From Candidatus Buchananbacteria bacterium (GTDB taxonomy: Bacteria > Patescibacteriota > Patescibacteriia > 2-01-FULL-39-33): 64,000 bases of DNA. The notes below the pieces were generated by a model that saw only the letters and a program-made list of their open reading frames with translations, was not told where the DNA came from and searched no databases. A program made the translations under genes and the position numbers. The DNA lies in the NCBI GenBank assembly GCA_903888345.1, contig CAISTG010000015.1, forward strand, positions 11,474-75,473, written 5' to 3'. Position 1 is the stretch's first letter. Every line of letters starts with the position of its first letter. Below, in pieces: positions 1 through 64,000 of this stretch.

Positions 1-1331
1 AAACCGCCAGTCTCAGCATTACCATAAACTCGACCGGTAGCATATGAACTGCTAACATTACCGCTAAGTGACCCGACCAGGCCGCCAGTATACTCCTGTG
101 TACCCGTAACATGGCCCAAGGCAAAGGAGTTAGTGATATTGCCCAAGGCACTGCCGACTAAGCCGCCAACCGCGAAAACACCGTCGACATTGGCCGTGGA
201 GGAGCTATTATTAATCGTACCAGTTAAAGTCAAAACACCAACTAAGCCACCAACACTAAAATCGCCCGTATAATAATCCCAAACACTCACGACATGGCCC
301 GCGGAAAATGCATTAGTGATCGTGCCAGTCACGCCACCGACTAAACCACCAATATATTGGGAATCACTATAAACCGATGCATTCGCGCTAACTGCCGAGA
401 TGGCGCCAGCCGAACCACCCACTAAACCACCAACATAATCCGTACCAGTCACATGACCATTGATCAAGCTCGCCGCTGTTAAGCCGCCGGTTAATTTACC
501 AATCAAAGAACCGACACGATTATGACCAACAACTGAAGTGCCATCCATTTTAATATCATGGACCGATCCAGAAACATAACCAAACAGACCAACATAATCG
601 GTGCCACTACGATAAATATTAAGTCCTGTAACTGTATAACCATTACCATCAAAATTACCACTAAATGGTGTCGCCAAAGTACCAATTGGATTAAACCCAT
701 AACCATCATCATACAATGCCCCACCAATATTCGTATCGATAGCACATTCAATATCACCGGTTAATTCAAAATATTTATCGAGATAAATACCCGCCCCGGA
801 ACTAATATTTTGTAACTCCTGACAAGTGGAGACTTGATATGGCGATTCAACTGTACCCAACCCACCAGCAAAAAGCACGCTGTAGGAAAAAGCTAATTTA
901 GCTACACCAGCATTTTCATAGTATTCAACCTTCAAAGTATGAGTGCCTTCCGGAACAGTATAAATGGTCGAGGTTGTCATATAACTCTGATCAACCCAAG
1001 CGCCCAAGATCTGAGTACTATCGATATACACCCTAGAGCCATCGTCAGACCCCAAACGAAATACATAATTACCACCGGTTACCGTTTTAGTATAACGAGC
1101 AATAAAACCATCAGAACCGATTCCGGCTGGAGAGCCAATATCCCAATCAAAATTAATTTCCGAAACAGTTGTCGTTACCGTGGCCGCACCAACCGGCATG
1201 CTCGGAGTCGCCACGGCAGCCGTGTCCCAATATTCAGCTAAATAACCCTGCGAGGCAGACGCTCCACTGATCGCATAAAAAAATCCTAGCCCTACCAAAA
1301 TTGGTAAGAACAATACTTTAAATGTCTTCAT
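1..1331 (-). CDS. Secreted surface protein, 5'-partial in this window (C-terminus lies beyond position 1). It has an N-terminal signal peptide, a PA14-like domain and GLUG-motif repeats.
   Basis: ATG at 1331-1329 (minus). The frame stays open to the window edge; this ORF is absent from the track, presumably because it is edge-truncated. Translation begins MKTFKVLFLPILVGLGFFYAISGASA, then GYLAEYWDTAAV...FDWDIGSPAG (PA14-like), then repeated TGTDYVGGLVG / VGGLVG blocks like the neighbouring gene. Confidence 0.55.
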   Translation of the reverse strand, partial: MKTFKVLFLPILVGLGFFYAISGASASQGYLAEYWDTAAVATPSMPVGAATVTTTVSEINFDWDIGSPAGIGSDGFIARYTKTVTGGNYVFRLGSDDGSRVYIDSTQILGAWVDQSYMTTSTIYTVPEGTHTLKVEYYENAGVAKLAFSYSVLFAGGLGTVESPYQVSTCQELQNISSGAGIYLDKYFELTGDIECAIDTNIGGALYDDGYGFNPIGTLATPFSGNFDGNGYTVTGLNIYRSGTDYVGLFGYVSGSVHDIKMDGTSVVGHNRVGSLIGKLTGGLTAASLINGHVTGTDYVGGLVGGSAGAISAVSANASVYSDSQYIGGLVGGVTGTITNAFSAGHVVSVWDYYTGDFSVGGLVGVLTLTGTINNSSSTANVDGVFAVGGLVGSALGNITNSFALGHVTGTQEYTGGLVGSLSGNVSSSYATGRVYGNAETGG

Positions 1332-1492
1332 AATATAAGATTATAATTTGTTATTATTATAACATAAAGGAATAACTACCAGCAAATAAAATAATCATAC
1401 CCGATGTGAGAGTATGATTATTTGTTTTATGTTCCCTGCTCTATGTTACATGCTATATGTTATGTGATTCCTGTTCCATGTTCCCTGCCCCC

Positions 1493-4400
1493 CTACTTAT
1501 TCACTACTCCACGCGTCAGCGGTCCGAATGACCCATTGGCTGGTTTGATGCCTTTGGCTTTCTGGAATTTGATGAGGGCAATACGAGTGGCGGCTCCGAA
1601 TTTAGTGGTTTCGTTACCGGGACTACCCGGGCCAGTTTTGACCAGAATAAAGCCATTGGCATTGAGATACTTTTGAAGCTCTTTAACGTCATTATTAATC
1701 ATGCCCGAAGAAAGATTCTTTTTGAAAATAAATTTTGCCGACTTGGTGACGGTTACTGGGGTTATTGGCGTTGTATTGACAACAGTAGTTGCCAATGCCA
1801 AAGATTTGACCGTAATTTCGGCGCGATTAACAAAAATATTAGCAAAAGTTGCTTTAATATCGTTTTTACCATCACCGTCAAGATCAATGTCTTTGGACTC
1901 GCCTTTTTTGAGTGTGACAGTGACTGGTTTAGAAGAAAAAGTGATAGTAGCAATATTATTAGCTAGATCAAGATTAGTAATCTGAAAGCTATGAAAACCA
2001 GAATTCCAGCCATTAGAGCTTTCAGGGGCAGTAAAATTGTTAGTGTTGGTAATATAAGTCAAGACATTGACGCCAGTAGCCGTAATGGCGCCCACATTTA
2101 CGGTGGAGCCAATTCCTGTTGCAGAAATATCATTGCCTCCTGCCCCAGTACCTGCCGGAAGAGTGATGATAGCACCCCCACCACTAGCGGGCGGTGCCTG
2201 AACTGGAATCAACTCAAAACTGGCCGTTACGGTAATATCACCAGCAACTCCTGTATCAAGACGTGGATTACTAGTCACATTATCACTCCATTTTACAAAA
2301 CGATAACCTGAAGCAGCCACAGCCGTCACCGCGGTTCCATTGGTTCCGCTCAGTACGCTCTGAGATATACTGCCAGTAAGAGAACCATGATCTCCGGCAG
2401 AATATGCTAAGTTATAGTAAACTAAAAATACTCTTAATATTGGATAATTAATGCCCGCATTAATCACCCAGGTATCAGTAAAATTCCAATTAGAATATGT
2501 GTCTTGAGATTTCATCTCAGTGGTCGATTTTCCTACACCAACTGAAGAAGCAGATTGTCCGCTAGTCTCTAAATCCCAATAGGAAGCACTTGCTGCGGGA
2601 TCTTCGTAATAATCGGCGTAACCAACTAAGCCACCGATGTCGCTAACTGAGCCAGTAACTAAACCAGTCGAATAACAATTGGAAATCTCTGAATCCGGAT
2701 AGCTATTGCCTACTAAACCGCCAATATTTCCGTCCGCTGAACCGCTGACAGCACCAGTTGCATAGCAATCAGTCGTCGCGCCATAGCTTTCACCGACAAG
2801 ACCACCGACATCGACTCCAGAAGCGCTCACATTGCCGGTAGCATAACTTTCTGTAACGATTTCAGCACCTCCAGCTAGACCACCAACCCAATCATCCCCG
2901 ACTACATTACCAGTGGCATAACTACTCGCAATAGAACCACCATCAGTCCAACCGACTAGGCCTCCGACATCTGTGCCTTGATCATATCCGAGGATTGTTG
3001 AACCCACAGCGCCTGTAGCGTAGCTATTTAATATTTCACCGTCATTTTCACCAACTAACCCGCCAACGGCCCAACCATTACTCAATATTTGACTTGTAGC
3101 GAAGCTAGTTTTTACAGTATCACTATTAATACCCACCAATCCTCCCGTATAATCTCCTCCCTTAATTACGCCCGCCACGTTACAATTATTTATTGTGCCA
3201 CTATTTACACCGACTAGACCTCCAGTATAAGAATCTCCAGTGACTGTTGCATCAACAAGCCCCAAATTGTCTATCTCACCACTTAAGGCGGCAAATATAC
3301 CGATATTTGAGGTATTGGGGCGATTAATTGTTAAACCAATAATATTGTAATCATTACCATCAAGAGTTCCATTGAAATCACTAATAGGCGCAAAACCCGC
3401 ACCATCATTCCAATCTACTGTTTCCACTGCGTCAATATCTTGAGCTAGAATATAGCGTCCGTCCAGTGGATAGACGACATCATTGCCAATTTTTTGTAAT
3501 TCAGCAATCGTCCTAATTTCCTTGGTCCAGTTATTAGAAAAAATTGCCCTAATCACTGTATTACTCTGAGGTTGACCGCCAAAATATGGGTTACTAGTGG
3601 AATCATCACTCCATTTGAGAAAAAAATATCCCCTATCTGACACGGCAGTTACCGCGGTGCCGTTTTCATCATTCCATAAAAGTTGTGAAGTATTTCCATC
3701 GATTGATCCATGACCGTCGGTAGTATAAGTTAAGGTAAACTGACCAATCGGAGCTAACGTCACTCCTTGCAAAGTTGGATTTCTTGAACCTTCAACAATT
3801 TCCCAAGTAGTATCAAAATCCCAGTCACTAAATGTGGCCCCATTCTTCATCTGGCTACTTGATTTGCCTTCTCCCGCGGGAGAGGAATTAGACCCGCTAG
3901 TATCAATATTCCAGAATGAGGAAATACCTTCGCCATATCGATTTTTTCCCACCAGACCGCCCACATAATCATTTCCACTCACCTTACCAGTAGAATAACT
4001 GTTCCGAATCGTTTCATTATAATTGTAACCGACCAAGCCGCCGACCCACGCATCTCCAGTTACTCTAACAACAGAATAACTATCACTGATCGAACTATTG
4101 TTCGTTCCCACTAAGCCACCCGCAATATTATTACTAACGATCGTTAAGCCGGCGGAATAACTCCTAGTTATACTACCAGACAATGTAGCGCCGACTAAGC
4201 CACCAACATCATTGTTACCAACGACTGAACTTAACGAATAACTACGATTTATTTCACCATTATTTAAATAACCGATTAAGCCACCAACACGATAGTGTCC
4301 ATTTATTTTGCCGGTAGCATGACTACTAAACATTGAACTACTATCTGAATTACCGACCAAGCCCCCAACATAATCATAGCCAGTAACGTTACCGGTGGCC

Positions 4401-5527
4401 GAACCACCAGTTATCTGAGCCGAAACGAGGCTCCCAATTAATCCTCCAACATAATCTGCAGTACCAGTTACATTGCCAGTAGCGTAGATGTTATTAAAAA
4501 TAGTCCCACTTTCATTCCCAATAAAACCACCAACATAACCACCGCCAGTGACATCACCGGTGGCATAACTAGCGACTATCGAAGTGTATGAGTTACTGCC
4601 AATAAAACCACCGATATTATTCGCAACTCCAGTTACCTTGCCCGTGGCGCTACTATGGTCGATGGCGGCGGCATTAATGCCGATAAATCCACCCACCGCA
4701 TCATTACCAGCAACTGGACCAGTCGAACTGCAATTGGATATTGTTCCACCACTGATACTGCCAGCAAATCCCCCTACATTACTAACACCGGTAACGGATC
4801 CAGTGGCTGTACTACTAGTGATTAAACCAGTATCAACGCCGCCGATTAAGCCTCCGATAAAGGATGTACCATTAACATCACCAGTGGAGTAACTACTGTA
4901 AATATTTCCTAAATTTTCACCAACCAATCCTCCAATAAAAACTATACCCGTCACCTGACCAGAAGAATTACTACCTGAAATAGTACCGAAATTTGCGCCG
5001 GCTAGACCACCAATTACACTATCCGCACCAGAAAGATCGGCACTACTCGAACAATTTGTTATGATTCCATCAGCCCTATTTAGACCAACTATGGCGCCAA
5101 CATGATGATTACCCATAAACGAACCACCCACTAACTCTAAATTCTTTACCTGACCAGAAGAATAACCAAATAAACCCTGATAAGATTCAGCTGGTCTGTT
5201 TATATTTAATCCAATAATTTTATGATTACCGCCATCAAAAACGCCAAAAAAATTGTAATCGCCATTGCCAATTGGTACAAAACCCAAGTTATCATTCCAA
5301 TTAATGGTATCAGAACAATCAATGTCTCCTGTTAGTTGATAGACTTTTTCGGCAGTTAGTCCCGCCAAAGCGTCGGTATTAATTGATTGCAACTGAGTAC
5401 AAGTTGAAACCATGAAAGGATCAATTTCCGATCCAGTACCGGTACCAGTAAAGGCCTGAACAGTCAAAACCGGACACATCAAAAGCAAAACAAAACTGAA
5501 AAAATATAGACAAAGATATTTATACAT
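1493..5527 (-). CDS. Giant secreted GLUG-repeat surface protein (1344 aa). It also carries Listeria-Bacteroides-type repeats and a C-terminal peptidoglycan-binding (PG_binding_1-like) domain.
   Basis: Signal peptide MYKYLCLYFFSFVLLLMCPVLTVQA. Dozens of ...DYVGGLVG.../...GGLIG... GLUG-like units. GYFFLKWSDD and GYRFVKWSDN motifs (Flg_new-like). C-terminal LQKYLNANGF...FGAATRIALIKFQKAKGIKPANGSFGPLT resembles PG-binding domain 1. Confidence 0.75.
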   Translation of the reverse strand: MYKYLCLYFFSFVLLLMCPVLTVQAFTGTGTGSEIDPFMVSTCTQLQSINTDALAGLTAEKVYQLTGDIDCSDTINWNDNLGFVPIGNGDYNFFGVFDGGNHKIIGLNINRPAESYQGLFGYSSGQVKNLELVGGSFMGNHHVGAIVGLNRADGIITNCSSSADLSGADSVIGGLAGANFGTISGSNSSGQVTGIVFIGGLVGENLGNIYSSYSTGDVNGTSFIGGLIGGVDTGLITSSTATGSVTGVSNVGGFAGSISGGTISNCSSTGPVAGNDAVGGFIGINAAAIDHSSATGKVTGVANNIGGFIGSNSYTSIVASYATGDVTGGGYVGGFIGNESGTIFNNIYATGNVTGTADYVGGLIGSLVSAQITGGSATGNVTGYDYVGGLVGNSDSSSMFSSHATGKINGHYRVGGLIGYLNNGEINRSYSLSSVVGNNDVGGLVGATLSGSITRSYSAGLTIVSNNIAGGLVGTNNSSISDSYSVVRVTGDAWVGGLVGYNYNETIRNSYSTGKVSGNDYVGGLVGKNRYGEGISSFWNIDTSGSNSSPAGEGKSSSQMKNGATFSDWDFDTTWEIVEGSRNPTLQGVTLAPIGQFTLTYTTDGHGSIDGNTSQLLWNDENGTAVTAVSDRGYFFLKWSDDSTSNPYFGGQPQSNTVIRAIFSNNWTKEIRTIAELQKIGNDVVYPLDGRYILAQDIDAVETVDWNDGAGFAPISDFNGTLDGNDYNIIGLTINRPNTSNIGIFAALSGEIDNLGLVDATVTGDSYTGGLVGVNSGTINNCNVAGVIKGGDYTGGLVGINSDTVKTSFATSQILSNGWAVGGLVGENDGEILNSYATGAVGSTILGYDQGTDVGGLVGWTDGGSIASSYATGNVVGDDWVGGLAGGAEIVTESYATGNVSASGVDVGGLVGESYGATTDCYATGAVSGSADGNIGGLVGNSYPDSEISNCYSTGLVTGSVSDIGGLVGYADYYEDPAASASYWDLETSGQSASSVGVGKSTTEMKSQDTYSNWNFTDTWVINAGINYPILRVFLVYYNLAYSAGDHGSLTGSISQSVLSGTNGTAVTAVAASGYRFVKWSDNVTSNPRLDTGVAGDITVTASFELIPVQAPPASGGGAIITLPAGTGAGGNDISATGIGSTVNVGAITATGVNVLTYITNTNNFTAPESSNGWNSGFHSFQITNLDLANNIATITFSSKPVTVTLKKGESKDIDLDGDGKNDIKATFANIFVNRAEITVKSLALATTVVNTTPITPVTVTKSAKFIFKKNLSSGMINNDVKELQKYLNANGFILVKTGPGSPGNETTKFGAATRIALIKFQKAKGIKPANGSFGPLTRGVVNK

Positions 5528-5532
5528 AATAA

Positions 5533-5979
5533 TTAATATAATTTGAGAACATTTTTTTTGTTAACGGTGACCAGCATTAGTTTGACTGCGTCAATACTAT
5601 TATCATCGTTCAATTCTCCGACGACTCTAACAGTTGAGCCAATTTTAATGCCATTTTTATTGGGAAGCTTAAGTTGTTTTTTGACGGGAGCCTTAAATCT
5701 AACCAAAAATTTCGTCGAAGTTGTCAAATTAGCTGATCGACTCAACAATTTACTAGTCGGATTATTATCCGCAATCTTTACAACCACATAATTATTGTTG
5801 CTTATTGATTTCACGGTTGCCAGAAAATTTACGGAGTCAGATTTTTTAGCGACGCTAGAAGATTTCGTTGAAGAATTATTAATAACCCTAACTGTCGCAG
5901 TTTTTGCAAAAACAAAAACCGGTAATAACAATAAGTTAATAACCAAAAAAGAAGCAAAGAGAGATTTCGAATTAAGCAT
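5533..5979 (-). CDS. Small secreted protein of unknown function (148 aa)
   Basis: ORF with N-terminal signal peptide MLNSKSLFASFLVINLLLLPVFVFA. Same strand as the flanking surface-protein genes. No recognisable catalytic motif. Confidence 0.45.
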   Translation of the reverse strand: MLNSKSLFASFLVINLLLLPVFVFAKTATVRVINNSSTKSSSVAKKSDSVNFLATVKSISNNNYVVVKIADNNPTSKLLSRSANLTTSTKFLVRFKAPVKKQLKLPNKNGIKIGSTVRVVGELNDDNSIDAVKLMLVTVNKKNVLKLY

Positions 5980-6098
5980 GAGTCAAATTAATTTATAAGT
6001 AGTTAAACAATATTAATTATAATCATTAATTCCATTTTTGTAAATTTAAGCGACCTAAACAGCCCAGTTTTTTTATTTTCAAAATATTTCCCTTTAAT

Positions 6099-9000
6099 TT
6101 ACTCTGGCTTGACTGAAGTTGCGGTTAAAGTTTCAACGGCAGTGCCATAATTATAATAATCATTTCTAAAGCCCGCCTGTACTACGTAAGGTACTGCTTT
6201 ACCATAAAGTCTACTCTGCACCGAAGCATCAACAAATTTATACAGTCGCCCTTGAGCGCCAACACCATAAATAATTGAGCTATCATCAAATTTGATGAGA
6301 TTACCCGACCTAGCAACAAGATTACCACCAAGCGGTATTGCCTCAAACTCCGACTGGGAAATTTGTTTTAAAGTTGAAAATTTATTACCAATGTCTCCAA
6401 TGTCGTTAGCCCAGGTAGTATATGTATTACGATTAACAAAAAGATACTTAAGACCATCGCTTACGTAATAGACGGCCGGTCGATTGACGGTACTTACCTT
6501 AACAATTCTTCCTAACTTATCGGGAATAACAATATTTTTGCCGTTGCTGTCTATCGTTGCTTGAACCGCTATCAACGATTTAACTGTCAAACTGACTTGA
6601 TTGAAGGCTAAACTAGAAAAATTGATTGAAATATCCGATTTACCATCTTGGTCTAAATCGATATTCGCCTTTTCATTTAATTTCAATACTATTGTTTGCG
6701 GTGTAGACTCAACGCGTAAAGTAACGATCTGGGAAGTTACATCCAAGTTCACTACCGTCATTTTATGCTCTTGCCTTTGACTGGATTGACTAACGGTGGT
6801 TATAAAATTAGCGACTGAGTTCAGTGACGCGGTAAGATTTGTACCGAGCAGGCCAATTGTTCCGATACTACTCACGCCGTTGGTCGGAATACTGTACGAA
6901 GTCGTACTTACTACTGGCGGAACAATAAAACCACCGCCTCCCCCACCACCGCCACTTACCGGCGGTGCCACCACTGTCAGCGCTATCGAAAAAGAAACTG
7001 TTGACTTTGAACTAAAATTATTTACAAAATCCTCACAAATTACATAATAGACATAACTATTACCATTACTTAAGCCGCTAATTGGAGTAGTGTGATGTCT
7101 CAAGCCAGTAACTGAAAAAATAGTCATACTAGCAAAAAGAGTGCTGAAATTATCGGAATACTTACAAGTCGCCGCCTCGTCAGTGTCTAACACCAAAGTA
7201 GCATTAACTGTCCCCGCCACTTGCTCGCCGTCGGGCAATATATTAGAAATCACTGGGCCATCATTATCTGTCGCCACCGCAGCCACCGAAAAACTGGCGA
7301 CAGCCTCGGTACTGGTATTATTAGATAAATCCTGACAGACAATATAATAAGTATAGCTAGAACCATTGGTCAGGCTGGAGATTGGGGTTTTGTGATTAAT
7401 CGCTCCTGTTACGGCAAAAGGCGTCATCGCTCCAAAAGCTGTTCCCGAGACAGCTGCATAACGGCAAGTTGAATTTTCATTCGTCGTGACCGTCAGATTA
7501 ACACTACTAGTCCCATATTCCTGCACACCTGAAGGATAAATGTTGGAAAGAGTCGGGCCACTCAGATCACTGGTTGCGAATTTCCAGGTTGTCGCATCAG
7601 TAATACCCAAATAATTATTGATGGCAAACCCAACACCGACAAGTGCCGTGGCATCAATTTTGACATAATAATCAGTCTGCTCCGCCAAGACATTGGCGGG
7701 CGTAATCGTAACAAGGCCCGTTGATGAACAGTTAACCTGATTGGAATTAACATCGATAGTTTCTAATGGCAAATCATTTGAAGTTTTATAAAGAGCGATG
7801 CTACCACTCCCCTTCGCCATTGGTTGCGAAAATCGCAGTTGCAAATTAGTTGAAATAGAAGTTGAGGTCGTATTATTTTGAGGATAATAACTCAATGCTA
7901 CTGGATGAACTATATTTGTTTGGCCAACAGCAAAAACCATCACGCGATTATTTGCCGAGTCAGCCACGAAAAGCTTATTGCCATTTTCATAATAATAAAT
8001 ACCCCAGGGGGAATTAAGGAGTTTTGTCGACACTCCAGATGAAAGAGTTAAATAGTTATCCTGACCAATAACACTTACAGCCAGCTCACCATTAACAATT
8101 TCTGCGACATCAAAAACTGTCACCCGATTATTGCCACCCTCACTTACAAATAGGCGTTCGCTAATATTATCATATGCTAAAGCTGAAATATTTTTAAATC
8201 CTCCGTTTGTTGTAGCTGAGGAATTAGTTAAATAGCCTGACTGCCCTAACACATTAATTGCCGGCTCACCGTTAGTAATTTCGGCCACATCAAAAACTGT
8301 AACTCTTTGATTATTTCTTTCGGCTACAAATAAACGCTCATTTACCCAGTCATAAACTGAATCAAGAATATAGTCAAAGCCAGCTTGAGTAGTTGCTGTT
8401 GCGTTCGAAGTAAAATCAGTTTGCCCTAACACATTAATTGCCGGCTCACCGTTAGTAATTTCAGCCACATCAAAAACTAAAATTCGACTATAATCATTGA
8501 CAAATAGACGGTTATGGACAAAATCGTAAGCAAAACCACTTGAATTAGTGATATGATCCTGAGTTGAAGTACTAACCTTCGTCACAAAGTCAGCTTGACA
8601 CAATACATTAATAGCCGGCTCACCATTTGTAATTTCGGCCACATCAAATACCATGATACGATTGTTGCCGGCGTCATTAACAAATAGATAATTGCGAGCA
8701 AAATCATAGGCTAAACCATTCGGTACTTTTAATGAGCTTTGCGTCATGACTGTCGCAGTAGTAGTCGTAAAGGACGCCTGGCCCAAAACGTGAGTCGGCG
8801 TATAACTAGCCATCGATCCATCTGCATTAAGATTATAAACTAAAACTCGATTGTTAAAATTATCAGTTACAAATAGACGCAAATGAACGGGGTCGATCGT
8901 CAAATAGCGTGGTGTATATAACCCAAATTTGTTAATTGCTGGATTATAACTATTGTCAGTATTTGATTTATTAAAATTCGGTACTAAAGGATTGGCAATA

Positions 9001-12000
9001 ATGTCCTGATACTGGCCAATAAGATCAACTGCATTTTGGCCATTACTTATAGTTGAGGTTGCAGCATTAAATATCACCACTCGATGATTACTTGAATCAG
9101 CCACAAATAATTGATTATTAACATTATTATAAACAAGACCCGTCAAAGATTTGAGCCTGTTCTGACTTACTGTCGAAGTTGAGGCGTTAAAATCAGTCTG
9201 CCCCAAGACATTGATGGCGTTTTGTCCATTAACTATAGTTGAAGTAGCAACATTAAATATCATAACCCGACTATTCGACTGATCAGCAACAAATAACCTA
9301 CTCCCAACTGAGTCATACGTGACCCTAAATGGATTATTTAATGTCGTCTGCGTATGCCCGCTGGAACTACCGGAAAAATTAGCTTGCCCCAAGACATAAC
9401 TAGCATTTTCACCGTTAGTGATAGTTGAGGTAGCTGCGTTAAAAACCAATACTCGACGATTCAAGGCATCTGCCACAAATAAGCGATTATTCCCGGCGTC
9501 ATATTGAACACCACGCGGATAATTCATAGTACTTGTGGACGCGCTATAAGTCTTAGTAATGAAACTAGTCTGACCCAAGACATTGATTGCGTTTTGTCCA
9601 TTAGCAATAGTCGAGGTGGCGACATTAAACACCATTACTCGATTATTGGTAACATCAGCTACAAATAATCGGTTATTTGTTAGATCATAAGTTAGTCCGG
9701 CCGGTTGGCTTAATGAGTATTGAGTAGTTGTGGAAATGGCAGCACTAAAATCAGCCTGCCCCAAGACATTAACCGCATTTTCTCCATCAGCTATTACAGC
9801 GGTATCATAAACCAAAACTCGCATATTCACGCTATCTGAAACAAATAAACGATCACCAATAGAATCATACGCTAAGCCATCGACGGTATTAAATTTATTC
9901 TGTGATCTTCCGTTAGTTGAGCTCGAATATTCAGTTTGGCCCAAAATATGATCGGGAACATAATCGGCTAAGGTATTATCACTATTCAGATTATAAATCA
10001 TGATCCTATTATTAGTAACACCCTCAGCTACAAATAATCGATGATGAACAGTGTCCAAGGCTACTTCAACAGGTGAAAATAATCCCAATTTATTTCTCCC
10101 CTGATTATTTACATCGTTTTTATTAAAAGTTACTAGTGCGGGATTAGCGGTCACGTCCTGATATTGGCCGATTACATCGACAGCATCGCTACCATCAATA
10201 ATATAGCTGCGAGAAATGGTCACGGTAACTGCATATACTTGCGTGGTTCCATCAGCCGCCGTAACCATGTAGCTGACCGGATTAGAAAAATTTTGCGCCA
10301 CGCCGGAATTTGGACTAATTGAGGTGCCAAAATAACTAATTGTCGGCACCAGCGCTGTAACATCAGTTCCATAGGGCACGGTTGCGGCGATAGTATGTTG
10401 AGCTTCATCAATTATGGCTGTAACTGACAAACTAGAAAAAGCAAAAGAATCAATTCTTTTTGGCTGGCCGAGCACCTCTACTGCCTGCATCGCCTTTTTG
10501 GCATTAATTCTTGTACCGGCCGAAGTGATTCCATGCAAAGAAACCAAGTCATCACCACTGGTCAAAATAATATTTTTTATTTGGGCTGCCGACAGACTTG
10601 AATTATAGCCTTCCATTAAGGCGGCTAAACCAGCAACATACGGAGTAGCCATTGAGGTCCCGCTCAAATAACCGTAAGGCTCGTTTGAGCCATCAGTAAA
10701 TTTTTTAATACTAATTTGGTCGACATAACAACCGCCATGATTATTATCAGCAGCATTAGTTACCCACCTAAAACGGAATTTAAAATTGTTGGTTAGATAC
10801 TTTTTTGGAATCACGATATTACCAATATATGCAGCCGAACCACCAGCGGAACTATCGTCATTTGTCAGCCAATCCAAAACTGTCTCATCTAATCTGAATT
10901 GCTGATTATAGTAGGGCCAAGTACCTTCAGTAAAATTAACGCCATCGGCGCTATATTCAACAGCCAAATAATCAGCGTTCCAACTATACTCCGTATCACA
11001 AGCAGCAGCGAAACTAATAGTCGCTGATTTTGCATCAGTACCAAAATCATATGTTGCCGAAGTTATGGTCGTGTTAGCGTTAGCGGCGTAAGGATAATTG
11101 GGGCGCGCCACATGCAAAACCTTACCCCAAAAAGCATCGCCAGTATCATAAACTTTCCATTGATTGTTTATTCCTCCCAATACCCAACCATTAGGAAATT
11201 CTGAGGTTGGAGTAGTTTCAAAATTCTCATTAAAAACGGAGGCCTCAGAAATAGTGCTATACACATTAGTTCCCGGGGCCGCCACATCAACTGCGGTGGC
11301 ACTATAATCAGCAAAAGAGGCCAACTGATCGTTTTCATTAGTCGCTGTTACGGCAATAATATTATCTAAATTATAATCAGAGGGATAATTATGAAGCACG
11401 TCATTATTTTGACCATTATTTCCAGCCGCCGCGACAAAAATTCCACCTGCAATAGAAAAACGATTGATAGCATCATATTCTGCCTGTGAATAGCCATCAG
11501 AACCAAAGCTGGCATTAATTATTTTGGCACCATTTTGAATTGCAAAATCAATCGCCTTAATTTCACTAGCTACATCCAATTTAAATCTAATAGTCATGAT
11601 TTTTGCCCCACTCGCCACACCGACGACTCCCTTTGAGTTGTTTTTGGCGGCGGCGATAATTCCAGCCACGTGCGTTGCATGCGACGACATATCTACACTC
11701 AAATCGCTATATGCTTCTGGCATCGGATCTTTATCATTATCAACATAATCATAACCATGGCTGCAGCCACCTAAATAGGCGCCATTTTGATCTTTACAAC
11801 CAGATCCATCCCACATATTAGCGACCAGGTCAGGATGATTATAGGCCACACCATTATCGATGATTGCCACAATAACTGGGGAGATTGTCGCCGCATCAGC
11901 AATCTGCCAAGCTTCGGGCGCATCAATATCAGCATCAACAACGCCGCTGCGCGGATTATTATCCGGAAAATTGCCGCCAACTGTTTGACCAGTGTTATCT

Positions 12001-12539
12001 AAACCCCAAAGCAAGTTTTTATAAGTATCATTAGTATTGATAACTGAAGGTCGACGCTGATAATTGGGCTCAGCATATTCGACATTGGGATCGGCTTGTA
12101 ACTCCGCTATTTTCTGAGCGGTAGTCTTGCCATCCTTAATTTGCAAAAAAGACAGATTACCTTTTTTAGAAAATTCCCTCTTTTCCATCTTTCGGGCAGC
12201 ATTAAAAGTGTTGGCCTGTACTTGTCCGGCGGCGGTCTCTAGATTAATTTTTGATTTTTTGTATTTGATAATAACATCGCCCTCAATATAATCTTTTCCC
12301 GCCATTATACTGGGCCTTGAAGAACTGCTTAAACCGCCAGTAACTAGCCGCGCTGACTTCCCAATGTTCGACTGAACTGTTTTAACTTGATCTATAGCAG
12401 AAAAATCGACGGCATTAATTTTGGCCACGGCGACAGTTTGAGCCTGAATAATTTTAGTTGCCGGGCGATTAGAAAAAAATATGAGTGAAATACAAAAAAG
12501 GGCTAGGATAATTCCTCCACCAGCCAAGAACTTCTTCAT
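6099..12539 (-). CDS. Giant secreted protein (~2147 aa). N-terminal subtilisin-like (S8) serine protease, then multiple NHL repeats (beta-propeller), Ig-like domains, a Gly8 linker and a C-terminal Ca-binding-like module.
   Basis: Catalytic triad motifs VAIIDNGV (Asp), SHATHVAGIIAA (His), GTSMATPYVAGLAAL (Ser). More than 10 NHL-like units (RLFVAD..NNRVMVFNVATST). GGGGGGGG linker. Start chosen at MKKFLAGGG (12539), not the track's upstream 12605. The 12605 start would overlap a rho-independent terminator hairpin at 12608-12635. Confidence 0.8.
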   Translation of the reverse strand: MKKFLAGGGIILALFCISLIFFSNRPATKIIQAQTVAVAKINAVDFSAIDQVKTVQSNIGKSARLVTGGLSSSSRPSIMAGKDYIEGDVIIKYKKSKINLETAAGQVQANTFNAARKMEKREFSKKGNLSFLQIKDGKTTAQKIAELQADPNVEYAEPNYQRRPSVINTNDTYKNLLWGLDNTGQTVGGNFPDNNPRSGVVDADIDAPEAWQIADAATISPVIVAIIDNGVAYNHPDLVANMWDGSGCKDQNGAYLGGCSHGYDYVDNDKDPMPEAYSDLSVDMSSHATHVAGIIAAAKNNSKGVVGVASGAKIMTIRFKLDVASEIKAIDFAIQNGAKIINASFGSDGYSQAEYDAINRFSIAGGIFVAAAGNNGQNNDVLHNYPSDYNLDNIIAVTATNENDQLASFADYSATAVDVAAPGTNVYSTISEASVFNENFETTPTSEFPNGWVLGGINNQWKVYDTGDAFWGKVLHVARPNYPYAANANTTITSATYDFGTDAKSATISFAAACDTEYSWNADYLAVEYSADGVNFTEGTWPYYNQQFRLDETVLDWLTNDDSSAGGSAAYIGNIVIPKKYLTNNFKFRFRWVTNAADNNHGGCYVDQISIKKFTDGSNEPYGYLSGTSMATPYVAGLAALMEGYNSSLSAAQIKNIILTSGDDLVSLHGITSAGTRINAKKAMQAVEVLGQPKRIDSFAFSSLSVTAIIDEAQHTIAATVPYGTDVTALVPTISYFGTSISPNSGVAQNFSNPVSYMVTAADGTTQVYAVTVTISRSYIIDGSDAVDVIGQYQDVTANPALVTFNKNDVNNQGRNKLGLFSPVEVALDTVHHRLFVAEGVTNNRIMIYNLNSDNTLADYVPDHILGQTEYSSSTNGRSQNKFNTVDGLAYDSIGDRLFVSDSVNMRVLVYDTAVIADGENAVNVLGQADFSAAISTTTQYSLSQPAGLTYDLTNNRLFVADVTNNRVMVFNVATSTIANGQNAINVLGQTSFITKTYSASTSTMNYPRGVQYDAGNNRLFVADALNRRVLVFNAATSTITNGENASYVLGQANFSGSSSGHTQTTLNNPFRVTYDSVGSRLFVADQSNSRVMIFNVATSTIVNGQNAINVLGQTDFNASTSTVSQNRLKSLTGLVYNNVNNQLFVADSSNHRVVIFNAATSTISNGQNAVDLIGQYQDIIANPLVPNFNKSNTDNSYNPAINKFGLYTPRYLTIDPVHLRLFVTDNFNNRVLVYNLNADGSMASYTPTHVLGQASFTTTTATVMTQSSLKVPNGLAYDFARNYLFVNDAGNNRIMVFDVAEITNGEPAINVLCQADFVTKVSTSTQDHITNSSGFAYDFVHNRLFVNDYSRILVFDVAEITNGEPAINVLGQTDFTSNATATTQAGFDYILDSVYDWVNERLFVAERNNQRVTVFDVAEITNGEPAINVLGQSGYLTNSSATTNGGFKNISALAYDNISERLFVSEGGNNRVTVFDVAEIVNGELAVSVIGQDNYLTLSSGVSTKLLNSPWGIYYYENGNKLFVADSANNRVMVFAVGQTNIVHPVALSYYPQNNTTSTSISTNLQLRFSQPMAKGSGSIALYKTSNDLPLETIDVNSNQVNCSSTGLVTITPANVLAEQTDYYVKIDATALVGVGFAINNYLGITDATTWKFATSDLSGPTLSNIYPSGVQEYGTSSVNLTVTTNENSTCRYAAVSGTAFGAMTPFAVTGAINHKTPISSLTNGSSYTYYIVCQDLSNNTSTEAVASFSVAAVATDNDGPVISNILPDGEQVAGTVNATLVLDTDEAATCKYSDNFSTLFASMTIFSVTGLRHHTTPISGLSNGNSYVYYVICEDFVNNFSSKSTVSFSIALTVVAPPVSGGGGGGGGFIVPPVVSTTSYSIPTNGVSSIGTIGLLGTNLTASLNSVANFITTVSQSSQRQEHKMTVVNLDVTSQIVTLRVESTPQTIVLKLNEKANIDLDQDGKSDISINFSSLAFNQVSLTVKSLIAVQATIDSNGKNIVIPDKLGRIVKVSTVNRPAVYYVSDGLKYLFVNRNTYTTWANDIGDIGNKFSTLKQISQSEFEAIPLGGNLVARSGNLIKFDDSSIIYGVGAQGRLYKFVDASVQSRLYGKAVPYVVQAGFRNDYYNYGTAVETLTATSVKPE

Positions 12540-12600
12540 AATAAAATTAGAAAATTTAATAGTATACTTCTGTATATTATAGCACAAAAATATTAGCGAA

Positions 12601-12635
12601 ACCAAAAAAGAGAACTGGGGATAACAGCTCTCTTT
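12601..12635 (-). terminator. Rho-independent terminator downstream of the SDR gene
   Basis: Hairpin aagagaactg...cagctctctt (10 bp, 1 mismatch), then a T-run on the minus strand (plus accaaaaaag). Confidence 0.5.
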
Positions 12636-12675
12636 TAGATCTATTCTATTTAGTTAGTTTTGCTGTTCCCCGCCC

Positions 12676-13404
12676 CTATTGTGCCGTCCAACCGCCATCA
12701 ACATACAATACTGAGCCGGTGACAAACTTGGCTTCATCAGCAGCCAGATAGACTGCGGCGTAAGCGATATCATTGGGTTCGCCCATATGTCCGAGTGGCG
12801 TGGCCGCATTAATTCCAGCATTAGCCGCTTTATCATTCTTAATCCCCTTGGTCATGCCAGTTTCAATAAAGCCAGGAGCGATCGAATTAACTCTGATACC
12901 GGCCGCCGCCAACTCTAACGCAGCAGTACGAGTTAACTGATTAACTCCCCCTTTAGCCGAACAATAAGCAGCTGCACTCTTAAAGCCAACTTGACCCAAA
13001 ATCGAGGCCATATTAATAATTGAACCTTTGATTTTTTTGTTTTTCATGTAAGTAGCAGCCGCGCGCACGCCATAAAACACACCATTTAAATTAATCGCCA
13101 AAACTTTCTCCCAAACTTTATCCGGCATACCGACAATTTCTCCTGTTAAACCGACGCCGGCATTATTAACCATGATATCCAAACCACCAAATTTCTTCAC
13201 CGCCAAATCCACCAACTTTTTGACATCTTTATCTTTGGAGGTATCCGCTTTTAAAAATACTGCATTAGCCGGCAATTTGCCAGGATAAGCATTAATATCA
13301 GAGAAAACGACTTTCGCTCCCTCAGCGACAAACATTTCAGCTATCGCTTTGCCAATCCCTGACGAAGCGCCAGTGACGACAGCAACTTTGTTTTGTAGTC
13401 TCAT
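12676..13404 (-). CDS. Short-chain dehydrogenase/reductase (SDR), 3-oxoacyl-ACP reductase-like
   Basis: VAVVTGASSGIGKAIA (NAD(P)-binding TGxxxGxG), NNAG, YCSAKGG (catalytic Y-x3-K), 242 aa. Confidence 0.85.
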   Translation of the reverse strand: MRLQNKVAVVTGASSGIGKAIAEMFVAEGAKVVFSDINAYPGKLPANAVFLKADTSKDKDVKKLVDLAVKKFGGLDIMVNNAGVGLTGEIVGMPDKVWEKVLAINLNGVFYGVRAAATYMKNKKIKGSIINMASILGQVGFKSAAAYCSAKGGVNQLTRTAALELAAAGIRVNSIAPGFIETGMTKGIKNDKAANAGINAATPLGHMGEPNDIAYAAVYLAADEAKFVTGSVLYVDGGWTAQ

Positions 13405-13434
13405 ATAATTTGAAATTAATTATTGATATATAAA

Positions 13435-13609
13435 TTAAGCTAGATGCGACCCATCGCAAAAAGACTTATTTTTTGATTTACCACAACGACAAAGATGATA
13501 ATTTTCTTTTTTCGGATACTTCTTTAATATCTCATAAGATTCTGAATCTCCGTTAGCATCGCAAACAATATTTTCTTAGTCTAAAGTAATTTGTCCCGAC
13601 ACTAGGCAT
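13435..13609 (-). pseudogene. CDGSH iron-sulfur domain protein (mitoNEET-like, ~58 aa) with an apparent +1 frameshift at an A-run. Not in the ORF track.
   Basis: Minus-strand frames give MPSVGTNYFRLRK, then after a shift at agaaaat ...IVCDANGDSESYEILKKYPKKENYHLCRCGKSKNKSFCDGSHLA*. The CRCG.S.NK.FCDGSH segment matches the CDGSH signature C-x-C-x2-S-x3-(P/S)-x-C-D-G-S-H. Confidence 0.45.
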
Positions 13610-13711
13610 GGTCCATTCTTGCTGACGCTAATTTTTTTGCCAATTACATTTTTCACAACATTATATATCTAATACCTTAATTATCTCACTTTACTTTCAA
13701 AACCACAACCG

Positions 13712-13745
13712 TATTAAAAAACCGCTACAATTATTGTAACGGTTA
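13712..13745 (-). terminator. Rho-independent terminator for gene 13767-14306
   Basis: aaccgctacaat-t-attgtaacggtt hairpin (12 bp, 1 mismatch), followed on the minus strand by ttttttaat. Confidence 0.5.
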
Positions 13746-13766
13746 AAGTACATGTCATTATTTGCG

Positions 13767-14306
13767 CTATTCCCATTGGCGCTGTCGTCGTTCGCGCGCT
13801 TCTCTGATCACCAATTTAACATCCTGATGCCAAACTGCTGGATCGATTTGTAGACTATTGTTTAGATCCAACAAAATCAGCGCCGGATGCAACATATTCA
13901 TTTCAGATAACAGGCCATAACGATTGGCCCGCTCATCCTCTTCGTACCACTCACGTAAATGAACCAGTAGGATTGCCGCTAAAATCTCGTTGTCTAAGTA
14001 TTCTATCGCCCCGGCAAATGGCAGCAATAGCTGTTTTGGGAGCAATTCCTTTTTCCAGTAACAAATCCGTTCGTGGACTGAGGCTAGAAATAATGTTTCA
14101 TACTGCTCAAATTCATCGACAGTAATTTCCGGCGCTGGCAGCAGATCAAGCACGCATTTAAGTAAGACGTTACGATAACTGCGCCCCAAGGAAACTCCAG
14201 CTGGATCATGACTGCGAATAATCAGTGACAGCAAGACCCAACCAGTCTCGTAATCTGTTAAATCAGAAAAATCTGGCGGATCATCCTCAGGTTCAATAAT
14301 TCCCAT
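13767..14306 (-). CDS. Hypothetical protein (179 aa), acidic. Lies in a visibly GC-richer segment.
   Basis: Clean ORF with no recognisable motif. Its nucleotide composition is noticeably GC-richer than the flanking genes. Confidence 0.45.
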   Translation of the reverse strand: MGIIEPEDDPPDFSDLTDYETGWVLLSLIIRSHDPAGVSLGRSYRNVLLKCVLDLLPAPEITVDEFEQYETLFLASVHERICYWKKELLPKQLLLPFAGAIEYLDNEILAAILLVHLREWYEEDERANRYGLLSEMNMLHPALILLDLNNSLQIDPAVWHQDVKLVIREARERRQRQWE

Positions 14307-14331
14307 CAGATTGACTCCTCAAGTTGGAAAG

Positions 14332-14592
14332 TTAAACAATTTGAATCTTGAAACGACTATCTTCGATGTGACTAACCATTCCTTCGACTGAATCGAAAGC
14401 TAGTGCTTGTGGCTGAAACCCGAAATGTTTTTCATCTTGCATTTCGAAATCGAAATATTCCCGATTTTCTGCTGTCGAACGGACCGTTTTGCAAATACCT
14501 TCATACGGCTTTAAACCGGGACGAGTATAGGTAATCCGAATTCTTTTGCCAGCAAATATACCGAGTAATTGCGCCAATGTAACTTGAGACAT
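14332..14592 (-). CDS. Hypothetical small protein (86 aa)
   Basis: ORF co-oriented with and 25 bp upstream of 13767-14306. No motif. Confidence 0.4.
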   Translation of the reverse strand: MSQVTLAQLLGIFAGKRIRITYTRPGLKPYEGICKTVRSTAENREYFDFEMQDEKHFGFQPQALAFDSVEGMVSHIEDSRFKIQIV

Positions 14593-14750
14593 ACGCCGGT
14601 CTCCTTTTGGTTTAATTAATTAATAATCATAAGTGCAATTCAGAAAATAACTTACCAAAATTGACGCTTTTTGTCAATCAATTTATCTTTACCAAGAATT
14701 GTCGTTTGACGCTGAAAACCGAACTAATTTAAAAAGACATGATATAACTA

Positions 14751-15446
14751 TCATGTCTTCAGTTTTAAGAAAATGTTCGATATTACCTGATCAATAACCA
14801 GTCTCCCAAAATCAATTCCCACTGGTTGGTGTCGAATTTGCTGGCTAACCCAAATTGAGTCGCCAGATCCGATTGCTTCAATATATGTCTTAGCGGCGGC
14901 ATAACTATCAATGCGCTTTTTGATCTCCGCCAGCGTTTGAGGGTCACCACTATCTAAAGCATTTTTGGTGCGGAGATTCTGTTGCAAATCAACAGCATCC
15001 GCCCACAACATCAACCGTAACTGCGGATAAATGCCAGCCGTCAATCGCTCACTTAATAGCCAAGACTGCGTTTGCATAATTACTTCCGGATCATCACGAT
15101 CAATGACGAAAGCCAGTGCCCTGATTTCTGATGAATCAAGCACTACCACTTGGCCCGCCATTAAAGCCGGCAGTACCACCGTTAGGTAATTCGCACGCAT
15201 AGCCCGTAAATAATACTTATTATGCGCCAAAGTACCCGGAACCAAGCCCTGGCTAGCAACTAACTCTTGGCCAATTTGATTGGCTGCCGGACTACTTTCA
15301 AAGTATGACGGCTTAATTATTAGGCCGCCACGATCAGGCCAGAGAGCATTAAGACGAGTACTCAAAAGACTAGTAATACTGCTTTTCCCGCTACCGTCAG
15401 GCCCATCAACACTAATTAAAATTCCGGGAAACTGCGTTTGACTCAT
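14751..15446 (-). CDS. P-loop nucleoside/nucleotide kinase, thymidylate-kinase-like (231 aa)
   Basis: ILISVDGPDGSGKSSITSLL Walker-A in Tmk/dNK-like context. Strong SD aggagg 5 nt upstream of the ATG. Confidence 0.6.
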   Translation of the reverse strand: MSQTQFPGILISVDGPDGSGKSSITSLLSTRLNALWPDRGGLIIKPSYFESSPAANQIGQELVASQGLVPGTLAHNKYYLRAMRANYLTVVLPALMAGQVVVLDSSEIRALAFVIDRDDPEVIMQTQSWLLSERLTAGIYPQLRLMLWADAVDLQQNLRTKNALDSGDPQTLAEIKKRIDSYAAAKTYIEAIGSGDSIWVSQQIRHQPVGIDFGRLVIDQVISNIFLKLKT

Positions 15447-15490
15447 TCTATTCCTCCTTTTTTGAGTTCAGCTAGAAGTAGTTGTCTGAC

Positions 15491-15518
15491 TTGAAAATTT
15501 AATGTAATGTGCTACAAT
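15491..15518 (+). promoter_or_regulatory. Sigma70-type promoter for the CYTH gene
   Basis: TTGAAA (15491-15496), 16-nt spacer, TGcTACAAT extended -10 (15510-15518). Confidence 0.45.
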
Positions 15519-15542
15519 TATTTATATTAATACAATAATTTT

Positions 15543-16079
15543 ATGGCTAAAAACAATCAGGAAATTGAAGTAAAGGCTACTTTCCAAGATCAACAGGCGG
15601 TATTAAATATCCTCCAGCCTCAATTAACCTTCGTCAATCGAGTTTCAATCAACGACACTTATTTTAGTTCAGGGGCCAGCATGAGCAACACTAATAATCT
15701 TGTCAGAATTCGAGAAATCAATAACGACAAAGTGGAGCTTACATTCAAAGGAAAAACAGTTGACACTAATAATATTTGGCAAAGAACGGAGATTACTACT
15801 TTAGTTGATTCCGCCACTAATGCCAAAGCTATCCTAGCGAATTTGGGGCTCAAAGTCGTATCCGAATATCAAAACGCGAAAGAATATTACGACTATAATG
15901 GACTGGAAATTGTCTTCGCTAGATTTACTTTGCCAGCTACATTAGAATTTATGGAAATTGAAGGCGACACGACTACCGCTGTGGCCGAAGTTATTGAAAA
16001 ATTAGGCCAAACAATTACCGTCGTCGGTGAAGAAATTTTTGACGTCTTTGATCGTGCCAGAAATAATACTGCTAACTAA
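15543..16079 (+). CDS. CYTH-domain protein (CyaB/ThTPase-like triphosphate tunnel metalloenzyme), 178 aa
   Basis: N-terminal EIEVKATF (the EXEXK CYTH signature). Downstream LVRIREINNDKVELTFKGK and WQRTEITTL basic/acidic tunnel residues. Its 3' end overlaps the convergent gene by 8 nt. Confidence 0.55.
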   Translation: MAKNNQEIEVKATFQDQQAVLNILQPQLTFVNRVSINDTYFSSGASMSNTNNLVRIREINNDKVELTFKGKTVDTNNIWQRTEITTLVDSATNAKAILANLGLKVVSEYQNAKEYYDYNGLEIVFARFTLPATLEFMEIEGDTTTAVAEVIEKLGQTITVVGEEIFDVFDRARNNTAN

Positions 16080-17262
16080 TTTTTAAGTATTTTTTTAGAG
16101 CCACTAAAGATAAGCCGAAAAACGTTTCTGGCTTATTTTTTATTTGCTCTGTTAGTTTAGCCACATCTATCCAGTGCGGATTGCGATTCTCTTCAATATT
16201 TTCTTTCGGCTCACCCTCTAAATAGCGGCTAACGAAAACTAAAGCAACATAGGAACGATCACCACTCAATTGTTGTAGACAAATATACGGCTGATAGGCT
16301 TCGATAATTTGGCCGTTAGATTCGGGTTGCGAGGCCAGAAATGACGGCATAATTTCACTTAGAACTGATGTTTCTTCGAGTGTTTCCCGTACAGCTGCAA
16401 TCTGAGCCGATTCAAATCGCTTAATTAAACCAGAAGGCAATTCAAATTTGCCGGAATTCGCCGGATCGATGTTTGGCTTATGCCGCGTTTGTAATAATAT
16501 TTCTGTTTGACCGTTATTATTTCTTTCAACGATATTTACCACCACTGGAATACCAATTGATAAATCATCATAATTAATATATTTATTGTGCAGCGGCGCA
16601 AAGTAATTGCTCTTTTCTAAAAAATTATATAATATCGGACAGCTGTGGCTAATTTCTTCTTTTAAGTTTATCAAATCAATCGGCAGATTAAGATCATTTT
16701 TTAAATTCAAATTATAAATAGAATGGCCTTGGCAATTCTTGCTTAAATCATTAAAAGAATTAGAAGTGCTCCAACGCACACCAGAAAAAATATTCGTGTT
16801 TCCCTGATCCTTAAGTCCCATTAAGTAGACACCGCCATTAACTTCGGGGCCAAAAACGTAATCATTATTATCTAACCTAGCAAACCCCGTAATTAAATCT
16901 TCTTGTTTAATAAAGGGAATATCCATGGGGATCAAGATGGCTTTACTATAGCCATGAACATTGGTCAAAGTCTTAAAAATTATATTTAACTTGTCGCTCA
17001 AGCTTGGCGCGGCGTCAATCGTGAAGCCATTAATTGAATAATTTTCCTGGAACCAACGCAAATCAGCCAAGCTATCGGTCGCGACTACTAAATCAAAGTA
17101 ATCGGAATTATTGATTTTATTTAATAAATCAATAAAACAACATTTTGCTAATTCAAACGCAAAATCCTCCGAAGTCTCTTCGGCGATCCTGGTTTTAACC
17201 TTTCCTTTAACTGGGCGCTTAGCAAAGACCACTACAACATTATCATGTTTTTTATTCAACAT
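16072..17262 (-). CDS. Fusion protein: N-terminal DUF2064 (GT-A/nucleotidyltransferase-like) and C-terminal Nudix hydrolase domain (396 aa)
   Basis: VVVFAKRPVKGKVKTRIAEE matches the DUF2064 N-terminus (ivvfaKaPvpGrVKTRL). C-terminal Nudix box GKFELPSGLIKRFESAQIAAVRETLEETSV (GX5EX7REUXEEXGU). Confidence 0.6.
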   Translation of the reverse strand: MLNKKHDNVVVVFAKRPVKGKVKTRIAEETSEDFAFELAKCCFIDLLNKINNSDYFDLVVATDSLADLRWFQENYSINGFTIDAAPSLSDKLNIIFKTLTNVHGYSKAILIPMDIPFIKQEDLITGFARLDNNDYVFGPEVNGGVYLMGLKDQGNTNIFSGVRWSTSNSFNDLSKNCQGHSIYNLNLKNDLNLPIDLINLKEEISHSCPILYNFLEKSNYFAPLHNKYINYDDLSIGIPVVVNIVERNNNGQTEILLQTRHKPNIDPANSGKFELPSGLIKRFESAQIAAVRETLEETSVLSEIMPSFLASQPESNGQIIEAYQPYICLQQLSGDRSYVALVFVSRYLEGEPKENIEENRNPHWIDVAKLTEQIKNKPETFFGLSLVALKKYLKIS

Positions 17263-17266
17263 AGAT

Positions 17267-18262
17267 TTACTGATTAGTATTCCAAATTTTCTTATCTTGG
17301 CCAGGACAACTCTTCAAAAATTCTCGGGATTTAATAATGGCAGTCAAAATCTGTTCTTGATCATGACTAACTAAATACTCCCTTAAAGGAATGATTTGAT
17401 TATCCATGTGGCAGGGCTTGATATTTAAATCAGAATTAATAAATATTTCATTCGAAAGATAACAATCTCGACAAACCTCCGGGTCGCCACAACCAATTTC
17501 AATTGCCACGCCCCAAGTATTTTTATAAGTGAGCTTATTTAATGGCAAATAGCCACACTGTCCCCTGAAGCTATCGTCTTGTTGTGCCATCCTGACGCAA
17601 CCCAAGGCAACTAAACGCTCCAGCAGCTCAGGCAAAGGTAAATTCCAGCCCAGTTGTTCCGCCGTAATCGGTTCAAAATTCAAAAATTTAAATTTAAAAC
17701 CATAATGATCGCATAGATTTAAAAACTCTAAAATATTCTCGGCGTCATCGTTTTTTCCTTTAACGACAACATATTTTAATTCGACTATTGGACGATTTGG
17801 TAGCTGTGATAGATATTCCAAATTGTTTAATAAATGATCGAATTGACCGCTTGTTCCACCGGTCATTTTCTGCCAAGTGGCATAATTAGAGCCATGGATC
17901 GAAACAGCGATTTTATGGCAAACTGATGCCAGTTTATCCATTATAGCGGGTGTCAAACTTACTCCGTTGGAATGGAAAAATAATTCTTTGAACGGTTTTA
18001 ATTTAATATATTCCAGCAAATCCATTATCTTGGGATAGAGGCTCGGCTCACCGCCGGTCAAAGATAGTTTCTTTAAACCGGACCGATGTAAGACGTCAAT
18101 CAAATATATGAGCTCAGAATATTCTGCATGCGCAATATTTTTCTGGCAGATTGGCATACCCTCGTTTGAACAAAAAAAGCACTTAAGATTGCAATAATCA
18201 GTTAGAGCAACACGTAAAGGAAAATTGCCAAGAATTTCCGATTGTTTTTGTTCCAGTGACAT
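17267..18262 (-). CDS. Radical SAM enzyme, MoaA-like paralog A (331 aa), with a C-terminal auxiliary-cluster Cys motif
   Basis: LTDYCNLKCFFCSNEG (CxxxCxxC), LSLTGGEPSLYP, KFLNFEP (cf. MoaA FIEFMP), C-terminal VCRDC-x16-C (MoaA-like C-x2-C-x13+-C). Confidence 0.75.
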   Translation of the reverse strand: MSLEQKQSEILGNFPLRVALTDYCNLKCFFCSNEGMPICQKNIAHAEYSELIYLIDVLHRSGLKKLSLTGGEPSLYPKIMDLLEYIKLKPFKELFFHSNGVSLTPAIMDKLASVCHKIAVSIHGSNYATWQKMTGGTSGQFDHLLNNLEYLSQLPNRPIVELKYVVVKGKNDDAENILEFLNLCDHYGFKFKFLNFEPITAEQLGWNLPLPELLERLVALGCVRMAQQDDSFRGQCGYLPLNKLTYKNTWGVAIEIGCGDPEVCRDCYLSNEIFINSDLNIKPCHMDNQIIPLREYLVSHDQEQILTAIIKSREFLKSCPGQDKKIWNTNQ

Positions 18263-18266
18263 ATGT

Positions 18267-19454
18267 TTAGCAGTATTTAAATTTTTCTTCTTTGTTCCAG
18301 CCCGCGCAATTCATGCCCGGAGCGAGCATTAAATATTCACGAGACAAACGGAAGAGGTCAAATAATTCTTCGTAGTTTTCGGTTTCGATAGCGTGAGTCA
18401 AATCAATTTTAGTATCAAGTACCGCACATGGTTTAATATATAGCCCCTGACCATCATTAGTCGGTTTGATAAACATACACAAGAAATTATAGCAAGACAA
18501 GCAGGCGGCCTTTTGACCGCAGCCAAAAATACTATGTAAGCCGCCAACATTTTTGTAAGTGAAATTCGTGCCCGGGATATAAGTATCGGGATCGTTATGT
18601 CGAGGCGCATCAGCTGGAAAAACACAACCCAGCTTTTCTAATTTTTCAAAAAACTCTTTACGGCCAACAGTATATTTTTTTTGCTCAGGAAATTGCGGTT
18701 CGAACTCCAAAAATTTTGGATGAAAACTATTAGCAGCACAATAATCTAGTAATCGCTGCAACTCTTCTTCACTATCATTGATGCCCCGCATAATAACACT
18801 CTTAATAAAAACTTTATCGCCGATCTGTTGTTTAGTTAAATATTCTAAATTTTCCTGAAGTTTTTTATATTTTCCCACTTGAATCTCTTCCTTAAAATAA
18901 TTATTTAAATTAGAAATTTTATTCCAAGTTGGAAAGAAAAAGGAATTTACCGAAACCCCGATGCGCGAAAATGAATCTTTGAGCCGATCAATAATAGTTG
19001 GGGTCAAAGCAATACCATTACTATGAATGGAAAAACGAATTTGCGGATACTTTTTTGTCCAGTCAATCAATTTAAAATCACCGCTAGTAAAGTCTGGATG
19101 AATTGTTGGCTCGCCACCACTAAAATCAATCATTTTTAGAGTTGTTGATTTAATCAACATATCACCTAATTTCATCACCAAATCGATATTGGCATGACCA
19201 TTAAACTTATCCGCATAACTAGATCCTTCATTAGAACAAAAAACACACCAAGAATTACACTTTGGTGTGAGAGAAATACGCAAACGTATTTTAGCAAACA
19301 AATCAAGCATTTCTTCCCGGCTAAGGTGTTTTTGACCCTTGGCCGCCAATGAATCTTTACTGAGATCTAATACCCTACCATTCTGATCTTTTCTGACGGT
19401 AACTTCCTCTTCCTTAAATTCCTTAGCCAAAGAGACGCTTGTTTGATCTGACAT
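18267..19454 (-). CDS. Radical SAM enzyme, MoaA-like paralog B (395 aa), with a C-terminal Cys-rich auxiliary motif
   Basis: LTPKCNSWCVFCSNEG (CxxxCxxC), FSGGEPTIHP, KFLEFEP, FGCGQKAACLSCYNFLC...IKPC. Clearly paralogous to 17267-18262 (HSNGIALTPTIIDRL vs HSNGVSLTPAIMDKL). Confidence 0.75.
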   Translation of the reverse strand: MSDQTSVSLAKEFKEEEVTVRKDQNGRVLDLSKDSLAAKGQKHLSREEMLDLFAKIRLRISLTPKCNSWCVFCSNEGSSYADKFNGHANIDLVMKLGDMLIKSTTLKMIDFSGGEPTIHPDFTSGDFKLIDWTKKYPQIRFSIHSNGIALTPTIIDRLKDSFSRIGVSVNSFFFPTWNKISNLNNYFKEEIQVGKYKKLQENLEYLTKQQIGDKVFIKSVIMRGINDSEEELQRLLDYCAANSFHPKFLEFEPQFPEQKKYTVGRKEFFEKLEKLGCVFPADAPRHNDPDTYIPGTNFTYKNVGGLHSIFGCGQKAACLSCYNFLCMFIKPTNDGQGLYIKPCAVLDTKIDLTHAIETENYEELFDLFRLSREYLMLAPGMNCAGWNKEEKFKYC

Positions 19455-19477
19455 ATTGTTTTTTAATAATTCTATTG

Positions 19478-19506
19478 ATTATACCCCTCATTTCAATATT
19501 TGTCAA
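19478..19506 (-). promoter_or_regulatory. Consensus sigma70 promoter driving the rSAM-B / rSAM-A / DUF2064-Nudix operon
   Basis: Minus strand reads TTGACA, 17 nt, TATAAT. -35 is plus tgtcaa 19501-19506; -10 is plus attata 19478-19483. About 25 nt upstream of ATG 19454. Confidence 0.6.
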
Positions 19507-19552
19507 TAGCGGCAGAATAAACATATTTTTATGGCCCAATAAATAGCTAATA

Positions 19553-21355
19553 TTAGCTTAAATATAAATGTTGACGACCCAAAACATAGAGACTGTTCAT
19601 GGCGCGAGTTAAGGCAATATAAAGTAAATCTTTCTTGATGTGGGACACCTCGGCATGCAATTCTACCGGTAAACCATTAACTGACAGTAATTCCCCGTCA
19701 ACTCCGACCAAAAACACGGCATCAAATTCCACGCCCTGGGAGTCAATCAGTGACATCACTTTAACATTACTATATTGGCTGAATTGTTGCTGATAAGTTT
19801 TTAATAATTCCTCATTATGCGACAAGATACCCACACTCACCTCTTTCAGCTCCATTAATTTTTCGGTTACATATTCCAATTCTTCTGCTGGCGTTAAAAT
19901 CAATTCTTCTACTCGAGGCCCCGACTTAATCATTTCCGGCACCACCACGTCAAAGCCCAATTCTTTGAGATAAGTTAAAATTTCTTTGGTATTACGATAG
20001 ACCTTGGATAGCTGAACCAGACGCTCGGCTGGCAACTCGCCGCCAATGCCCGATAAATTATTAACCGTGCCTAATCTGACGCGTTGATTAAAGTCACCAA
20101 TATAGACCATCTCACCTATTTTCGCGTTAACCGCTTGGCTAAAGATTGCTAAATGCTCTGGCAAATAATTCTGAAACTCGTCAATAATCATCAATTTGTA
20201 ATCCGCTTTAAACTTACCCTTTTTCCGCTTCAATTCTTTAGTCTTGCCGACCAGCGAATAATAATCTTTTTCAATCTGAAAACCATTATCAATGCCAGCA
20301 ATCGCGCGCAACAAAACTGCTAAGTCCAAACGATCGAGCTGTTTATTATTCTTTTGCACCATCAACCTGGCGTGTCCAGCTTGATCCAAATAGTCACCAT
20401 ACACTGCCTGAAGCAACTTAAACCAATCAGTTTGCCACTCTAATGACTGCTGCGCGCGTAAACCCTGCACTTTCGCCCAGACATAACTAGCTTCGGCATC
20501 AGTTTCATGTTCGGTAATCGTCCAATCAACTAACGGCAGAATATTTTTTGCCCAAGCCGCTAAAGTCGTAATTTCCACGTCCCTAATACCTAACTCTGGC
20601 AACAAATGCGAGAAATAATCTCTGGTACTTTCATCTTGCACGAAAACAATCACTTCGCCATCGCTTACTTGATCCGCAGTTTCTGGTGATTGCAAGAGAT
20701 AAGCAACTCGATGCAAGGCTAGAGTCGTTTTGCCAGAACCAGCTGGACCAGTAACCACTAGCTTACCGCCAAAGCTGGAGCGAATTACCTGGTCTTGCGC
20801 CTTTTCCATTTGCGCCACAATTTCTGGCAGCACAAAGGCAGTCTTACGTGAAGAAAAATATTCTTGATAAATTAATTCGCGCGCAGCAATCTGACTTTCG
20901 GTCGATAAAAATAAGATCTTACCATCATTAATTAAATACTGATCTTTTTTAATTATTTCTCCGCCCTGCTCTCCGCCATGACTGCGGACCATAAAGGCGC
21001 CTGGAACCTCAAACCTAATTTGAGAAATCGGTGACGCCCAAGAATAGATATTTTCTTGATCAAAAGCAAATTTCGAAAAATACAATTCACGAAAATCTTT
21101 TTCGCCGTCGAATTTAATTAAGCAAGAATTAAAATACGGCGATGGATGTAGATGCTGCAAATCATTATAACGCTTGCGATAAGTCGCGATCATGGTTTGA
21201 TAGCTCAGCTTGTCCGCATCGGACTCTTGCGATAAATGCTTCAACGTTAAAATCTCCTCCGGAATACGCTGGAGTTCAGAAACGATCACTTCCCGCTTGT
21301 GTTCCAGTGTCGCCTTAACTTGCTCTAAATACTGGTCTTTTTGGTCTGCTGTCAT
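19553..21355 (-). CDS. UvrD/HelD-like superfamily-1 DNA helicase (helicase IV-like), 600 aa
   Basis: VVTGPAGSGKTTLALHRVAYLL (Walker A with the HelD-style AxHR), IIDEFQNY (DEXQ), YIGDFNQRV, N-terminal coiled-coil-like domain. Confidence 0.7.
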   Translation of the reverse strand: MTADQKDQYLEQVKATLEHKREVIVSELQRIPEEILTLKHLSQESDADKLSYQTMIATYRKRYNDLQHLHPSPYFNSCLIKFDGEKDFRELYFSKFAFDQENIYSWASPISQIRFEVPGAFMVRSHGGEQGGEIIKKDQYLINDGKILFLSTESQIAARELIYQEYFSSRKTAFVLPEIVAQMEKAQDQVIRSSFGGKLVVTGPAGSGKTTLALHRVAYLLQSPETADQVSDGEVIVFVQDESTRDYFSHLLPELGIRDVEITTLAAWAKNILPLVDWTITEHETDAEASYVWAKVQGLRAQQSLEWQTDWFKLLQAVYGDYLDQAGHARLMVQKNNKQLDRLDLAVLLRAIAGIDNGFQIEKDYYSLVGKTKELKRKKGKFKADYKLMIIDEFQNYLPEHLAIFSQAVNAKIGEMVYIGDFNQRVRLGTVNNLSGIGGELPAERLVQLSKVYRNTKEILTYLKELGFDVVVPEMIKSGPRVEELILTPAEELEYVTEKLMELKEVSVGILSHNEELLKTYQQQFSQYSNVKVMSLIDSQGVEFDAVFLVGVDGELLSVNGLPVELHAEVSHIKKDLLYIALTRAMNSLYVLGRQHLYLS

Positions 21356-21370
21356 ATGACTATAGTTAAA

Positions 21371-21400
21371 AAAACCGCCCCATCGGTTATTGGGCGGTTT
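21371..21400 (-). terminator. Rho-independent terminator for the lipoprotein gene 21624-23015
   Basis: ccgcccca...tgggcgg hairpin, followed on the minus strand by ttttttt. A second weaker hairpin at 21586-21612 sits immediately after the stop. Confidence 0.45.
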
Positions 21401-21623
21401 CTGAGTTATTAGATCTAGTGAAGAGAATCGAGTCCCTAAATTGTGGCTGTAGTTTCAGCATATGAAGTCTATTATACTACAATCATAAATATATTGCAAG
21501 CTATATTTAAATATTTGTCTAAATTACAATATAATTTCACTTTTTTGCCAGTAACAATAGCTTAAAAACGATAACGATTATATAAAAGCAGAGGCATCCG
21601 GCCCCTGCTTTTATATTTACGAC

Positions 21624-23015
21624 TTATTTCGCCTTATTCTGATATTCGTAAGACTTCTTCATTGCTTTCCAGAAAACCTCCCGATTAACGCAATGTGGAT
21701 TGGTGCCATCACAATCTTTGTTTTCTAAAACGTTGCCATATTTCGCATAAGGATTACCATCTTCATACTCATAGGCGTTAGCTGACATCTTCTTGATGAC
21801 CTCGGCGTGAGCCTTGTCGACGTCACCGCCAAATTTCCCTAATTCTTCTGCCATGCCCAAGTCATAAGCACGCGCTAGTCCCCGAAACTCCATTGACTTG
21901 GCTTCGGCTTTAACTGTATCCAGCGCCTCCTCTATCGGCTTGGTCGCCCAACCAACCGTCTTACCGGTAATCTCGCCAAAGACTCCTTCAATAATTTTAT
22001 CTTTTACTTCGTCTTTAATTTTATCGCCCATGGCATCATTAATCATTTTCATATTACGATTAAAATCCTCTTGCAATTCCGTTAGTCCACCATCAATCGC
22101 TTTTTGCCTTTCGAGCATGCGTTCATAAAAACGCAACTGCTCATCCCATTTTTGTTCCGACTCAGTCGGTTTGGTTTTCCAGATTTTTAAAACATCAACC
22201 GCATTACCAACTTTTTCGTTCCAACGATCTTTAACAATCGACTTGTCATCCATCTCCTCAATATCATTTTTGGGATCATTAATGTAGGCCAAATAATCTC
22301 GAATGGAGTTGTACTGCTCCATCGTCATTTTTGTTCCATTGTCTTTGAGTTTTTGATTAAACTCTAACAGCTTGGTTTTTAAGCCTGAATCAATATCTCC
22401 CACGGCGAAGTCGCCAATAATTTCTTGACTGATCGGATCCGATAATTTTTCGTATTCTTTTTTGTTATCAGCAGTTAAGACCGTCAACATGTCTGCACGC
22501 TTGGTTTCTAGCCCCGCTAATTGCTTTTTTAGATCTGAGTCATCGCCATTTTTTAGATATTCTTTAAGCTCTTCGATTTGTTTGTCCACTTCTACCACTT
22601 TGGTAGCATCAATTGATTTGCCAAGTTGACTACGACATTCTGCGGCCGAAGAACCAAATAATAATTTGCAGCCCGAAGGATTTTCATTCTTTATGGCCGC
22701 ATTCAAAATACATTCATCTTGTGTGTAAGAAAACAATCCTCCCTTAATCTGTTTGCAAGCCTCAAAATTACCAGTATTTTCCGCAATCATCAGATAACAT
22801 TTATCGCGCGGCGGATTAGACCCACCATCTTTGAACTTATCGCCTTTAATCTTGTCACATTGCGAAGTGTCACCTTCTTGCGCCCCCGCACCTTGGAAAC
22901 AATGATCACTGTCAGGCATAACATCACAAACCACCGTCATCCAATCACCTACACAGCCACTTAATAATAGTGGCGCCACCAACAAAAAGGCCATTAATAG
23001 ATATTTTGATTTCAT
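21624..23015 (-). CDS. Secreted lipoprotein, Cys-rich N-terminal region plus coiled-coil (463 aa), unknown function
   Basis: MKSKYLLMAFLLVAPLLLSGC lipobox. Many Cys in the first 120 aa. Lys/Glu-rich predicted helical remainder. Confidence 0.5.
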   Translation of the reverse strand: MKSKYLLMAFLLVAPLLLSGCVGDWMTVVCDVMPDSDHCFQGAGAQEGDTSQCDKIKGDKFKDGGSNPPRDKCYLMIAENTGNFEACKQIKGGLFSYTQDECILNAAIKNENPSGCKLLFGSSAAECRSQLGKSIDATKVVEVDKQIEELKEYLKNGDDSDLKKQLAGLETKRADMLTVLTADNKKEYEKLSDPISQEIIGDFAVGDIDSGLKTKLLEFNQKLKDNGTKMTMEQYNSIRDYLAYINDPKNDIEEMDDKSIVKDRWNEKVGNAVDVLKIWKTKPTESEQKWDEQLRFYERMLERQKAIDGGLTELQEDFNRNMKMINDAMGDKIKDEVKDKIIEGVFGEITGKTVGWATKPIEEALDTVKAEAKSMEFRGLARAYDLGMAEELGKFGGDVDKAHAEVIKKMSANAYEYEDGNPYAKYGNVLENKDCDGTNPHCVNREVFWKAMKKSYEYQNKAK

Positions 23016-23018
23016 AAA

Positions 23019-23597
23019 TTATTTCTTTTTAATGATCTTGATAATTAAGCGTGCGATTTCTGCCAAGAACCAAACTCCAGCCACGGCAAAAATTATATAG
23101 GATGTTTGGAGTAACGGCTCACCCAAATACGTAATCAAACCCTTAGCAATATCAATATAGCGCTTTTCAAAATATACTAATTGACGCGCCATCAAAAACC
23201 AGGGCAAGACACTAGCCACTAAAATAATTGGATTAAGTAAATACAGCCAACCTAAGCGCACCAGCTTCTTAATTAAATACAAAATATACATGGCGAGCAT
23301 AGAAACTAGCCCTAGAGCCCAACCAACGTAAATCGAGTAATCGGTAAAAATCTTCAAGATAGTCGCATTAGTGATGTCTTTGGCCTCCGGATCTAAATTA
23401 GAATAAACCCACATAAAGCTGGCACCATAAAGCAAGAATCCCAACAAGGGAAACCAGGCAGTATTAATGAATGACTTTCGGACTTTTTTTGGTTTGGCAC
23501 CTGGCACCGCCGCCGCCTCGTCCGCAATTTGATTGCTTGGTCTGCGATCGGTAGCAGCCTCCTCTTCGCTAGACGCGATTTTTGATTCTTCTTCCAT
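23019..23597 (-). CDS. Integral membrane protein (192 aa), unknown
   Basis: Acidic N-terminus followed by 4 hydrophobic TM-like segments. Starts 4 bp downstream of the previous gene (operon). Confidence 0.45.
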   Translation of the reverse strand: MEEESKIASSEEEAATDRRPSNQIADEAAAVPGAKPKKVRKSFINTAWFPLLGFLLYGASFMWVYSNLDPEAKDITNATILKIFTDYSIYVGWALGLVSMLAMYILYLIKKLVRLGWLYLLNPIILVASVLPWFLMARQLVYFEKRYIDIAKGLITYLGEPLLQTSYIIFAVAGVWFLAEIARLIIKIIKKK

Positions 23598-23727
23598 AAG
23601 ATAAGGTTAATAAATTTGCTTTAATTATAACGTTTTAGCAATATGTTGGCAAATTGATACGGAACTGAATTTGTCACTAAAAAAACATCTCAGTGGTTAG
23701 ACTGAGATGTTTTAACTTAGGATGTAG

Positions 23728-24522
23728 TTAGGCTTTCTTTTTCTTAAAAATCAGAACGCCTACTAAAGCAATAATAACGATAATTAATATTACGATAATA
23801 ATATTATAAATATTAGCCATAAACCAATTGCCACTCTCTGGTTCTGGATTTTGCTCATCAAAACTGCCCAAAACTTTTCCCACTGCTTGGTTTTCAGTAG
23901 TTAAAACATCGGTAGAAGTTACTGCTGGAGTAACCTCGGTGCCTGCATCACTTTTAACTTGTTGAGCGTCTTTAACTCCTGCTGTTGGAGTAGTTGGTGC
24001 AACAACAGTCGCTGTTAATAGCTGAGCCTCAACCTCCGGTTGTAAAACTTCTTTAGCGTTTACCGTGTATGTAGCACTGCCTCCGGCAGTCGAAATAGAT
24101 TTAACGGAATCACCGCCAACAATATTCACTCCTGTCATACCGACAATTGCCGCACTTGAGGCGCCAACCTTAAGTGACAAAGTTAATAATGTTTTATTAT
24201 CGGCACCACCACCAGGAATACCAACTAAGAAATGTGGATTAGCACAGGTCGGAGTTGTTAAAGCCTGCAAACCAGCAGCAACTGAAATATTTTGACAAGT
24301 AGCCTGATCAAAAACTAAGGTGCCCTCGATGGCATAAATCTTATTAGCCGCGGTGTTTATCCCGACTGTTGCGTTGATAACCTCTCCCGCCGTTACCGTT
24401 TTACTTGACGGTGAGACATATAATCCAGCAGTAGCGGCACTAACAGAACTAGCAACGCCCAGGATAGCAGTAACAAGCAATAATGACAAGACTATTAAGC
24501 TGTTAATTTTTTTCATAATCAT
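23728..24522 (-). CDS. Cell-surface protein with a signal peptide, a possible cohesin-like beta domain, a Thr/Val-rich linker and a C-terminal TM anchor (264 aa)
   Basis: Signal MIMKKINSLIVLSLLLVTAILGVASSVSA. C-terminal IIIVILIIVIIALVGVLIFKKKKA anchor. The cohesin call is tentative; it rests only on beta-rich composition and the adjacent dockerin gene. Confidence 0.4.
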   Translation of the reverse strand: MIMKKINSLIVLSLLLVTAILGVASSVSAATAGLYVSPSSKTVTAGEVINATVGINTAANKIYAIEGTLVFDQATCQNISVAAGLQALTTPTCANPHFLVGIPGGGADNKTLLTLSLKVGASSAAIVGMTGVNIVGGDSVKSISTAGGSATYTVNAKEVLQPEVEAQLLTATVVAPTTPTAGVKDAQQVKSDAGTEVTPAVTSTDVLTTENQAVGKVLGSFDEQNPEPESGNWFMANIYNIIIVILIIVIIALVGVLIFKKKKA

Positions 24523-24531
24523 ATATTAAAT

Positions 24532-25149
24532 TTAAATACTCCAGTTTGCCATTAGCAAAGCGAAATCAATAATATCTACTTTTAAATCGCCATTCAAGTC
24601 AGCAGAATTAACGCCTGTCTTATCCCAGTTAGCCATCATCATGGCAAAGTCGATAATATCAACGACGCCACTTTTATCAATATCACCGACTTTAGATACT
24701 GCTAAGGGAGGAGTACTGCCTCCTCCTCCGCCGCCTCCGCCATTATTGGTCGTAGCGATATTTATGACGTAAACGAATGAAGCAACAGCAGACTGCTTAT
24801 TATTGGCATAGCAGGCCAATGCTTTAATGGTCAATGATTGACTCACGGGAATTGCTATCCCCGTCCGGTAAACTTGTGCGGATAAACATGTTGGCTCTGA
24901 ACCATCAAAAGTATAATGAATAGAATTAGCGCCGGTCGCAGCTAAGACTACGGATTGAACAGCTGTATAAGTGCCCACAACTGGACTAGCGGTCGGAGTA
25001 GTAACCACCACCCCGCTAATACCAGTATCGATGCCTGTGCTCAAGGTGCCGGTTACTTCAGAGCCGGTTGAGATCCGTGCTTGACTTTGACTAACAAAGC
25101 AGAATAATCCAACCGCCACTAAACAAGAAATTTTTGTTAGATTTTTCAT
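24532..25149 (-). CDS. Secreted dockerin-domain protein with an Fn3-associated/CHB_HEX_C-like domain and a Gly8 linker (205 aa)
   Basis: Two canonical dockerin Ca-binding repeats, DIDKSGVVDIIDFAMMMANW and DLNGDLKVDIIDFALLMANW. IHYTFDGSEPT motif of the chitobiase C-terminal-like domain. GGGGGGGG linker. Confidence 0.6.
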   Translation of the reverse strand: MKNLTKISCLVAVGLFCFVSQSQARISTGSEVTGTLSTGIDTGISGVVVTTPTASPVVGTYTAVQSVVLAATGANSIHYTFDGSEPTCLSAQVYRTGIAIPVSQSLTIKALACYANNKQSAVASFVYVINIATTNNGGGGGGGGSTPPLAVSKVGDIDKSGVVDIIDFAMMMANWDKTGVNSADLNGDLKVDIIDFALLMANWSI

Positions 25150-25151
25150 AT

Positions 25152-28100
25152 TTATTCTTCGTTAGGTACGGTTTGAATTCCGTAACTTGTTGAGTAAGAG
25201 CCACCGACCGTTCCTTCCGGTACTCTAACTTCTACAATGATTCTGATCTGTCTTCCTAATTTTGTTGTATCTAAATCACCAGTTAAATTCATACTCCCAG
25301 AATAGGTATTGGCTTCACTAATAACGATGGCGCTCTCGCCAGAATTGACATCATTAGATTGAGCCGAATAGAAACGGATATTAGAAGCTGCAGGAATCAA
25401 GTTGGCGCCGCTAACAAAATCAGCGAATCTCATTCGTAAACCAGTTTCGGCAGTAGGAGCAGTGACATCAAATTGCCAAGCCCAACCATTAGCCCAAGAG
25501 CCGTCGGCAGTAGCAAAACTCTTAACAGTAGAAATTCCAGTAACAGCCAGAACAGTATCATCAGCAATAGTCGTAAAGCTCCCGGCTGTATAACTAGCTC
25601 CCATTAAGTTTCCCGCTTCATCTGCAACGTTACTCGAAACATAAATATAATAAGAAGTTTCTAAGTCTAAATTTGCAAGCGGATTAATAACGGCGCGAGT
25701 GCCTCCATTTTCTACGCTGATTGAAGCTGGCACGACAGAATTATCACTTGCCTTTCGTAATTCAATATTAGCAGCGGTTAAGGTGGTGGCTTTCATTGCT
25801 TCCGAAAAATCAACATAAGGACGAGCATTGAGGGCTACACCAGTAGCATCAGCTAATGGAGATTGACCAGCAACAATTGGTGCAACTAGGTCAGCGGTAT
25901 TTTCGGTAGTTGTAAAGCCAGAATTAGTTGAACCAATATTAGCAATCATGACATTTCCGACTTTATCAGAAACTCCAGAAATTATGAAATAGTAAGCAAC
26001 ACTATAATCTAAATTTGCATCAGGAATGAAATATACTTTTTGATTACCTTCAGCCAATACCTTTCCTGCAACTTGCGTGTCGGTAGAATCAACGCCAACC
26101 ATCATTAATTTAATATTGTCAGCATTAACTGTGTCAGTATTTAAAGCTTCAGAAAAATTGAAGAAAATAGGGGCCGAAATAGCTACATTAGTAGCACCAT
26201 TAGCTGGAGACATAGTTACTACATAAGGCGCAGTAACATCGGCCTGAGTAAAGGTAGCTACAGCTGTACCTGGCAATAAGTTACCACTAGAAACTGTAAT
26301 ATTTACATTACCAGCGGTTGTTTTTCTCAATGTTGTTTCAGCTACACCATTAACTAATGTTAGAATGGTGTCGCCTAAAGCTGCGCCATTATCAGCACTA
26401 ACCAAAACAATCGTTCCGCTTTGGTTGGTGGTTGGATGATCCCACTGATCTCTTCCAGTTACAGTGACGATACTGGCAGTATTAGTATCAACGGGCGAGG
26501 TGGCTACGACAGTCACCTTGCTAATTGGAGCTGGCACGACAATTATATTTTGAGTAGCGGTTGCGAAATTTCCCGAAAAATCAGTGGAAGTCCAGGTAAC
26601 CACAGTAGTTCCGACTGGAAAGCCAGCGACCGGAGCATCATTGGTAATGACTGGAGCTGCATCGACAACGTCAGATGTTATTGGAGATCCAATACTGACT
26701 GTTGACAAAACACCATTAGCGACAAATCCAGTGACGTCGGCCGGGGCAGTAATCGCCGGAGCTGTCGTATCATGAACATGAACATTAAAGTTTGAAGTGG
26801 CGGTATTTCCCAAAGCATCAGCTGAGGTGCAAGTGACAGTTGTGTCACCCAAAGCAAATTGGGATCCTGAAACTGGCAAACAAGCAACAGTGGTTGTGCC
26901 ATCAAATACGTCAACGGCTTCTGGGCTAACATAATCAACGATAGCGCCAGTGATTGAAGTAGCTTCAGCGACAACCTCTGCATGAGAGGCAATAACTGGG
27001 GCAACAGCATCAATCTTAATATTCTTATTAAAACTCAAAGAATTAGTCTCACTTGGAACTGGCAAGGTCAGATTTGAATCATTGCCGGCAAAATCGCGAA
27101 TAGACTGACCATCTAAATTTAAGGCATCACCAGCAATAGTGTCCAAATCCAAAGAATTATCACCTGATTGGACAGTGTAGCTGAAACTCACAATTGTTGA
27201 ACCGGTACCAGTGGAGTAATCGGCAGTGCGATCAGTCGCACCAGTTTCTAAAATTAAATATGGGCGTTGATCGATAGTATCCCAGCAATGGTCACCCCAA
27301 TAACCACAACCCCAAGGTCGATAATATGTTCCAACATTTACAGGTTCGCTAAATTCAACTGAGACAACAATGTTTTCACCAGCCTTGTAATCGCCATCAG
27401 CCTTATCGGAAGTAACATTAACAACTGTTGCTGGAGTGACATCATAAGTAATTCCAGTACTGGTCAAGGTTCCAGCATTGCCAGACATGTCAGTTCCGTC
27501 AAAAGTAACAGCATAGACACCTTCAGCCAAGGAAATTCCGGCGGCAGTTAAAGAGGCTTGAGAAATGGTATGAGCTCCAATAGTCAATTCGCTGCCAGAT
27601 AAAGTATAAACTGCTGAAACAGGCCCATTAACACTAATGGAACCGCTAGCCAAAGCTTCACTCAAAGTATAAGAAACTGTGTAATCAGCTTTAATGAAAG
27701 CATCAGTAGCTGGAGCAGTAGCAGAGAAAGCCGGCTTGGTGGTATCGACGACGACAACATTAAAAGTTGTGGAAGTAGCCACGTTGCCATGGGCATCTGT
27801 TTTGGAACAAGTGACAGTAGTGGTACCCAAATAGAAGGTTGAACCAGAGGCTGGCAAGCACGATGAGATTAAATCACCATCAACCAAGTCATGGGACATT
27901 GGCGCAGTGAAACCGACGCCAGCACCCAAAGTTGGGTCAATTGAAGCTTCAACTCCAGTAATGTCGGCATGAACATCAATCACTGGGCTAGTGGTATCAA
28001 GAATCGTGACTATTTGAGTAGCAGTTGCGAAATTTCCGGAACCATCAGTCGCCGTCCAGGTGACAGTTGTTTCTCCTGGGGCAAAACCAGCTGCAGGAGC

Positions 28101-29957
28101 ATCATTGGAGATAACTGGTGAAGCATCAGCGATATCGGAAACAATTGGTGATCCTAAGCTGACAATGGTAAAAGGTCCAGTTGCTTCATTAGTAACATCA
28201 ATCGGTGCAGTGATGACTGGTTTAGTTGTATCAATTACGCTAACAACAAAAGTTGAAGTTTGAATATTTGAGGCACTATCACTGGCAGTGCAAGTCACGG
28301 TAGTATTGCCCAACGCAAAAGTTGAGCTAGAAACTGGCAAACAAGAAACTGAAACCGCACCGTCAATATTATCAGTTGCTAATGGAGTATCATAAGTGAC
28401 TGTGGCGCCAGCAAATGAAGTTGCCTCAATACCAGAAACATCAGCATGGGCAACGATTTCCGGTTTAGTAGTATCAATAAAATTAATGATAACGTCACCA
28501 TGGGCAGTCAAACCACTAAAACTCAAGGTGACACTCCCCTTGTTAATAAAGGTTAGGGTTCGAGTAACAAGTCCGCCGACAGTGTTGCCACTGCCGCCAA
28601 TAATCCCCCCTGCGGAAGCTAAAATGGCAACTGGAGTATTATCTTGAACTTGATTGCCAGCAGCATCAGTAACAGTGATAGTCAAAGTCACGGTTGTACC
28701 TGGGGTTAGACTAGCTTCTGGAGATACTGTACTAGCTGAGATCGTGCCATTTCGCGCCGCACCGGCGGTAAATGATACGGATTCTGTCTGATCAATTAAT
28801 ATTCCACCAATTGTTACGGAAACAATTTTATCTTCCGCCTTAGTAGATTGTAAACGAATGATAGCTTGTCCATTAACATCAGTAGTAACCGTTAATGGAT
28901 CATAGGAAGCGCCGGTACTAGGAGCTGCCGAGATACTAACTACTTGACCTGCGAGAACATTTCCGAAAGCATCCTTAGCGGTAATAGTATAAGTAGCTGT
29001 ACCTCCGTCAGTCGTAACAACGCCCGGATTATTGCGAGTCAAAGTAGATTGACTGGCACTAATTGGACCACGGTTGACAGTCACAGTAAAAGTGGTTGAA
29101 GTTGCATGATTGCCGGCGACATCAGTAGCATTACAAGTAACAGTTGTGTTTCCGATGGCAAAAACAGACCCAGAAGCTGGCAAACAGACTGCTGTTCCAG
29201 TCGCATCAACATTATCAGTTACAGCAGGAGCAGTATAAATAACATGGCCAGAACCCAAAGCATCAGCGGTTGCAGTGACGGTTGAGTGAGGAGCGATTAC
29301 TGGAGCCACCGTATCAACAGTATAAGTAACAATGACTTGAATATAATCGACTGACGCTGTTCTATTTCTAGCTGGGGTTGCGTTGGTATTTATGGCAGAT
29401 AAATCAACGCCAAAATTGGCGCTATTTATATCAGCTGGAGTCCATGAAGTGCCCCAAAGATCAGATACTGACCCGTAAGTTGCAGCACCTTCAGTAGTTG
29501 GCCAATTTGTTCCAGTTACAGCCTTATTATCCCCAGTAATTACTCCACCCTTAACTAAACTAACTACATGATCACGGATTAATGGGTCAGAGGTACCACT
29601 AGTATAACGACCAACCACGACTTGGATTCCATTAATTGTCGCATTAGTCGGAATTGCAAAACCATAAGAACGCCCTGCCACATAATTGCTAGTGGCAGTT
29701 CCACCGCCAGGCAAATCAACGGTGGCATAAACATTATTATTGGAAACAATATTAGCAGGAACTGTCCACGCATATGTTCCAATTCCAGCGACGTTTGTAC
29801 CAGAACCAGCGAAATTTGGACCACTGGTCGCAGCTGAAGCTGTATTAATAAAAAAGCCGCAGACAAAAAGCATTGTCGCGACTACTGCAATTTTTCCTCC
29901 ATTTTTAAAAACCTTATTTCTTGAAAAAGAAATAATTGACTCGAATAATTGTTGCAT
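25152..29957 (-). CDS. Giant secreted adhesin/S-layer-like protein (1601 aa) with multiple HYR (hyalin-repeat) domains and SbsA_Ig/Big_5-like domains
   Basis: Repeated units of the type VAPVIA.H..V.A......A.V.Y..P.A.D..D.......C.P.SGS.F..G.T.VTC.A.D..GN.A (HYR). TAPYVVTMSPANGATNV...(Big_5-like). Signal-like N-terminus. Confidence 0.75.
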   Translation of the reverse strand: MQQLFESIISFSRNKVFKNGGKIAVVATMLFVCGFFINTASAATSGPNFAGSGTNVAGIGTYAWTVPANIVSNNNVYATVDLPGGGTATSNYVAGRSYGFAIPTNATINGIQVVVGRYTSGTSDPLIRDHVVSLVKGGVITGDNKAVTGTNWPTTEGAATYGSVSDLWGTSWTPADINSANFGVDLSAINTNATPARNRTASVDYIQVIVTYTVDTVAPVIAPHSTVTATADALGSGHVIYTAPAVTDNVDATGTAVCLPASGSVFAIGNTTVTCNATDVAGNHATSTTFTVTVNRGPISASQSTLTRNNPGVVTTDGGTATYTITAKDAFGNVLAGQVVSISAAPSTGASYDPLTVTTDVNGQAIIRLQSTKAEDKIVSVTIGGILIDQTESVSFTAGAARNGTISASTVSPEASLTPGTTVTLTITVTDAAGNQVQDNTPVAILASAGGIIGGSGNTVGGLVTRTLTFINKGSVTLSFSGLTAHGDVIINFIDTTKPEIVAHADVSGIEATSFAGATVTYDTPLATDNIDGAVSVSCLPVSSSTFALGNTTVTCTASDSASNIQTSTFVVSVIDTTKPVITAPIDVTNEATGPFTIVSLGSPIVSDIADASPVISNDAPAAGFAPGETTVTWTATDGSGNFATATQIVTILDTTSPVIDVHADITGVEASIDPTLGAGVGFTAPMSHDLVDGDLISSCLPASGSTFYLGTTTVTCSKTDAHGNVATSTTFNVVVVDTTKPAFSATAPATDAFIKADYTVSYTLSEALASGSISVNGPVSAVYTLSGSELTIGAHTISQASLTAAGISLAEGVYAVTFDGTDMSGNAGTLTSTGITYDVTPATVVNVTSDKADGDYKAGENIVVSVEFSEPVNVGTYYRPWGCGYWGDHCWDTIDQRPYLILETGATDRTADYSTGTGSTIVSFSYTVQSGDNSLDLDTIAGDALNLDGQSIRDFAGNDSNLTLPVPSETNSLSFNKNIKIDAVAPVIASHAEVVAEATSITGAIVDYVSPEAVDVFDGTTTVACLPVSGSQFALGDTTVTCTSADALGNTATSNFNVHVHDTTAPAITAPADVTGFVANGVLSTVSIGSPITSDVVDAAPVITNDAPVAGFPVGTTVVTWTSTDFSGNFATATQNIIVVPAPISKVTVVATSPVDTNTASIVTVTGRDQWDHPTTNQSGTIVLVSADNGAALGDTILTLVNGVAETTLRKTTAGNVNITVSSGNLLPGTAVATFTQADVTAPYVVTMSPANGATNVAISAPIFFNFSEALNTDTVNADNIKLMMVGVDSTDTQVAGKVLAEGNQKVYFIPDANLDYSVAYYFIISGVSDKVGNVMIANIGSTNSGFTTTENTADLVAPIVAGQSPLADATGVALNARPYVDFSEAMKATTLTAANIELRKASDNSVVPASISVENGGTRAVINPLANLDLETSYYIYVSSNVADEAGNLMGASYTAGSFTTIADDTVLAVTGISTVKSFATADGSWANGWAWQFDVTAPTAETGLRMRFADFVSGANLIPAASNIRFYSAQSNDVNSGESAIVISEANTYSGSMNLTGDLDTTKLGRQIRIIVEVRVPEGTVGGSYSTSYGIQTVPNEE

Positions 29958-30212
29958 TGCTATGCTATTAATTATTAAAAAGATCGTTTGTAATTAATCA
30001 AACGACTCCGTCTAGCAAGACCACCTTCAATGATTTGCCCAGACATGAAACTAATATATGAAACTATTTTAGTTTGCTTATTAAATTGAAATTTAAGAGC
30101 GCGAATATACACATATTACGTCCGCTAGTTTTCTTTGTCAAAGAAAAGTTATCCACACTTAGGGACGCTCAACGAAATCACTTCTCATGGGGGCATTATA
30201 TATTTTAAACCA

Positions 30213-30250
30213 CAAAAAAAGACCCCCGCAAAACCGTAGTTCTGCGGGGG
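30213..30250 (-). terminator. Rho-independent terminator for the small gene 30337-30570
   Basis: cccccgca...tgcggggg 8-bp GC stem, followed on the minus strand by tcttttttt. Confidence 0.55.
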
Positions 30251-30336
30251 TGTGTCCTAGGTGGAAACCTAGACAAAGAGCGGGCGGAGGAGCTAACTCA
30301 AGACATTATTTATCTGTTCCATCTGAATATTCACAT

Positions 30337-30570
30337 TTACAGCTCAGTGACAGTCGCAGACGCCAAAGAAATGTAGACATATCCGGAAACTCCCTCAATA
30401 CGACGATCTTGGTCCTTAATCTTATCCAAATACCGGTTGCTTAACTTCTGCACATTAACCGCAACGTCTTTTGGCTCACATTCCAAATCATTGAGCTCGA
30501 TGTCGACTGAGACCTTGTTACCATTATTCCAGTATTCAGCCACAAGGGTCACAAGATACAACTTCTTCAT
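30337..30570 (-). CDS. Small hypothetical protein (77 aa)
   Basis: Strong SD aggaga 7 nt upstream of the ATG, with its own terminator. No motif. Confidence 0.55.
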   Translation of the reverse strand: MKKLYLVTLVAEYWNNGNKVSVDIELNDLECEPKDVAVNVQKLSNRYLDKIKDQDRRIEGVSGYVYISLASATVTEL

Positions 30571-30783
30571 GCCGTCTCTCCTTTGCCTTTTTGCTCTCGC
30601 TGTTAATTACGTTGAGCGCTTTTGTTATTAAGAACAATATCAGCAATCGATTTAACTAATCGCTATTATAGCTAATATTTTATACTTTGTCAATCTAATT
30701 ATCCCCTGACTTGCTAAATACTATCTAATTTTAGATAATTTTTTTGCGAGTATTATCAATCTAAATATAGATTTCCCAACATC

Positions 30784-30812
30784 TTGCAAATATCCGCCAT
30801 TTGTGTTATACT
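30784..30812 (+). promoter_or_regulatory. Sigma70 promoter for the ABC-F gene
   Basis: TTGCAA (30784-30789), 17 nt, TGtTATACT extended -10 (30804-30812). The ~70-nt leader contains ggccaaaatcttggcc and tccgccgcggcgga hairpins. Confidence 0.5.
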
Positions 30813-30883
30813 AGTACTTATCTAGGCCAAAATCTTGGCCTAATTAATTTTCACTAAAATCCGCCGCGGCGGACCCTACCCCT

Positions 30884-32341
30884 ATGGCCGAAGAAGTACT
30901 CTTAAGATTTGATGAAGTAACCTTTGAATACTCCCACAACAAGCCGATTTTAGAAGAGGCTTCTTTTAGCGTGCGACGAGGATCAAAAATCACTTTAATG
31001 GGCCAAAACGGTGCTGGCAAAAGCACTTTGTTTGGCTTAATTACCAAAACCCTTAAACCCAAGGAAGGCAACGTCTTCATTACTAAGGATGCTAGTATCG
31101 GCAAAGCCCACCAGACCTTAGATCGCGCTGATTTTGAATTAACCATGACAGAATACTTCGCTCGTGCCTTTACTCAAGTCCCAGGCAACCTCAAAAGCCA
31201 AATTAGCAAGGTTTTAGACGCTGTTAACTTAACTATCCCCTTCGAGCGCAAAGTCGGAGAGATGAGCGGTGGCCAACAGGCTCGTTTACTCTTAGCCTTT
31301 GCCTTAATCCAAAATCCTGACATCCTCTTACTCGACGAACCGACCAATAATCTAGACCAAGCTGGCATTGACCACTTGATCTCCTTCTTGATGCTTTATG
31401 AAAAAACCGTCTTAGTTATTTCTCATGATGCTGATTTCTTGAACTGTTTCACTGACGGCGTCATTTATTTAGATAATCATACTCATCAAATTGAAAGCTA
31501 CAATGGTGACTACTTCACGGTAGTAGAAGAAATTGCCAAACGTATTGAACGCGAACAAATGGAAAACGCCCGCGCCGAAAAAGTTATCAAAGATCGTAAA
31601 GAAAAAGTTAACTTCTTCGCTAACAAAGGTGGTAAGATGCGTAAGCTGGCTAAAAAGTTACGCGAAGAAACTGAAGAATTAGAAGACAGTAAGATCGTCG
31701 TGCGACGTGAAGACAAGACTATTCGCGATTTCACAATTGAAGAACAAAATGTTATTGGCGATGTGGTAAATATTACCGCTGTTACTACTTTTTATGGCCA
31801 TTTACCATTAGTTAAAGAAGTAGAAATGACAATCAGAAAAAAGATGCATGTGCTCGTTTCCGGCCCCAATGGTGTCGGTAAAAGCACTTTCTTGCGCTCA
31901 CTCGTCGCTGGCACCGCTGAGGGCGCCACGATTACTGAAGGCGTCCGCGTTGGTTATTACAGCCAAGATTTTTCTCAATTAGACTTCGATCAGACCGTTT
32001 TTGATTCCCTACGCAGTACTGTGGAAGACGTAGAAGTCATGAGTGCCGAAACCATGCGCTCTATTGCAGCTGGATTCCTAATTACTGGTGACTTAATGGG
32101 CAACAAAGTTGGTGACTTATCTGAGGGTCAAAAGGGACTATTGTCTTTTGCCCGCTTAGTTTTAATGAAACCAGGCCTCTTAATTCTTGATGAACCAACC
32201 AATCACATCAACTTCCGCCATATTCCCGTTATCGCTCAAGCGATTAACAATTACGAGGGCGCCATGATCATGGTCAGCCATATGCCGGACTTCGTTAAAG
32301 AGATTAGAATTGATGAAACTTTGGATCTAACCAAATACTAA
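30884..32341 (+). CDS. ABC-F family ATPase (tandem ABC domains, no TMD). Translation factor / ribosome-protection type (EttA/Uup-like).
   Basis: GQNGAGKSTL + LSGGQQARLLLA + LLLDEPTNNLD. Then GPNGVGKSTF + LSEGQKGLLSFA + LILDEPTNHIN. Lys/Glu-rich interdomain linker. Confidence 0.85.
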   Translation: MAEEVLLRFDEVTFEYSHNKPILEEASFSVRRGSKITLMGQNGAGKSTLFGLITKTLKPKEGNVFITKDASIGKAHQTLDRADFELTMTEYFARAFTQVPGNLKSQISKVLDAVNLTIPFERKVGEMSGGQQARLLLAFALIQNPDILLLDEPTNNLDQAGIDHLISFLMLYEKTVLVISHDADFLNCFTDGVIYLDNHTHQIESYNGDYFTVVEEIAKRIEREQMENARAEKVIKDRKEKVNFFANKGGKMRKLAKKLREETEELEDSKIVVRREDKTIRDFTIEEQNVIGDVVNITAVTTFYGHLPLVKEVEMTIRKKMHVLVSGPNGVGKSTFLRSLVAGTAEGATITEGVRVGYYSQDFSQLDFDQTVFDSLRSTVEDVEVMSAETMRSIAAGFLITGDLMGNKVGDLSEGQKGLLSFARLVLMKPGLLILDEPTNHINFRHIPVIAQAINNYEGAMIMVSHMPDFVKEIRIDETLDLTKY

Positions 32342-32350
32342 TGGCTACTC

Positions 32351-32441
32351 CGTCATTGCGAGAAGCCAACAGGCGACGAAGCAATCTTTCTGGCCATGTT
32401 CTAGTAATCTTCAAGATTGCTTCGCTGAGCTCGCAATGACG
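32351..32441. repeat. 91-bp GC-rich palindromic (MITE/REP-like) element, the empty member of the CGTCAT...ATGACG family
   Basis: Arms cgtcattgcgag...ctcgcaatgacg (12/12) and gaagcaatctt...aagattgcttc (11/11) flank a central loop. Begins 10 nt after the ABC-F stop. Confidence 0.6.
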
Positions 32442-32461
32442 AAACAATATAAAACTAAAAT

Positions 32462-32481
32462 AGCCGCTCACTTGAGCGGCT
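32462..32481. terminator. Bidirectional rho-independent terminator between the convergent ABC-F and hemerythrin genes
   Basis: agccgctca-ct-tgagcggct hairpin with T-rich tracts on both strands. Confidence 0.5.
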
Positions 32482-32497
32482 ATTTATATTAACAAAA

Positions 32498-32914
32498 TTA
32501 TTTTAAGCCATGCTCAGCAAAGCATTGTTTATATTGCTGATCAATGGTTAGCAAATGATCAATCAGCCAATCTTCTAGAAAATCAACCAACTCAAAAGCC
32601 AAAGCAAAAATATCATCACCACATTTAGCTTGAATCTCTTCTAATTTAGCCGTAAACTCCCGATGCTTTGCAATATGTTCCTCTGCATTTTCGTAATTAA
32701 ACTCCTTAAAATACTTTTCTTCGGTCTCAAAATGAAATTTTTTGTAAGCCACCAAGTTACCAATAATCTCCCCAATCTTTTCTTTTTCCGGACCAGTATT
32801 AATAGTATCGATCAATAGATTAATAGTCGTAAACATGGCTTTGTGCTGTTCATCAATCAACTCAACACCAACACTGTACTTGTCGTCCCATTCTAATTTC
32901 TTACCCATTTCCAT
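32498..32914 (-). CDS. Bacteriohemerythrin (HHE cation-binding domain)
   Basis: WDDKYSVGVELIDEQHKAMF, HFETEEKYF, HIAKHREF, LVDWLIDHL (His/Glu diiron ligands). Start placed at MEMGKK (32914) rather than the track's upstream M (32968); this is uncertain. Confidence 0.7.
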   Translation of the reverse strand: MEMGKKLEWDDKYSVGVELIDEQHKAMFTTINLLIDTINTGPEKEKIGEIIGNLVAYKKFHFETEEKYFKEFNYENAEEHIAKHREFTAKLEEIQAKCGDDIFALAFELVDFLEDWLIDHLLTIDQQYKQCFAEHGLK

Positions 32915-33097
32915 ATATTTGTCATTATGACTAAGCCGCGGTAAGCAAGGATGCTTGAAAACCGCCATTAAATATATTATAACACTGGAATCTAAATCTG
33001 CCTAATGCTAGTTAGGTCATTGACAAAGTTACCATTTATCTTTACACTACAACTTAACCATTGTACCTTTAACCGCCACCAACCCAGGAGACGTCAA

Positions 33098-33829
33098 ATG
33101 AATAAACTGTCGTGGATTTTAGCCGTAATTTTCGGATTAATTATTGTTGTTCGGTGCCAGACGGTTATCGCCGCTGAAGACCCGCTTAAAGAGATTAATG
33201 CCAGCGGCTTCCCACTTACTACGGGTTTTCATTGGGAATACAATTACGTCAGTGAAGACCAAGATCCTAATGGCAAGTCATTGGCTGACCCCTATGGCAG
33301 TCAGGATGGACCCAAGGTCAAGGTAAATCGGGTCGAGCAGACGATGACCATGCAAGTTGGCGAGATTTTGATCGAAAATGGCAATATCAGGGCTGATGTC
33401 ACTGGTAATAGTTTACTAATCTTTGCCAATCCGGAAAGTGTCCGCGACTACAGTTGGGTTTATCAACCCTCAACTGGCGGTTTCTGGGAAGGGACGACTT
33501 CATTACGTAACGATTTCGTTGATAATCGACTCGGTTTAACTGCTGGCCGACCATTACTGCTGTTGCCGCCAAAAATCGGCCGACACTGGGGAGAAATATC
33601 GGAAGTTAAGCGTAACGATACGATGTATCGCTGGGAAGTTGAGACTAAAGAAGTTGTCAAAGTTCCCGCCGGTAACTTTATGTGCTATCGCCTAGCCTAT
33701 CGCACTAACCCCGATCACCAGATCATTTGGTTTTGCCCCAAGGTCGGCATTGTTAAAATGCAATATGTGCATCACGGCACAATCATGAATACGTTTATTG
33801 AACTTACCGCTTATGGTCAAAAAAAATAA
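33098..33829 (+). CDS. Secreted hypothetical protein (243 aa)
   Basis: SD aggag 7 nt upstream of ATG 33098. Signal peptide MNKLSWILAVIFGLIIVVRCQTVIA. The track ORF starts upstream at 33005 without an RBS. Confidence 0.5.
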   Translation: MNKLSWILAVIFGLIIVVRCQTVIAAEDPLKEINASGFPLTTGFHWEYNYVSEDQDPNGKSLADPYGSQDGPKVKVNRVEQTMTMQVGEILIENGNIRADVTGNSLLIFANPESVRDYSWVYQPSTGGFWEGTTSLRNDFVDNRLGLTAGRPLLLLPPKIGRHWGEISEVKRNDTMYRWEVETKEVVKVPAGNFMCYRLAYRTNPDHQIIWFCPKVGIVKMQYVHHGTIMNTFIELTAYGQKK

Positions 33830-33888
33830 GCACAACAAAACCCGTCAGATAACTTCTGGCGGGTATTTTAATATTATCACTGCCAGCT

Positions 33889-34641
33889 TTATTTAGTCGC
33901 AAAATTAAAAAAACCACCGCTACCCCCATAATTACATTGATTGCATAATGGCGAAACTGTCCGATCTAAATTATCAATCGACTGGCGAAAAGACTCAAAA
34001 GCGACATTTGTCCAAATATCTTCCAACCGATTATCTTTAACATTACCAAAACAATTAATCTCATAAAAATCACAACAACAACTGACAATCTTGCCACTGG
34101 GCCGCACACATAATACATTATGAATTCGATCGCAACCAGCCTGAAGTGCCTGTTGGGGTTTTGCTGCCCCCTCATGGCTAATATTACCGCCTCGATTATC
34201 TAGAAGAAACGGTTGCCGCTGATCAATGATCTCAATCAGATAATCTCGTGATTTTTTAAAATTACTAATCTTAGCAAAAGTCGCATCGTCATAAGTCGAA
34301 ACCTTAAGTTCACTTAAGCCAGCAGCAAACAGCCGATCCAACTTATCAAGATCTAACAAATCGCCATTACTGGCAATCATATGCCAAGCGTCAGGATTTT
34401 TTTGTTTGGAATAATTAATAAACTCGAAAATCCGTGGATCCGTTAGGGGCTCGTTAGTTTCAAAATAACCAATACGTCCCTTAAAGCCTAAGTCGGCTAG
34501 ATTATCAACAATTTTTTTAAATAATTCTGCACTTAATTCAATATTTTCCGGTTGATCACAATGACCATAATAACAATAAGAGCATCGACGTGTGCACCGA
34601 TTATTGGTTTGTATTTTGATGTGTTGAAATAATTTTGTCAC
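33889..34641 (-). CDS. Radical SAM enzyme with a C-terminal Cys-rich SPASM/twitch-like region (250 aa)
   Basis: NNRCTRRCSYCYY (CxxxCxxC). C-terminal ...CDRIHNVLCVRPSGKIVSCCCDFYEINCFGN...PLCNQCNYGG. Confidence 0.7.
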   Translation of the reverse strand: MTKLFQHIKIQTNNRCTRRCSYCYYGHCDQPENIELSAELFKKIVDNLADLGFKGRIGYFETNEPLTDPRIFEFINYSKQKNPDAWHMIASNGDLLDLDKLDRLFAAGLSELKVSTYDDATFAKISNFKKSRDYLIEIIDQRQPFLLDNRGGNISHEGAAKPQQALQAGCDRIHNVLCVRPSGKIVSCCCDFYEINCFGNVKDNRLEDIWTNVAFESFRQSIDNLDRTVSPLCNQCNYGGSGGFFNFATK

Positions 34642-34644
34642 AAA

Positions 34645-35055
34645 TTACTGCCAAATTTTATTAAGCTCGTCCCTTTTAATAAAGGGGTCGACTTCCTCAC
34701 TGGCAAATAAGTCAGCTTTAGAAAACCAAGCTGATGCGCTATGCTCTTCAGAAATTACAACTACTTCCGAACCAGTCAAAACTTCATTAATAGTAAAAAC
34801 AATACCCAACAAATCTTTGCCAGTATGATTGCTCTGCCAAATCCAAACGGGATCGCCCACCGTTAATCGTAGCCCAGTTTCTTCTTCTAATTCCCTTTTT
34901 AAGCCAGCCTTAACTTCTTCACCCTGATGAATGGTTCCACCAGGCAAAGTATAGAGTCCGCCCGGTCGATTTCTTTTTAATAATAAAACCTGATTAGCAT
35001 TATTAACAATAATAGCCTGAGTTGTAACTCTAGCATTGAGCTTTTCCATAAACAT
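34645..35055 (-). CDS. Nudix hydrolase (136 aa)
   Basis: Nudix box GGTIHQGEEVKAGLKRELEEETGL. Alternative start at MEKLN (35049). Confidence 0.75.
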   Translation of the reverse strand: MFMEKLNARVTTQAIIVNNANQVLLLKRNRPGGLYTLPGGTIHQGEEVKAGLKRELEEETGLRLTVGDPVWIWQSNHTGKDLLGIVFTINEVLTGSEVVVISEEHSASAWFSKADLFASEEVDPFIKRDELNKIWQ

Positions 35056-35185
35056 TTGATAATTAATTTTATACTATCTATTATGTCACATTATTACATT
35101 ATTAGCACACTCGCCCAAAAATTACAAGGATTAGATCAATTAAAAAAGCGCTTGTTTAGACAAAACAAGCGCCAAACTAACAAAC

Positions 35186-35770
35186 TTACCAAACCTCATA
35201 CTTAATTACTGCCCAAGGCGTCAGCAACAAGATCCAAAAGTACAACCAGGGGCTCTGATGCTCCACATAGTACAGGTCACGTTCGAGTCGACGTTCTGGC
35301 TCAATGTGGCTTTTCCGAAAACCATAGACTTGGGCTAGTCCTGACATGCCCGGCAACACTTGCAGTCGCTTTTTGTATTGCGGCAGCTGACTAGCATACT
35401 GCTCAACCAAGTGGGGTAACTCTGGTCGCGGTCCGACTAAACTCATGTCGCCTTTGATGACATTAACCAATTGTGGTAATTCATCGAGACTATAGCGACG
35501 GAGCAAGTGCGAAAACCTTGAGATCCGAGGATCGTGTTTGGTAATCGGACCAAGTTTACGCATCGCTAAATTTTCCGGCGTTGGCTTCATTGTCGTAATC
35601 TTATACATACCAAACTGCCGGCCGTCCTTACCAATCCGGTTGTCCTTAAATATTGCATGGCAACGCAGATGGCACTTGGTCACGACGATAATCGTTACCA
35701 GAACCGGCGAAACCAGCACTAATATAAACAGCGCTAACACCAAATCGACTAACCTATTTACAACCTTCAT
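35186..35770 (-). CDS. Polyprenyl-phosphate glycosyl-1-phosphate transferase (bacterial sugar transferase family, minimal PglC/WbaP-like), 194 aa
   Basis: N-terminal TM helix. DELPQLVNVIKGDMSLVGPRPE and PGMSGLAQVYG motifs. Overlaps the upstream gene by 4 nt. Confidence 0.8.
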   Translation of the reverse strand: MKVVNRLVDLVLALFILVLVSPVLVTIIVVTKCHLRCHAIFKDNRIGKDGRQFGMYKITTMKPTPENLAMRKLGPITKHDPRISRFSHLLRRYSLDELPQLVNVIKGDMSLVGPRPELPHLVEQYASQLPQYKKRLQVLPGMSGLAQVYGFRKSHIEPERRLERDLYYVEHQSPWLYFWILLLTPWAVIKYEVW

Positions 35771-36708
35771 AACTCACCCTCCATAATGGCTTTGATTTTC
35801 GCCGTAACCCAATCGAGGTTACCGAAAATTTCGAAAGTCTGACTTTGTTTGTAAATATCCCTGGCCAAAGCCAATACTCGCGTACTGACTTCCTTTTGGT
35901 TGAGTGGCTGATAGACACTTTTAGTTGTCACCAGCACCAACTGCAAAGGATCATAAAAAAACGATAGTGGTTGATATAGAGCAACTTCGGAGAAGCTACT
36001 TTCCACATCCACTAGTCGGCGACAAGTACAATATTCATCGTTCACCGGAACGACCTTAACTCGCACTACTAAATCGATTGGCGTCGCCTCAGTCTTCTTC
36101 TGACAAAGGTCCGCCGCCACCGCAATAAATCTGTCTTTCCCGAACGTCTTCAACAAATACAGATACTCGGGAAAATATAACCGAATGGTTTCCGGTCGCA
36201 GTCGAATCGGCTTAGTACCGCCAAACATGGTCGGTCGGCCCTGTAATCTGCCGATCAATAAGCGATCATTACCCAGATACCGATAACCGTCTTTAAGCAA
36301 CTTCAGGCTGGTAATGGACTTGCCAGAAGCGAATCCACCAACCAACATTAAGCCACGTCCTTCCGGTGACCGCAGTCCAACTGCATAAGCCAAAACATTA
36401 TCGACAGACAAGTAAAGGTGCGAAAAATGATAGACCAGTAAAATTTCTAAATCATTCCTCCAGAGCGCACTTTCGTTAAAATAGAAGAAAGTCTGCCGAG
36501 CCAGAGGATCAATATAGAGAGACGTTTCGGGCGCCACCATGACCGTAAATTCCCAATCATAGTCACGAGAAATCGCCTTGTAACAATAATAACTCGGAAT
36601 AGCCCGATCCGCGACATCCTGATAATAGGCCAGGACTGCCGGCGAGTTGGTTTTCAGCAGAATTTTGAAATCCAGCGAACTTAATGTGCAGGAAAGAATC
36701 TCTGGCAT
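35767..36708 (-). CDS. HprK-related kinase-like protein (HPr-kinase C-terminal-domain fold), 313 aa
   Basis: GLMLVGGFASGKSITSLKLLKDGYRYLGNDRLLIG parallels the HprK P-loop GvLitGdSGvGKSetALeLi..G..LvaDDrv. No N-terminal HprK domain. Confidence 0.5.
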   Translation of the reverse strand: MPEILSCTLSSLDFKILLKTNSPAVLAYYQDVADRAIPSYYCYKAISRDYDWEFTVMVAPETSLYIDPLARQTFFYFNESALWRNDLEILLVYHFSHLYLSVDNVLAYAVGLRSPEGRGLMLVGGFASGKSITSLKLLKDGYRYLGNDRLLIGRLQGRPTMFGGTKPIRLRPETIRLYFPEYLYLLKTFGKDRFIAVAADLCQKKTEATPIDLVVRVKVVPVNDEYCTCRRLVDVESSFSEVALYQPLSFFYDPLQLVLVTTKSVYQPLNQKEVSTRVLALARDIYKQSQTFEIFGNLDWVTAKIKAIMEGEL

Positions 36709-36709
36709 C

Positions 36710-37270
36710 TTAAGTCCTCCTTATTCGGATTTGTGTCCGAGCAAATTCATACGCCTCATCACCATTCCCGACAATAACTAAACGCGGACCTAACAATTCT
36801 TTCAGAAACTCCCGTGTCTGATCAAGTGACTCCTGAAATAAAACCAGATCAGTCACATCCGGAGTATCACCGCGTTTGACCATGTTTTTCAGACAATCGT
36901 CAAATGGTGTTGCGATCAGTACCACAAAAGTCGGCCACCAACTCCTGGTCAGTGGCAGCAACTCAGCGGCGGTAATTAGTCGCTTCCGGAAACACAGATT
37001 AGAAAAATCACAGAATGACGAACGCTCCATTAGCAATAAATCGGTACAAGCCGACAATTGCCGCAAGATTCGTTGTCGATAACTCACCCACTCCAGAATA
37101 CTAGTCTCATCCCTAGTTGCTCGTTTCAGACTATAAGGAAAACCAGTACCAAACCAGAGGGTTTCAGTTTGCGGCGAAACTTCGGCCGCTAACCGTTTAA
37201 TAACAGTGGTTTTACCCGCTCCCATTAAACCCTCGAAGTCAATTGACAAGGCTTGTTTGAGTCTAATCAT
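36710..37270 (-). CDS. P-loop nucleoside/nucleotide kinase-like protein (186 aa)
   Basis: DFEGLMGAGKTTVIKRLAAE Walker-A in dNK/Tmk-like context. Confidence 0.5.
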   Translation of the reverse strand: MIRLKQALSIDFEGLMGAGKTTVIKRLAAEVSPQTETLWFGTGFPYSLKRATRDETSILEWVSYRQRILRQLSACTDLLLMERSSFCDFSNLCFRKRLITAAELLPLTRSWWPTFVVLIATPFDDCLKNMVKRGDTPDVTDLVLFQESLDQTREFLKELLGPRLVIVGNGDEAYEFARTQIRIRRT

Positions 37271-37276
37271 GATGAC

Positions 37277-38263
37277 TTACCTCCAAATCCATGATTCACC
37301 GGTCTGCTGATAACGTAACTGCTGGGCGTGATAATGACTCGGCCAGAAACAACCAGAGCAATGCTCTGTATCCTTAGCTCGAGCTTCCAAAACTTTAGAA
37401 AAGTTGCTTGAGTCCTCCAAAGAAAAGATTGAGTACTGACTCAAGTGCTCTCCTTTGATGTCATTGCAACTCATTAATACGCCATCGGCATCGATCCTTA
37501 ACTCACTAATTACTGGAGCGCAATGCCAATTAAGGTTAATGGCGTAGTCCGGCAAGATAGTCAAGTATTCAACCGTATTAGATAACAACGCACCATCACG
37601 CTTCGCAGCAATCATCTTACCGACAAACTCTTGCAGTCGACCCTTATCCGACTCAGTAAAAGCAGGTGGTAAATTTCGGCCACGCGTTTGCCAATGATCG
37701 CCCGGACTAGCATGATAAGGCAGAATATACAGAGAAATTCCTTGTGCCGTTAACTGTTTCAAAATCAACTCAATCTGCTCCATGTTCTCGGGACGCAAAA
37801 CTGAATATGCAGTTAATTGCGGCACGCCAAGTTGCTGCATCAAAGCTAAAACTTCGTGAGCACGCAGACTCTTAGCGGTACTACAACTATCAAAACCATT
37901 TGGTCCGAGAACATCCATACTAGTGGAAAATCGTTGCAATCCTGCTCGCGCCAAACCGGCATAAATCTCCAGATCCGACATCGAGTTGGAAACAATGGCT
38001 AAATCCAATCCAGTCACCTCACGGTTAAACTGAACTAATTCAACAATGCCCGGATAGGTTGTTGGTTCTCCACCTAAAATAGAAACCTTATTAATACCTA
38101 AAGATTGCAAAATCAAAAAAGCTTTTTGCCAATCTTTCAGTGTTAATTCGTGGTAGTTCAACGCCAGCTTTCGGGTGCTGCAATGCTCACAAGAGAGATT
38201 ACAGCGTCGAGTAATGTAGATGCCGCAGGTCGTGATCGGATAGACGTTAGTGTCGATGTTCAT
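37277..38263 (-). CDS. Radical SAM enzyme with a C-terminal SPASM/MoaA-like auxiliary Cys region (329 aa)
   Basis: ITRRCNLSCEHCS (CxxxCxxC), SILGGEPTTYPG, WHCAPVISELRIDADGVLMSCND, CSGCFW. SD aaggag 7 nt upstream of ATG 38263. The track's upstream M at 38308 lacks an RBS. Confidence 0.75.
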   Translation of the reverse strand: MNIDTNVYPITTCGIYITRRCNLSCEHCSTRKLALNYHELTLKDWQKAFLILQSLGINKVSILGGEPTTYPGIVELVQFNREVTGLDLAIVSNSMSDLEIYAGLARAGLQRFSTSMDVLGPNGFDSCSTAKSLRAHEVLALMQQLGVPQLTAYSVLRPENMEQIELILKQLTAQGISLYILPYHASPGDHWQTRGRNLPPAFTESDKGRLQEFVGKMIAAKRDGALLSNTVEYLTILPDYAINLNWHCAPVISELRIDADGVLMSCNDIKGEHLSQYSIFSLEDSSNFSKVLEARAKDTEHCSGCFWPSHYHAQQLRYQQTGESWIWR

Positions 38264-38330
38264 ATAACATCTCCTTTTGTTGTGTTTTAAGTTGTCAATG
38301 TCCAGCAATAGACATCAAGATAACTCTTAA

Positions 38331-38359
38331 CTATAGTCGATAGTCTGATCTTTGTCAAG
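38331..38359 (-). promoter_or_regulatory. Consensus sigma70 promoter for the 6-gene rSAM/kinase/sugar-transferase/Nudix operon
   Basis: Minus strand reads TTGACA, 17 nt, TATAGT (plus tgtcaa 38354-38359, plus actata 38331-38336). Confidence 0.55.
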
Positions 38360-38481
38360 CCTTTTCTACTAATGCAAGGGAATTAGTGATTACGCCGAGA
38401 TTATTAAGAATAATACACTCAAGCTGATTCTATTTTGTTAATTCTCTATGTGCTATAATAAACACAAATAACCAAACTTAT

Positions 38482-39573
38482 ATGAAAAAATATTACCTCG
38501 GCTTAATTACTTTATTTTTCTTGTCGGTCGCCCCAGTTAGTGCCGCCACCGTCGCTAAAGTCGTTGTCTATAAACCAATAACTCCCGTAGCTTACACGCC
38601 AATAACTTGGGCCAAAGCGCCGGGTATCAATTCATATTTTCGTGCACCTGAAGGTAGCGGAGCGATTGATTTTATTACTCGCATCTATTTACCGCAAAAT
38701 CAAATTAATTTTGTAACGGCGACCGCCACTCCGATCAACCAAACCATTACTGTCGTCGATACTGAAACTACCGTAGCGCCTGATTCCAACACTAGTAGTA
38801 ATGATATTGGCTCCTACCCTAGTCTAGCGTTTAAACGCTTAGGCGCCGAGACCGCCAAAAACTTAACACCAAATACGAAGTTCCTCTGGGACGCGCCTTT
38901 CTTCAACATGCAACCGGAGTTTACTGATTTAAGCATGGCACTTAAATATACTAATGGCACTTCGACGACTATCACCGGCGGTGTTCGCTCTTTGGCCGAT
39001 TTAGCTCACCCACGCAAAATGTTGGTTGTTAATAATCAAACCGGCCAAGCCACCATTAAAGATTTTGATTCCGAATATTTTATAAATAGCACTAATGGTG
39101 ATTTAGCGATTGAGGGCTTTGCTCCGACTGTTGCCAAATCCGACAATGCTAGTGGCGCAGCCTCGCGTTTATTCGTAGGGGTTTCGAGTGACGGTAAAGA
39201 GTTAATGGTTTATTGCAGTCAACTGGCTACCGTTGGTGAAGCTAGCGCCGCCCTCGAGAATGCCGGGGCTTCTATAGACAATCAAATTCAAGTCGATGGC
39301 GGTGGCAGTGCCGCTTGTGGCTATAATCTGCCTGGTCAATACTTTGTCGAACCAACTCGCACGTTACCCTTGCTAATGGGCGCTGAAACAATTTTACTGC
39401 GCGGTAACATTACTTTAAGTAATACTAAAGTCCGTAATGGCGCGACCGCCAAATCCCCCATCATTAAGCAATTAGCCAAAGGCGTCGCTGTCCGCGTCTA
39501 CGAGGAAAAATCCGGCTACTACCGCATCAGCGACAAACAATGGGTCTTAAAAACAGCCGTCAAGAAAATTTAA
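38482..39573 (+). CDS. Secreted phosphodiester glycosidase (NAGPA-domain) family protein with a C-terminal bacterial SH3 domain (363 aa)
   Basis: Signal MKKYYLGLITLFFLSVAPVSA. LFVGVSSDGKELMVYC...IQVDGGGSAA (NAGPA LDGGGSS motif). C-terminal RNGATAKSPIIKQLAKGVAVRVYEEKSGYYRI (SH3b-like). TGcTATAAT extended -10 at 38451-38459. Confidence 0.6.
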   Translation: MKKYYLGLITLFFLSVAPVSAATVAKVVVYKPITPVAYTPITWAKAPGINSYFRAPEGSGAIDFITRIYLPQNQINFVTATATPINQTITVVDTETTVAPDSNTSSNDIGSYPSLAFKRLGAETAKNLTPNTKFLWDAPFFNMQPEFTDLSMALKYTNGTSTTITGGVRSLADLAHPRKMLVVNNQTGQATIKDFDSEYFINSTNGDLAIEGFAPTVAKSDNASGAASRLFVGVSSDGKELMVYCSQLATVGEASAALENAGASIDNQIQVDGGGSAACGYNLPGQYFVEPTRTLPLLMGAETILLRGNITLSNTKVRNGATAKSPIIKQLAKGVAVRVYEEKSGYYRISDKQWVLKTAVKKI

Positions 39574-39582
39574 TTTTACATT

Positions 39583-39620
39583 TAAAAAACAACGGGCATT
39601 CAACTCGTTGTTTTTAATTT
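39583..39620. terminator. Bidirectional rho-independent terminator
   Basis: aacaacg-ggcattcaact-cgttgtt hairpin flanked by an A-run and a T-run. Confidence 0.55.
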
Positions 39621-39628
39621 GAATCAAT

Positions 39629-40774
39629 TTATTTTTTGGCAAACTTCTTTAAAGTTTTACTAATAACCATTACTACTTGCTTATCTAAAACAGTTGGCAA
39701 GATTTTATTCTTAGTTGGTTTAACAACTGAGGCAATCGCTTGTGCTACCGCAATCTTCATTTCCGTTGTTACTTGTTTAATTTTATAATCCAATAAGCCA
39801 CGGAAAATTCCGGGGAACACTAAAGCGTTATTAATTTGATTGGGAAAATCGGATCGGCCAGTACCAACAATCCCCGCGCCCGCCGCTAAGGCGGCCTCCG
39901 GCATAATCTCGGGCACCGGATTAGCCATCGCAAAAATAATTGGCTCAGGTGCCATACTTTTAATCATCGCTGGCGTCAACTGATTACCTTTGGAAACTCC
40001 AATAAAAACATCGGCTCCAATTAAAGCTTGTTTCAAATCACCTTTTAAATGACTCCTATTAGTTTTCAGGCTGATATCACACTTAACAGTATTCAGGTTC
40101 AGACAATCCTGGTAAATTGTGCCGCGGCTATCAAGTAAAATAATATCGGCAACTTGTTGTTCGATTAATAATCTAGCGATCGCAATACCCGCTGCTCCCG
40201 CACCATTGATGACGATTTTTAAGGAAGACAGCTTTTTCTTCGTCACCTTAACCGCATTAATTAAGGCGGCTAAAACTACGATCGCGGTCCCGTCCTGATC
40301 ATCGTGAAAAACCGGAATTGTTAATTCTCTTTCTAATCGTTCTAAAATTTCAAAACATTCTGGCGCCGCAATGTCTTCCAAATTAATGCCGCCGAAACTC
40401 GGTTCAATTTCTTTACAGAATTTAATAATCGCCTCGGGCTCGCGTGAATTAATACATAGTGGTATCGCATCAACCCCACCTAATTCTTTAAAGATCACTG
40501 CCTTACCTTCCATGACTGGCATCGCTGCTTCCGGACCAAGATTTCCTAAGCCCAAAACAGCAGTACCATTACTAACAATTGCCACTTGATTGGAGCGGTT
40601 AGTGTAAATCCACGATTTGCTTTTATCAACACCGATCGCCGCTGAAACCGCTCCGACACCCGGAGTATACGCCAATGACAAATCACTCTGATTTTTGATT
40701 GCTATTTTTGACTTTATTTCGATTTTACCACGATTTTTCTGATGTAGCTCTAATGACTTTTTATTATAATCCAT
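39629..40774 (-). CDS. NAD(P)-dependent malic enzyme (381 aa)
   Basis: LAYTPGVGAVSAAI, VSNGTAVLGLGNLGPEAAMPVMEGKAVIFKELGGVDAIPLCI, NGAGAAGIA. Canonical malic-enzyme motifs. Confidence 0.85.
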   Translation of the reverse strand: MDYNKKSLELHQKNRGKIEIKSKIAIKNQSDLSLAYTPGVGAVSAAIGVDKSKSWIYTNRSNQVAIVSNGTAVLGLGNLGPEAAMPVMEGKAVIFKELGGVDAIPLCINSREPEAIIKFCKEIEPSFGGINLEDIAAPECFEILERLERELTIPVFHDDQDGTAIVVLAALINAVKVTKKKLSSLKIVINGAGAAGIAIARLLIEQQVADIILLDSRGTIYQDCLNLNTVKCDISLKTNRSHLKGDLKQALIGADVFIGVSKGNQLTPAMIKSMAPEPIIFAMANPVPEIMPEAALAAGAGIVGTGRSDFPNQINNALVFPGIFRGLLDYKIKQVTTEMKIAVAQAIASVVKPTKNKILPTVLDKQVVMVISKTLKKFAKK

Positions 40775-40929
40775 ATGTTGAAATATTTAATTGTTCTAAT
40801 TGTATCATTTATACAAAGATATTGCGATTTAACTTTCAAAATCATTAATCGACCGAAAATTAGCCAGCTATGAGCTTAAATGTTATAATATTTAGGCAAT
40901 CAGCTCGAAAAACTAACGCGCTACTTATG

Positions 40930-41487
40930 TTAAAAAAATTTCTTTTAGTCTTCGGTGTTATTATTATTTTTACCGTCTACAGTCTTTATCAATATAATGG
41001 CTTTATCACGATTGGCGACGATGTTGGCGCCAACAACGAAACATCAGCTTTACCTCAGACCCTCCCAACGGCGAGCGCTCCGATTTCTGGCGAGATTGAA
41101 GATGATGATATGGTGCCAGTTGCCACCAACCCGGTAACTTCACCAGCACCCGTTGCCACTCCCGCTCCAGTTAAAACTCCGACCCCCACAACACCAACTG
41201 GCGTCTATCGCAATGGCACTTATAATGGCAATATAGTTAATGCCTACTATGGAAATATTCAAGTTCAAGTAGTTATTAGTAATGGCAAAATTTCTGACGT
41301 GATTTTTTTGAATTACCCCAGTGATCGTCGCAACTCGATCGCGATCAATAATTATGCAATGCCCATCTTAAAATCCGAAACGATCCAAGCCCAAAGCGCT
41401 TCAGTCAACGCTGTTTCTGGTGCCACCTTCACTAGCCAGGCCTTCAATCAATCATTAACTTCTGCCTTAAACCAAGCTAAAATTTAA
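40930..41487 (+). CDS. Membrane-anchored FMN-binding domain protein (flavinylation substrate)
   Basis: N-terminal TM LLVFGVIIIFTVY. Thr/Pro-rich linker. C-terminal FMN_bind motif NAVSGATFTSQAF (flavinylated Thr in S-G-A-T). Start taken at MLKKF. Confidence 0.6.
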   Translation, partial: LKKFLLVFGVIIIFTVYSLYQYNGFITIGDDVGANNETSALPQTLPTASAPISGEIEDDDMVPVATNPVTSPAPVATPAPVKTPTPTTPTGVYRNGTYNGNIVNAYYGNIQVQVVISNGKISDVIFLNYPSDRRNSIAINNYAMPILKSETIQAQSASVNAVSGATFTSQAFNQSLTSALNQAKI

Positions 41488-41489
41488 TT

Positions 41490-42263
41490 ATGAAAGAAAC
41501 TCGAGTCATGATGAACATGCCGATTACGGTTGAAATTACTGATACTTCAGCAACAACTACAGCGATGGAAAAAATATTTTCCTATTTTGAGTATGTTGAA
41601 AATAATTTTAGTGTTTTTAAAAATGATAGCGAAATCAGTCGCCTTAATCGTGGTGAATTACTGCCGGCCGATTACAGTCAGGAAATGAAAGAGGTATTAG
41701 AAAAATCAGACGCCACCAAACAAAGCACTAACGGCTACTTTGATATCTGGATCGCTGGCCGCCTTAATCCCTCCGGGCTAGTCAAAGGCTGGGCCATTCA
41801 CAACGCTGCCAAATTACTGCTGGCCGACGGTTTTAGGAATTTCTATGTTGACGCTGGTGGTGATCTGGAAGCGCACGGTCACAACGCTAACGGCGCCCCT
41901 TGGACTATCGGCATTAGAAACCCGTTTAACTTAAATGAAAATGTTAAAATAATTTACTTACCCGAATCAGGCTTGGGGGTCGCGACTTCCGGCACCTATA
42001 TTCGCGGCCAACACATCATTAATCCTCACGATAACTCAACACCCTTAACTGACATTGTCAGTCTGACAATTATTGGTCCCAACATTTATGAAGCTGATCG
42101 CTTCGCTACCGCAGCTTTCGCTATGGGGCGATCAGGCATCAATTTTATTGAAGGACTCAATGGCTTTGAAGGTTATAGTATCGATCAAGCTGGCCGGGCA
42201 ACTATGACTAGCGGTTTCGAACAATACACCATTAAACCAGCAGTAGCAACTTCTAAAATTTAA
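41490..42263 (+). CDS. apbE: ApbE-family FAD:protein FMN transferase (257 aa)
   Basis: GLVKGWAIHNAAKLL, YVDAGGDLEAHG, WTIGIRNP, GVATSGTYIRG, HIINPHD. Classic ApbE motifs. Confidence 0.75.
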   Translation: MKETRVMMNMPITVEITDTSATTTAMEKIFSYFEYVENNFSVFKNDSEISRLNRGELLPADYSQEMKEVLEKSDATKQSTNGYFDIWIAGRLNPSGLVKGWAIHNAAKLLLADGFRNFYVDAGGDLEAHGHNANGAPWTIGIRNPFNLNENVKIIYLPESGLGVATSGTYIRGQHIINPHDNSTPLTDIVSLTIIGPNIYEADRFATAAFAMGRSGINFIEGLNGFEGYSIDQAGRATMTSGFEQYTIKPAVATSKI

Positions 42264-42266
42264 CTT

Positions 42267-43796
42267 ATGCTAAAATTCATCGACAACTGGCTCAATAAAA
42301 TTACCATGTATCGCCTGATTCTCTACTATTTGATCGGGTTGTGGTTGGTGGCGATTGTATTTTCGGCGCTTGGCATCATGCCTTATCGTGTTTCGGCTTT
42401 ATTATTTTCCGCCTTTTTTATTACCGTTGTTTGCTGGGTAGTTAATAAAGTTTTTGCGATTGTTTACAAAGCGCCGATGAATATGGAATCGCTTTATATT
42501 ACAGCGTTTATTCTGGTGTTAATTATTACCCCCAATCAACCAACTAATTACCTCCAATATCTGTCACTGGCCGGCTGGGCAGCAGTCTGGGCCATGGCGT
42601 CCAAGTTTATTTTTGCCTATCGTAACAAACACATCTTTAATCCCGCGGCCATCGCGGTCGTTATCACCTCCTTCGCCCTTAATCAATCAGCGACTTGGTG
42701 GGTGGGAACCGCGCCGATGGCTTTCTTTGTCATTATTGGCGGTATTTTAATTGTTCGTAAAATCCGCCGTACTGATTTGCTTTTAAGTTTTTTTGGAGTT
42801 TCTCTAACTTTGATTTTTGGTTATTACCTCTGGGTCGGCCAAAATTTCTGGACCATCGCTCAAAATTCACTACTCTCCTCTTCGTTGCTGTTTTTTGCTT
42901 TTGTGATGCTGACCGAACCCTTAACCACACCACCAACGCGCAAACTACGAATTATTTATGGCGCTTTAACCGGTTTCTTGTCCGCGCCCTTTATTCATCT
43001 CGGCTCAATTTATTTCACACCAGAATTAGCACTCGTCTTAGGTAATATTTTTTCCTTTGCCGTCAGTCCAAAACATAAGTTAATTTTGTCGCTCCGCAAT
43101 ATCACGAAGATTGCCAATGATACTTACCATTTTTGGTTTGATAGCGATCGTGAGTTAACTTTTAAGCCTGGTCAATATTTGGAATGGACTTTGAGCCACC
43201 CGCAACCAGATAGCCGTGGTAATCGCCGTTACTTTACTATCGCCTCCGCACCAACCGAAAAAGGTATTGGCCTCGGGGTCAAGTTTTATCCCCAGTCCAG
43301 CACCTTTAAGCAACATTTAGCTCAGTTAAAACCCGGTGATCAAATTATTGCTGCTCAATTAGCCGGCGACTTTACCTTGCCAACCGACCCCAACAAAAAG
43401 CTCGTCCTGATTGCCGGCGGTATTGGTATCACCCCCTTCCGCAGCATGATTCAATATTTAATTGACACCAAAGAGCAGCGCGACATCGTTTTAATGTATT
43501 CCAATAATCAACTAGCCGATATCGCTTATCAAGACATTTTGACCGCAGCACAAAAGCAACTCAACCTTAAAACAATTTACGTCTTAACTGATCAAGCAAC
43601 TATGCCAGCCAATTGGCACGGCGAAAAAGGTTACATCGACGCCGCCATGATTACTCGAACTATTCCCGATCACCAAGAGCGATTATTTTATATCTCTGGT
43701 CCGCACTCAATGGTGGTTAGCGCCATCGAAGCATTGAAGCTTCTCAAAATTACTGGTGACCATATTAAAACTGACTTCTTCCCTGGCTTTGCCTAA
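42267..43796 (+). CDS. Polytopic membrane protein fused to a C-terminal ferredoxin-NADP-reductase-like FAD/NAD(P)-binding domain (509 aa)
   Basis: More than 8 TM helices (NqrB/RnfD-like feel). C-terminal RRYFTIASAP (RxYS FAD motif) and KLVLIAGGIGITPFRSMIQYL (NAD-binding). Confidence 0.6.
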   Translation: MLKFIDNWLNKITMYRLILYYLIGLWLVAIVFSALGIMPYRVSALLFSAFFITVVCWVVNKVFAIVYKAPMNMESLYITAFILVLIITPNQPTNYLQYLSLAGWAAVWAMASKFIFAYRNKHIFNPAAIAVVITSFALNQSATWWVGTAPMAFFVIIGGILIVRKIRRTDLLLSFFGVSLTLIFGYYLWVGQNFWTIAQNSLLSSSLLFFAFVMLTEPLTTPPTRKLRIIYGALTGFLSAPFIHLGSIYFTPELALVLGNIFSFAVSPKHKLILSLRNITKIANDTYHFWFDSDRELTFKPGQYLEWTLSHPQPDSRGNRRYFTIASAPTEKGIGLGVKFYPQSSTFKQHLAQLKPGDQIIAAQLAGDFTLPTDPNKKLVLIAGGIGITPFRSMIQYLIDTKEQRDIVLMYSNNQLADIAYQDILTAAQKQLNLKTIYVLTDQATMPANWHGEKGYIDAAMITRTIPDHQERLFYISGPHSMVVSAIEALKLLKITGDHIKTDFFPGFA

Positions 43797-43812
43797 AATA
43801 ATTTATATATGT

Positions 43813-44106
43813 ATGACTGATATTAGAAAATATTCTGACCGAAAAGAATATTTAATAAAAGCAGTGTCCGAGAGAAGAAGAAAACTTCGTGATCTAGCAA
43901 TACAATATAAAGGCAATAAGTGTGAAATCTGCGGCTACGACAAATGCCGACAAGCTCTTGAATTTCATCATAAAGATACCACCTTGAAAGACTTTGGCAT
44001 TTCGGCCAAGGGATATACGAGAGCATGGAAAAATATTAAGAACGAACTGGATAAATGTATTATGGTATGTGCTAATTGTCATCGAGAACTCCATAATAAT
44101 ATTTAA
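43813..44106 (+). CDS. Free-standing HNH endonuclease (97 aa)
   Basis: CEICGYDKC...EFHHKD...CANCHRELHNN. Complete HNH/His-Me finger with both Zn-ligand Cys pairs. Confidence 0.75.
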   Translation: MTDIRKYSDRKEYLIKAVSERRRKLRDLAIQYKGNKCEICGYDKCRQALEFHHKDTTLKDFGISAKGYTRAWKNIKNELDKCIMVCANCHRELHNNI

Positions 44107-44111
44107 ATTAT

Positions 44112-44145
44112 TAAAAAAACAGAGACTTAATTCTCTGTTTTTTAA
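44112..44145. terminator. Bidirectional rho-independent terminator
   Basis: acagagactta-attctctgt hairpin between A7 and T7 runs. Confidence 0.55.
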
Positions 44146-44166
44146 AAAATATTTGAAGTTAGATTT

Positions 44167-44370
44167 TTAACCTTTTAAATATTTACCGGCAACACTCAAA
44201 GCAAATGAAGGCAAGATAATAAAAACGATGGCAAATAAAAGTCTGATCAAGATTTCGCTAATAAATGAATCCGCCTTATCCGGACCAGAGCCAGTAAACA
44301 CCACTAAGAGTCCAATAACCCCGAAGGCAATCGAAGCACCAATAAAAATCTGCGTGGCAATTTTTTGCAT
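44167..44370 (-). CDS. Small membrane protein (67 aa, 2 TM), unknown
   Basis: Hydrophobic ORF with no motif. Confidence 0.4.
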   Translation of the reverse strand: MQKIATQIFIGASIAFGVIGLLVVFTGSGPDKADSFISEILIRLLFAIVFIILPSFALSVAGKYLKG

Positions 44371-44457
44371 ATTTTTGGTTTAATTTAAGGGCTTAGCCCT
44401 GAGGCGTAAAGCGCCACCAATAACGGTGGTGACAAGTTACAGTAAACAAGTTCTAGG

Positions 44458-44763
44458 CTCAGCGGACTGGATTCGAACCAGTAACCTACCGGTTACACTT
44501 ATCCCTAACTTTCGTTAAAGCGTGGACTATATCATTACCTTTTTTCCTGACGGAATTTTAGGTATCGGGCGCTTCGAATTAGCTACTGCTAACCCTACTC
44601 CCTTGCGGGATAGTCTCTGCACCTTTCCGCCGAGGCGGACTTGGCTCAGGATTACCATTTTAAAGGCTTCCCTGAATTCACCCGATTTTCATTCCGAAGT
44701 TTCCTTCGGAAGCTGCGTCTTATTTGTTCACAGCCGGTTGCTCTACCATTGAGCTACCGCTGA
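44458..44763 (-). tRNA. tRNA-Asn(GUU) interrupted by a 234-nt group I intron in the anticodon loop (between nt 35 and 36)
   Basis: 5' exon (44730-44763): TCAGCGG TA GCTC AATGGTA GAGC A ACCGG CTGT. 3' exon (44458-44495): TAA CCGGT AGGTT ACTGG TTCGAAT CCAGT CCGCTGA G. Spliced loop CUGUUAA and G73 match E. coli tRNA-Asn. Acceptor, D, anticodon and T stems are all perfectly paired. Confidence 0.8.
44496..44729 (-). ncRNA. Group I self-splicing intron (tRNA-anticodon-loop type)
   Basis: Contains the conserved R element GTGCAGAGACTATCC (consensus GUUCAGAGACUA) and S element GATATAGTCC (consensus AAGAUAUAGUCC), which form P7. P/Q-like AATTCAGGGAAGCC / AATCCTGAGCC. Internal guide GCAGCU pairs with the exon end GGCUGU with a U-G pair at the splice site. 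The intron ends in G (omega-G) before TAACCGGT. Too short to encode a protein. Confidence 0.75.
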
Positions 44764-44910
44764 GCTTAAAGCTTGTTTATATATCATCCGTTTTTTAACG
44801 GACTTATTTTAAGGTAGCGATGTTAATCATATTAGCAATAATTTCGACCTTTGTCAATAATTTATTGGCTGTGGACAAACCACTAACGATTACACTAATT
44901 ATTTAAATTT

Positions 44911-44939
44911 CTTGACATTTTTTTAAAAATATGATAAAA
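44911..44939 (+). promoter_or_regulatory. Candidate sigma70 promoter for the 45011 sugar-transferase gene
   Basis: TTGACA (44911-44916), 17 nt, TAAAAA. Strong SD aaaggag 8 nt upstream of ATG 45011. Confidence 0.4.
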
Positions 44940-45010
44940 ATAACGATGCTCTTTCACAATCACCAGCCCTCATTATTAGAGGGTAATTAACACTAAAAGG
45001 AGTTGACTCA

Positions 45011-45658
45011 ATGCAAGCTAAGCATGATTTGCGATATTTAGACTTACTACTATGCGCCATCATGATTATTCCCATGGCGTTAACAATTATGATTTTCGCG
45101 CTACTGATTAAACTCACTACCAATCATTCCGCTTTCTTTATCCAAAAACGAATCGGCCTGAATGGCGCGATTATTAACGTCGTTAAGCTCCGAACAATGT
45201 ATGAGCAGGAAAAAACCAACTGCTTGGGCCGATTTTTGCGGCGCTTTGGTCTCGATGAACTACCGCAAGCCTGCTGGAATATTCCCCGCGGCGAAATGTC
45301 GTTTTTCGGACCACGCCCCTTGCCCCTAGAAGAGGCCGGGGCTAACATTGTCAGCGGTCGAACCTGTCGCCGCTCCGGCATTATCAATATCTTTTCAGCC
45401 ATTGCCGGTCCAGCTAAAGGCCATCAGCCGACGGAACTGCATTATTATTTCGAAGACTTCGAATTGCAACATTGGTCAAAATTATGGATAGCCAAGCTCA
45501 TTCTGGCTTTGATTCATTCATTGTTGTGGCGCAAAAACATGGCGGCGCGTTTAAGATTCTTCGGTTTTGACCAGCAACTACTGGAACTACTGAAGGAAAC
45601 GACCAACCGCACACCAGGAGATAATCATGGGATTTCATCGATGCCAATACTGCCTTGA
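45011..45658 (+). CDS. Second bacterial sugar transferase-family protein (polyprenyl-phosphate glycosylphosphotransferase-like), 215 aa, in a GC-richer segment
   Basis: N-terminal TM. DELPQACWNIPRGEMSFFGPRPLPLEE (DELPQ...GPRP motif). C-terminal amphipathic helix similar to gene 35186-35770. Confidence 0.65.
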   Translation: MQAKHDLRYLDLLLCAIMIIPMALTIMIFALLIKLTTNHSAFFIQKRIGLNGAIINVVKLRTMYEQEKTNCLGRFLRRFGLDELPQACWNIPRGEMSFFGPRPLPLEEAGANIVSGRTCRRSGIINIFSAIAGPAKGHQPTELHYYFEDFELQHWSKLWIAKLILALIHSLLWRKNMAARLRFFGFDQQLLELLKETTNRTPGDNHGISSMPILP

Positions 45659-46268
45659 ACCAACCAGGGAGCCACATCAATTTCCCAATCTGTCGACTGG
45701 CGATATTAATTTATCGTTCACTAGTGGACGGAGTTGGGTCATGCCGGATATGATCTGTCATTACATGGCAGATCACAAGTGGTTACCCCCGCAAGATTTC
45801 ATCGACGACGTGCTGACTAGCAAGCTCTGCATAAAGCACCAAGGCTCGAGTGGCTACCAAACAGTTGCCCAATCAATTAGGCGAGTAACTACTATTATGA
45901 CCGGAACTAAAATCGGTTATCTAACCGGTGATTTTACCACCGGAACTGTACCGCCCGGTTTCCTAGCTCGATTGAAGATACTAATGGATTTGGCCACGAC
46001 TAATTTAATGCGGGTGCAAACCAAAGGTTTACCGCCAGCCTACATTAAATCAGCGGCCATCAAGGATCAAAACGGCGTCGTCTATGTTGGCCATCGCCAT
46101 CACAAAATCTTCCCGCTGATGCCCGAAGAATTGATTCGCGACAGCGTCCAGGGATTCGTCACTAATGCCGACCGCTTCGTTACTCGTGAAGAAGGCGCCG
46201 CTATCGCTTATACTGCCGGGCAAATTCCCGAACCGAAGAAGACTTTATTTTCCGAAGATCTTTATTAA
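45627..46268 (+). CDS. Hypothetical protein (213 aa), possible Cys/His metal-binding N-terminus
   Basis: ORF overlaps the previous gene by 32 nt (start uncertain). HRCQYC...CHYMADH. No confident family. Confidence 0.4.
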   Translation: MGFHRCQYCLEPTREPHQFPNLSTGDINLSFTSGRSWVMPDMICHYMADHKWLPPQDFIDDVLTSKLCIKHQGSSGYQTVAQSIRRVTTIMTGTKIGYLTGDFTTGTVPPGFLARLKILMDLATTNLMRVQTKGLPPAYIKSAAIKDQNGVVYVGHRHHKIFPLMPEELIRDSVQGFVTNADRFVTREEGAAIAYTAGQIPEPKKTLFSEDLY

Positions 46269-46275
46269 ACAACAA

Positions 46276-46309
46276 CGGCCACCCCGCAAGAGGTGGCCGC
46301 TTTTTTTTA
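46276..46309. terminator. Bidirectional rho-independent terminator shared by the convergent genes ending at 46268 and 46358
   Basis: cggccacc-ccgcaaga-ggtggccg followed by T8. The reverse strand also has a T-rich tail. Confidence 0.6.
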
Positions 46310-46327
46310 TATTTATGATAACTACAG

Positions 46328-46357
46328 GATTCCCGCCTTCGCGGGAATGACAGCGGA
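46328..46357. repeat. GC-rich hairpin element GGATTCCCGC-cttc-GCGGGAATGACAGCGG, a member of the ATGAC(G/A) repeat family
   Basis: Perfect 8-bp stem ATTCCCGC/GCGGGAAT. Shares the GGATTCCCG...GGAATGAC framework with the element at 53459-53497. Abuts the rpoD stop codon. Confidence 0.5.
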
Positions 46358-47644
46358 TTAGTAATCACGTAACTTTTCAATACCTTTAATCTTCATCACT
46401 TTTTCTAAGGCTTTGGCTTCGATCTGACGGATACGTTCGCGAGTCACATCAAATTCCTTACCAACTTCTTCTAAGGTATGAGCCACACCATCTTTCAAGC
46501 CAAAACGCATTTCCAAAACTTTTTGTTCTCTAGGCGTTAATTCGGACATCACCTCTTTAACATAATCGCTCAAGATTTCTAGCCCAGCAGAACGATCGGG
46601 CGTCATGGTCTTCTGGTCTTCAATAAAATCTTCCAACACACTATCTTCGCTATCATCACCAACTGGCGTGCCGAGTGAAATAGTTTCTTGCGAGATTTTA
46701 ATAATATGATTAACCTTATCCAAATCATCACCCATTTCCGCCGCAATTTCCTCGGGCATTGGTTCACGTCCTAAGTCCTGTACTAAGCGTCGTTCCACTT
46801 GTTGGAAACGATTAATATTTTCTACCATATGCACCGGAATACGAATCGTACGGGATTGATCAGCGAGTGATCTAGTAATTGCCTGGCGAATCCACCAGGT
46901 AGCATAAGTCGAGAATTTGTAACCTTTATGATAATCAAATTTTTCAACAGCACGGAAAAGACCGATGTTGCCTTCTTGAATCAAGTCTAATAATGATAAA
47001 TTTTTACCAGTGAATTTCTTAGCGATCGAAACCACTAAACGTAAATTTGATTTAATTAATTTTTGTTTCGCTTCAGCATCACCACGTTCAATCCGCTTCG
47101 CTAATTGCACTTCCTCATCAGTCGAGAGCAATGGCACCTTGCCGATTTCGCGCAAATACATTTGAATCGAGTCAGCGGAGATATCCCCCAAATCAATATT
47201 ATCAGACAAAGTAATCTTAGCAGTTTTTTTGGCGGTTTCTAAATTCAATAAGCCAGTACCTGGTTTCGCTAGTAACGATGGAGTTTCCACCACTGCCAAA
47301 CTCGCTGCTTCTAAATCATCAAGTAGAGTTTCATATTTATCGAGATACTCTTCGATTTCCGGAAACAAAAAAGAAATTTCTTGTTCCGTCACAAAACCAC
47401 GCAACTTGCCCTTTTTGATTAAGGCGTTGATCTCGTCCAAGTTCGGCTCCACGATGACGTGTGGTTCTGGCTTCGGAACAATAACTTTCTTGAATGGTTT
47501 TTTAATGGCCTTAGGCTTCAAAAATTTCTTAATTGGTTTTTTAACGACCTTCAAAGATTTTTTGGCAACAACCGGCTTGACGATTTTTTTGATCGCCTTT
47601 TTAACTTTAACGGGTTTAACCGCTTTCTTAATTGGTTTTTTCAT
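46358..47644 (-). CDS. rpoD: RNA polymerase primary sigma factor (sigma70/RpoD) with an unusual Lys/Pro-rich N-terminal repeat extension
   Basis: Region 2 [58 protein letters not shown]. Region 4 [28 protein letters not shown]-terminus is [27 protein letters not shown]... Start at MKKPIKK (47644). Confidence 0.85.
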
Positions 47645-47722
47645 GTGGCTAAAATTAATTCCGACGGTAGCGCACAAGTAGCGCTAGTGTTAGAATGATT
47701 TAAATTAGTACTTCACAAATCA

Positions 47723-49654
47723 TTAGAGCGCTGATTTTTGTTTGATCAGTTCGCTATGCTGTTTGATGATTTCACCGAAGGCTTGGGAGTCTCCGATTTT
47801 TTCGGCTCTTTGCATCTCGTTTTGCAAACGAGAAATTTCACGATTAAAATAATTACTTTTCAAGAGACGAATTAAATTATCTAATTCGTTCTTGGCATCT
47901 TTGGCTTCCAAGTCAAAAAAATCCTTTTGCGCCAAAAGATAGGACTGTTCTAAATATTTTACGGCATCAGGATTAGCGGCTTGAGTGACGACCATCATAT
48001 AGAATTGGTCGAATATATTTTGTTCTTCCCGCTCCGTGGCCGTGAGAGTGAACAGTTCATTGTTTCTAGTATAAAACAATATTAAATCTTTGTAAAGACC
48101 CTGAGCCAAATCATCGGCAATTACTTCCGGTGCCAGAATTTCCGGTAATTTTGGCAAAAATCCGGGCTGAATCCAAATAATGGCTAAAATTTGCCGAAAG
48201 ATGCGTAATTCTAGGCTCATAATGGTATTTGGGGACAAGACCGCGCTAGCAGGTTTTTGGGGCTCTACAGTGGCCTTGGACGGGGTCTTCAGAGTGCCTC
48301 CAAAACGCGAAATTAGCTCGCGCAAGGCCTCTTCCCTCACGCTCAGCCGATTAGCGATTTCATGAGTCCAATAGTCTTTTTCAATAGGATCATCAATTTT
48401 AGCAATCTTTTCGCAGAGGAATTTTGCGACTTGTTTTTTGGTGTCCAAGTCAGTAATATTTTTATCTTTAATTGATGAGTTCCAAAAATATTCTAACGCC
48501 GGTTGCGCCTCAGCGATCGCTTGTTTCCAGTCATCCGGATTATTCTTTAAGCACTCATCCGGGTCCTTGCCATTAGGAATCGAGATAATTTTTAAATTAA
48601 GATTATAACCTAAAGCGGGATCAATGAACTGGGAAGGTTTACCGAAACGATCAACGTTATTAATTACTCGTTCTTCCTTAACGATACTGGTCAGTAATTC
48701 ATCGCCACGGTTGGTGGCTTTTTGTCCAGCGGCGTCAGCGTCCAAGGCTAAAAAAATATTATTTGAGAAACGACGTAATAATTGTAATTGTTCTTTGGTT
48801 AAGGCGGTACCAGAGGAAGCGACGGTATTTTTGAAACCATGTTGATAACAACTAACGGCATCCATCTGTCCTTCGACCACTACCACAGCATCTTGTTTTC
48901 TAATTTCATTTTTGGCTTGCGCTAAAGCAAAGACGATTGCGCTTTTGTTATAAATATCGGTTTGCGGACTATTCACGTATTTCGCCGGCTCATCTTTATC
49001 CAGTGTTCGCCCAGTAAAACCGCAGACACGTCCATTATGATCAATAATCGGAAACATAATACGATTGCGGAAACGATCATAGTAACCACTCCCCCGTTCC
49101 TTCCTAATACAAAATCCGGCGGCAAATATTTCAGTGTCAGCAAAATTCTTTTTGCGCAAAAAATCAAACAGATTGCTCCAGTCATTAATCGCATAACCAA
49201 TCCGGAAAGTTTCAATCGTATCTTCCTGCAAACCACGATATTCCAAATACTCCCGCGCTTCTTGCGCCCGCGGTGATTGCAACAAAACCTGATGCCAATA
49301 CTTGGTCGTCATTTCACAAACGTCATACAAACGATTTTTTTTGTTATGCGCTTCCGGATTCTGTCGGGTTAAGGTAACGCCAGTTTTCTGAGCTAAGATT
49401 TTCAACGCTTCAGCAAATTCAATGTTTTCAATTTTCATTAAAAACTCAAAAGCATCGCCACCTTCGCCGCAACCAAAACAATGAAAACTACCGCGCGCCG
49501 GTGAAACAATCATTGACGGTGTCTTTTCATTATGAAAAGGGCAATTAGCTTTATAGGCACCCACACCCGCCGGAACCAATTTCAAATACTCGCCGATGAA
49601 ATCGACGATATCCAATTTATCCTTAATTTCTTGTATTTCCGGGGAAGAGGCCAT
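47723..49654 (-). CDS. dnaG: DNA primase DnaG (643 aa)
   Basis: Zn-ribbon CPFHNEKTPSMIVSPARGSFHCFGCGEGGDAFEF. RNA-pol domain. TOPRIM VVVVEGQMDAV and LALDADAAGQKAT. Upstream of rpoD, the classic operon order. Confidence 0.85.
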   Translation of the reverse strand: MASSPEIQEIKDKLDIVDFIGEYLKLVPAGVGAYKANCPFHNEKTPSMIVSPARGSFHCFGCGEGGDAFEFLMKIENIEFAEALKILAQKTGVTLTRQNPEAHNKKNRLYDVCEMTTKYWHQVLLQSPRAQEAREYLEYRGLQEDTIETFRIGYAINDWSNLFDFLRKKNFADTEIFAAGFCIRKERGSGYYDRFRNRIMFPIIDHNGRVCGFTGRTLDKDEPAKYVNSPQTDIYNKSAIVFALAQAKNEIRKQDAVVVVEGQMDAVSCYQHGFKNTVASSGTALTKEQLQLLRRFSNNIFLALDADAAGQKATNRGDELLTSIVKEERVINNVDRFGKPSQFIDPALGYNLNLKIISIPNGKDPDECLKNNPDDWKQAIAEAQPALEYFWNSSIKDKNITDLDTKKQVAKFLCEKIAKIDDPIEKDYWTHEIANRLSVREEALRELISRFGGTLKTPSKATVEPQKPASAVLSPNTIMSLELRIFRQILAIIWIQPGFLPKLPEILAPEVIADDLAQGLYKDLILFYTRNNELFTLTATEREEQNIFDQFYMMVVTQAANPDAVKYLEQSYLLAQKDFFDLEAKDAKNELDNLIRLLKSNYFNREISRLQNEMQRAEKIGDSQAFGEIIKQHSELIKQKSAL

Positions 49655-49794
49655 GGGTTTTAATGCTTATGATTACTATTCAATAATACAACAAATCACC
49701 CCCAACCAGCAACGTTGACAAAATTTGCTAAAAATGATAATTTTCAGTATCGAAGTACCTTAACAATTGGCCACAAACAACAGGAGAACATGAC

Positions 49795-50040
49795 ATGAAC
49801 CATTTAACCGATGATTTGATCAGAGTTGCGACGCTAAAAATCGCCGCCCGCTACGTAATTGGAAAGCAGCGAACTCACGATTGTCTGTACCATGGACAGG
49901 GCCTCTTTGAGATTGGCGAATACTCAGTTCTAGCTGAAATTAAAGCAGCGGTTCAAGAAATTGATTACAAGCTAATTGTAACTTCAATGGTCTATTTACC
50001 CAACGGTAATTTGTTCGTTAATTTTGATCGCTTTATTTAA
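49795..50040 (+). CDS. Hypothetical small protein (81 aa)
   Basis: SD aggaga 8 nt upstream of the ATG. Confidence 0.45.
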   Translation: MNHLTDDLIRVATLKIAARYVIGKQRTHDCLYHGQGLFEIGEYSVLAEIKAAVQEIDYKLIVTSMVYLPNGNLFVNFDRFI

Positions 50041-50062
50041 TTAACACACAGGAGTACTGTCA

Positions 50063-50434
50063 GTGATTAAAGCCTCTGAACTCGACCTGCGCCTGGAACA
50101 GCATCGCCAAGAAATTCTCGCTCACTTCAATTCTGCCTTGATCCAACTGGTTACTAAATTTAATAGCAATCGGAATTTCCTAAGACTTTGGGAGAAACTT
50201 GACGACGCCACTTTCGAAAACTCGACCCCCTTCGCCGTCAATTCTGATTTTAAGATCTCACTCTTAGACATTATCAATCTGCCCGGTTACGAAAAGTTGC
50301 GCGAACTTTGCGCTGAGCGGAATTTCCGTTTGAAAATCGAACTCAAAAATGATCCCGTCATTAGCGAAGCGATCATTTGGCCGACACTTATGATTACGAT
50401 TACTAAAGTTCAACCTAGCGCTCACCCAGAGTGA
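50063..50434 (+). CDS. Hypothetical protein (123 aa, GTG start). Its C-terminus is encoded partly by the conserved leader repeat.
   Basis: SD aggag 11 nt upstream of the GTG. Ends ...TKVQPSAHPE inside repeat copy A. Confidence 0.4.
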   Translation: MIKASELDLRLEQHRQEILAHFNSALIQLVTKFNSNRNFLRLWEKLDDATFENSTPFAVNSDFKISLLDIINLPGYEKLRELCAERNFRLKIELKNDPVISEAIIWPTLMITITKVQPSAHPE

Positions 50435-50460
50435 GACCGAACAGAAAGGAAGCCGACATG
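50409..50460 (+). repeat. Conserved 52-nt leader element, copy A (hairpin CTCAC-CCAGA-GTGAG plus SD AAAGGAAG, then ATG)
   Basis: 49/52 nt identical to 51443-51493: TTCAACCTAGCRCTCACCCAGAGTGAGACCGARYAGAAAGGAAGCCGACATG. Confidence 0.7.
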
Positions 50461-50892
50461 CCGAAACAATCAACTATCGGTGCCGCACTTAAGTCGCGAC
50501 ATGAAAATATTTTGAAAGCACGGGCGGCAGAAGAGGCAATCAGAAAAGATAATATTGCCAGACCATTTCGCCAACAAGCAGAAAAGATGGTCGACGAAAT
50601 TATGGCGTTCGCTAATAATTGCAGTTTGCCTGACGAACTCATACTTAAGAGAGAATGGGAAGTAGGCTATATAGACATTCAAAAAGAGTTTAAGGAAGTA
50701 ATCGAGCAAGAAATATACTCGGGGCGCTTAGTTCCTAGTAATCTAATCACCGAATTTTGTAAAAACATCTTCGAGAACTTTAAAACTCAAGGCGGAGGCA
50801 AAATTCTGACTGATTTTTGTACCAAGCAAGACCTGCCCCTAAACATTTCTTTAAATGCGGGCTGGACCATCTCCTGCACCATTACCTGGTAA
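50458..50892 (+). CDS. Hypothetical protein (144 aa), paralog of 51491-51928
   Basis: ATG preceded by aaaggaag. C-terminal ...LTDFCTKQDLPLNISLNAGWTISCTITW resembles the paralog's ...LTDFCQENQLTLCLALSGSIIFLTISW. Confidence 0.5.
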   Translation: MPKQSTIGAALKSRHENILKARAAEEAIRKDNIARPFRQQAEKMVDEIMAFANNCSLPDELILKREWEVGYIDIQKEFKEVIEQEIYSGRLVPSNLITEFCKNIFENFKTQGGGKILTDFCTKQDLPLNISLNAGWTISCTITW

Positions 50893-50931
50893 ACGCTGAA
50901 CCATTCCAACCGAAACAAGGATCAGAAAATC

Positions 50932-51408
50932 GTGGGCAACCAACCGACTGAAGATACGCACCAACTACTGGAAAGATTACGTCAGAATTATGAAGATTAT
51001 CTGGCGGACTGTCGACGACAGAATGAAGTCATTCGCGAGGAAATGCAACAATTAATCTGTCTGACTTTTAACGAGCGGCTTAATAATCAATTCGCCCAAC
51101 TTACCAATCTGCGCTATTGGGCGCCACGCTTTGAATTGCAATCGGAAACAGCCAACCAATGCCCCATCTGCTCCATTGCTATTGACGGCATCAAACCTGA
51201 CCACGGCTGGGTCAACCATGCCTACTTTGCTGAAAAGGCAGCGGAAATGTCCGCCAACTATTCCACGATCAAATTTTATTGGGAGAGATTAGGATTCGAC
51301 GTCAAAATTCAACGCAATGAAAATAAAGAATTCAACGGAACGATTGTTTTGCAGATTGTTATCGGTTGGCTCGGAAATTCAAAACGCGGCCACCCACGCA
51401 GACAATAA
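50932..51408 (+). CDS. Hypothetical protein (158 aa, GTG start) with a CPIC motif
   Basis: ORF. Occupies the same position as 50063-50434 in the second tandem module. Confidence 0.4.
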   Translation: MGNQPTEDTHQLLERLRQNYEDYLADCRRQNEVIREEMQQLICLTFNERLNNQFAQLTNLRYWAPRFELQSETANQCPICSIAIDGIKPDHGWVNHAYFAEKAAEMSANYSTIKFYWERLGFDVKIQRNENKEFNGTIVLQIVIGWLGNSKRGHPRRQ

Positions 51409-51442
51409 ATAGTGATCATTTGGCCAAACGATTAAATTACAT

Positions 51443-51493
51443 TCAACCTAGCACTCACCCAGAGTGAGACCGAGTAGAAAGGAAGCCGACATG
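51443..51493 (+). repeat. Conserved 52-nt leader element, copy B
   Basis: See copy A. Upstream similarity extends about 20 nt further (acgatta...ttcaacc). Confidence 0.7.
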
Positions 51494-51928
51494 TCAAATC
51501 TAGGGGAGCTACTGCACCTCAAATATACTGAGGCAGTCGAGGCAAGAAAGATCAATGAGGAAAAGATCCGGCAACGGAAAACCTATCCTTTTTCTGATTA
51601 TCTTATTCAATTAATTACTACTTTGCCTGAGACACTGCTATCAGTTGCCGCAAGTGGGAGGAAATATTTCAAATTGGATTTAGCAAATGAATTCGCTAAA
51701 GAAATACAAGAAATTGAAGATGGTTACGGTTTTCGGCACAATCAGCCAGCAAAACAGATGATAGACAGCCTGTATAATGATTTAAAGTTTAATTTCGAAA
51801 AAAATTCTTTGGCACCACTAACTGATTTTTGCCAGGAAAACCAGCTAACACTTTGCCTTGCACTTAGTGGCTCAATAATATTCCTAACTATTAGTTGGGA
51901 AGAATGGCCACCGGCGCCAACTGAATGA
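51491..51928 (+). CDS. Hypothetical protein (145 aa), paralog of 50458-50892
   Basis: Same leader and SD, and similar C-terminus. Confidence 0.5.
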   Translation: MSNLGELLHLKYTEAVEARKINEEKIRQRKTYPFSDYLIQLITTLPETLLSVAASGRKYFKLDLANEFAKEIQEIEDGYGFRHNQPAKQMIDSLYNDLKFNFEKNSLAPLTDFCQENQLTLCLALSGSIIFLTISWEEWPPAPTE

Positions 51929-51989
51929 AAATATTGCACTTTCAACAAGAGCCACTCTTACGAGCGGCTCTTTTTTAATTATTGAAATT

Positions 51990-52406
51990 TTAGTTCTTCC
52001 ACAGACCATGCAGATTGCAATAGGCGCGAGCGATAACTGCTTCAGCTTCTTCGGGAATTTCAAATTCCGTTTCTGGTAGATCTCCCGGATGAAAGAAATG
52101 CTTGTAGCTAATAGTATCTTCAGGAGCATTAGCGGTTTTTGGCAAGACTACCAACAACTCAACCCATTCGATATAGTGCGCCCCTTCCATCGGATGGGCG
52201 ACTGAACCGACTTTGACGGCCACCTTAGTGCCATCACGCTCCACTACCGGCACATGCTTTTCGGTTGCAGCGTCAGTGCTATTTTCAGTTTGTAATGCCA
52301 TTTCCTGGCCACAACAAACCAAAGTGCCACCACCAACATGGACCACTTCAACAATATTGCCACAGACTGAGCATTTATAAACTTCGTTTAAAGATGTAAC
52401 TGCCAT
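51990..52406 (-). CDS. dfx: Desulfoferrodoxin (2Fe superoxide reductase), 138 aa
   Basis: N-terminal desulforedoxin [28 protein letters not shown] domain [11 protein letters not shown]..., [18 protein letters not shown]. Confidence 0.85.
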
Positions 52407-52418
52407 ATGTTTTTATTA

Positions 52419-52805
52419 CGTCATCCTGAGCTTGCGAAGGATCTCATTCTTTAACCACTAAAATTTTCAGATAAATCCTTCCAACCAGGATTAAAATTAT
52501 TAATTAAATCTACTTTCTTTTGCCTTATCCATCCCTTAATTTGCTTTTCTCTAATAAGCGAATCATTTATCGACTCACTATATTCATACCAAACTAATTT
52601 ATCCGCATTATACTTCCTAACAAATTGAGATATTCTTTGTTCTTTGGTTTTATATTCCCAAATTCTTCGCAATAAATCATTAGTAACTCCGATATACAGT
52701 ACCTTATTATATTTATTAGTAGTTATATAAACATAATAGTATTTTTCCGACATATGTAAAGTAACATGGGATTCTTCACTCCGTTAAACTTCGTTCAGGA
52801 TGACG
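52419..52805. mobile_element. 387-bp palindromic-repeat element carrying a GIY-YIG gene, inserted between rubrerythrin and desulfoferrodoxin
   Basis: Terminal inverted repeats cgtcatcctgagc (52419-52431) and gttcaggatgacg (52793-52805), 12/13 match. Same CGTCAT...ATGACG end family as the empty element at 32351-32441. The left end is 13 nt upstream of the dfx start codon. The right end is 11 nt past the rbr stop. Confidence 0.55.
52451..52753 (-). CDS. GIY-YIG nuclease-superfamily protein (COG2827/UPF0213-like), 100 aa
   Basis: YYVYITTN...LYIGVTNDLLRRIWEYK. GIY-YIG motif with the conserved Arg/Glu. Confidence 0.75.
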   Translation of the reverse strand: MSEKYYYVYITTNKYNKVLYIGVTNDLLRRIWEYKTKEQRISQFVRKYNADKLVWYEYSESINDSLIREKQIKGWIRQKKVDLINNFNPGWKDLSENFSG

Positions 52806-52815
52806 CGGCGATTGA

Positions 52816-53400
52816 TTAGTAATTTTCAGATTTTATTTGAGAGAAAGCTTGAGCATGATTACAACTAGGACATTCTTGTAACGCTTCCTTACCAAAATGG
52901 ACATAACCACATTCACGGCAAACCCACCAAACCTCTTCTTCTTTTTTGAAAACAGTTCCAGCTTCAACTTCTTTTAGGATTTTCAAATAGCGTTCTTCAT
53001 GATGCTCTTCGGCTTTAGCAATTGATCTCAGGCGCGCCGCTAATTTTGGATAACCTTCCTCATCAGCCGTCGTTGCAAATTCCGGATACATCGTGACATG
53101 TTCGTAATTTTCACCGGCAATCGCTGCTTTTAAATTATCGGCTGTGGTGCCATAAGTAGTTGGTACTTCCGCTTCAATTTTAATTGCAGTCAAATCATCG
53201 GTTGACAATTTTTTGAGAGTTTGAATTTCTTCAAATAATTTAGCAGCATGTTCACGCTCCTGGTCCGCAGTCATTAAAAATATTTCAGCGATTTGCTCGA
53301 AGCCCTCTTTCTTGGCAACTTTGCTATACATCGTGTAACGATTACGCGCCTGCGATTCACCGACAAAGGCCTTACAAAGATTAGTAATAGTTTTGGTCAT
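52816..53400 (-). CDS. rbr: Rubrerythrin (ferritin-like diiron domain plus C-terminal rubredoxin), 194 aa
   Basis: ESQARNRYTMYS...EEREHA, a second E..H pair, C-terminal WVCRECGYVHFGKEALQECPSCNH. Confidence 0.85.
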   Translation of the reverse strand: MTKTITNLCKAFVGESQARNRYTMYSKVAKKEGFEQIAEIFLMTADQEREHAAKLFEEIQTLKKLSTDDLTAIKIEAEVPTTYGTTADNLKAAIAGENYEHVTMYPEFATTADEEGYPKLAARLRSIAKAEEHHEERYLKILKEVEAGTVFKKEEEVWWVCRECGYVHFGKEALQECPSCNHAQAFSQIKSENY

Positions 53401-53458
53401 AAATTAATTTAATTTTATCCTCAGAATCAACCGCAATTGATGTCTGTGGTTCCACCTA

Positions 53459-53497
53459 TTAAATAAGTGGATTCCCGTCCGCCGCGGCGGACTGGAA
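53459..53497. repeat. GC-rich compound hairpin GGATTCCCG-TCCGCCGCGGCGGA-CTGGAATGACGCTCGG
   Basis: Perfect 14-nt palindrome TCCGCCGCGGCGGA, identical to 30860-30873 upstream of the ABC-F gene. Flanked by GGATTCC/GGAAT. Carries the ATGACG family motif. Confidence 0.5.
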
Positions 53498-53559
53498 TGA
53501 CGCTCGGTTATTTTTAGTTATCGTATTTTACCACACTACTGTTTATTTTGACAACTCCT

Positions 53560-55623
53560 CTAACGATCCCCTTTTACTGACTCAATTTCATCTAAAACCT
53601 CATCAGCGGGCGGGTTGGTTGCTAACGTTACCGAATTACTCGCAACTACTGGTGGCACATAATTTTCTTCTAAGACGCCGTCTTCGGTTTCAATTAATGG
53701 TTCGGGCTTAGGTAACAAGGAGGCCAAACTCATCGCTGGAGCTTTAATGGTTTCTTCTTTAATGGCCAGACCTTCCATCTGACGTACCTGCGGATCACGC
53801 TCCTCGGTTTTCTTGCGCCTCTCTTCACGAACTTTCTTAAAGCAATCATCACAATAAGTTGGACGGCCTAAATCTGGTTTGAATTTCAATTTAAAATCCT
53901 TATGGCACAATGTACAACTAGCCGCATACAATTCGGTGCTTAGTGGCTTGTCGCGACCAACTAACCGTGGTGGTTCTATTTTAACTGGCGTTGCAGCTAT
54001 CGGTCGTTCATTCGGACGATCCGAGCGCATCGATGCCGGACCACTAATGGGAGTACTCTGGCGTTCTTCGCGACGCGGCATTGGCCGATCGCTTCCGGAA
54101 CGCGTTTGATCGCGACGCGGATCTAATCGTGGTCGCTCCTCACGCGGTGGACGCTCGCTAAACTTCGGCTTCGGTGACAAAGTGCCCTGACCTAATTCTG
54201 ACAGACTAATGGTCGGACCAGCAGCATTTAGCGCTTCCTTCATTGGTACAATCTCACCTAATTGAAATTCTTCATTCGGACCAGGTTTACCTTCACTACT
54301 AGCGCTCGAAACCATACCCATCTTCGATGCCAAATCCATGCCACTCCAACGATTAATGCGCTCTTCCACTTCCGCGCGCGGATGCGAATAGCGTTCGCGT
54401 GAAACTTGAATAACTTTTTGAGTGCTATTGGTCCGATAATCGCCAAATAGCGGCGGTAAAGTGGCCGCCGAAAACGGATCAGAAGAAACACCATCAATCA
54501 TTAACTTTAAATAAATGGCGAAAGCTGGCAAATTAACTAAGTCCTCTTCCGTAAAAAATGGAGCGAATTCCAGAACTAATTTCTCAGCATCAGCAGCACC
54601 GACACGGAAACAAATCAGTGTACCGACGTTACCAAACACACCGGCCTGTACTGTCTCTGGCAATTGCTCGATATATTGGTGCGCCACCACTAAATTCAAA
54701 CGATATTTTCTAGCTTCAGACAAAATGTCGGCAAAAGAATCAGTCGCAAAATTCTGAAATTCGTCGACATACAGATAAAAATCTTTACGTTCGTTTTCTG
54801 GCATGTCCACGCGACTCATCGCCGCCATGTATAATTTTGTAACTATCATTGAGCCCAATAATTGCATCGTATCTTCACCAATACGACCCTTGGATAAATC
54901 CAAAATTAAGATTTTTTGGTTGTCCATGACGTCACGCAGGTCGATGGTTGATTTGACTTGGCCAATAATATTTCTAATCAAAAAGTTTGATAAAAACTGT
55001 CCAACTTTATTTTGAATAGGAGAAATAACTTCCTGCAACACGCGATCATTCCATTTCGTAAATTCATTAACCCAGAAACTGCGTACCACCGGATCCTTGA
55101 TTTTTTCGACTACCTTTTCGCGATAATCTTTCTCCACCAGAATTCTCATAACGCCCAACATAGTGGAACCAGGATAATCCAACAAAGCCATAATCGTGTT
55201 GCGCAAAATATATTCCAAACGTGGTCCCCAACTTTCAGCGAATTGCTTTTTGAAAATAGAAACAATGCCGGAAGCAATCAAATGCTTATGCGATTCTTCC
55301 ACCGATTCCATGATATTAAAAGCGATCGGAAACTGCGTATCCGCCGGTGAAAAGTAAATAACATCATTAATACGATTGCTCGGAATAAAATCCAGAATTT
55401 TCTGGGCCGTATCGCCATGAGGATCGATGTAACAACAACCCTCGCCATTGATAATATCGGAGATGATCAAATTTTCTAGTAAGGTCGTTTTACCCATACC
55501 GGTTTTACCGATAATGTACATATGTCGGCGACGATCATCGCGCTTAATACCAAAAGAGCGCGCTTCATTGCGATAATTAGTGGAACCAAAAATTGTAACG
55601 TCGTTTTTGTTGGCTTCAGCCAT
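53560..55623 (-). CDS. VirB4/VirD4/HerA-superfamily P-loop ATPase (AAA-like/DUF87-type) with a C-terminal disordered Arg/Pro-rich region and a Zn ribbon (687 aa)
   Basis: HMYIIGKTGMGKTTLLENL...CCYIDPHGD (Walker A plus the PHG motif typical of this clade). DFYLYVDEFQNF (Walker B). LNLVVAHQYIEQL (TQ..QL-like). C-terminal CTLCHKDFK...YCDDCFKK. Confidence 0.55.
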   Translation of the reverse strand: MAEANKNDVTIFGSTNYRNEARSFGIKRDDRRRHMYIIGKTGMGKTTLLENLIISDIINGEGCCYIDPHGDTAQKILDFIPSNRINDVIYFSPADTQFPIAFNIMESVEESHKHLIASGIVSIFKKQFAESWGPRLEYILRNTIMALLDYPGSTMLGVMRILVEKDYREKVVEKIKDPVVRSFWVNEFTKWNDRVLQEVISPIQNKVGQFLSNFLIRNIIGQVKSTIDLRDVMDNQKILILDLSKGRIGEDTMQLLGSMIVTKLYMAAMSRVDMPENERKDFYLYVDEFQNFATDSFADILSEARKYRLNLVVAHQYIEQLPETVQAGVFGNVGTLICFRVGAADAEKLVLEFAPFFTEEDLVNLPAFAIYLKLMIDGVSSDPFSAATLPPLFGDYRTNSTQKVIQVSRERYSHPRAEVEERINRWSGMDLASKMGMVSSASSEGKPGPNEEFQLGEIVPMKEALNAAGPTISLSELGQGTLSPKPKFSERPPREERPRLDPRRDQTRSGSDRPMPRREERQSTPISGPASMRSDRPNERPIAATPVKIEPPRLVGRDKPLSTELYAASCTLCHKDFKLKFKPDLGRPTYCDDCFKKVREERRKKTEERDPQVRQMEGLAIKEETIKAPAMSLASLLPKPEPLIETEDGVLEENYVPPVVASNSVTLATNPPADEVLDEIESVKGDR

Positions 55624-55634
55624 AAAATTAGTGT

Positions 55635-57341
55635 TTAAGCGAATGGTAAATTACTAGGCGGCGCACCTTTGCGTTCGGGCGCAATATTTGGACCGACTGC
55701 CGGTGGCACTGGTGCCAAACCCGGACCGGATGGTGTAATCGGTGTTACTGCCGGTATAGTGTAAGTGGGCACTTCGGGCTCACTTGGGCTAACCGAAGGC
55801 TGATGAATTGGCGCACCTGGTGCTTGAAAATTAGGGGCAGCTGGAGAAACTGGTGCTGTTCGCGGTGGATGTCGTTCTTCTTTTTTAACAGCCGGACCAA
55901 CACGATCCATATATGGCAAACGAGTAGGCGGTGCGGATTTCTTACTATCAATCTTACCGACTTGAACGGCTTTAACTGTCATTACTGGGAAGTGCCAGAG
56001 CGTTGCTAATTCTTCTGGATTTAATAAAGTTAATTTGGTCATCTCGTTGCTCTCGCCATACCAAGCGCTACGATTACAATACCAACGCAACAACCGCGTT
56101 TGTTTTTTGGCAATGCGTTGATTAACAAAAAAATAATCAGCCGAAGTTTTGGTATAACCATTAGGCTTAAAAGCATTGGCATCACTCGTATTGAATTGCT
56201 GGAAAGCACCAGACACACCAGTGACACCACGCCCTTTAGCAAAGACAGCATGCTTACCAATATAGAGCATACGGAATCTAACCTTAAATGCTTGCTTCGA
56301 TAATTTCTGCTCTACTCGCTCCAAAACACTACGCTCGCCCGGAGTAATTTTAAACATGCGCCACTGATCTTCTTCTTTTTTCTTATCAACAGCAGCCGCG
56401 CCCCACGGCGTTCCAGTGATTTCTCCTAATAACCCAGTGCCCCAAGCGGCCGCACCTTCCAAGGGAGCAGAAACGAACTTCGTCGGATCAAAAGATTCCG
56501 GTGCTTTATATTCACGACCCTGTAATTTCGAGACCACCTTTTTGGCTTCTTCACCCCAACCCGGTGGTTGTGGTTGAATAACCAATTGAATCCAAATTTG
56601 TTCACCTTCACCAATACGACTCATAATTTCCATCAAGTTAGCCATTGGGTCTAAGAAAGTCTGCGTTTGTTGATGTTCAAATTCTGGATAGGTCTTAATT
56701 GGATACGGATAAGTTTTAACTAAAACGAATTCCGAGCCCCACATATTATAAATCTTGTTCGGAAAGGGCAACTGTCTAAACGTTAACGGCTCACCCGTCT
56801 GTGGATTGGTTGCCTCGGAATCATAATCAACGTAGTCAGAAACCTCATTAATTTCGGCCTCTGGATACTGAGAATAAATTACTGATTCGATAAAATCACG
56901 AAATTGATTAGGTGTTCGAATCAAAAACCGCGTATGCCCCTCAATACTGACAATTTCAAATGAAAAACTTTCCGTTACTTTACCGCTCCAATATTTATCA
57001 ATCAAATTTGAAGACGTATAAACACCGGCTAAAGCCGCAAATAGATTTTCGACTGCTTTTGGGGTTTGCTCGTTATTCTTCGGAATATCTACCGCCAATA
57101 AGGTATGCTTCCATTTCCCCTGGAATTGACCAGCTCGATATTCCAGAAAAACAAATTGATACATGCCCCACAAATATAAAACAACTATAATCAACCAACC
57201 ACCGTGGCTAAATAATTGCCAAGCGATCGTTAAGGGGCTTTGGGTCGCAAAAATTAAAAAATAACCCCAAATTCCAGTGGCAGAAAAATAATTTCCGACA
57301 CTGCTTACAAGACCACCGAAGGGATCAAAAGTTGGATTCAT
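55635..57341 (-). CDS. Polytopic membrane protein (4 N-terminal TM) with a large soluble domain and a Pro-rich C-terminus (568 aa). Possible secretion/DNA-transfer partner of the adjacent ATPase.
   Basis: Hydrophobic N-terminus. Ends only 12 nt before the ATPase start (operon). No enzymatic motif. Confidence 0.45.
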   Translation of the reverse strand: MNPTFDPFGGLVSSVGNYFSATGIWGYFLIFATQSPLTIAWQLFSHGGWLIIVVLYLWGMYQFVFLEYRAGQFQGKWKHTLLAVDIPKNNEQTPKAVENLFAALAGVYTSSNLIDKYWSGKVTESFSFEIVSIEGHTRFLIRTPNQFRDFIESVIYSQYPEAEINEVSDYVDYDSEATNPQTGEPLTFRQLPFPNKIYNMWGSEFVLVKTYPYPIKTYPEFEHQQTQTFLDPMANLMEIMSRIGEGEQIWIQLVIQPQPPGWGEEAKKVVSKLQGREYKAPESFDPTKFVSAPLEGAAAWGTGLLGEITGTPWGAAAVDKKKEEDQWRMFKITPGERSVLERVEQKLSKQAFKVRFRMLYIGKHAVFAKGRGVTGVSGAFQQFNTSDANAFKPNGYTKTSADYFFVNQRIAKKQTRLLRWYCNRSAWYGESNEMTKLTLLNPEELATLWHFPVMTVKAVQVGKIDSKKSAPPTRLPYMDRVGPAVKKEERHPPRTAPVSPAAPNFQAPGAPIHQPSVSPSEPEVPTYTIPAVTPITPSGPGLAPVPPAVGPNIAPERKGAPPSNLPFA

Positions 57342-57458
57342 AGGATTAACTGCAGGTACTAATTACTGCTTATATTATACCACGTTTGACGCGGCACTTC
57401 AAAATTATTAATAATGTGGATAAATTATCTTTAGCGCGATCAATTTTAAGTCAAACAA

Positions 57459-57494
57459 AAAGCCTGCTAAAAAATATTTAGCAGGCTTTTTTAT
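57459..57494. terminator. Bidirectional rho-independent terminator
   Basis: agcctgcta-aaaaatattt-tagcaggct 9-bp stem between A5 and T6. Confidence 0.6.
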
Positions 57495-57504
57495 ATAGAT
57501 TTTT

Positions 57505-58704
57505 TTAAACTTCAGCTTGAGCTACTGCTTCAACCGCTTGTTCAGCGACTGCCTCGGCAACTGGTTCTTTAGCAATGAAATATCGAGATTTATCATTCTT
57601 CTTGATCTTGTCACTATTCATTAAGGATAGATAGACAGTCGAGCGTTTGACATTACGTCTTTCTAAAACCTTATCGATAATCTGATCTTTAGTTAATGGT
57701 CCTTCAAGATTCAAGATTTCTTCAATGACATCAGCAACATTACCTGGTTTATAGCCCCATTCAGATAAGGCATAAATGCCGCGTCCGACTAAGACATATT
57801 TAGGATCCAGGATTAATTCGTTATGAACGGTTGGCGCATAAGCGATTTTGCCGTCAAAAGCATTAGTATTGATTTCGCTAGCGATTTCCGTAAAATGCAT
57901 TGGGCGTCCGCCACGTTTTAAGGTTAGATAAATCTTATCGTTAATTTTCTTCGGCTTAACAATGCCCCAAGAAATTAAACCCCAATTATCAAAGATGTCT
58001 TGTTTGATCTTACGAGAAGCTCTTAAATAGCTTTCCAAGATCTTATTAATATCATCTTCGGTCGCTTCTAACATGGTAGTTAAACTCATGATGCGATCTT
58101 TATTGGTGATATAGAATTCTGAACTCTTAAATTGTTCCATTAAATCTTCTAGTTTGACTGGCTCACCATTCTTTTCAACGATATTAACCATTTCAGTAAT
58201 AACTAACTTCAGGAAATCAACATCAGATGATCCTAATTTCCAAAGGTTATTAAATTCTTTATCTTGATAAACCTTATTGATATTATCAGAGAAGATATGC
58301 TCAGCTAAGAACATTAAAGAATTTTCGGCATCCGGATGGGTAATCATGTAATTCAAAACATTCTCTAAGAAGAAGGTTTCTTCCATGACGCCGCCATATT
58401 GCTCCAATAATTGGACCACTAGGTTTTCGGCCTCTTTGATATCATCTTTTAAGTCGCGCAATTCCTTGAGCTTCTTAATTGAAAGATTTTCAATTTGGCG
58501 AACACGCTCACGGGTAATACCGTAGCTTTGACCAATCTCTTCCAGAGTGTGGCGTTTAGGGTGACCTAAGCCAAAACGTCTAGTTAAGACATCTTTTTCC
58601 TTAATAGCTAGGTTAGCTAAAAGAATACCTAGGGTTTCGACCGGGTTAAAGGAGGATAATCCTTCTTTAAATTTGTTTTTTCTAACTTGATCTAAAATTG
58701 ACAT
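57505..58704 (-). CDS. Putative transcription regulator: N-terminal sigma70 region-4-like HTH and C-terminal HARE-HTH domain (399 aa)
   Basis: TLEEIGQSYGITRERVRQIENLSIKKLKEL nearly mirrors RpoD region 4 in this window. C-terminal LVGRGIYALSEWGY matches the HARE-HTH signature (RNAP delta/ASXL type). Confidence 0.5.
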   Translation of the reverse strand: MSILDQVRKNKFKEGLSSFNPVETLGILLANLAIKEKDVLTRRFGLGHPKRHTLEEIGQSYGITRERVRQIENLSIKKLKELRDLKDDIKEAENLVVQLLEQYGGVMEETFFLENVLNYMITHPDAENSLMFLAEHIFSDNINKVYQDKEFNNLWKLGSSDVDFLKLVITEMVNIVEKNGEPVKLEDLMEQFKSSEFYITNKDRIMSLTTMLEATEDDINKILESYLRASRKIKQDIFDNWGLISWGIVKPKKINDKIYLTLKRGGRPMHFTEIASEINTNAFDGKIAYAPTVHNELILDPKYVLVGRGIYALSEWGYKPGNVADVIEEILNLEGPLTKDQIIDKVLERRNVKRSTVYLSLMNSDKIKKNDKSRYFIAKEPVAEAVAEQAVEAVAQAEV

Positions 58705-58955
58705 ATTTCAATTAATTTGTAGCTTATATTTTATAAAATGATTAATATGGTATAATTTAGACTATTTTTAGATGCTCTTTTTTATCTAAATTTGGCTAAA
58801 TACTACCTCTTTACTATTTTTATACCTTAATTATATCAAAAAAGATGAACTTTGTCAATAGGCGCTATTTGACATTTATCCCAATTGGATTTATAACATA
58901 TCTAACGTACATTTTGACAGTATATTTTTTCTTCAACCAACAGGAGTGCCATGAG

Positions 58956-59195
58956 ATGAGTATTCCCCAAAATTGTGCGCAATGTAACAGTAGTAATATC
59001 AGTATTAGCCATTCTTATCCCGACGATGAAGAGACTGGCAATCAAAATGACATGAATGTTATTGTCCGCATCTATGTCCAGTGTCACGCTTGCGGCCATA
59101 CCAGCTATACTGATGAATACGACGGGCAACTGGGAGCAACGCCAATCCATAAATTTGACGACTACCCGCCCGAGGATTCCGATCCCGATCATTAG
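58956..59195 (+). CDS. Small zinc-ribbon protein (~80 aa)
   Basis: CAQCN...CHACGH (two CxxC). SD aggag upstream of ATGagATG. Terminator hairpin acccgacc...ggccgggtc plus T7 at 59203-59238. Confidence 0.4.
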   Translation: MSIPQNCAQCNSSNISISHSYPDDEETGNQNDMNVIVRIYVQCHACGHTSYTDEYDGQLGATPIHKFDDYPPEDSDPDH

Positions 59196-59240
59196 ACAAT
59201 TCGTAACCGACAAAACCCGACCAATAGGCCGGGTCTTTTT

Positions 59241-60359
59241 TTAAATTTTTCCTTTTTTAATCTCGCGTCGTAATTTCTCCATTAAACGTAAATAAAATTC
59301 CAGGTTATTCAAAGTGGCTAAGCGCATCGCCAAAGGCTCGGCGGTCTTAAAGAGATGATGTAAATAGGCTTTGGTGAATTTTTTTAAATTAGTATCATTA
59401 ATCGGCGAGAAGTCTTGTTTATACTTGGCATTCATAATATTGATGGCCTCATAACCTAAGCCGCTCCCCTGCCAAAGATACAATCGTCCATGACGCGCCT
59501 CTCGCGTGGGAATTACACAATCGAACATATCAATTCCCCGCTTAACCGCTTCGATAATATTTTCAGGCGTTCCAACGCCCATCAAGTAACGCGGCTTATC
59601 ACTTGGCAATTGTGGCGCCAAATAATCTAACACCTCATACATTTGCTCATTTGACTCACCAACGGCCAACCCGCCGACCGCATAACCATCAAAATTAAGT
59701 TTCGCTAAGTCTTTGAGTGACTGTTCACGCAAATCACGATAAACCCCGCCCTGATTGATAGCGAAATATAATTGTTTGGCGGCAGCAATGGTTTCTGATT
59801 TTTTTGGCTTATTACCTAACTTCCGCGTCTTCTTAATTTCCGTCATCGCTTCCTTGGCCCATTTAGTCGTCATACTAACAGCATCGGCCACTTCTTTATG
59901 AGTGGCAGTCGATGGCGGACAAACATCTAGGATCATAGCGATATCCGAACCAATAATGCGTTCAATCTCTAAAACCGATTTCGGCGTTAGGGTGTGCTTG
60001 CTGCCATCTAAATGAGAACGGAATTCAACGCCGTGTGGCATAATCTTTCTGATTTTCGATAAGGAGAAAACCTGAAAGCCACCCGAGTCAGTCAGAATCG
60101 AGCCTTTCCAGTCCATGAACTTATGCAACCCACCAGCCCCCTTCATCACTTCCATACCAGGAGTCAAATACAAATGATAAGTATTAGACAGCAAGATTGG
60201 CGATTTTAATTCCTTAATATCGGCTGCGGTGAGATTTTTAACCGCTGCTTTAGTGGCAATCGGCATGAAGAACGGCGTCGTTAGTGTACCGTGTGCCGTT
60301 TTCAGCTTACCTAAGCGGGCTTGTGATTTTTTGGATTTTTTAAGGAGTTTAAATGACAT
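59241..60359 (-). CDS. tgt: Queuine tRNA-ribosyltransferase (tRNA-guanine transglycosylase), 372 aa
   Basis: PFFMPIATKAAVK, LLSNTYHLYLTPG, GGLHKFMDWKGSILTDSGGFQVFSL, ILDVCPP, C-terminal Zn site CVIPTREARHGRLY. Confidence 0.85.
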   Translation of the reverse strand: MSFKLLKKSKKSQARLGKLKTAHGTLTTPFFMPIATKAAVKNLTAADIKELKSPILLSNTYHLYLTPGMEVMKGAGGLHKFMDWKGSILTDSGGFQVFSLSKIRKIMPHGVEFRSHLDGSKHTLTPKSVLEIERIIGSDIAMILDVCPPSTATHKEVADAVSMTTKWAKEAMTEIKKTRKLGNKPKKSETIAAAKQLYFAINQGGVYRDLREQSLKDLAKLNFDGYAVGGLAVGESNEQMYEVLDYLAPQLPSDKPRYLMGVGTPENIIEAVKRGIDMFDCVIPTREARHGRLYLWQGSGLGYEAINIMNAKYKQDFSPINDTNLKKFTKAYLHHLFKTAEPLAMRLATLNNLEFYLRLMEKLRREIKKGKI

Positions 60360-60360
60360 G

Positions 60361-60389
60361 TTGACAATTAGGCTTTATTTTTATATAGT
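60361..60389 (+). promoter_or_regulatory. Consensus sigma70 promoter for the 60445 gene
   Basis: TTGACA (60361-60366), 17 nt, TATAGT (60384-60389). Confidence 0.55.
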
Positions 60390-60444
60390 TAACTATCATT
60401 TAGGACATTAACAATAGCCGTAACCAACCAAAAGGAATAGCAGC

Positions 60445-60732
60445 ATGGCCCTAACACCTGCAGAGTTCGAAATTGCACTAAACGAGAAGAATAAACGGGA
60501 TGAAGAATTAATGCGAGCCAAATTAGCAATTCGAGTTGATTTACTCGAGAAAATAATTGATGGCCAATTAGCTCTTGGCTCAAGTTACTGTGCCTTCGAT
60601 GACGACGAAATACTAACAACAAATGAATTGGATGAGATCGTCCGTAGATATAAGGCAGTCGGCTGGCTTAAGATTCACTATATTCCCCGACAGACTAATT
60701 TTGGCCCCCGGCTTGAATTTATATGGAAGTAA
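60445..60732 (+). CDS. Hypothetical protein (95 aa), paralog of 61053-61334
   Basis: MALTPAEFEIALNEKNK...RRYKAVGWLKIHY vs MALSPEKFEEAAVQAKK...RRLYHEAGWGEVEF. Confidence 0.5.
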   Translation: MALTPAEFEIALNEKNKRDEELMRAKLAIRVDLLEKIIDGQLALGSSYCAFDDDEILTTNELDEIVRRYKAVGWLKIHYIPRQTNFGPRLEFIWK

Positions 60733-60754
60733 CAAAGAACAAGGATCAACAACC

Positions 60755-61048
60755 ATGAACAACGATGAGCATACTGACTCTAAGTTCAATACCTACATGC
60801 ATGTGCTAAGTTTCTTTTTCTTCACTATGGCCATAACGCTACCCTATTTTAGGACCGACAATCTAGGCCTAATGTTTGCAGCAGTTTTTCTGCTCCTGGC
60901 AGGACTGACGAACCTATCACTGTGGGTCTGCAACTATCTCGGCCGAAAATTGAACGCGATCATCGAGGAATTGAGAAGCGCTAATGAAATTCCACCGATC
61001 TCAATCGATGAAGAAACCGAACCGCAACAATCACTAGAAGGAGAATAG
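60755..61048 (+). CDS. Small membrane protein (97 aa, 2 TM)
   Basis: SD aagga 10 nt upstream of ATG. Hydrophobic FFFFTMAITLPYF and LMFAAVFLLLAGL. The track's longer ORF from 60623 overlaps the previous gene and is less likely. Confidence 0.4.
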   Translation: MNNDEHTDSKFNTYMHVLSFFFFTMAITLPYFRTDNLGLMFAAVFLLLAGLTNLSLWVCNYLGRKLNAIIEELRSANEIPPISIDEETEPQQSLEGE

Positions 61049-61052
61049 AGTC

Positions 61053-61334
61053 ATGGCCCTATCGCCAGAAAAATTTGAGGAAGCGGCCGTTCAGGCCAAG
61101 AAACTGAAAATTCAATCTCAGTTAGAACAAATCGAAAAAGATTTAGACCAGGCCATTACTTACGGCAAGCGAGAGATCTATGTTGGTGAACTGCCGCTAT
61201 CGGAAACCATGATTGCAATCAGACGACTCTACCATGAGGCCGGATGGGGCGAAGTTGAGTTCAATCCAAGCCATGACAATCGATCTGCTAGACCCGGCTC
61301 AGTGCAGATTAAATTAGTTAAGCGACCAACGTAA
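61053..61334 (+). CDS. Hypothetical protein (93 aa), paralog of 60445-60732
   Basis: SD aggaga 7 nt upstream of the ATG. Shares N- and C-terminal motifs with the paralog. Confidence 0.5.
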   Translation: MALSPEKFEEAAVQAKKLKIQSQLEQIEKDLDQAITYGKREIYVGELPLSETMIAIRRLYHEAGWGEVEFNPSHDNRSARPGSVQIKLVKRPT

Positions 61335-61396
61335 CAAGTCACCGCGACAAGACTACGAACATTTATTATCACTCTGGATCACCTTCCAGAGTTTTT

Positions 61397-63391
61397 TTAT
61401 TCCGTAATACCACTCACCTGTCCCAAAATCGGATCATCAAAAGAAGTGGTGATTGCTTTTAAAGTCTTGGAAATATCGGCGCCAGTTTCTAGATCTTTGG
61501 CAACTAATTTAATTTCTGGCAACAAAACTAGGACTCGACCCAAATCAGATTCTTGCGGCGTTAAACTAATATTAAAATCAGCATTAGCGCCCTTTGCGGT
61601 CTTAGGCAATTTAGAAATTTTCCAAGTCAATTTGCGCGTTGTTTTGTTGTAAGCAATATCGCCAGTATCGACATTAGTCTTAGCATCCCAATTAATATTC
61701 TTCGGTAAGATAGCAGAGACCTCAATCGTGCCAATATCGTGTAAGTTATTAGCTAGTGAAATTTTAATATTATAAGATGAAGCCTCGCCAACATTAGGCC
61801 TGATCGGACCGGCGCCTAAGGCAACATTATTTTCATCGTAATAGCGCGCTGCTGCTCTCAAACTTAAGTCAGAGTTTATCGAATTAACTAAGGTCTTACT
61901 CTTGATAAGTACCATTTCACCAGTAATATTTTTGAATTTTGCGGTAGCTGAATTAGCAATATTAAAGGTGGTGATATTAGATTTATTTAAGGTCAACAAA
62001 TCGCTAACCCGAATCTGCCAAGAAATATCCCCCTCTTCGCCGGGACGCAACGTTAGTAACTTCGGCACCTCTTTACCAGTCCAAGTAATAGTATGATCTT
62101 TGACCCGTCCATTGTTCTCATCAGACAAAGTATCCCAATTCAGAATCTCCGAATCCAGCAAAGCCGCAAGCTCAATGTTTTTGAGATCATCCTGACCGTT
62201 ATTTTTATAACTTAAAGTATAAAACAATACATCATCAAAACTAACCGACTGATCTTGGCCCGAGCCATTAACCACCAGAGCTAAACTTAATTGATCTTTC
62301 ACTACCTCCGTAATCAAAGACTGTTCGGCCATTAGTAGGGTGTCGTTATTATTTTTCCAATTGACGCGCAACTTTATTTCTTGATTACCCGAATCAACCA
62401 GTCCGGAATAATTACCACGAATAATTAATTTAACATCAGTACTAGTAACACTTAAATCAGTCGAGGTAGCTAATTTCTTTATTACCCAGAGATTATTGGT
62501 ACCATCTTTAGTGTCGGGAGAGGAGGAAGCAACCACAAAACCCTTCGGATATTCCGCACTCACTTCTAAATTATTTAAGACCTCTTTACCGATATTTCTG
62601 ATTGTCACCCTAAATTCAGCATCTTGATTAGCTAGTAGCTTATTTGGCGCCTCAGCTACTACGACAACGACTGAAGAAGTGATTCCCAAATCAACTGAAG
62701 CCTTTTGTTTAAAGTCGGCATTAAGATTCTCGGGCTTAAAAGTCAAAGTGCCTGATAAATTATGAACGGAATTAAGTGGCGCCGTAATCTTGCCGATAAA
62801 TTTTATTTGCTGAGTTTCTCCCACTTTCAAAACACTGATATCCCAATTATTTTTCTTGTCACCGGTCGCCTCTGGCGTTCCAGAAACATACTTAAAAGCT
62901 TCCGGATACAATAAGTCAATATTTAGATTATATAAATTAACCTTTTCTTTATTGGTAATTAAAATAGTATAGGTCTGCTCTTGACCAGCCACAATGGCAA
63001 TCGGTGGTTCAATCTTAAAGGTTACTTTTTCGTTAGTGAAAGTCTCATTATTTAAATTAGAAAAAATCAAAAAACCAACAACCGAAGCCACAAACAAGAC
63101 CGTAAACACGGCGACTAAAGTATATAAGATGGTTTGCCACAATGGCCGTTGACCCTGATCAAGTCTCGTTAAATCAGGTATTTGGCCGTCATCGTCAGTA
63201 TAAACATTAGCTAAATCACGCTGCATTTCCTTAGTGCGGTCATCTTTTTTGTTCCATCGTCCCGTTAAAACTGAACCTTTATTTTTTTTGGTGATTGCCC
63301 GAGCTAAATCATCTTGCATTGTGCCGATGTTTTTATCCACCGCTGCCAATTCGGTATCATCCGAAATTGGTTTTTTTGAAAATAAAGGCAT
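61397..63391 (-). CDS. Membrane-anchored large extracytoplasmic protein (N-terminal cytoplasmic tail, one TM, then ~570-aa beta-rich ectodomain), 664 aa
   Basis: TM LWQTILYTLVAVFTVLFVASVVGFLIF. Repeated Ig/CARDB-like segments. An A8 homopolymer lies in the N-terminal coding region (63282-63289). Confidence 0.5.
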   Translation of the reverse strand: MPLFSKKPISDDTELAAVDKNIGTMQDDLARAITKKNKGSVLTGRWNKKDDRTKEMQRDLANVYTDDDGQIPDLTRLDQGQRPLWQTILYTLVAVFTVLFVASVVGFLIFSNLNNETFTNEKVTFKIEPPIAIVAGQEQTYTILITNKEKVNLYNLNIDLLYPEAFKYVSGTPEATGDKKNNWDISVLKVGETQQIKFIGKITAPLNSVHNLSGTLTFKPENLNADFKQKASVDLGITSSVVVVVAEAPNKLLANQDAEFRVTIRNIGKEVLNNLEVSAEYPKGFVVASSSPDTKDGTNNLWVIKKLATSTDLSVTSTDVKLIIRGNYSGLVDSGNQEIKLRVNWKNNNDTLLMAEQSLITEVVKDQLSLALVVNGSGQDQSVSFDDVLFYTLSYKNNGQDDLKNIELAALLDSEILNWDTLSDENNGRVKDHTITWTGKEVPKLLTLRPGEEGDISWQIRVSDLLTLNKSNITTFNIANSATAKFKNITGEMVLIKSKTLVNSINSDLSLRAAARYYDENNVALGAGPIRPNVGEASSYNIKISLANNLHDIGTIEVSAILPKNINWDAKTNVDTGDIAYNKTTRKLTWKISKLPKTAKGANADFNISLTPQESDLGRVLVLLPEIKLVAKDLETGADISKTLKAITTSFDDPILGQVSGITE

Positions 63392-63453
63392 AAAAATATA
63401 TAAAGTTTATTCAATTAAAGACGAACTAACTATTAACACGAAAAACCGGTTGC

Positions 63454-64000
63454 TTATTGCCCAGTAATCGCTTTTTTAGTGAAACCGACCGTCATGAATT
63501 TATCAGTGTCTGTTTTGCTAGAAAATAATAATTTATTATTAACGGTCTGCGCCGATTCGGGATAGAATAATTTGAGAGTTAAGTTATTAGGATAACTGAC
63601 CTCGCTGCTAAGATCATCCTGGCTTCGACCGGATTGTTTTTGAAATTTTAAACTATAGGAAGAAACCTCTGGCGAAAACAAATTCGCCGCCGCTCGAACA
63701 AGATTATTTTTGGGGTCATTTAATTCCACCTTGAATGGTAACTTATAAACTAGCACCAAATCTCGCGACTCACCTGGGCCGATCACGGTCCAATTAGCAA
63801 AAACTGTTTTGCCATTTTCTTCATAAATTTTCGTACCAGAAGTGGCATCAATAAAGGCGTTATTCTCATTCGTTAATGAAGCTAACAATTGAGCACGATC
63901 ATCAACAGTTTTAAATTTATCGGCGGTAAACCCTTTAAATCCGGCCGCCTGAATCAATTGACTGCCCGCTGGAACATAAATTCGTAAATAAGAGTTGTTA
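63454..64000 (-). CDS. C-terminal part of a further large protein (start lies beyond the window edge)
   Basis: The frame stays open to position 64000. The track's M at 63957 is a TTG inside a longer frame. Confidence 0.45.
   Translation of the reverse strand, partial: NNSYLRIYVPAGSQLIQAAGFKGFTADKFKTVDDRAQLLASLTNENNAFIDATSGTKIYEENGKTVFANWTVIGPGESRDLVLVYKLPFKVELNDPKNNLVRAAANLFSPEVSSYSLKFQKQSGRSQDDLSSEVSYPNNLTLKLFYPESAQTVNNKLLFSSKTDTDKFMTVGFTKKAITGQ

Follow-up and report, generated by a model that had tools for sequence, protein, structure and literature searches.

Gene-conversion and partial-duplication tracts between tandem paralogs represent the concerted evolution of part of a repeat unit, and homology-facilitated illegitimate recombination is the type of a one-sided illegitimate join. 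In integrons, the inverse core of the attC site follows the consensus RYYYAAC. In T4-type phages, ORFans are shuffled by promoter-early stem-loop (PeSL) cassettes, which carry a strong sigma-70 promoter and a terminator-grade stem-loop, are present at about 50 per genome and have been shown to recombine into mini-circles (Arbiol et al. 2010, PMC2839356). The repeat described here was found in a 64-kb window (the whole stretch of DNA that was analysed) of a Patescibacteria-like genome. It resembles the PeSLs in being a short, near-identical intergenic unit that leads from an upstream stop codon through a stem-loop to the Shine–Dalgarno sequence (SD) and start codon of a small ORFan, and in lying in a hyperplastic region: among close relatives, ORFans are inserted or deleted at the units. 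It differs from them in that neither leader contains a promoter-like or terminator-like site, the stem has 5 bp and no T-run, and there are two copies in 64 kb of a cellular chromosome, with no evidence of ongoing recombination. By appearance, the repeat looks like a copied gene junction and not like a special RNA switch.

The repeat is located within a five-gene operon encoding ORFan proteins (A0-B1-C1-B2-C2, Table 1), between dnaG and the desulfoferrodoxin gene (dfx). A degenerate 52-mer search of the window returned the two plus-strand copies of the core only (0 of 100 shuffles gave a match) and confirmed the original prediction of an element that occurs twice at 49/52 identity (94%), with a hairpin and an SD. 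The mismatches are at 50420 (G/A), 50441 (A/G) and 50442 (C/T). The hairpin, CTCAC-CCAGA-GTGAG, is at 50421–50435 in copy 1 and at 51454–51468 in copy 2, and the SD, AAGGAAG, at 50446–50452 and 51479–51485, in both copies 5 nt 5' of the ATG. Downstream, the likeness of the copies fades about 8 nt beyond the ATG. Upstream, about 20 nt of further similarity had been predicted; the extension is real and the length was too short, as the likeness reaches 50368 and 51411, with AGYGATCATTTGGCC conserved at 14 of 15 positions, then a poorly matching stretch with a 10-nt indel.

Table 1 Features of the operon and of the two repeat copies, with positions in the 64-kb window
Feature	Position	Strand	Description and basis
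Promoter-like site of the operon (putative)	49715..49743	+	TTGACA, 17 nt, TAATTT; TG two bases 5' of the second hexamer; read from the sequence
A0	49795..50040	+	81-aa ORFan, first gene of the operon; ORF
B1	50063..50434	+	123-aa ORFan, GTG start; ORF; ortholog in L017 66% identical
Repeat copy 1, upstream arm	50368..50408	+	B1 coding sequence, AGCGATCATTTGGCC...
Core copy 1	50409..50460	+	TTCAACC, hairpin, B1 stop TGA (50432–50434), SD, C1 ATG (50458–50460)
C1	50458..50892	+	144 aa, member of a rare ORFan family; ORF
C1–B2 spacer	50893..50931	+	TTCCAAC and B2 SD (AAGGA); no hairpin
B2	50932..51408	+	158-aa ORFan, GTG start; ORF; ortholog in L017 59–60% identical, there directly 3' of B1
Repeat copy 2, upstream arm	51411..51441	+	Non-coding relic, B1-type 3' end; 10-nt deletion
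Core copy 2	51442..51493	+	Hairpin, SD, C2 ATG (51491–51493)
C2	51491..51928	+	145-aa paralog of C1; ORF
Intrinsic terminator	51947..51977	.	Shared with the desulfoferrodoxin gene, which converges on the operon; fold −15.7 kcal/mol, z = −3.75

No third leader copy was present in the window, using up to 3 mismatches or nhmmer --max. The 20-mer CTCACCCAGAGTGAGACCGA gave only a chance Streptomyces match in 185,579 species genomes and no match in JGI metagenomes and viral contigs; the gapped pattern TTCAACCTAGC-N18-26-GAAAGGAAGCC was not found in metagenome contigs, nor was the operon in phage records by blastn. A dispersed REP- or MITE-like repeat was rejected on the grounds of two collinear copies only and no terminal inverted repeats. 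Assemblies in ENA that come independently from other samples contain the structure with 100% identity. An assembly artefact, in which two strain haplotypes would have been joined via a shared repeat, is extremely improbable: the contig is metagenome-derived and a short contig from the same population, L022, is visibly chimeric, but L001, from another sample, covers both copies and everything between them at 100% identity, and the junction of B2 with the relic is unique sequence, so that the join is not a repeat-mediated one. L022 was also considered as an alternative haplotype and rejected, its tail being GC-rich foreign sequence.

The proteins encoded downstream of the two leaders had been thought to share only a loosely conserved C-terminus (LTDFC...TISW). 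Instead, C1 and C2 were found to be homologous end to end, with 25% amino acid identity (E = 6e-6). Their aligned codons are 44.8% identical at the nucleotide level and synonymous sites are saturated; at conserved residues, 16 of 37 codons are identical, and codon usage predicts 14.4. Judged by these comparisons, C1 and C2 are true, ancient paralogs. Near-identity is thus limited to a short tract, with saturated paralogous sequence on its flank, as is to be expected of a copied junction. B1 and B2 could not be aligned and had no detectable similarity, so that the tandem two-gene modules of the original prediction are not established, and the duplication of such a module is contradicted by the closest relative found, L017, whose B1 and B2 genes are direct neighbours and which has no C gene.

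Repeat copy 1 takes in the final ~22 codons of B1 together with its stop, the TGA being in the 3' arm of the hairpin. B1 residues IIWPTLMITITK align to LIWPTLLITISK in L017 and to LSYQTLYLDIKR in L013, so the upstream part of copy 1 is authentic B1 coding sequence; the C-terminal half of B1 is homologous to a 191-aa protein of L013 (E = 4e-12). Each copy had been described as preceded by a GTG-start ORF running into it, which applies to B1 and fails for B2, whose stop (51408) is 3 nt 5' of the extended repeat copy 2 and 33 nt short of the core. In the frame equivalent to B1, the copy 2 arm reads VIIWPND-stop, truncated by this stop and the 10-nt deletion, and it bears a new palindrome, ATCATTTGGCCAAACGAT. 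Within this relic, ATCATTTGGCC is identical to the window's own B1 at 11 of 11 positions, unlike B1 of L017 (CTGATCTGGCC). The B1 3' end is therefore functional in copy 1 and a dead relic after the B2 stop in copy 2, that is, non-functional sequence carried along by copying.

Relatives were compared at the same locus. The dnaG–desulfoferrodoxin island is syntenic across several uncultivated Patescibacteria-like lineages, and its three linked ORFan families (A, B and C) evolve much faster than their flanking genes in order, copy number and sequence; the gene order of the island is different in every relative, and island proteins diverge far faster than the flanks. L017 (Dfx 93% identical at the amino acid level) has the arrangement A-B1-B2-terminator. 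Homology between the window and L017 stops at 50406–50407, 2 nt 5' of core copy 1, and restarts at 50939, in the B2 start region, which is orthologous to the B1–B2 junction of L017; it stops again at 51389 and restarts at 51938. The second of these window-only segments (51390–51937) holds copy 2 and C2. The L017 junction matches the leader at 21 of 46 positions (~46%). The leader is absent from the syntenic loci of L012, L013 and L017, an absence from relatives that had been named beforehand as a refutation of the predicted element, and the regions upstream of C homologs in L004, L008, L009, L012, L013 and L015 are unrelated to it, mostly with promoters of their own. At 4-fold sites of dfx, the window and L017 are identical in 26 of 52 cases (50%), which is near saturation; the 6% divergence of the leaders is therefore much younger than that split. 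The copy accordingly postdates the split from the nearest relative and is missing from the orthologous loci. The duplicated junction records, in a form that can be dated, how islands of this kind are rebuilt.

We consider it moderately probable that a comparatively recent, non-reciprocal recombination gave rise to the two leaders, within a chromosomal island of small ORFan genes that evolves fast. Some 95 nt of the B1–C1 junction now lie also 5' of the anciently diverged paralog C2, comprising the last ~22 B1 codons, the stop, the 23-nt intercistronic spacer with its SD and the start codon. The function of this segment would be ordinary, namely to end B1 and to supply C1 and, as the copy, C2 with a ribosome-binding site and start codon. 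The event may have been the copying of a segment, a patch resembling gene conversion, or a join with sister-strain DNA that was homologous on one side and illegitimate on the other, probably with the B1–C1 junction as the source. Where the original prediction had left a choice between selection on the RNA and gene conversion, recombination or copying is supported by the saturation of C1/C2 against the 94% identity of the leaders and by the B1 relic and the absence of the element from homologous loci; a riboregulator or thermosensor is not. As in conversion tracts between tandem paralogs, a sharp-edged patch of near-identity lies in saturated paralogous units and a non-functional neighbour was co-copied. 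The difference is the left edge, at which the B2 stop is joined to a B1-type 3' end without homology, so classical two-sided conversion does not fit and an illegitimate join is needed on that side, perhaps in the manner of homology-facilitated illegitimate recombination.

Other observations speak against copying. A tract of 52 nt is short for RecA-type conversion, and a donor haplotype with the order B1-leader-C2 was not observed. The downstream edge of identity falls almost exactly at the C start codons, which a chance breakpoint does not predict.

This edge at the start codon would also fit a core that acts in cis and is kept by purifying selection in each copy, either as a small two-helix RNA or as a DNA/protein-binding palindrome just 5' of the SD, setting C1 and C2 expression via mRNA processing or 5' stabilisation, translational coupling or regulator binding. 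We regard this as rather unlikely. The core (3–4 mismatches in 52–53 nt) is better kept than the relic arm (9 mismatches in 30 nt plus the indel; Fisher p = 0.011), which could mean purifying selection on the core and to that extent counts against copying; the naive p value was not accepted as proof of selection, since the relic differences are clustered and may stem from one or two complex events. Of the four substitutions around the core, three are in a 4-bp outer helix and preserve its pairing (G-C to A-U, a compensatory pair, and U-A to U·G), likewise an observation against copying. All 9 pairs are kept between the two copies, with one G-C/A-U double change and one U-A/U·G change, but 256 of 500 shuffles reach the observed value, and two sequences give this test no power. 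The B1–B2 junction of L017 has a 4-bp hairpin (CTCT-GGCAA-AGAG) in an analogous place between TTCAAC and the SD. Against such an element, the leader is missing at all other C loci, only two copies exist, in one operon and in none of the collections, and the copy 1 hairpin is translated as the B1 tail. The hairpin itself is limited to 5 bp, and the minimum free energy of −7 to −8 kcal/mol is no better than that of shuffles (fold z-scores +0.74, +0.48, −0.12 and −0.20).

RNA thermometers and translational riboregulators (ROSE, fourU; Rfam) likewise have a leader hairpin a few nt 5' of the SD. Their defining occlusion of SD and AUG is absent here: neither SD nor AUG is sequestered, and in the 61-nt leaders the SD remains free of pairing in the minimum-free-energy structures as well as in the centroid ones. 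No covariance model matched the leader in Rfam 15, searched over the whole window at the gathering threshold and over 49650–52050 at E ≤ 10, where only terminator noise was returned. With a fold not above shuffles, a free SD, no Rfam match and no further copies, the riboregulator or thermosensor that had been suggested is not supported. A dedicated regulatory role is probably absent, and we propose that the 5-bp hairpin came along as a passenger or, at the most, is of minor importance to the mRNA. The leader thus fails as a regulatory RNA candidate, and the interest that remains lies in its setting in the dnaG–desulfoferrodoxin island.

If the 3' half of the core were coding, translation of C1 and C2 would begin at a GTG (50431; 51464) overlapping the B1 stop (GTGA), and a conserved N-terminal extension, MRP(N/S)RKEAD, would be made by termination–reinitiation. 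In each copy, the GTG-to-ATG stretch has no stop and is in frame with C, and the N-terminal extensions of the homologs P0003 and P0004 are similar in length and contain an RP-like motif. However, nine open codons occur by chance about 65% of the time, the strong SD is 5' of the ATG with none 5' of the GTG, at the copy 2 GTGA only a 33-aa TTG ORF ends, and the conservation of the 5' half is left unexplained. We judge this start very unlikely.

The recombination-derived copy was further weighed against an explanation in which exchangeable C-gene cassettes have the leader as their 5' boundary, a homology handle for the gain, loss or swap of divergent C genes between strains in a mode like that of PeSL cassettes, the two copies then stemming from two cassettes of different origin behind one junction. 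This is unlikely, although several features of the island agree with it. The window has C genes and L017 does not, and the breakpoints lie at the core's left edge, so that the relatives' indel boundaries (50406–50407 and the 51390–51937 segment) coincide with the element as in PeSL-like units. TTCAAC(C) is found to the left of both C segments (50409, 51442), TTCCAAC (50904) and TTCAAC (51941) to the right, and a single TTCAAC at each of the two empty sites of L017. The variable gene order, the fast divergence of island proteins and a terminator duplicated between cassettes in L012 point the same way. On the other hand, TTCAAC is a common hexamer, with 30 occurrences on the plus strand of the window, and the divergence between window and L017 is too great for a safe reading of breakpoint microhomology. 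There are two copies only, another C gene behind the same leader was not seen in any haplotype, and the window ORFs of at least 90 aa include no recombinase, transposase or reverse transcriptase. Nor is the similarity between the leader and the C1–B2 spacer significant (238 of 2000 shuffles); with it was dropped the idea of a TTCAAC...SD framework at all intercistronic junctions, with the hairpin as a 23-nt insert. Derivation of the leader from a decayed terminator copy (GCACTTTCAACAAGAG versus AGCACTCACCCAGAG) was also dropped, the alignment being unconvincing.

A stronger version, in which the leader is a chromosomal, promoter-less analogue of the PeSL, junction recombination with TTCAAC at every breakpoint shuffles divergent ORFan alleles near dnaG and the hairpin marks the unit, appears distinctly unlikely. 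If more haplotypes carried different C genes behind the same junction, the locus would be a cellular counterpart of the phage ORFan-shuffling cassettes. Integron cassettes are similar in that they have a short conserved site at the boundary of a small gene without a promoter, and RTTCAAC fits RYYYAAC; unlike attC, the site here lacks an extended imperfect palindrome, and conservation is on the 5' side of the gene and not on the 3' side. An attC-like site was rejected, as no GTTRRRY partner was present within 200 nt downstream, and neither an integron integrase nor any recombinase-family Pfam match was found in ~58 scanned proteins of the 64-kb window. A TR/VR pair of a diversity-generating retroelement (DGR) was rejected as well, since the mismatches (G/A, A/G, C/T) are not adenine-specific and the window lacks a reverse-transcriptase domain.

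The function of the proteins was searched using Pfam, PHROGs, PADLOC, NCBIfam, a PDB sequence profile and Foldseek against PDB and BFVD, all with negative results; these include A0 (Pfam, PHROG, PADLOC and NCBIfam) and the AF2 model of C1 (pLDDT 80), which had no fold match in PDB or viral structures. In a word search, C1 retrieved itself alone among 5.8 billion clustered proteins, and a profile of C1 and C2 matched nine clusters in 1.84 billion representatives. With hhalign, C gave a weak, in-register match to B1 (38 columns, P = 0.016) and nothing against B2 or A, and a C-terminal domain common to A, B and C was rejected.

For A0, orthologs were found in L017 (69% identical) and in L013 and L019 (25–34%). 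The region 49708–49769, which includes the putative operon promoter, is 76% identical to the region 5' of the A gene in L013/L014, and L017 has the same TTGACA-17-TAnnnT arrangement; a consensus promoter scan did not call the site, and its promoter role is suggested by these hexamers and their recurrence. L017 and L012 have terminators in the corresponding position that are 83–91% identical to the intrinsic terminator at the other end of the operon.

A single plus-strand operon of five ORFan genes (A0, B1, C1, B2 and C2) is flanked on one side by rpoD-dnaG and on the other by genes for desulfoferrodoxin (Dfx, dfx), a GIY-YIG protein, rubrerythrin and a TrwB-like ATPase. The leader before the paralogs C1 (copy 1) and C2 (copy 2), searched as a degenerate 52-mer, had exactly two matches in the window and 0/100 in dinucleotide-preserving shuffled controls; the repeat is real and chance is ruled out. 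The original prediction of two near-identical copies was thereby borne out, and the hairpin CTCAC-CCAGA-GTGAG and the Shine-Dalgarno (SD) sequence AAGGAAG, 5 nt 5' of the ATG, were present as described. The core copies differ at 50420 (G/A), 50441 (A/G) and 50442 (C/T). Using a repeat finder, the ungapped match was lengthened to 57 nt and a collinear 15-mer (AGYGATCATTTGGCC, 14/15) was located at 50368 and 51411. Upon gapped alignment, 15-mer and core were joined via a stretch of low similarity containing a 10-nt indel, giving a full repeat of ~98 nt (copy 1) and ~88 nt (copy 2); downstream, similarity fades ~8 nt past the ATG. A small ORF was expected to run into each repeat, which holds for B1, whose stop TGA (50432-50434) falls within the hairpin's 3' arm, but not for B2, which stops 3 nt upstream of extended copy 2. 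No third copy was detected in the window (nhmmer), and further copies were found in none of the genome, metagenome and viral collections.

Features of the island and regions compared with the closest relative found (contig L017)
Feature	Position	Strand	Detail
Promoter-like site	49715-49743	+	TTGACA-17-TAATTT
A0	49795-50040	+	81 aa
B1	50063-50434	+	123 aa
Leader core, copy 1	50409-50460	+	
C1	50458-50892	+	144 aa
B2	50932-51408	+	158 aa
Leader core, copy 2	51442-51493	+	
C2	51491-51928	+	145 aa
Terminator	51947-51977		fold z=-3.75
L017 homology block	49571-49654		92%
L017 homology block	49682-50406		74%
L017 homology block	50939-51389		69%
L017 homology block	51938-52058		83%
Absent from L017	50407-50938		leader core, C1, spacer
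Absent from L017	51390-51937		B2 tail, relic, leader, C2

The locus was reproduced at 100% identity in independent ENA assemblies from other samples, one of which (L001) spans both repeats. The short ENA contig L022 is identical to the window as far as 50124, within B1, and continues into GC-rich foreign sequence encoding an alpha/beta-hydrolase-like fragment (L022 929-1145); on account of this tail it was rejected as an alternative haplotype and assigned to chimeric metagenome assembly.

C1 and C2, thought to resemble each other at the C-terminus only, were aligned from end to end (25% identity, E=6e-6); B1 and B2, proposed as partners in tandem modules, showed no detectable relationship on sequence comparison. 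At conserved C1/C2 residues 16/37 codons are identical, with 14.4 expected from codon usage, and nucleotide identity over aligned codons is 44.8%. Against 94% identity in the leader cores, the coding sequences are thus saturated, which disagrees with a plain recent duplication. None of the five proteins (0/5) matched Pfam, PHROGs, PADLOC or NCBIfam, and C1 matched only itself among 5.8 billion clustered proteins. A C1+C2 profile retrieved nine clusters in total from 1.84 billion representatives, with ~140-167 aa and the conserved C-terminus GGGK...DFC...L...I.W in common. An AF2 model of C1 from the C-family alignment (pLDDT 80.4, moderate confidence) predicted a helical fold with a three-stranded sheet; it had no significant structural match in PDB or BFVD, and the C1/C2 sequence profile had none in PDB.

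Contigs with distant C homologs were retrieved for locus comparison. L013 is syntenic, with the order rpoD-dnaG-[A 88 aa, C 152 aa, B 191 aa]-dfx-rubrerythrin-TrwB-like; its flanking proteins are 59-79% identical to those of the window, the island proteins just 27-36%. The order in L012 is [137-aa gene]-terminator-promoter-C-terminator-dfx, in L016 C is followed by an A-B fusion, and in L019 an A-type gene adjoins dfx. No leader-like sequence lies upstream of C in the compared C loci; in most of them a separate promoter and a strong SD precede the gene. L013 shares 76% identity with the operon promoter region, and two L012 terminator copies share 91% and 85% with the operon terminator; at such distances regulatory non-coding sequence is therefore recognisable, yet the leader is not.

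L017 was found using the neighbouring desulfoferrodoxin as anchor (Dfx 93% identical). Its island consists of A (69% amino acid identity), B1 (66%), B2 (59-60%) and a terminator, with no C gene, and the first window/L017 breakpoint falls 2 nt upstream of the leader core. Four-fold degenerate sites of dfx are identical at 26/52 positions, hence neutral sequence is near saturation between the two. Since, in addition, only 21/46 positions (~46%), chiefly SD and ATG, agree between the leader and the B1-B2 junction of L017, the 6% leader divergence is much younger than the split.

The dnaG-desulfoferrodoxin interval (49655-51990) is a hypervariable island, syntenic across several Patescibacteria-like metagenomic lineages, with three linked ORFan families (A, ~81-88 aa; B, ~123-191 aa; C, ~140-167 aa). 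Comparison of its arrangements (A-B1-C1-B2-C2; A-B1-B2; A-C-B; C-(A-B fusion); X-C) showed that gene order differs in every lineage and that A, B and C travel together. Identity across lineages is 27-69% for island vs 59-93% for flanking proteins. The bidirectional island/dfx terminator (window 51933-51985; L012 477-529 and 1120-1166; L017 ~560-610) is 83-91% identical between organisms, the adjacent C proteins only ~27%; duplicated in L012, one after each of two island genes, it is a second repeated non-coding boundary within the same island. A stand-alone 100-aa GIY-YIG protein is encoded between dfx and rubrerythrin (52451-52753, minus strand); in L013 this gene is missing there and dfx adjoins rubrerythrin. 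It is possibly a mobile insertion.

The B1 C-terminus (...RLKIELKNDPVISEAIIWPTLMITITK...) was aligned to the L013 B protein (...RLKVGLKTEPLINEGLSYQTLYLDIKRKNT) and the L017 ortholog (...RLKIEMKNEPVINEGLIWPTLLITISK...), so that ATCATTTGGCCGACACTTATGATTACGATTACTAAA of copy 1 encodes an authentic conserved part of B1. Its copy-2 counterpart comes after the B2 stop codon; this relic is non-coding, reads VIIWPND-stop in the B1-equivalent frame with a 10-nt deletion, and has the motif ATCATTTGGCC of the window's own B1, unlike CTGATCTGGCC of L017 B1. The relic bears the mark of a copying event in which the junction and part of a B1-type gene were carried over together; it lacks the signature of two leaders each kept by independent selection. 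The gene conversion or recombination suggested originally was thus supported, with the refinement that part of B1 was copied too.

The best-supported account, which we hold to be somewhat favoured by the evidence, is a plain copy of ~95 nt of the B1-C1 junction before C2. Non-reciprocal recombination in the window's lineage would have placed the junction before an already ancient C2. No homology exists where the B2 stop meets the mid-B1 3' end, so this left join must be illegitimate; the right side could be homologous, anchored by the old junction and the first codons. Alternatively, sister-strain DNA (B1-leader-C2-terminator) could have been acquired with the conserved terminator and dfx as right anchor, which would amount to one-sided homology-facilitated illegitimate recombination. 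The role of the copied sequence would then be ordinary, namely the B1 stop plus SD and start codon for C. As an event such a copy is ordinary; its setting, a fast-evolving ORFan island, is unusual.

Identity that stops at the start codon, a core better kept than the relic (4/53 vs 9/30 mismatches, p=0.011) and outer-helix substitutions that keep pairing point to something beyond a plain copy and would suit a cis-acting element under selection in both leaders, a reading considered unlikely. The relic changes, however, are clustered, and may represent one or two complex events; they produced an 18-nt near-perfect palindrome in copy 2 (ATCATTTGGCCAAACGAT, 51415-51432, GGCC at its centre) that is not in copy 1 (ATCATTTGGCCGACACTT). 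These changes have the look of one templated (quasi-palindrome) mutation or of a new protein-binding site.

Leaders were folded as 61 nt, and as 103-113 nt with context, using shuffles as control. Folding energies were -6.9 to -16.5 kcal/mol (z-scores -0.20 to +0.74), close to chance; the 5-bp hairpin was the only structure common to both, the SD was single-stranded, and Rfam returned no leader match at gathering thresholds (whole window) or at E<=10 (operon region). The proposed riboregulator or thermosensor therefore found no support. A two-helix model from the copy-1 fold was fully compatible with copy 2, where pair 50408-50442 is A-U instead of G-C and pair 50409-50441 U.G instead of U-A. 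This preserved pairing is a genuine but weak hint, because 256/500 shuffles reached the observed value (two sequences give no power), one changed paired position falls in the frayed margin of the repeat, and wobble lets about half of all transitions retain pairing. At the corresponding place the L017 junction carries a 4-bp hairpin, no better than chance (z=+0.9).

Both window-only C segments carry TTCAAC(C) at the left edge (50409, 51442) and TTCCAAC (50904) or TTCAAC (51941) at the right, and both "empty" L017 sites hold a single TTCAAC, the expected residue of target duplication or microhomology-mediated deletion; the leader would then be a cassette boundary or recombination handle. Its layout resembles that of PeSL cassettes in T4-type phages, which run from the upstream stop codon via a stem-loop to the SD and start of an ORFan and mediate ORFan shuffling; what the leader lacks by comparison is the strong promoter, the terminator-grade stem and the ~50 copies per genome of PeSLs (PMC2839356). 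We regard such a handle as unlikely. The hexamer TTCAAC is frequent in the window (30 per strand), leader and C1-B2 spacer are not significantly similar, and window/L017 divergence is too large for a safe microhomology reading. Within the 2.4-kb island TTCAAC occurs 5 times vs ~1 expected from its window-wide frequency, and the B2 coding sequence holds two copies of AATTCAACGSAAYGA 23 nt apart (51306-51343). No sigma-70-like promoter or terminator was called in either leader, and no recombinase, transposase or reverse-transcriptase domain among ~58 window proteins scanned. An integron attC was rejected, RTTCAAC fitting the inverse-core consensus but having no GTTRRRY partner within 200 nt, as was a DGR template/variable repeat pair, the mismatches not being adenine-specific.

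Elsewhere in the window, a group I intron (Rfam RF00028, 96 bits; 44503-44739, minus strand) interrupts a tRNA gene (exons ~44740-44775 and 44440-44502); ARAGORN called no tRNA in the window as is and one after in silico intron removal, its anticodon depending on the exact splice boundaries. Three giant surface proteins were predicted, of 1344 aa (1493-5527; GLUG repeats, peptidoglycan-binding domain), 2168 aa (6099-12605; subtilase, NHL and Big_5 domains) and 1601 aa (25152-29957, minus strand; HYR and Ig-like domains). Together with several radical-SAM/SPASM genes, they form a profile typical of small-genome episymbiotic bacteria.

Follow-up and report, generated by a model that had tools for sequence, protein, structure and literature searches.

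The segment that separates the rubrerythrin gene (rbr) from the desulfoferrodoxin gene (dfx) is best explained as an ssnA-type cassette, composed of a forward CGTC-tagged hairpin, a gene (ssn) encoding an Ssn-family GIY-YIG nuclease and a reverse hairpin, and we put the probability of this reading at about 0.85. The cassette lies in a window of 64 kb, the whole stretch of DNA that was analysed. The element belongs to a known kind, as a new Ssn/hairpin-repeat member in the Patescibacteria (CPR). The evidence consists of protein homology, catalytic residues that have been kept, an architecture found throughout the clade, covariation in the hairpins, and empty and filled syntenic sites. SsnA, the founder of the Ssn family of site-specific single-stranded DNA (ssDNA) nucleases, was described in 2025 (PMC11893778), and the flanking repeats belong to the CGTC-tagged hairpins (Di Nocera 2013, PMC3733652) that were named SRM/NTS in Chenal 2025 (PMC11893778). 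Going by the published pairing of Ssn enzymes with NTS/SRM repeats, the nuclease is best read as an enzyme that would recognise its own hairpins on ssDNA. Cleavage of ssDNA by the window protein and the cut positions are predicted from the same pairing, and any role in mobility or in the control of incoming ssDNA would be putative. The locus addresses the questions of what Ssn does outside Neisseria and whether NTS-ssnA-NTS units are, or have been, mobile.

Cassette layout and gene neighbourhood

The preliminary description had reported inverted repeats bracketing a 100-aa GIY-YIG ORF between rbr and dfx, and both the repeats and the ORF were found as described. The repeats are CGTCATCCTGAGC (52419-52431) and GTTCAGGATGACG (52793-52805) in the window sequence; the exact inverted repeat is 11 nt long (CGTCATCCTGA / TCAGGATGACG) and extends to 12/13 nt, and the 11-mer occurs in two exact copies in the whole 64-kb window, both of them bracketing the GIY-YIG ORF. 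The genes rbr, ssn and dfx are all encoded on the minus strand (Table 1), with 10 nt between the rbr stop codon and the repeat and 12 nt between the repeat and the dfx ATG. The GC content of ssn is 26.7%, against 40-46% in its neighbours. A promoter-like site was located upstream of rbr at 53554-53525 (-), no terminator-like site was found on the minus strand from rbr to dfx, and ssn is probably co-transcribed with rbr and dfx. No defence-system match was obtained with PADLOC. Rfam returned no relevant family, either for the whole window at the gathering threshold or for 52300-52900 at E<=10, the sole match being a chance one to bantam.

The upstream forward (F) unit reads CGTC-ATCCT-GA-AC..GT-GA-AGAAT-C with one C.A mismatch in the lower stem, and ends 16 nt 5' of the ssn ATG, a position and orientation that are canonical for the clade. 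The downstream reverse (R) unit, which reads CGTC-ATCCT-GA-GC-TT-GC-GA-AGGAT-C on the plus strand, begins 5 nt past the ssn stop codon.

Table 1 Coordinates of the cassette, its neighbours and other hairpins in the window
Feature	Coordinates	Strand	Evidence or remarks
ssn, 100-aa single-domain GIY-YIG nuclease, SsnA homologue	52451..52753	-	Pfam PF01541 and SsnA similarity
rbr (rubrerythrin), codirectional upstream neighbour	52816..53400	-	NCBIfam RuberyRbr NF045767, 2e-72
dfx (desulfoferrodoxin), downstream neighbour	51990..52406	-	TIGR00320, 7.7e-52
Upstream forward (F) hairpin, coding strand	52766..52808	-	Covariance model R1, 19.3 bits, E=0.029
Downstream reverse (R) hairpin, reads forward on +	52416..52447	+	R1, 33.6 bits, E=1.4e-5
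Putative extent of the insertion, about 395 nt (cassette with some 4 nt beyond each CGTC tag)	52415..52809	-	
ORF-less head-to-head doublet, ATTGC/GCAAT dialect, 3' of ABC-F gene	32348..32444	.	F 32348-32390 (+), R 32411-32444 (-)
Single NTS-type hairpin TGTCATTCCCGCGAAGGCGGGAATCCTG, directly 3' of rpoD stop codon	46324..46355	-	R1 E=0.27
NTS-like hairpin CGTCATTCC..GGAATC, between promoter-like site and rbr start codon	53466..53505	-	R1 E=3.1

The Ssn protein

The ssn product matches the Pfam GIY-YIG family PF01541 (E=5.8e-12, residues 5-80 covered) and is 44% identical over 87 aa to SsnA of N. gonorrhoeae (E=1e-23, pairwise BLASTP), the reference sequence being taken from the N. gonorrhoeae ssnA gene at locus L166. 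A tblastn search of a 7.3-Gb database with the ssn product reached the N. gonorrhoeae ssnA locus with E=2e-14, and the window protein falls within the limit of E < 1e-10 by which homology to SsnA was defined in Chenal 2025. AF2 predicts one compact domain (pLDDT 88.6) whose nearest folds in the PDB are those of UPF0213, Slx1 and the GIY-YIG domain of UvrC; a sequence search of the PDB brought up distant UPF0213 proteins alone and no structure of an Ssn member. Homologs at 50-60% identity occur in CPR, Cyanobacteria, Firmicutes, Chloroflexi, Proteobacteria and Bacteroidota.

Residues Y9, Y20, R30, E69 and N88 are present in the window protein and invariant among 122 homologs, and Y9, Y20 and E69 align with Y6, Y17 and E64 of SsnA, mutation of any of which abolishes cleavage (Chenal 2025, PMC11893778). 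Residue 34 is His in 120 of the 122 homologs, SsnA included, and Tyr in the other two, one of which is the window copy. This copy may therefore be catalytically impaired, and the natural His34-to-Tyr variant offers a ready test of the role of the residue. SsnA has no activity on dsDNA and does not bind RNA; in N. meningitidis it makes transforming DNA with NTS flanks integrate less (PMC11893778).

A free-standing GIY-YIG homing endonuclease, which would spread by cutting empty rbr-dfx alleles followed by repair and to which the repeats would be incidental, fits the AT-rich intergenic site between conserved genes, the divergence of ssn being lower than that of its flanks, and the weak matches to homing and intron endonucleases (phrog_314 at 1.8e-5, and the NCBIfam model TIGR01453 at 2.8e-4, which at 21 bits is below its cutoff of 56). 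The protein is, however, a single 100-aa domain that has no DNA-binding extension of the kind seen in I-TevI or the Seg enzymes, and the repeats are conserved, covarying and oriented over 80 loci in unrelated contexts, as described below. Homing is thus very improbable, and was rejected on the missing DNA-binding domain and the inactivity of the homolog SsnA on dsDNA.

Hairpins flanking ssn

Taken alone, two inverted 11-nt copies less than 400 nt apart would be only a mild departure from chance, and by nearest-neighbour DNA energy the ssn-flanking hairpins are not unusually stable (z about 0), under a model that gives no credit to tandem G.A pairs. The repeats are judged to be more than chance because they are found by a covariance model (R1) that was built solely from hairpins of other genomes and then run on the window, its top match in the whole window being the downstream unit at 52416-52447 (+). 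The GTC tag and the 3' C are intact in both ssn-flanking units; in Ssn hairpins the former is critical for cleavage and the latter for binding (PMC11893778).

The ssn-flanking hairpins are written in what we call the "GA-bulge" dialect, GTCAT-NNN-GAGC..GCGA(A)-N'N'N'-ATC. Neither of them matches the published SRM motif, HGTCWYN(0-2)YYVSBRHN(0-5)WNVSBRGN(0-2)RNCYNB, which serves for searching and does not define the family, and none of the 80 homolog loci surveyed (0/80) is flanked by a match to it. Since this motif misses the GA-bulge dialect, surveys of Ssn repeats undercount.

If it behaves like its homologs from Neisseria and Wolbachia that have been tested, the Ssn protein would bind its own hairpin solely when the DNA is single-stranded, recognition would be by the stem together with the GTC immediately 5' and the C immediately 3' of it, and the cut would fall a few nt 5' of the tag. 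The hairpins of the cassette are inverted, and the predicted cuts would therefore fall immediately beyond its two ends, on opposite strands.

Other hairpins in the window

All six hairpin units of the window follow one pattern, (C/T)GTC, then AT..AT, then C. The ORF-less element of 91 bp at 32351-32441 was confirmed, and consists of two inverted hairpin units that fold jointly as one long ssDNA hairpin (-25.9 kcal/mol, z=-6.1); R1 matched its R unit with E=0.015 and its F unit more weakly, with E=1.5. Its description as a cargo-less copy was not upheld in the sense of a deletion derivative of the same element, the stem dialects being different (ATTGC/GCAAT in the doublet, ATCCT/AGGAT at ssn). 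The hairpins noted near 46328 and 53459 are also real and stable as ssDNA, with folds of -8.9 kcal/mol (46328-46351, z=-3.3) and -10.6 kcal/mol (53470-53501, z=-2.7). The former, as 46325-46352 (-), is the sole match in the window to the published SRM motif, where 0.12 would be expected by chance. The 14-nt palindrome TCCGCCGCGGCGGA at 30860-30873 recurs once, inside the loop of the 53470-53501 hairpin; it has no GTC tag and no R1 match, and its assignment to the family was dropped.

Survey of homologous loci

The survey set comprised 80 ssn-homolog loci from many phyla and in unrelated genomic contexts. Hairpin units numbered 425 in these loci, compared with 38 in shuffled sequence, and 68% of them lie <=500 nt from the ssn gene. 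For the orientation count a stricter hairpin definition was used, because the background of the loose regular expression was high (74 observed vs 47 shuffled), and the order forward hairpin, gene, reverse hairpin was found in 37 of the 50 two-sided loci (p=5e-13). A stem pair lying outside the search definition covaries (GC 31, AU 27, unpaired 1; n=62). Protein similarity follows stem dialect, at 62.0% within and 58.3% between dialects (permutation p<0.0005), and the ATTGC/GCAAT and ATCCT/AGGAT dialects never occur together at one gene among the 46 loci with both hairpins. The GA-bulge dialect, undetected by the published motif, is used by a large cross-phylum clade of Ssn homologues. This goes beyond Chenal 2025, as do the empty and filled rbr-dfx sites and the Tyr at residue 34.

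These counts bear on the alternative that the inverted repeat arose by chance, or is an RNA-level mRNA stabiliser or processing site unrelated to the nuclease. It would be suited by the weakness of each flanking hairpin on its own, by the position of the 46324 and 32348-32444 hairpins directly after stop codons, and by accounts in which REP elements elsewhere in bacteria act as 3'UTR elements. Against this stand the matches from a covariance model trained on other genomes, the orientation bias, the clustering of units around ssn genes, the failure of SsnA to bind RNA and the lack of an Rfam family match. GCGNAGC-type apical loops, moreover, are typical of stable DNA mini-hairpins. We consider an RNA-level or chance origin barely credible; a chance inverted repeat in particular was rejected on the covariance-model matches, the orientation bias and the clustering at ssn.

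The proposal of a family of palindromic mobile or REP-like elements holds in that a REP-like CGTC-tagged/SRM family is present, and its mobile part rests on inference from one ancient insertion. The companion idea, that one member of the family carries a nuclease, was right that the gene is characteristically nested between inverted units, and that gene is better read as encoding a hairpin-recognising enzyme than as the cargo of a MITE.

Empty and filled sites

The preliminary description had supposed that an ancestral rbr-dfx pair was split, and had proposed a comparison of rbr-dfx spacing in relatives. That comparison yielded empty sites, and the split is borne out by them: L168, L175 and L177/L178 share the synteny TrwB-rbr-dfx...dnaG-rpoD with rbr-dfx spacers of 10, 12 and 17 nt, respectively, and carry no GIY-YIG gene (ssn) there. 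These relatives all belong to other lineages, with Rbr 76-82% identical to that of the window. The closest Rbr homologs among 80 other dfx loci have rbr-dfx spacers of 11-25 nt, and a GIY-YIG gene was found at none of those loci (0/80). The cassette is present at the same rbr-dfx site in L172/L173 and in L174, and these same-site copies are likewise accompanied by repeats, with 2+3 and 3+1 hairpin units compared with 1+1 in the window. Relatives with the gene at this position and no repeats, which the preliminary description had named as counter-evidence, did not turn up among them.

The empty relatives and the three filled lineages fit one ancestral insertion of the cassette followed by turnover of hairpins. 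The cassette would have entered the 10-17-nt rbr-dfx spacer in an ancestor of this Patescibacteria lineage, close to Buchananbacteria, and would thereafter have descended vertically, with hairpin units and doublets appearing and disappearing in its surroundings. The insertion predates an Rbr protein divergence of 7-13%. The numbers of codons changed synonymously between the window and L172 are 9 of 101 in ssn, 65 of 195 in rbr and 36 of 139 in dfx, and among the related lineages ssn has more synonymous than nonsynonymous change per site.

Set side by side, the two parts of the residual spacer, TCAATC and AAAAACAT, resemble the empty 10-nt spacer of L168, AATCAAAAAT. The exact boundary of the insertion may lie about 4 nt outside the CGTC tags, a placement made with low confidence. 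The predicted empty junction is GAAAATTACTAATCAATC joined to AAAAACATATGGCAG, with 0-4 extra nt allowed, and the candidate junction of an excised circle or head-to-tail array is predicted to be ...CAGGATGACG(TAAT)(GCCG)CGTCATCCTG.... No target-site duplication (TAA or CG) is identifiable at this divergence. No empty allele was found among contigs with identical Rbr or Dfx, all of which carry ssn or break inside or beside it. Contig L001, which encodes an identical protein, was considered as a second insertion site and rejected; it turned out to be the site already described, with a variant dfx-N/rbr-like gene after it. The contig of L082 begins 2 nt inside the repeat, which is suggestive of polymorphism and is not proof of it.

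Mobility and host function

Transposon-type mobility of the cassette is plausible and unproven. In its direct form, the hairpin-ssn-hairpin unit would be an autonomous IS-like transposon with Ssn as transposase, cutting ssDNA during replication or uptake, and the ORF-less doublets would be non-autonomous, REPIN-like elements; the same hypothesis was raised by the authors of the Ssn paper (PMC11893778). It draws on the inverted-hairpin architecture, which puts the predicted cuts beyond both ends, on a clean insertion into a 10-17-nt operon spacer with neither neighbour damaged, and on a residual spacer that fits boundaries about 4 nt outside the CGTC tags, the cut position of SsnA. The AT-richness of ssn relative to its neighbours, homologs at 50-60% identity across phyla, the variable number of hairpin units among close relatives and synonymous change in ssn below that of the flanks (window vs L172) point the same way, although the low synonymous divergence is also explicable by extreme AT bias at third codon positions. 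On the other side, the data point to no more than one insertion event, shared at one site by three lineages, with no identified target-site duplication. The 64-kb window contains ssn once, and the 80 loci contain neither near-identical cassettes at different loci nor extra ssn copies within a locus. GIY-YIG domains of 100 aa are not known to carry out strand transfer or ligation, and each cassette offers one cleavable orientation per strand, unlike IS200/IS605. An autonomous transposon is rather doubtful. In the most far-reaching form of this idea, the cassette would be an active transposable element with a mechanism of a new class, in which a GIY-YIG transposase would cut about 4 nt outside the hairpins, ORF-less doublets would be non-autonomous passengers, the rbr-dfx site would be the first mapped integration and the GA-bulge dialect would mark a separate specificity group across phyla including CPR; this we regard as unlikely.

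Alternatively, Ssn may be a domesticated host function that restricts or processes hairpin-bearing incoming or replicating ssDNA, the nearby hairpins mainly marking or regulating the gene. The lowering by SsnA of NTS-flanked transforming-DNA integration in N. meningitidis (PMC11893778), vertical inheritance in three related lineages with an excess of synonymous over nonsynonymous change per site, and the invariance of catalytic residues across phyla all agree with such a function. With about six units in 64 kb, and most units in the survey close to the gene, few genomic targets are therefore marked, which speaks against it, as do the three syntenic relatives that have no ssn and the H34Y change in the window copy, which suggests relaxed constraint. 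We treat a host function as a tentative possibility with the odds somewhat against it. Comparison of filled and empty synteny indicates that the whole cassette arrived inside an operon without damage and that local turnover of hairpins followed.

Implications

The filled and empty sites can be compared with defined junction sequences, and the mobility hypothesis is therefore testable. The enzyme and site pairs usable as ssDNA tools form a wider set than reported. In annotation, small genes labelled "GIY-YIG nuclease family protein" that have CGTCAT...ATGACG flanks are best named Ssn-type.

Comparison with known systems

The cassette shares with the homing endonucleases I-TevI and SegA-G a GIY-YIG catalytic domain and a site between conserved genes, whereas homing endonuclease genes have no counterpart to its conserved flanking hairpins. 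IS200/IS605 elements (TnpA Y1, single-strand peel-and-paste) resemble it in having subterminal ssDNA hairpins with cleavage a few nt away; unlike the window cassette, they have both ends cut on the same strand by an enzyme of a different catalytic family, their hairpins are not inverted copies, and they are multicopy. In the RAYT/REPIN system (TnpA-REP), as here, a gene for a small ssDNA-hairpin nuclease has on each side a copy of the repeat that its product recognises, one inverted relative to the other, inverted doublets are dispersed and inheritance is mostly vertical. The enzyme here is of the GIY-YIG type as opposed to an HUH/Y1 transposase, the tag is CGTC as opposed to GTAG, and the enzyme, unlike that of RAYT/REPIN, is not known to form a covalent intermediate or to transfer strands; membership of RAYT/REPIN was rejected on the wrong enzyme family and the wrong tag.

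Another close system is that of the CGTC-tagged REPs (PMC3733652), with which the window hairpins share an unpaired CGTC/TGTC tag, AT-starting stems and a short unpaired tail. Di Nocera, De Gregorio and Rocco (2013) described four CGTC-REP families with continuous stems of 8-9 bp, mostly in Alphaproteobacteria, which "apparently lack a dedicated transposase" (PMC3733652). CGTC-REPs occur mostly as head-to-head dimers, as does the window doublet at 32348-32444, while the GA-bulge dialect and a CPR host fall outside that catalogue (PMC3733652).

SsnA with its NTS/SRM repeats is likewise among the closest known systems. The window protein, like SsnA of N. meningitidis, is a single GIY-YIG domain of about 94-100 aa with the same catalytic Tyr, Tyr and Glu, and differs from SsnA, which has His, in having Tyr at residue 34. 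The two hairpins at this gene, like those throughout its cross-phylum clade, differ from NTS/SRM in that a 5-bp lower stem is followed by GA/GA(A) as an internal loop (or by Watson-Crick GA/TC) and then by an upper stem of 2 bp capped with a small loop. The nearest hairpins are ordered forward-gene-reverse in the window and reverse-gene-forward at gonococcal ssnA, and the CPR host has few hairpins, unlike Neisseria with hundreds. As in the Ssn-NTS/SRM system, inverted hairpins stand on either side of the gene and ORF-less copies lie elsewhere in the genome; a (C/T)GTC tag stands 5' of an AT-starting stem with C at its 3' side, and the window hairpin at 46325-46352 is almost identical to the Neisseria NTS.

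Organization of the locus

The ssn gene, which encodes a GIY-YIG protein of 100 aa, lies between rbr (rubrerythrin) and dfx (desulfoferrodoxin), and the coordinates and domain matches of these genes and of the hairpin units are shown in the table. As the preliminary description had claimed, the gene is enclosed by an inverted repeat. The repeat is exact over 11 nt, CGTCATCCTGA at 52419-52429 and TCAGGATGACG at 52795-52805, can be extended to 12 matches in 13 nt and has no further exact 11-nt copies in the window. The repeat is separated from the rbr stop codon by 10 nt and from the dfx ATG by 12 nt. No terminator-like site was found between rbr, ssn and dfx and a promoter-like site is located upstream of rbr at 53554-53525, so co-transcription of the three genes is plausible. 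The GC content of ssn is 26.7 %, compared with 39.8 % for rbr and 46.3 % for dfx, and the gene is compositionally foreign.

Genes of the rbr-dfx locus and hairpin units of the window, with stem-sequence type (dialect) and covariance model scores
Feature	Position	Strand	Match	Dialect
rbr	53400..52816	minus	NCBIfam rubrerythrin, 2e-72	
ssn (100-aa GIY-YIG ORF)	52753..52451	minus	Pfam GIY-YIG PF01541, 5.8e-12	
dfx	52406..51990	minus	TIGR00320, 7.7e-52	
Hairpin unit flanking ssn	52416-52447	+	33.6 bits, E=1.4e-5, top match	NCT
Hairpin unit flanking ssn	52766-52808	-	E=0.029	NCT
Hairpin unit of doublet 32348-32444	32348-32390	+	E=1.5	TGC
Hairpin unit of doublet 32348-32444	32411-32444	-	E=0.015	TGC
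Hairpin unit	46324-46355	-	E=0.27	NTS type
Hairpin unit	53466-53505	-	E=3.1	NTS type

Directly upstream of rbr, at 53560-57341, are genes for a DUF8128 protein and a TrwB/VirD4-like coupling ATPase with a C-terminal treble-clef zinc finger, a pair retained in all relatives examined (L168, L169, L170, L172 and L177); a type IV coupling protein thus belongs to a conserved chromosomal block. The dfx-dnaG interval, different in each of the syntenic relatives, holds three tandem plus-strand ORFs of about 150 aa (50431-50892, 50932-51408 and 51464-51928) with no Pfam match, two of which start near-identically upstream (MRPNRKEADM and MRPSRKEADM) if read from GTG. Elsewhere, a full-length group I intron (Rfam RF00028, 96 bits) at 44503-44739, within 44457-44763 on the minus strand, interrupts the anticodon loop of a tRNA gene (anticodon GUG, His, by reading; exons 5' ...ACCGGCTGTGAA and 3' CCGGTAGG...GCTGAGCC), and ARAGORN made no call for this split gene.

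Hairpin repeats

Eighty loci encoding homologs of the ORF (48-59 % identity) were fetched from Firmicutes, Chloroflexota, Cyanobacteria, several CPR phyla, Proteobacteria, Bacteroidota and others. When the flanks were read, nearly all loci carried (T/C)GTC-AT-NNN-GAGC..loop..GCGA(A)-N'N'N'-AT-C upstream of the gene and its reverse complement just 3' of the stop codon, with co-varying triplets (TGC/GCA, CCT/AGG, TCT/AGA, GCT/AGC, TCC/GGA and TTC/GAA). An initial loose regular expression gave 74 matches in the window against 47 in shuffles, and a stricter definition was used for counting, which recovered 425 units in 706 kb, where dinucleotide shuffles gave 38; of the 425 units, 68 % were within 500 nt of the gene. 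The forward-gene-reverse layout was found in 37 of the 50 loci with units on both sides (25 % expected; binomial p=5e-13).

An alignment was made of 62 distinct 25-nt units from homolog genomes. The search itself required the five lower stem pairs, which are therefore no evidence of pairing. The hairpin is nevertheless real, because the upper pair (columns 15-21), which was not imposed, covaries (GC 31, AU 27, CG 2, GU 1, unpaired 1), and the "GA/GA" positions alternate between tandem G.A in some units and Watson-Crick GA/TC in others. The apical GC-GNA-GC motif is a classic stable DNA mini-hairpin, and a structure at the DNA rather than the RNA level fits. The nearest-neighbour DNA energy was unremarkable for both units flanking ssn (z about 0); the two hairpins of the type found at Neisseria ssnA (NTS) were stable (z=-3.3 and -2.7), as was the 97-nt doublet (-25.9 kcal/mol, z=-6.1).

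The window was scanned, with filters off, using a covariance model of the 62 foreign units. The sites that had been grouped as one repeat family in the preliminary description all exist; of these, the 14-nt palindrome at 30860 gave no match to the model and is not placed in the family. The window has exactly two copies of this palindrome, TCCGCCGCGGCGGA, which includes CCGCGG: one at 30860-30873 just before the ABC-F start and one at 53478-53491, nested in the loop of the NTS-like hairpin 53470-53501. A similar palindrome, CGCCGCGGCG, is located within a hairpin loop downstream of the ssn gene of a Moraniibacteria genome (L051), and these may be copies of a second small palindromic element, one that inserts in the loops of hairpins.

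The probable Ssn nuclease

SsnA of N. meningitidis is a 94-aa single-domain GIY-YIG protein (CDD cd10448) that binds the NTS repeat (CGTCATTCCCGCGMAVGCGGGAATCYRG) only as ssDNA and cuts a few nt upstream; the C right after the palindrome is critical for binding and the three nt preceding it for cleavage, and substitution of Ala for Y6, Y17 or E64 abolishes activity (Chenal et al. 2025, PMC11893778). The window protein located the gonococcal ssnA locus by tblastn (E=2e-14) and is 44 % identical over 87 residues to the 94-aa ORF of that locus (E=1e-23). It has Y9, Y20, R30, E69 and N88, which are invariant in 122 homologs, and its confident AlphaFold model (pLDDT 88.6) has GIY-YIG domains as best PDB matches (UPF0213 BH0048, Slx1 and UvrC). 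Each of the six hairpin units of the window retains the GTC tag, an AT-initiated stem and the 3' C. On these grounds, the locus is best read as a probable Ssn-type cassette, an Ssn nuclease with its cognate hairpins, to which we assign a probability of about 85 %. The earlier proposal of a REP-like hairpin family with an associated nuclease holds for the most part, with the change that the nuclease is better seen as the enzyme cognate to the hairpins than as their cargo.

Position 34 is occupied by His in nearly all homologs (120 of 122), SsnA and the proteins of the close relatives L172 and L174 among them, but by Tyr in the window copy (codon 34, 52652-52654, TAT instead of the CAT of both relatives). 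Since the identical protein was recovered from several samples, the change is not a sequencing error. By position, we equate this residue with the His that is conserved in I-TevI four positions C-terminal to the catalytic Arg, and the substitution may weaken catalysis by the window copy.

A defence-island context is seen for an ssn homolog of 56 % identity on the Planktothrix agardhii plasmid NZ_LR882964.1 (18847-19131). It has NCT-dialect hairpins on either side, and its neighbours are an MmeI-type IIL restriction-modification gene and, on the other side, the DISARM gene drmA.

Proposed insertion history

The host is placed near Buchananbacteria/Parcubacteria within Patescibacteria by its RpoD homologs (75-86 % identity). 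Three relatives without ssn share the gene order DUF8128-TrwB-rbr-dfx...dnaG-rpoD and have rbr-dfx spacers of 10 nt (L168, AATCAAAAAT), 12 nt (L175) and 17 nt (L177/L178). These empty sites bear out the suggestion that an rbr-dfx pair had been split. A GIY-YIG gene was found at none of 80 further dfx loci, among which the closest Rbr homologs have spacers of 11-25 nt. The cassette occupies exactly the same site in three lineages, the window, L172/L173 (Rbr 93 % identical) and L174 (87 %), which differ in hairpin-unit number: one unit on each side in the window; an upstream forward-reverse doublet, and a downstream reverse unit followed by a forward-reverse doublet, in L172; and an upstream forward-reverse doublet plus forward unit, with a downstream reverse unit, in L174. 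By Rbr distances the empty L168 falls outside the filled lineages. The simplest history is therefore a single insertion in a common ancestor, after which the cassette was inherited vertically and hairpins were gained or lost locally.

When window positions 51990-53400 are compared with L172 (3307-4891), divergence is smaller for ssn than for the genes on either side, with 94.1 % nucleotide identity and 9/101 synonymous codon changes, against 85.6 % and 65/195 for rbr and 88.7 % and 36/139 for dfx, or about three-fold fewer synonymous changes. This could reflect a more recent exchange of the cassette or, equally, strong AT constraint at third codon positions.

If about 395 nt are removed from the window, TCAATC/AAAAACAT remains, which resembles the L168 spacer. 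With low confidence, from one short AT-rich comparison, this would place the cassette boundaries about 4 nt outside each CGTC tag, in the region cut by SsnA. An Ssn enzyme would bind each hairpin on ssDNA in the CGTC-first orientation and cut a few nt 5' of it, and with inverted hairpins the cuts would fall just outside the cassette on opposite strands. NTS-ssnA-NTS resembles an insertion sequence (PMC11893778), and IS-like self-mobilisation of the cassette is one tentative reading. A domesticated function in the handling of ssDNA that enters the cell or is being replicated, as in Neisseria transformation, is another, judged only slightly more probable, and the two are not mutually exclusive. 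That the cassette is a decaying relic remains a further reading.

Contig ends from independent metagenome assemblies fall within the cassette or right at its border: one contig (L082) starts at 52420, 2 nt inside the terminal repeat, and others (L083-L085) end at 52666, 52470 and 52487. Population heterogeneity or repeat-induced graph branching could account for these breaks. A 600-nt ENA contig (L001) has an identical ssn followed by the first ~30 dfx codons (desulforedoxin-like N-terminus) and continues at 392-598 into rubrerythrin-like sequence (..LMKAFAGESQARNKYEFFGELA); it is a population variant with a desulforubrerythrin-type fusion or else an assembly chimera.

Comparison with known systems

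Published work already covers this system. The "CGTC-tagged" REP super-family defined by Di Nocera et al. 2013 (PMC3733652) has an unpaired CGTC or TGTC tag, AT-initiated stems and a short unpaired tail, with head-to-head dimers predominating, and its members "apparently lack a dedicated transposase". A hairpin motif was reported near 71 % of SsnA homologs and on both sides of 42 % (PMC11893778). The published degenerate motif of the Ssn family repeat (SRM) was coded as a regular expression and run on the window, where its sole match was 46325-46352 (0.12 expected by chance), and on the 80 homolog loci. The motif flanked none of the 80, although hairpins visibly flank most. In the clade of the window protein, the hairpins thus follow a dialect in which a GA bulge is combined with a short lower stem.

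The stems of this clade fall into two discrete dialects, ATTGC/GCAAT and AT(T/C/G)CT/AG(A/G/C)AT, and none of 46 loci with both hairpins mixed them at one gene. Protein identity was 62.0 % within and 58.3 % between dialects (permutation p<0.0005), a pattern that would fit the enzyme-site co-evolution anticipated by Chenal et al. 2025 (PMC11893778). The window has three dialects and a single ssn gene. Relative to the published work, the GA-bulge dialect overlooked by the published motif, the series of empty and filled syntenic sites in CPR genomes and the His-to-Tyr variant of the Ssn protein are new.
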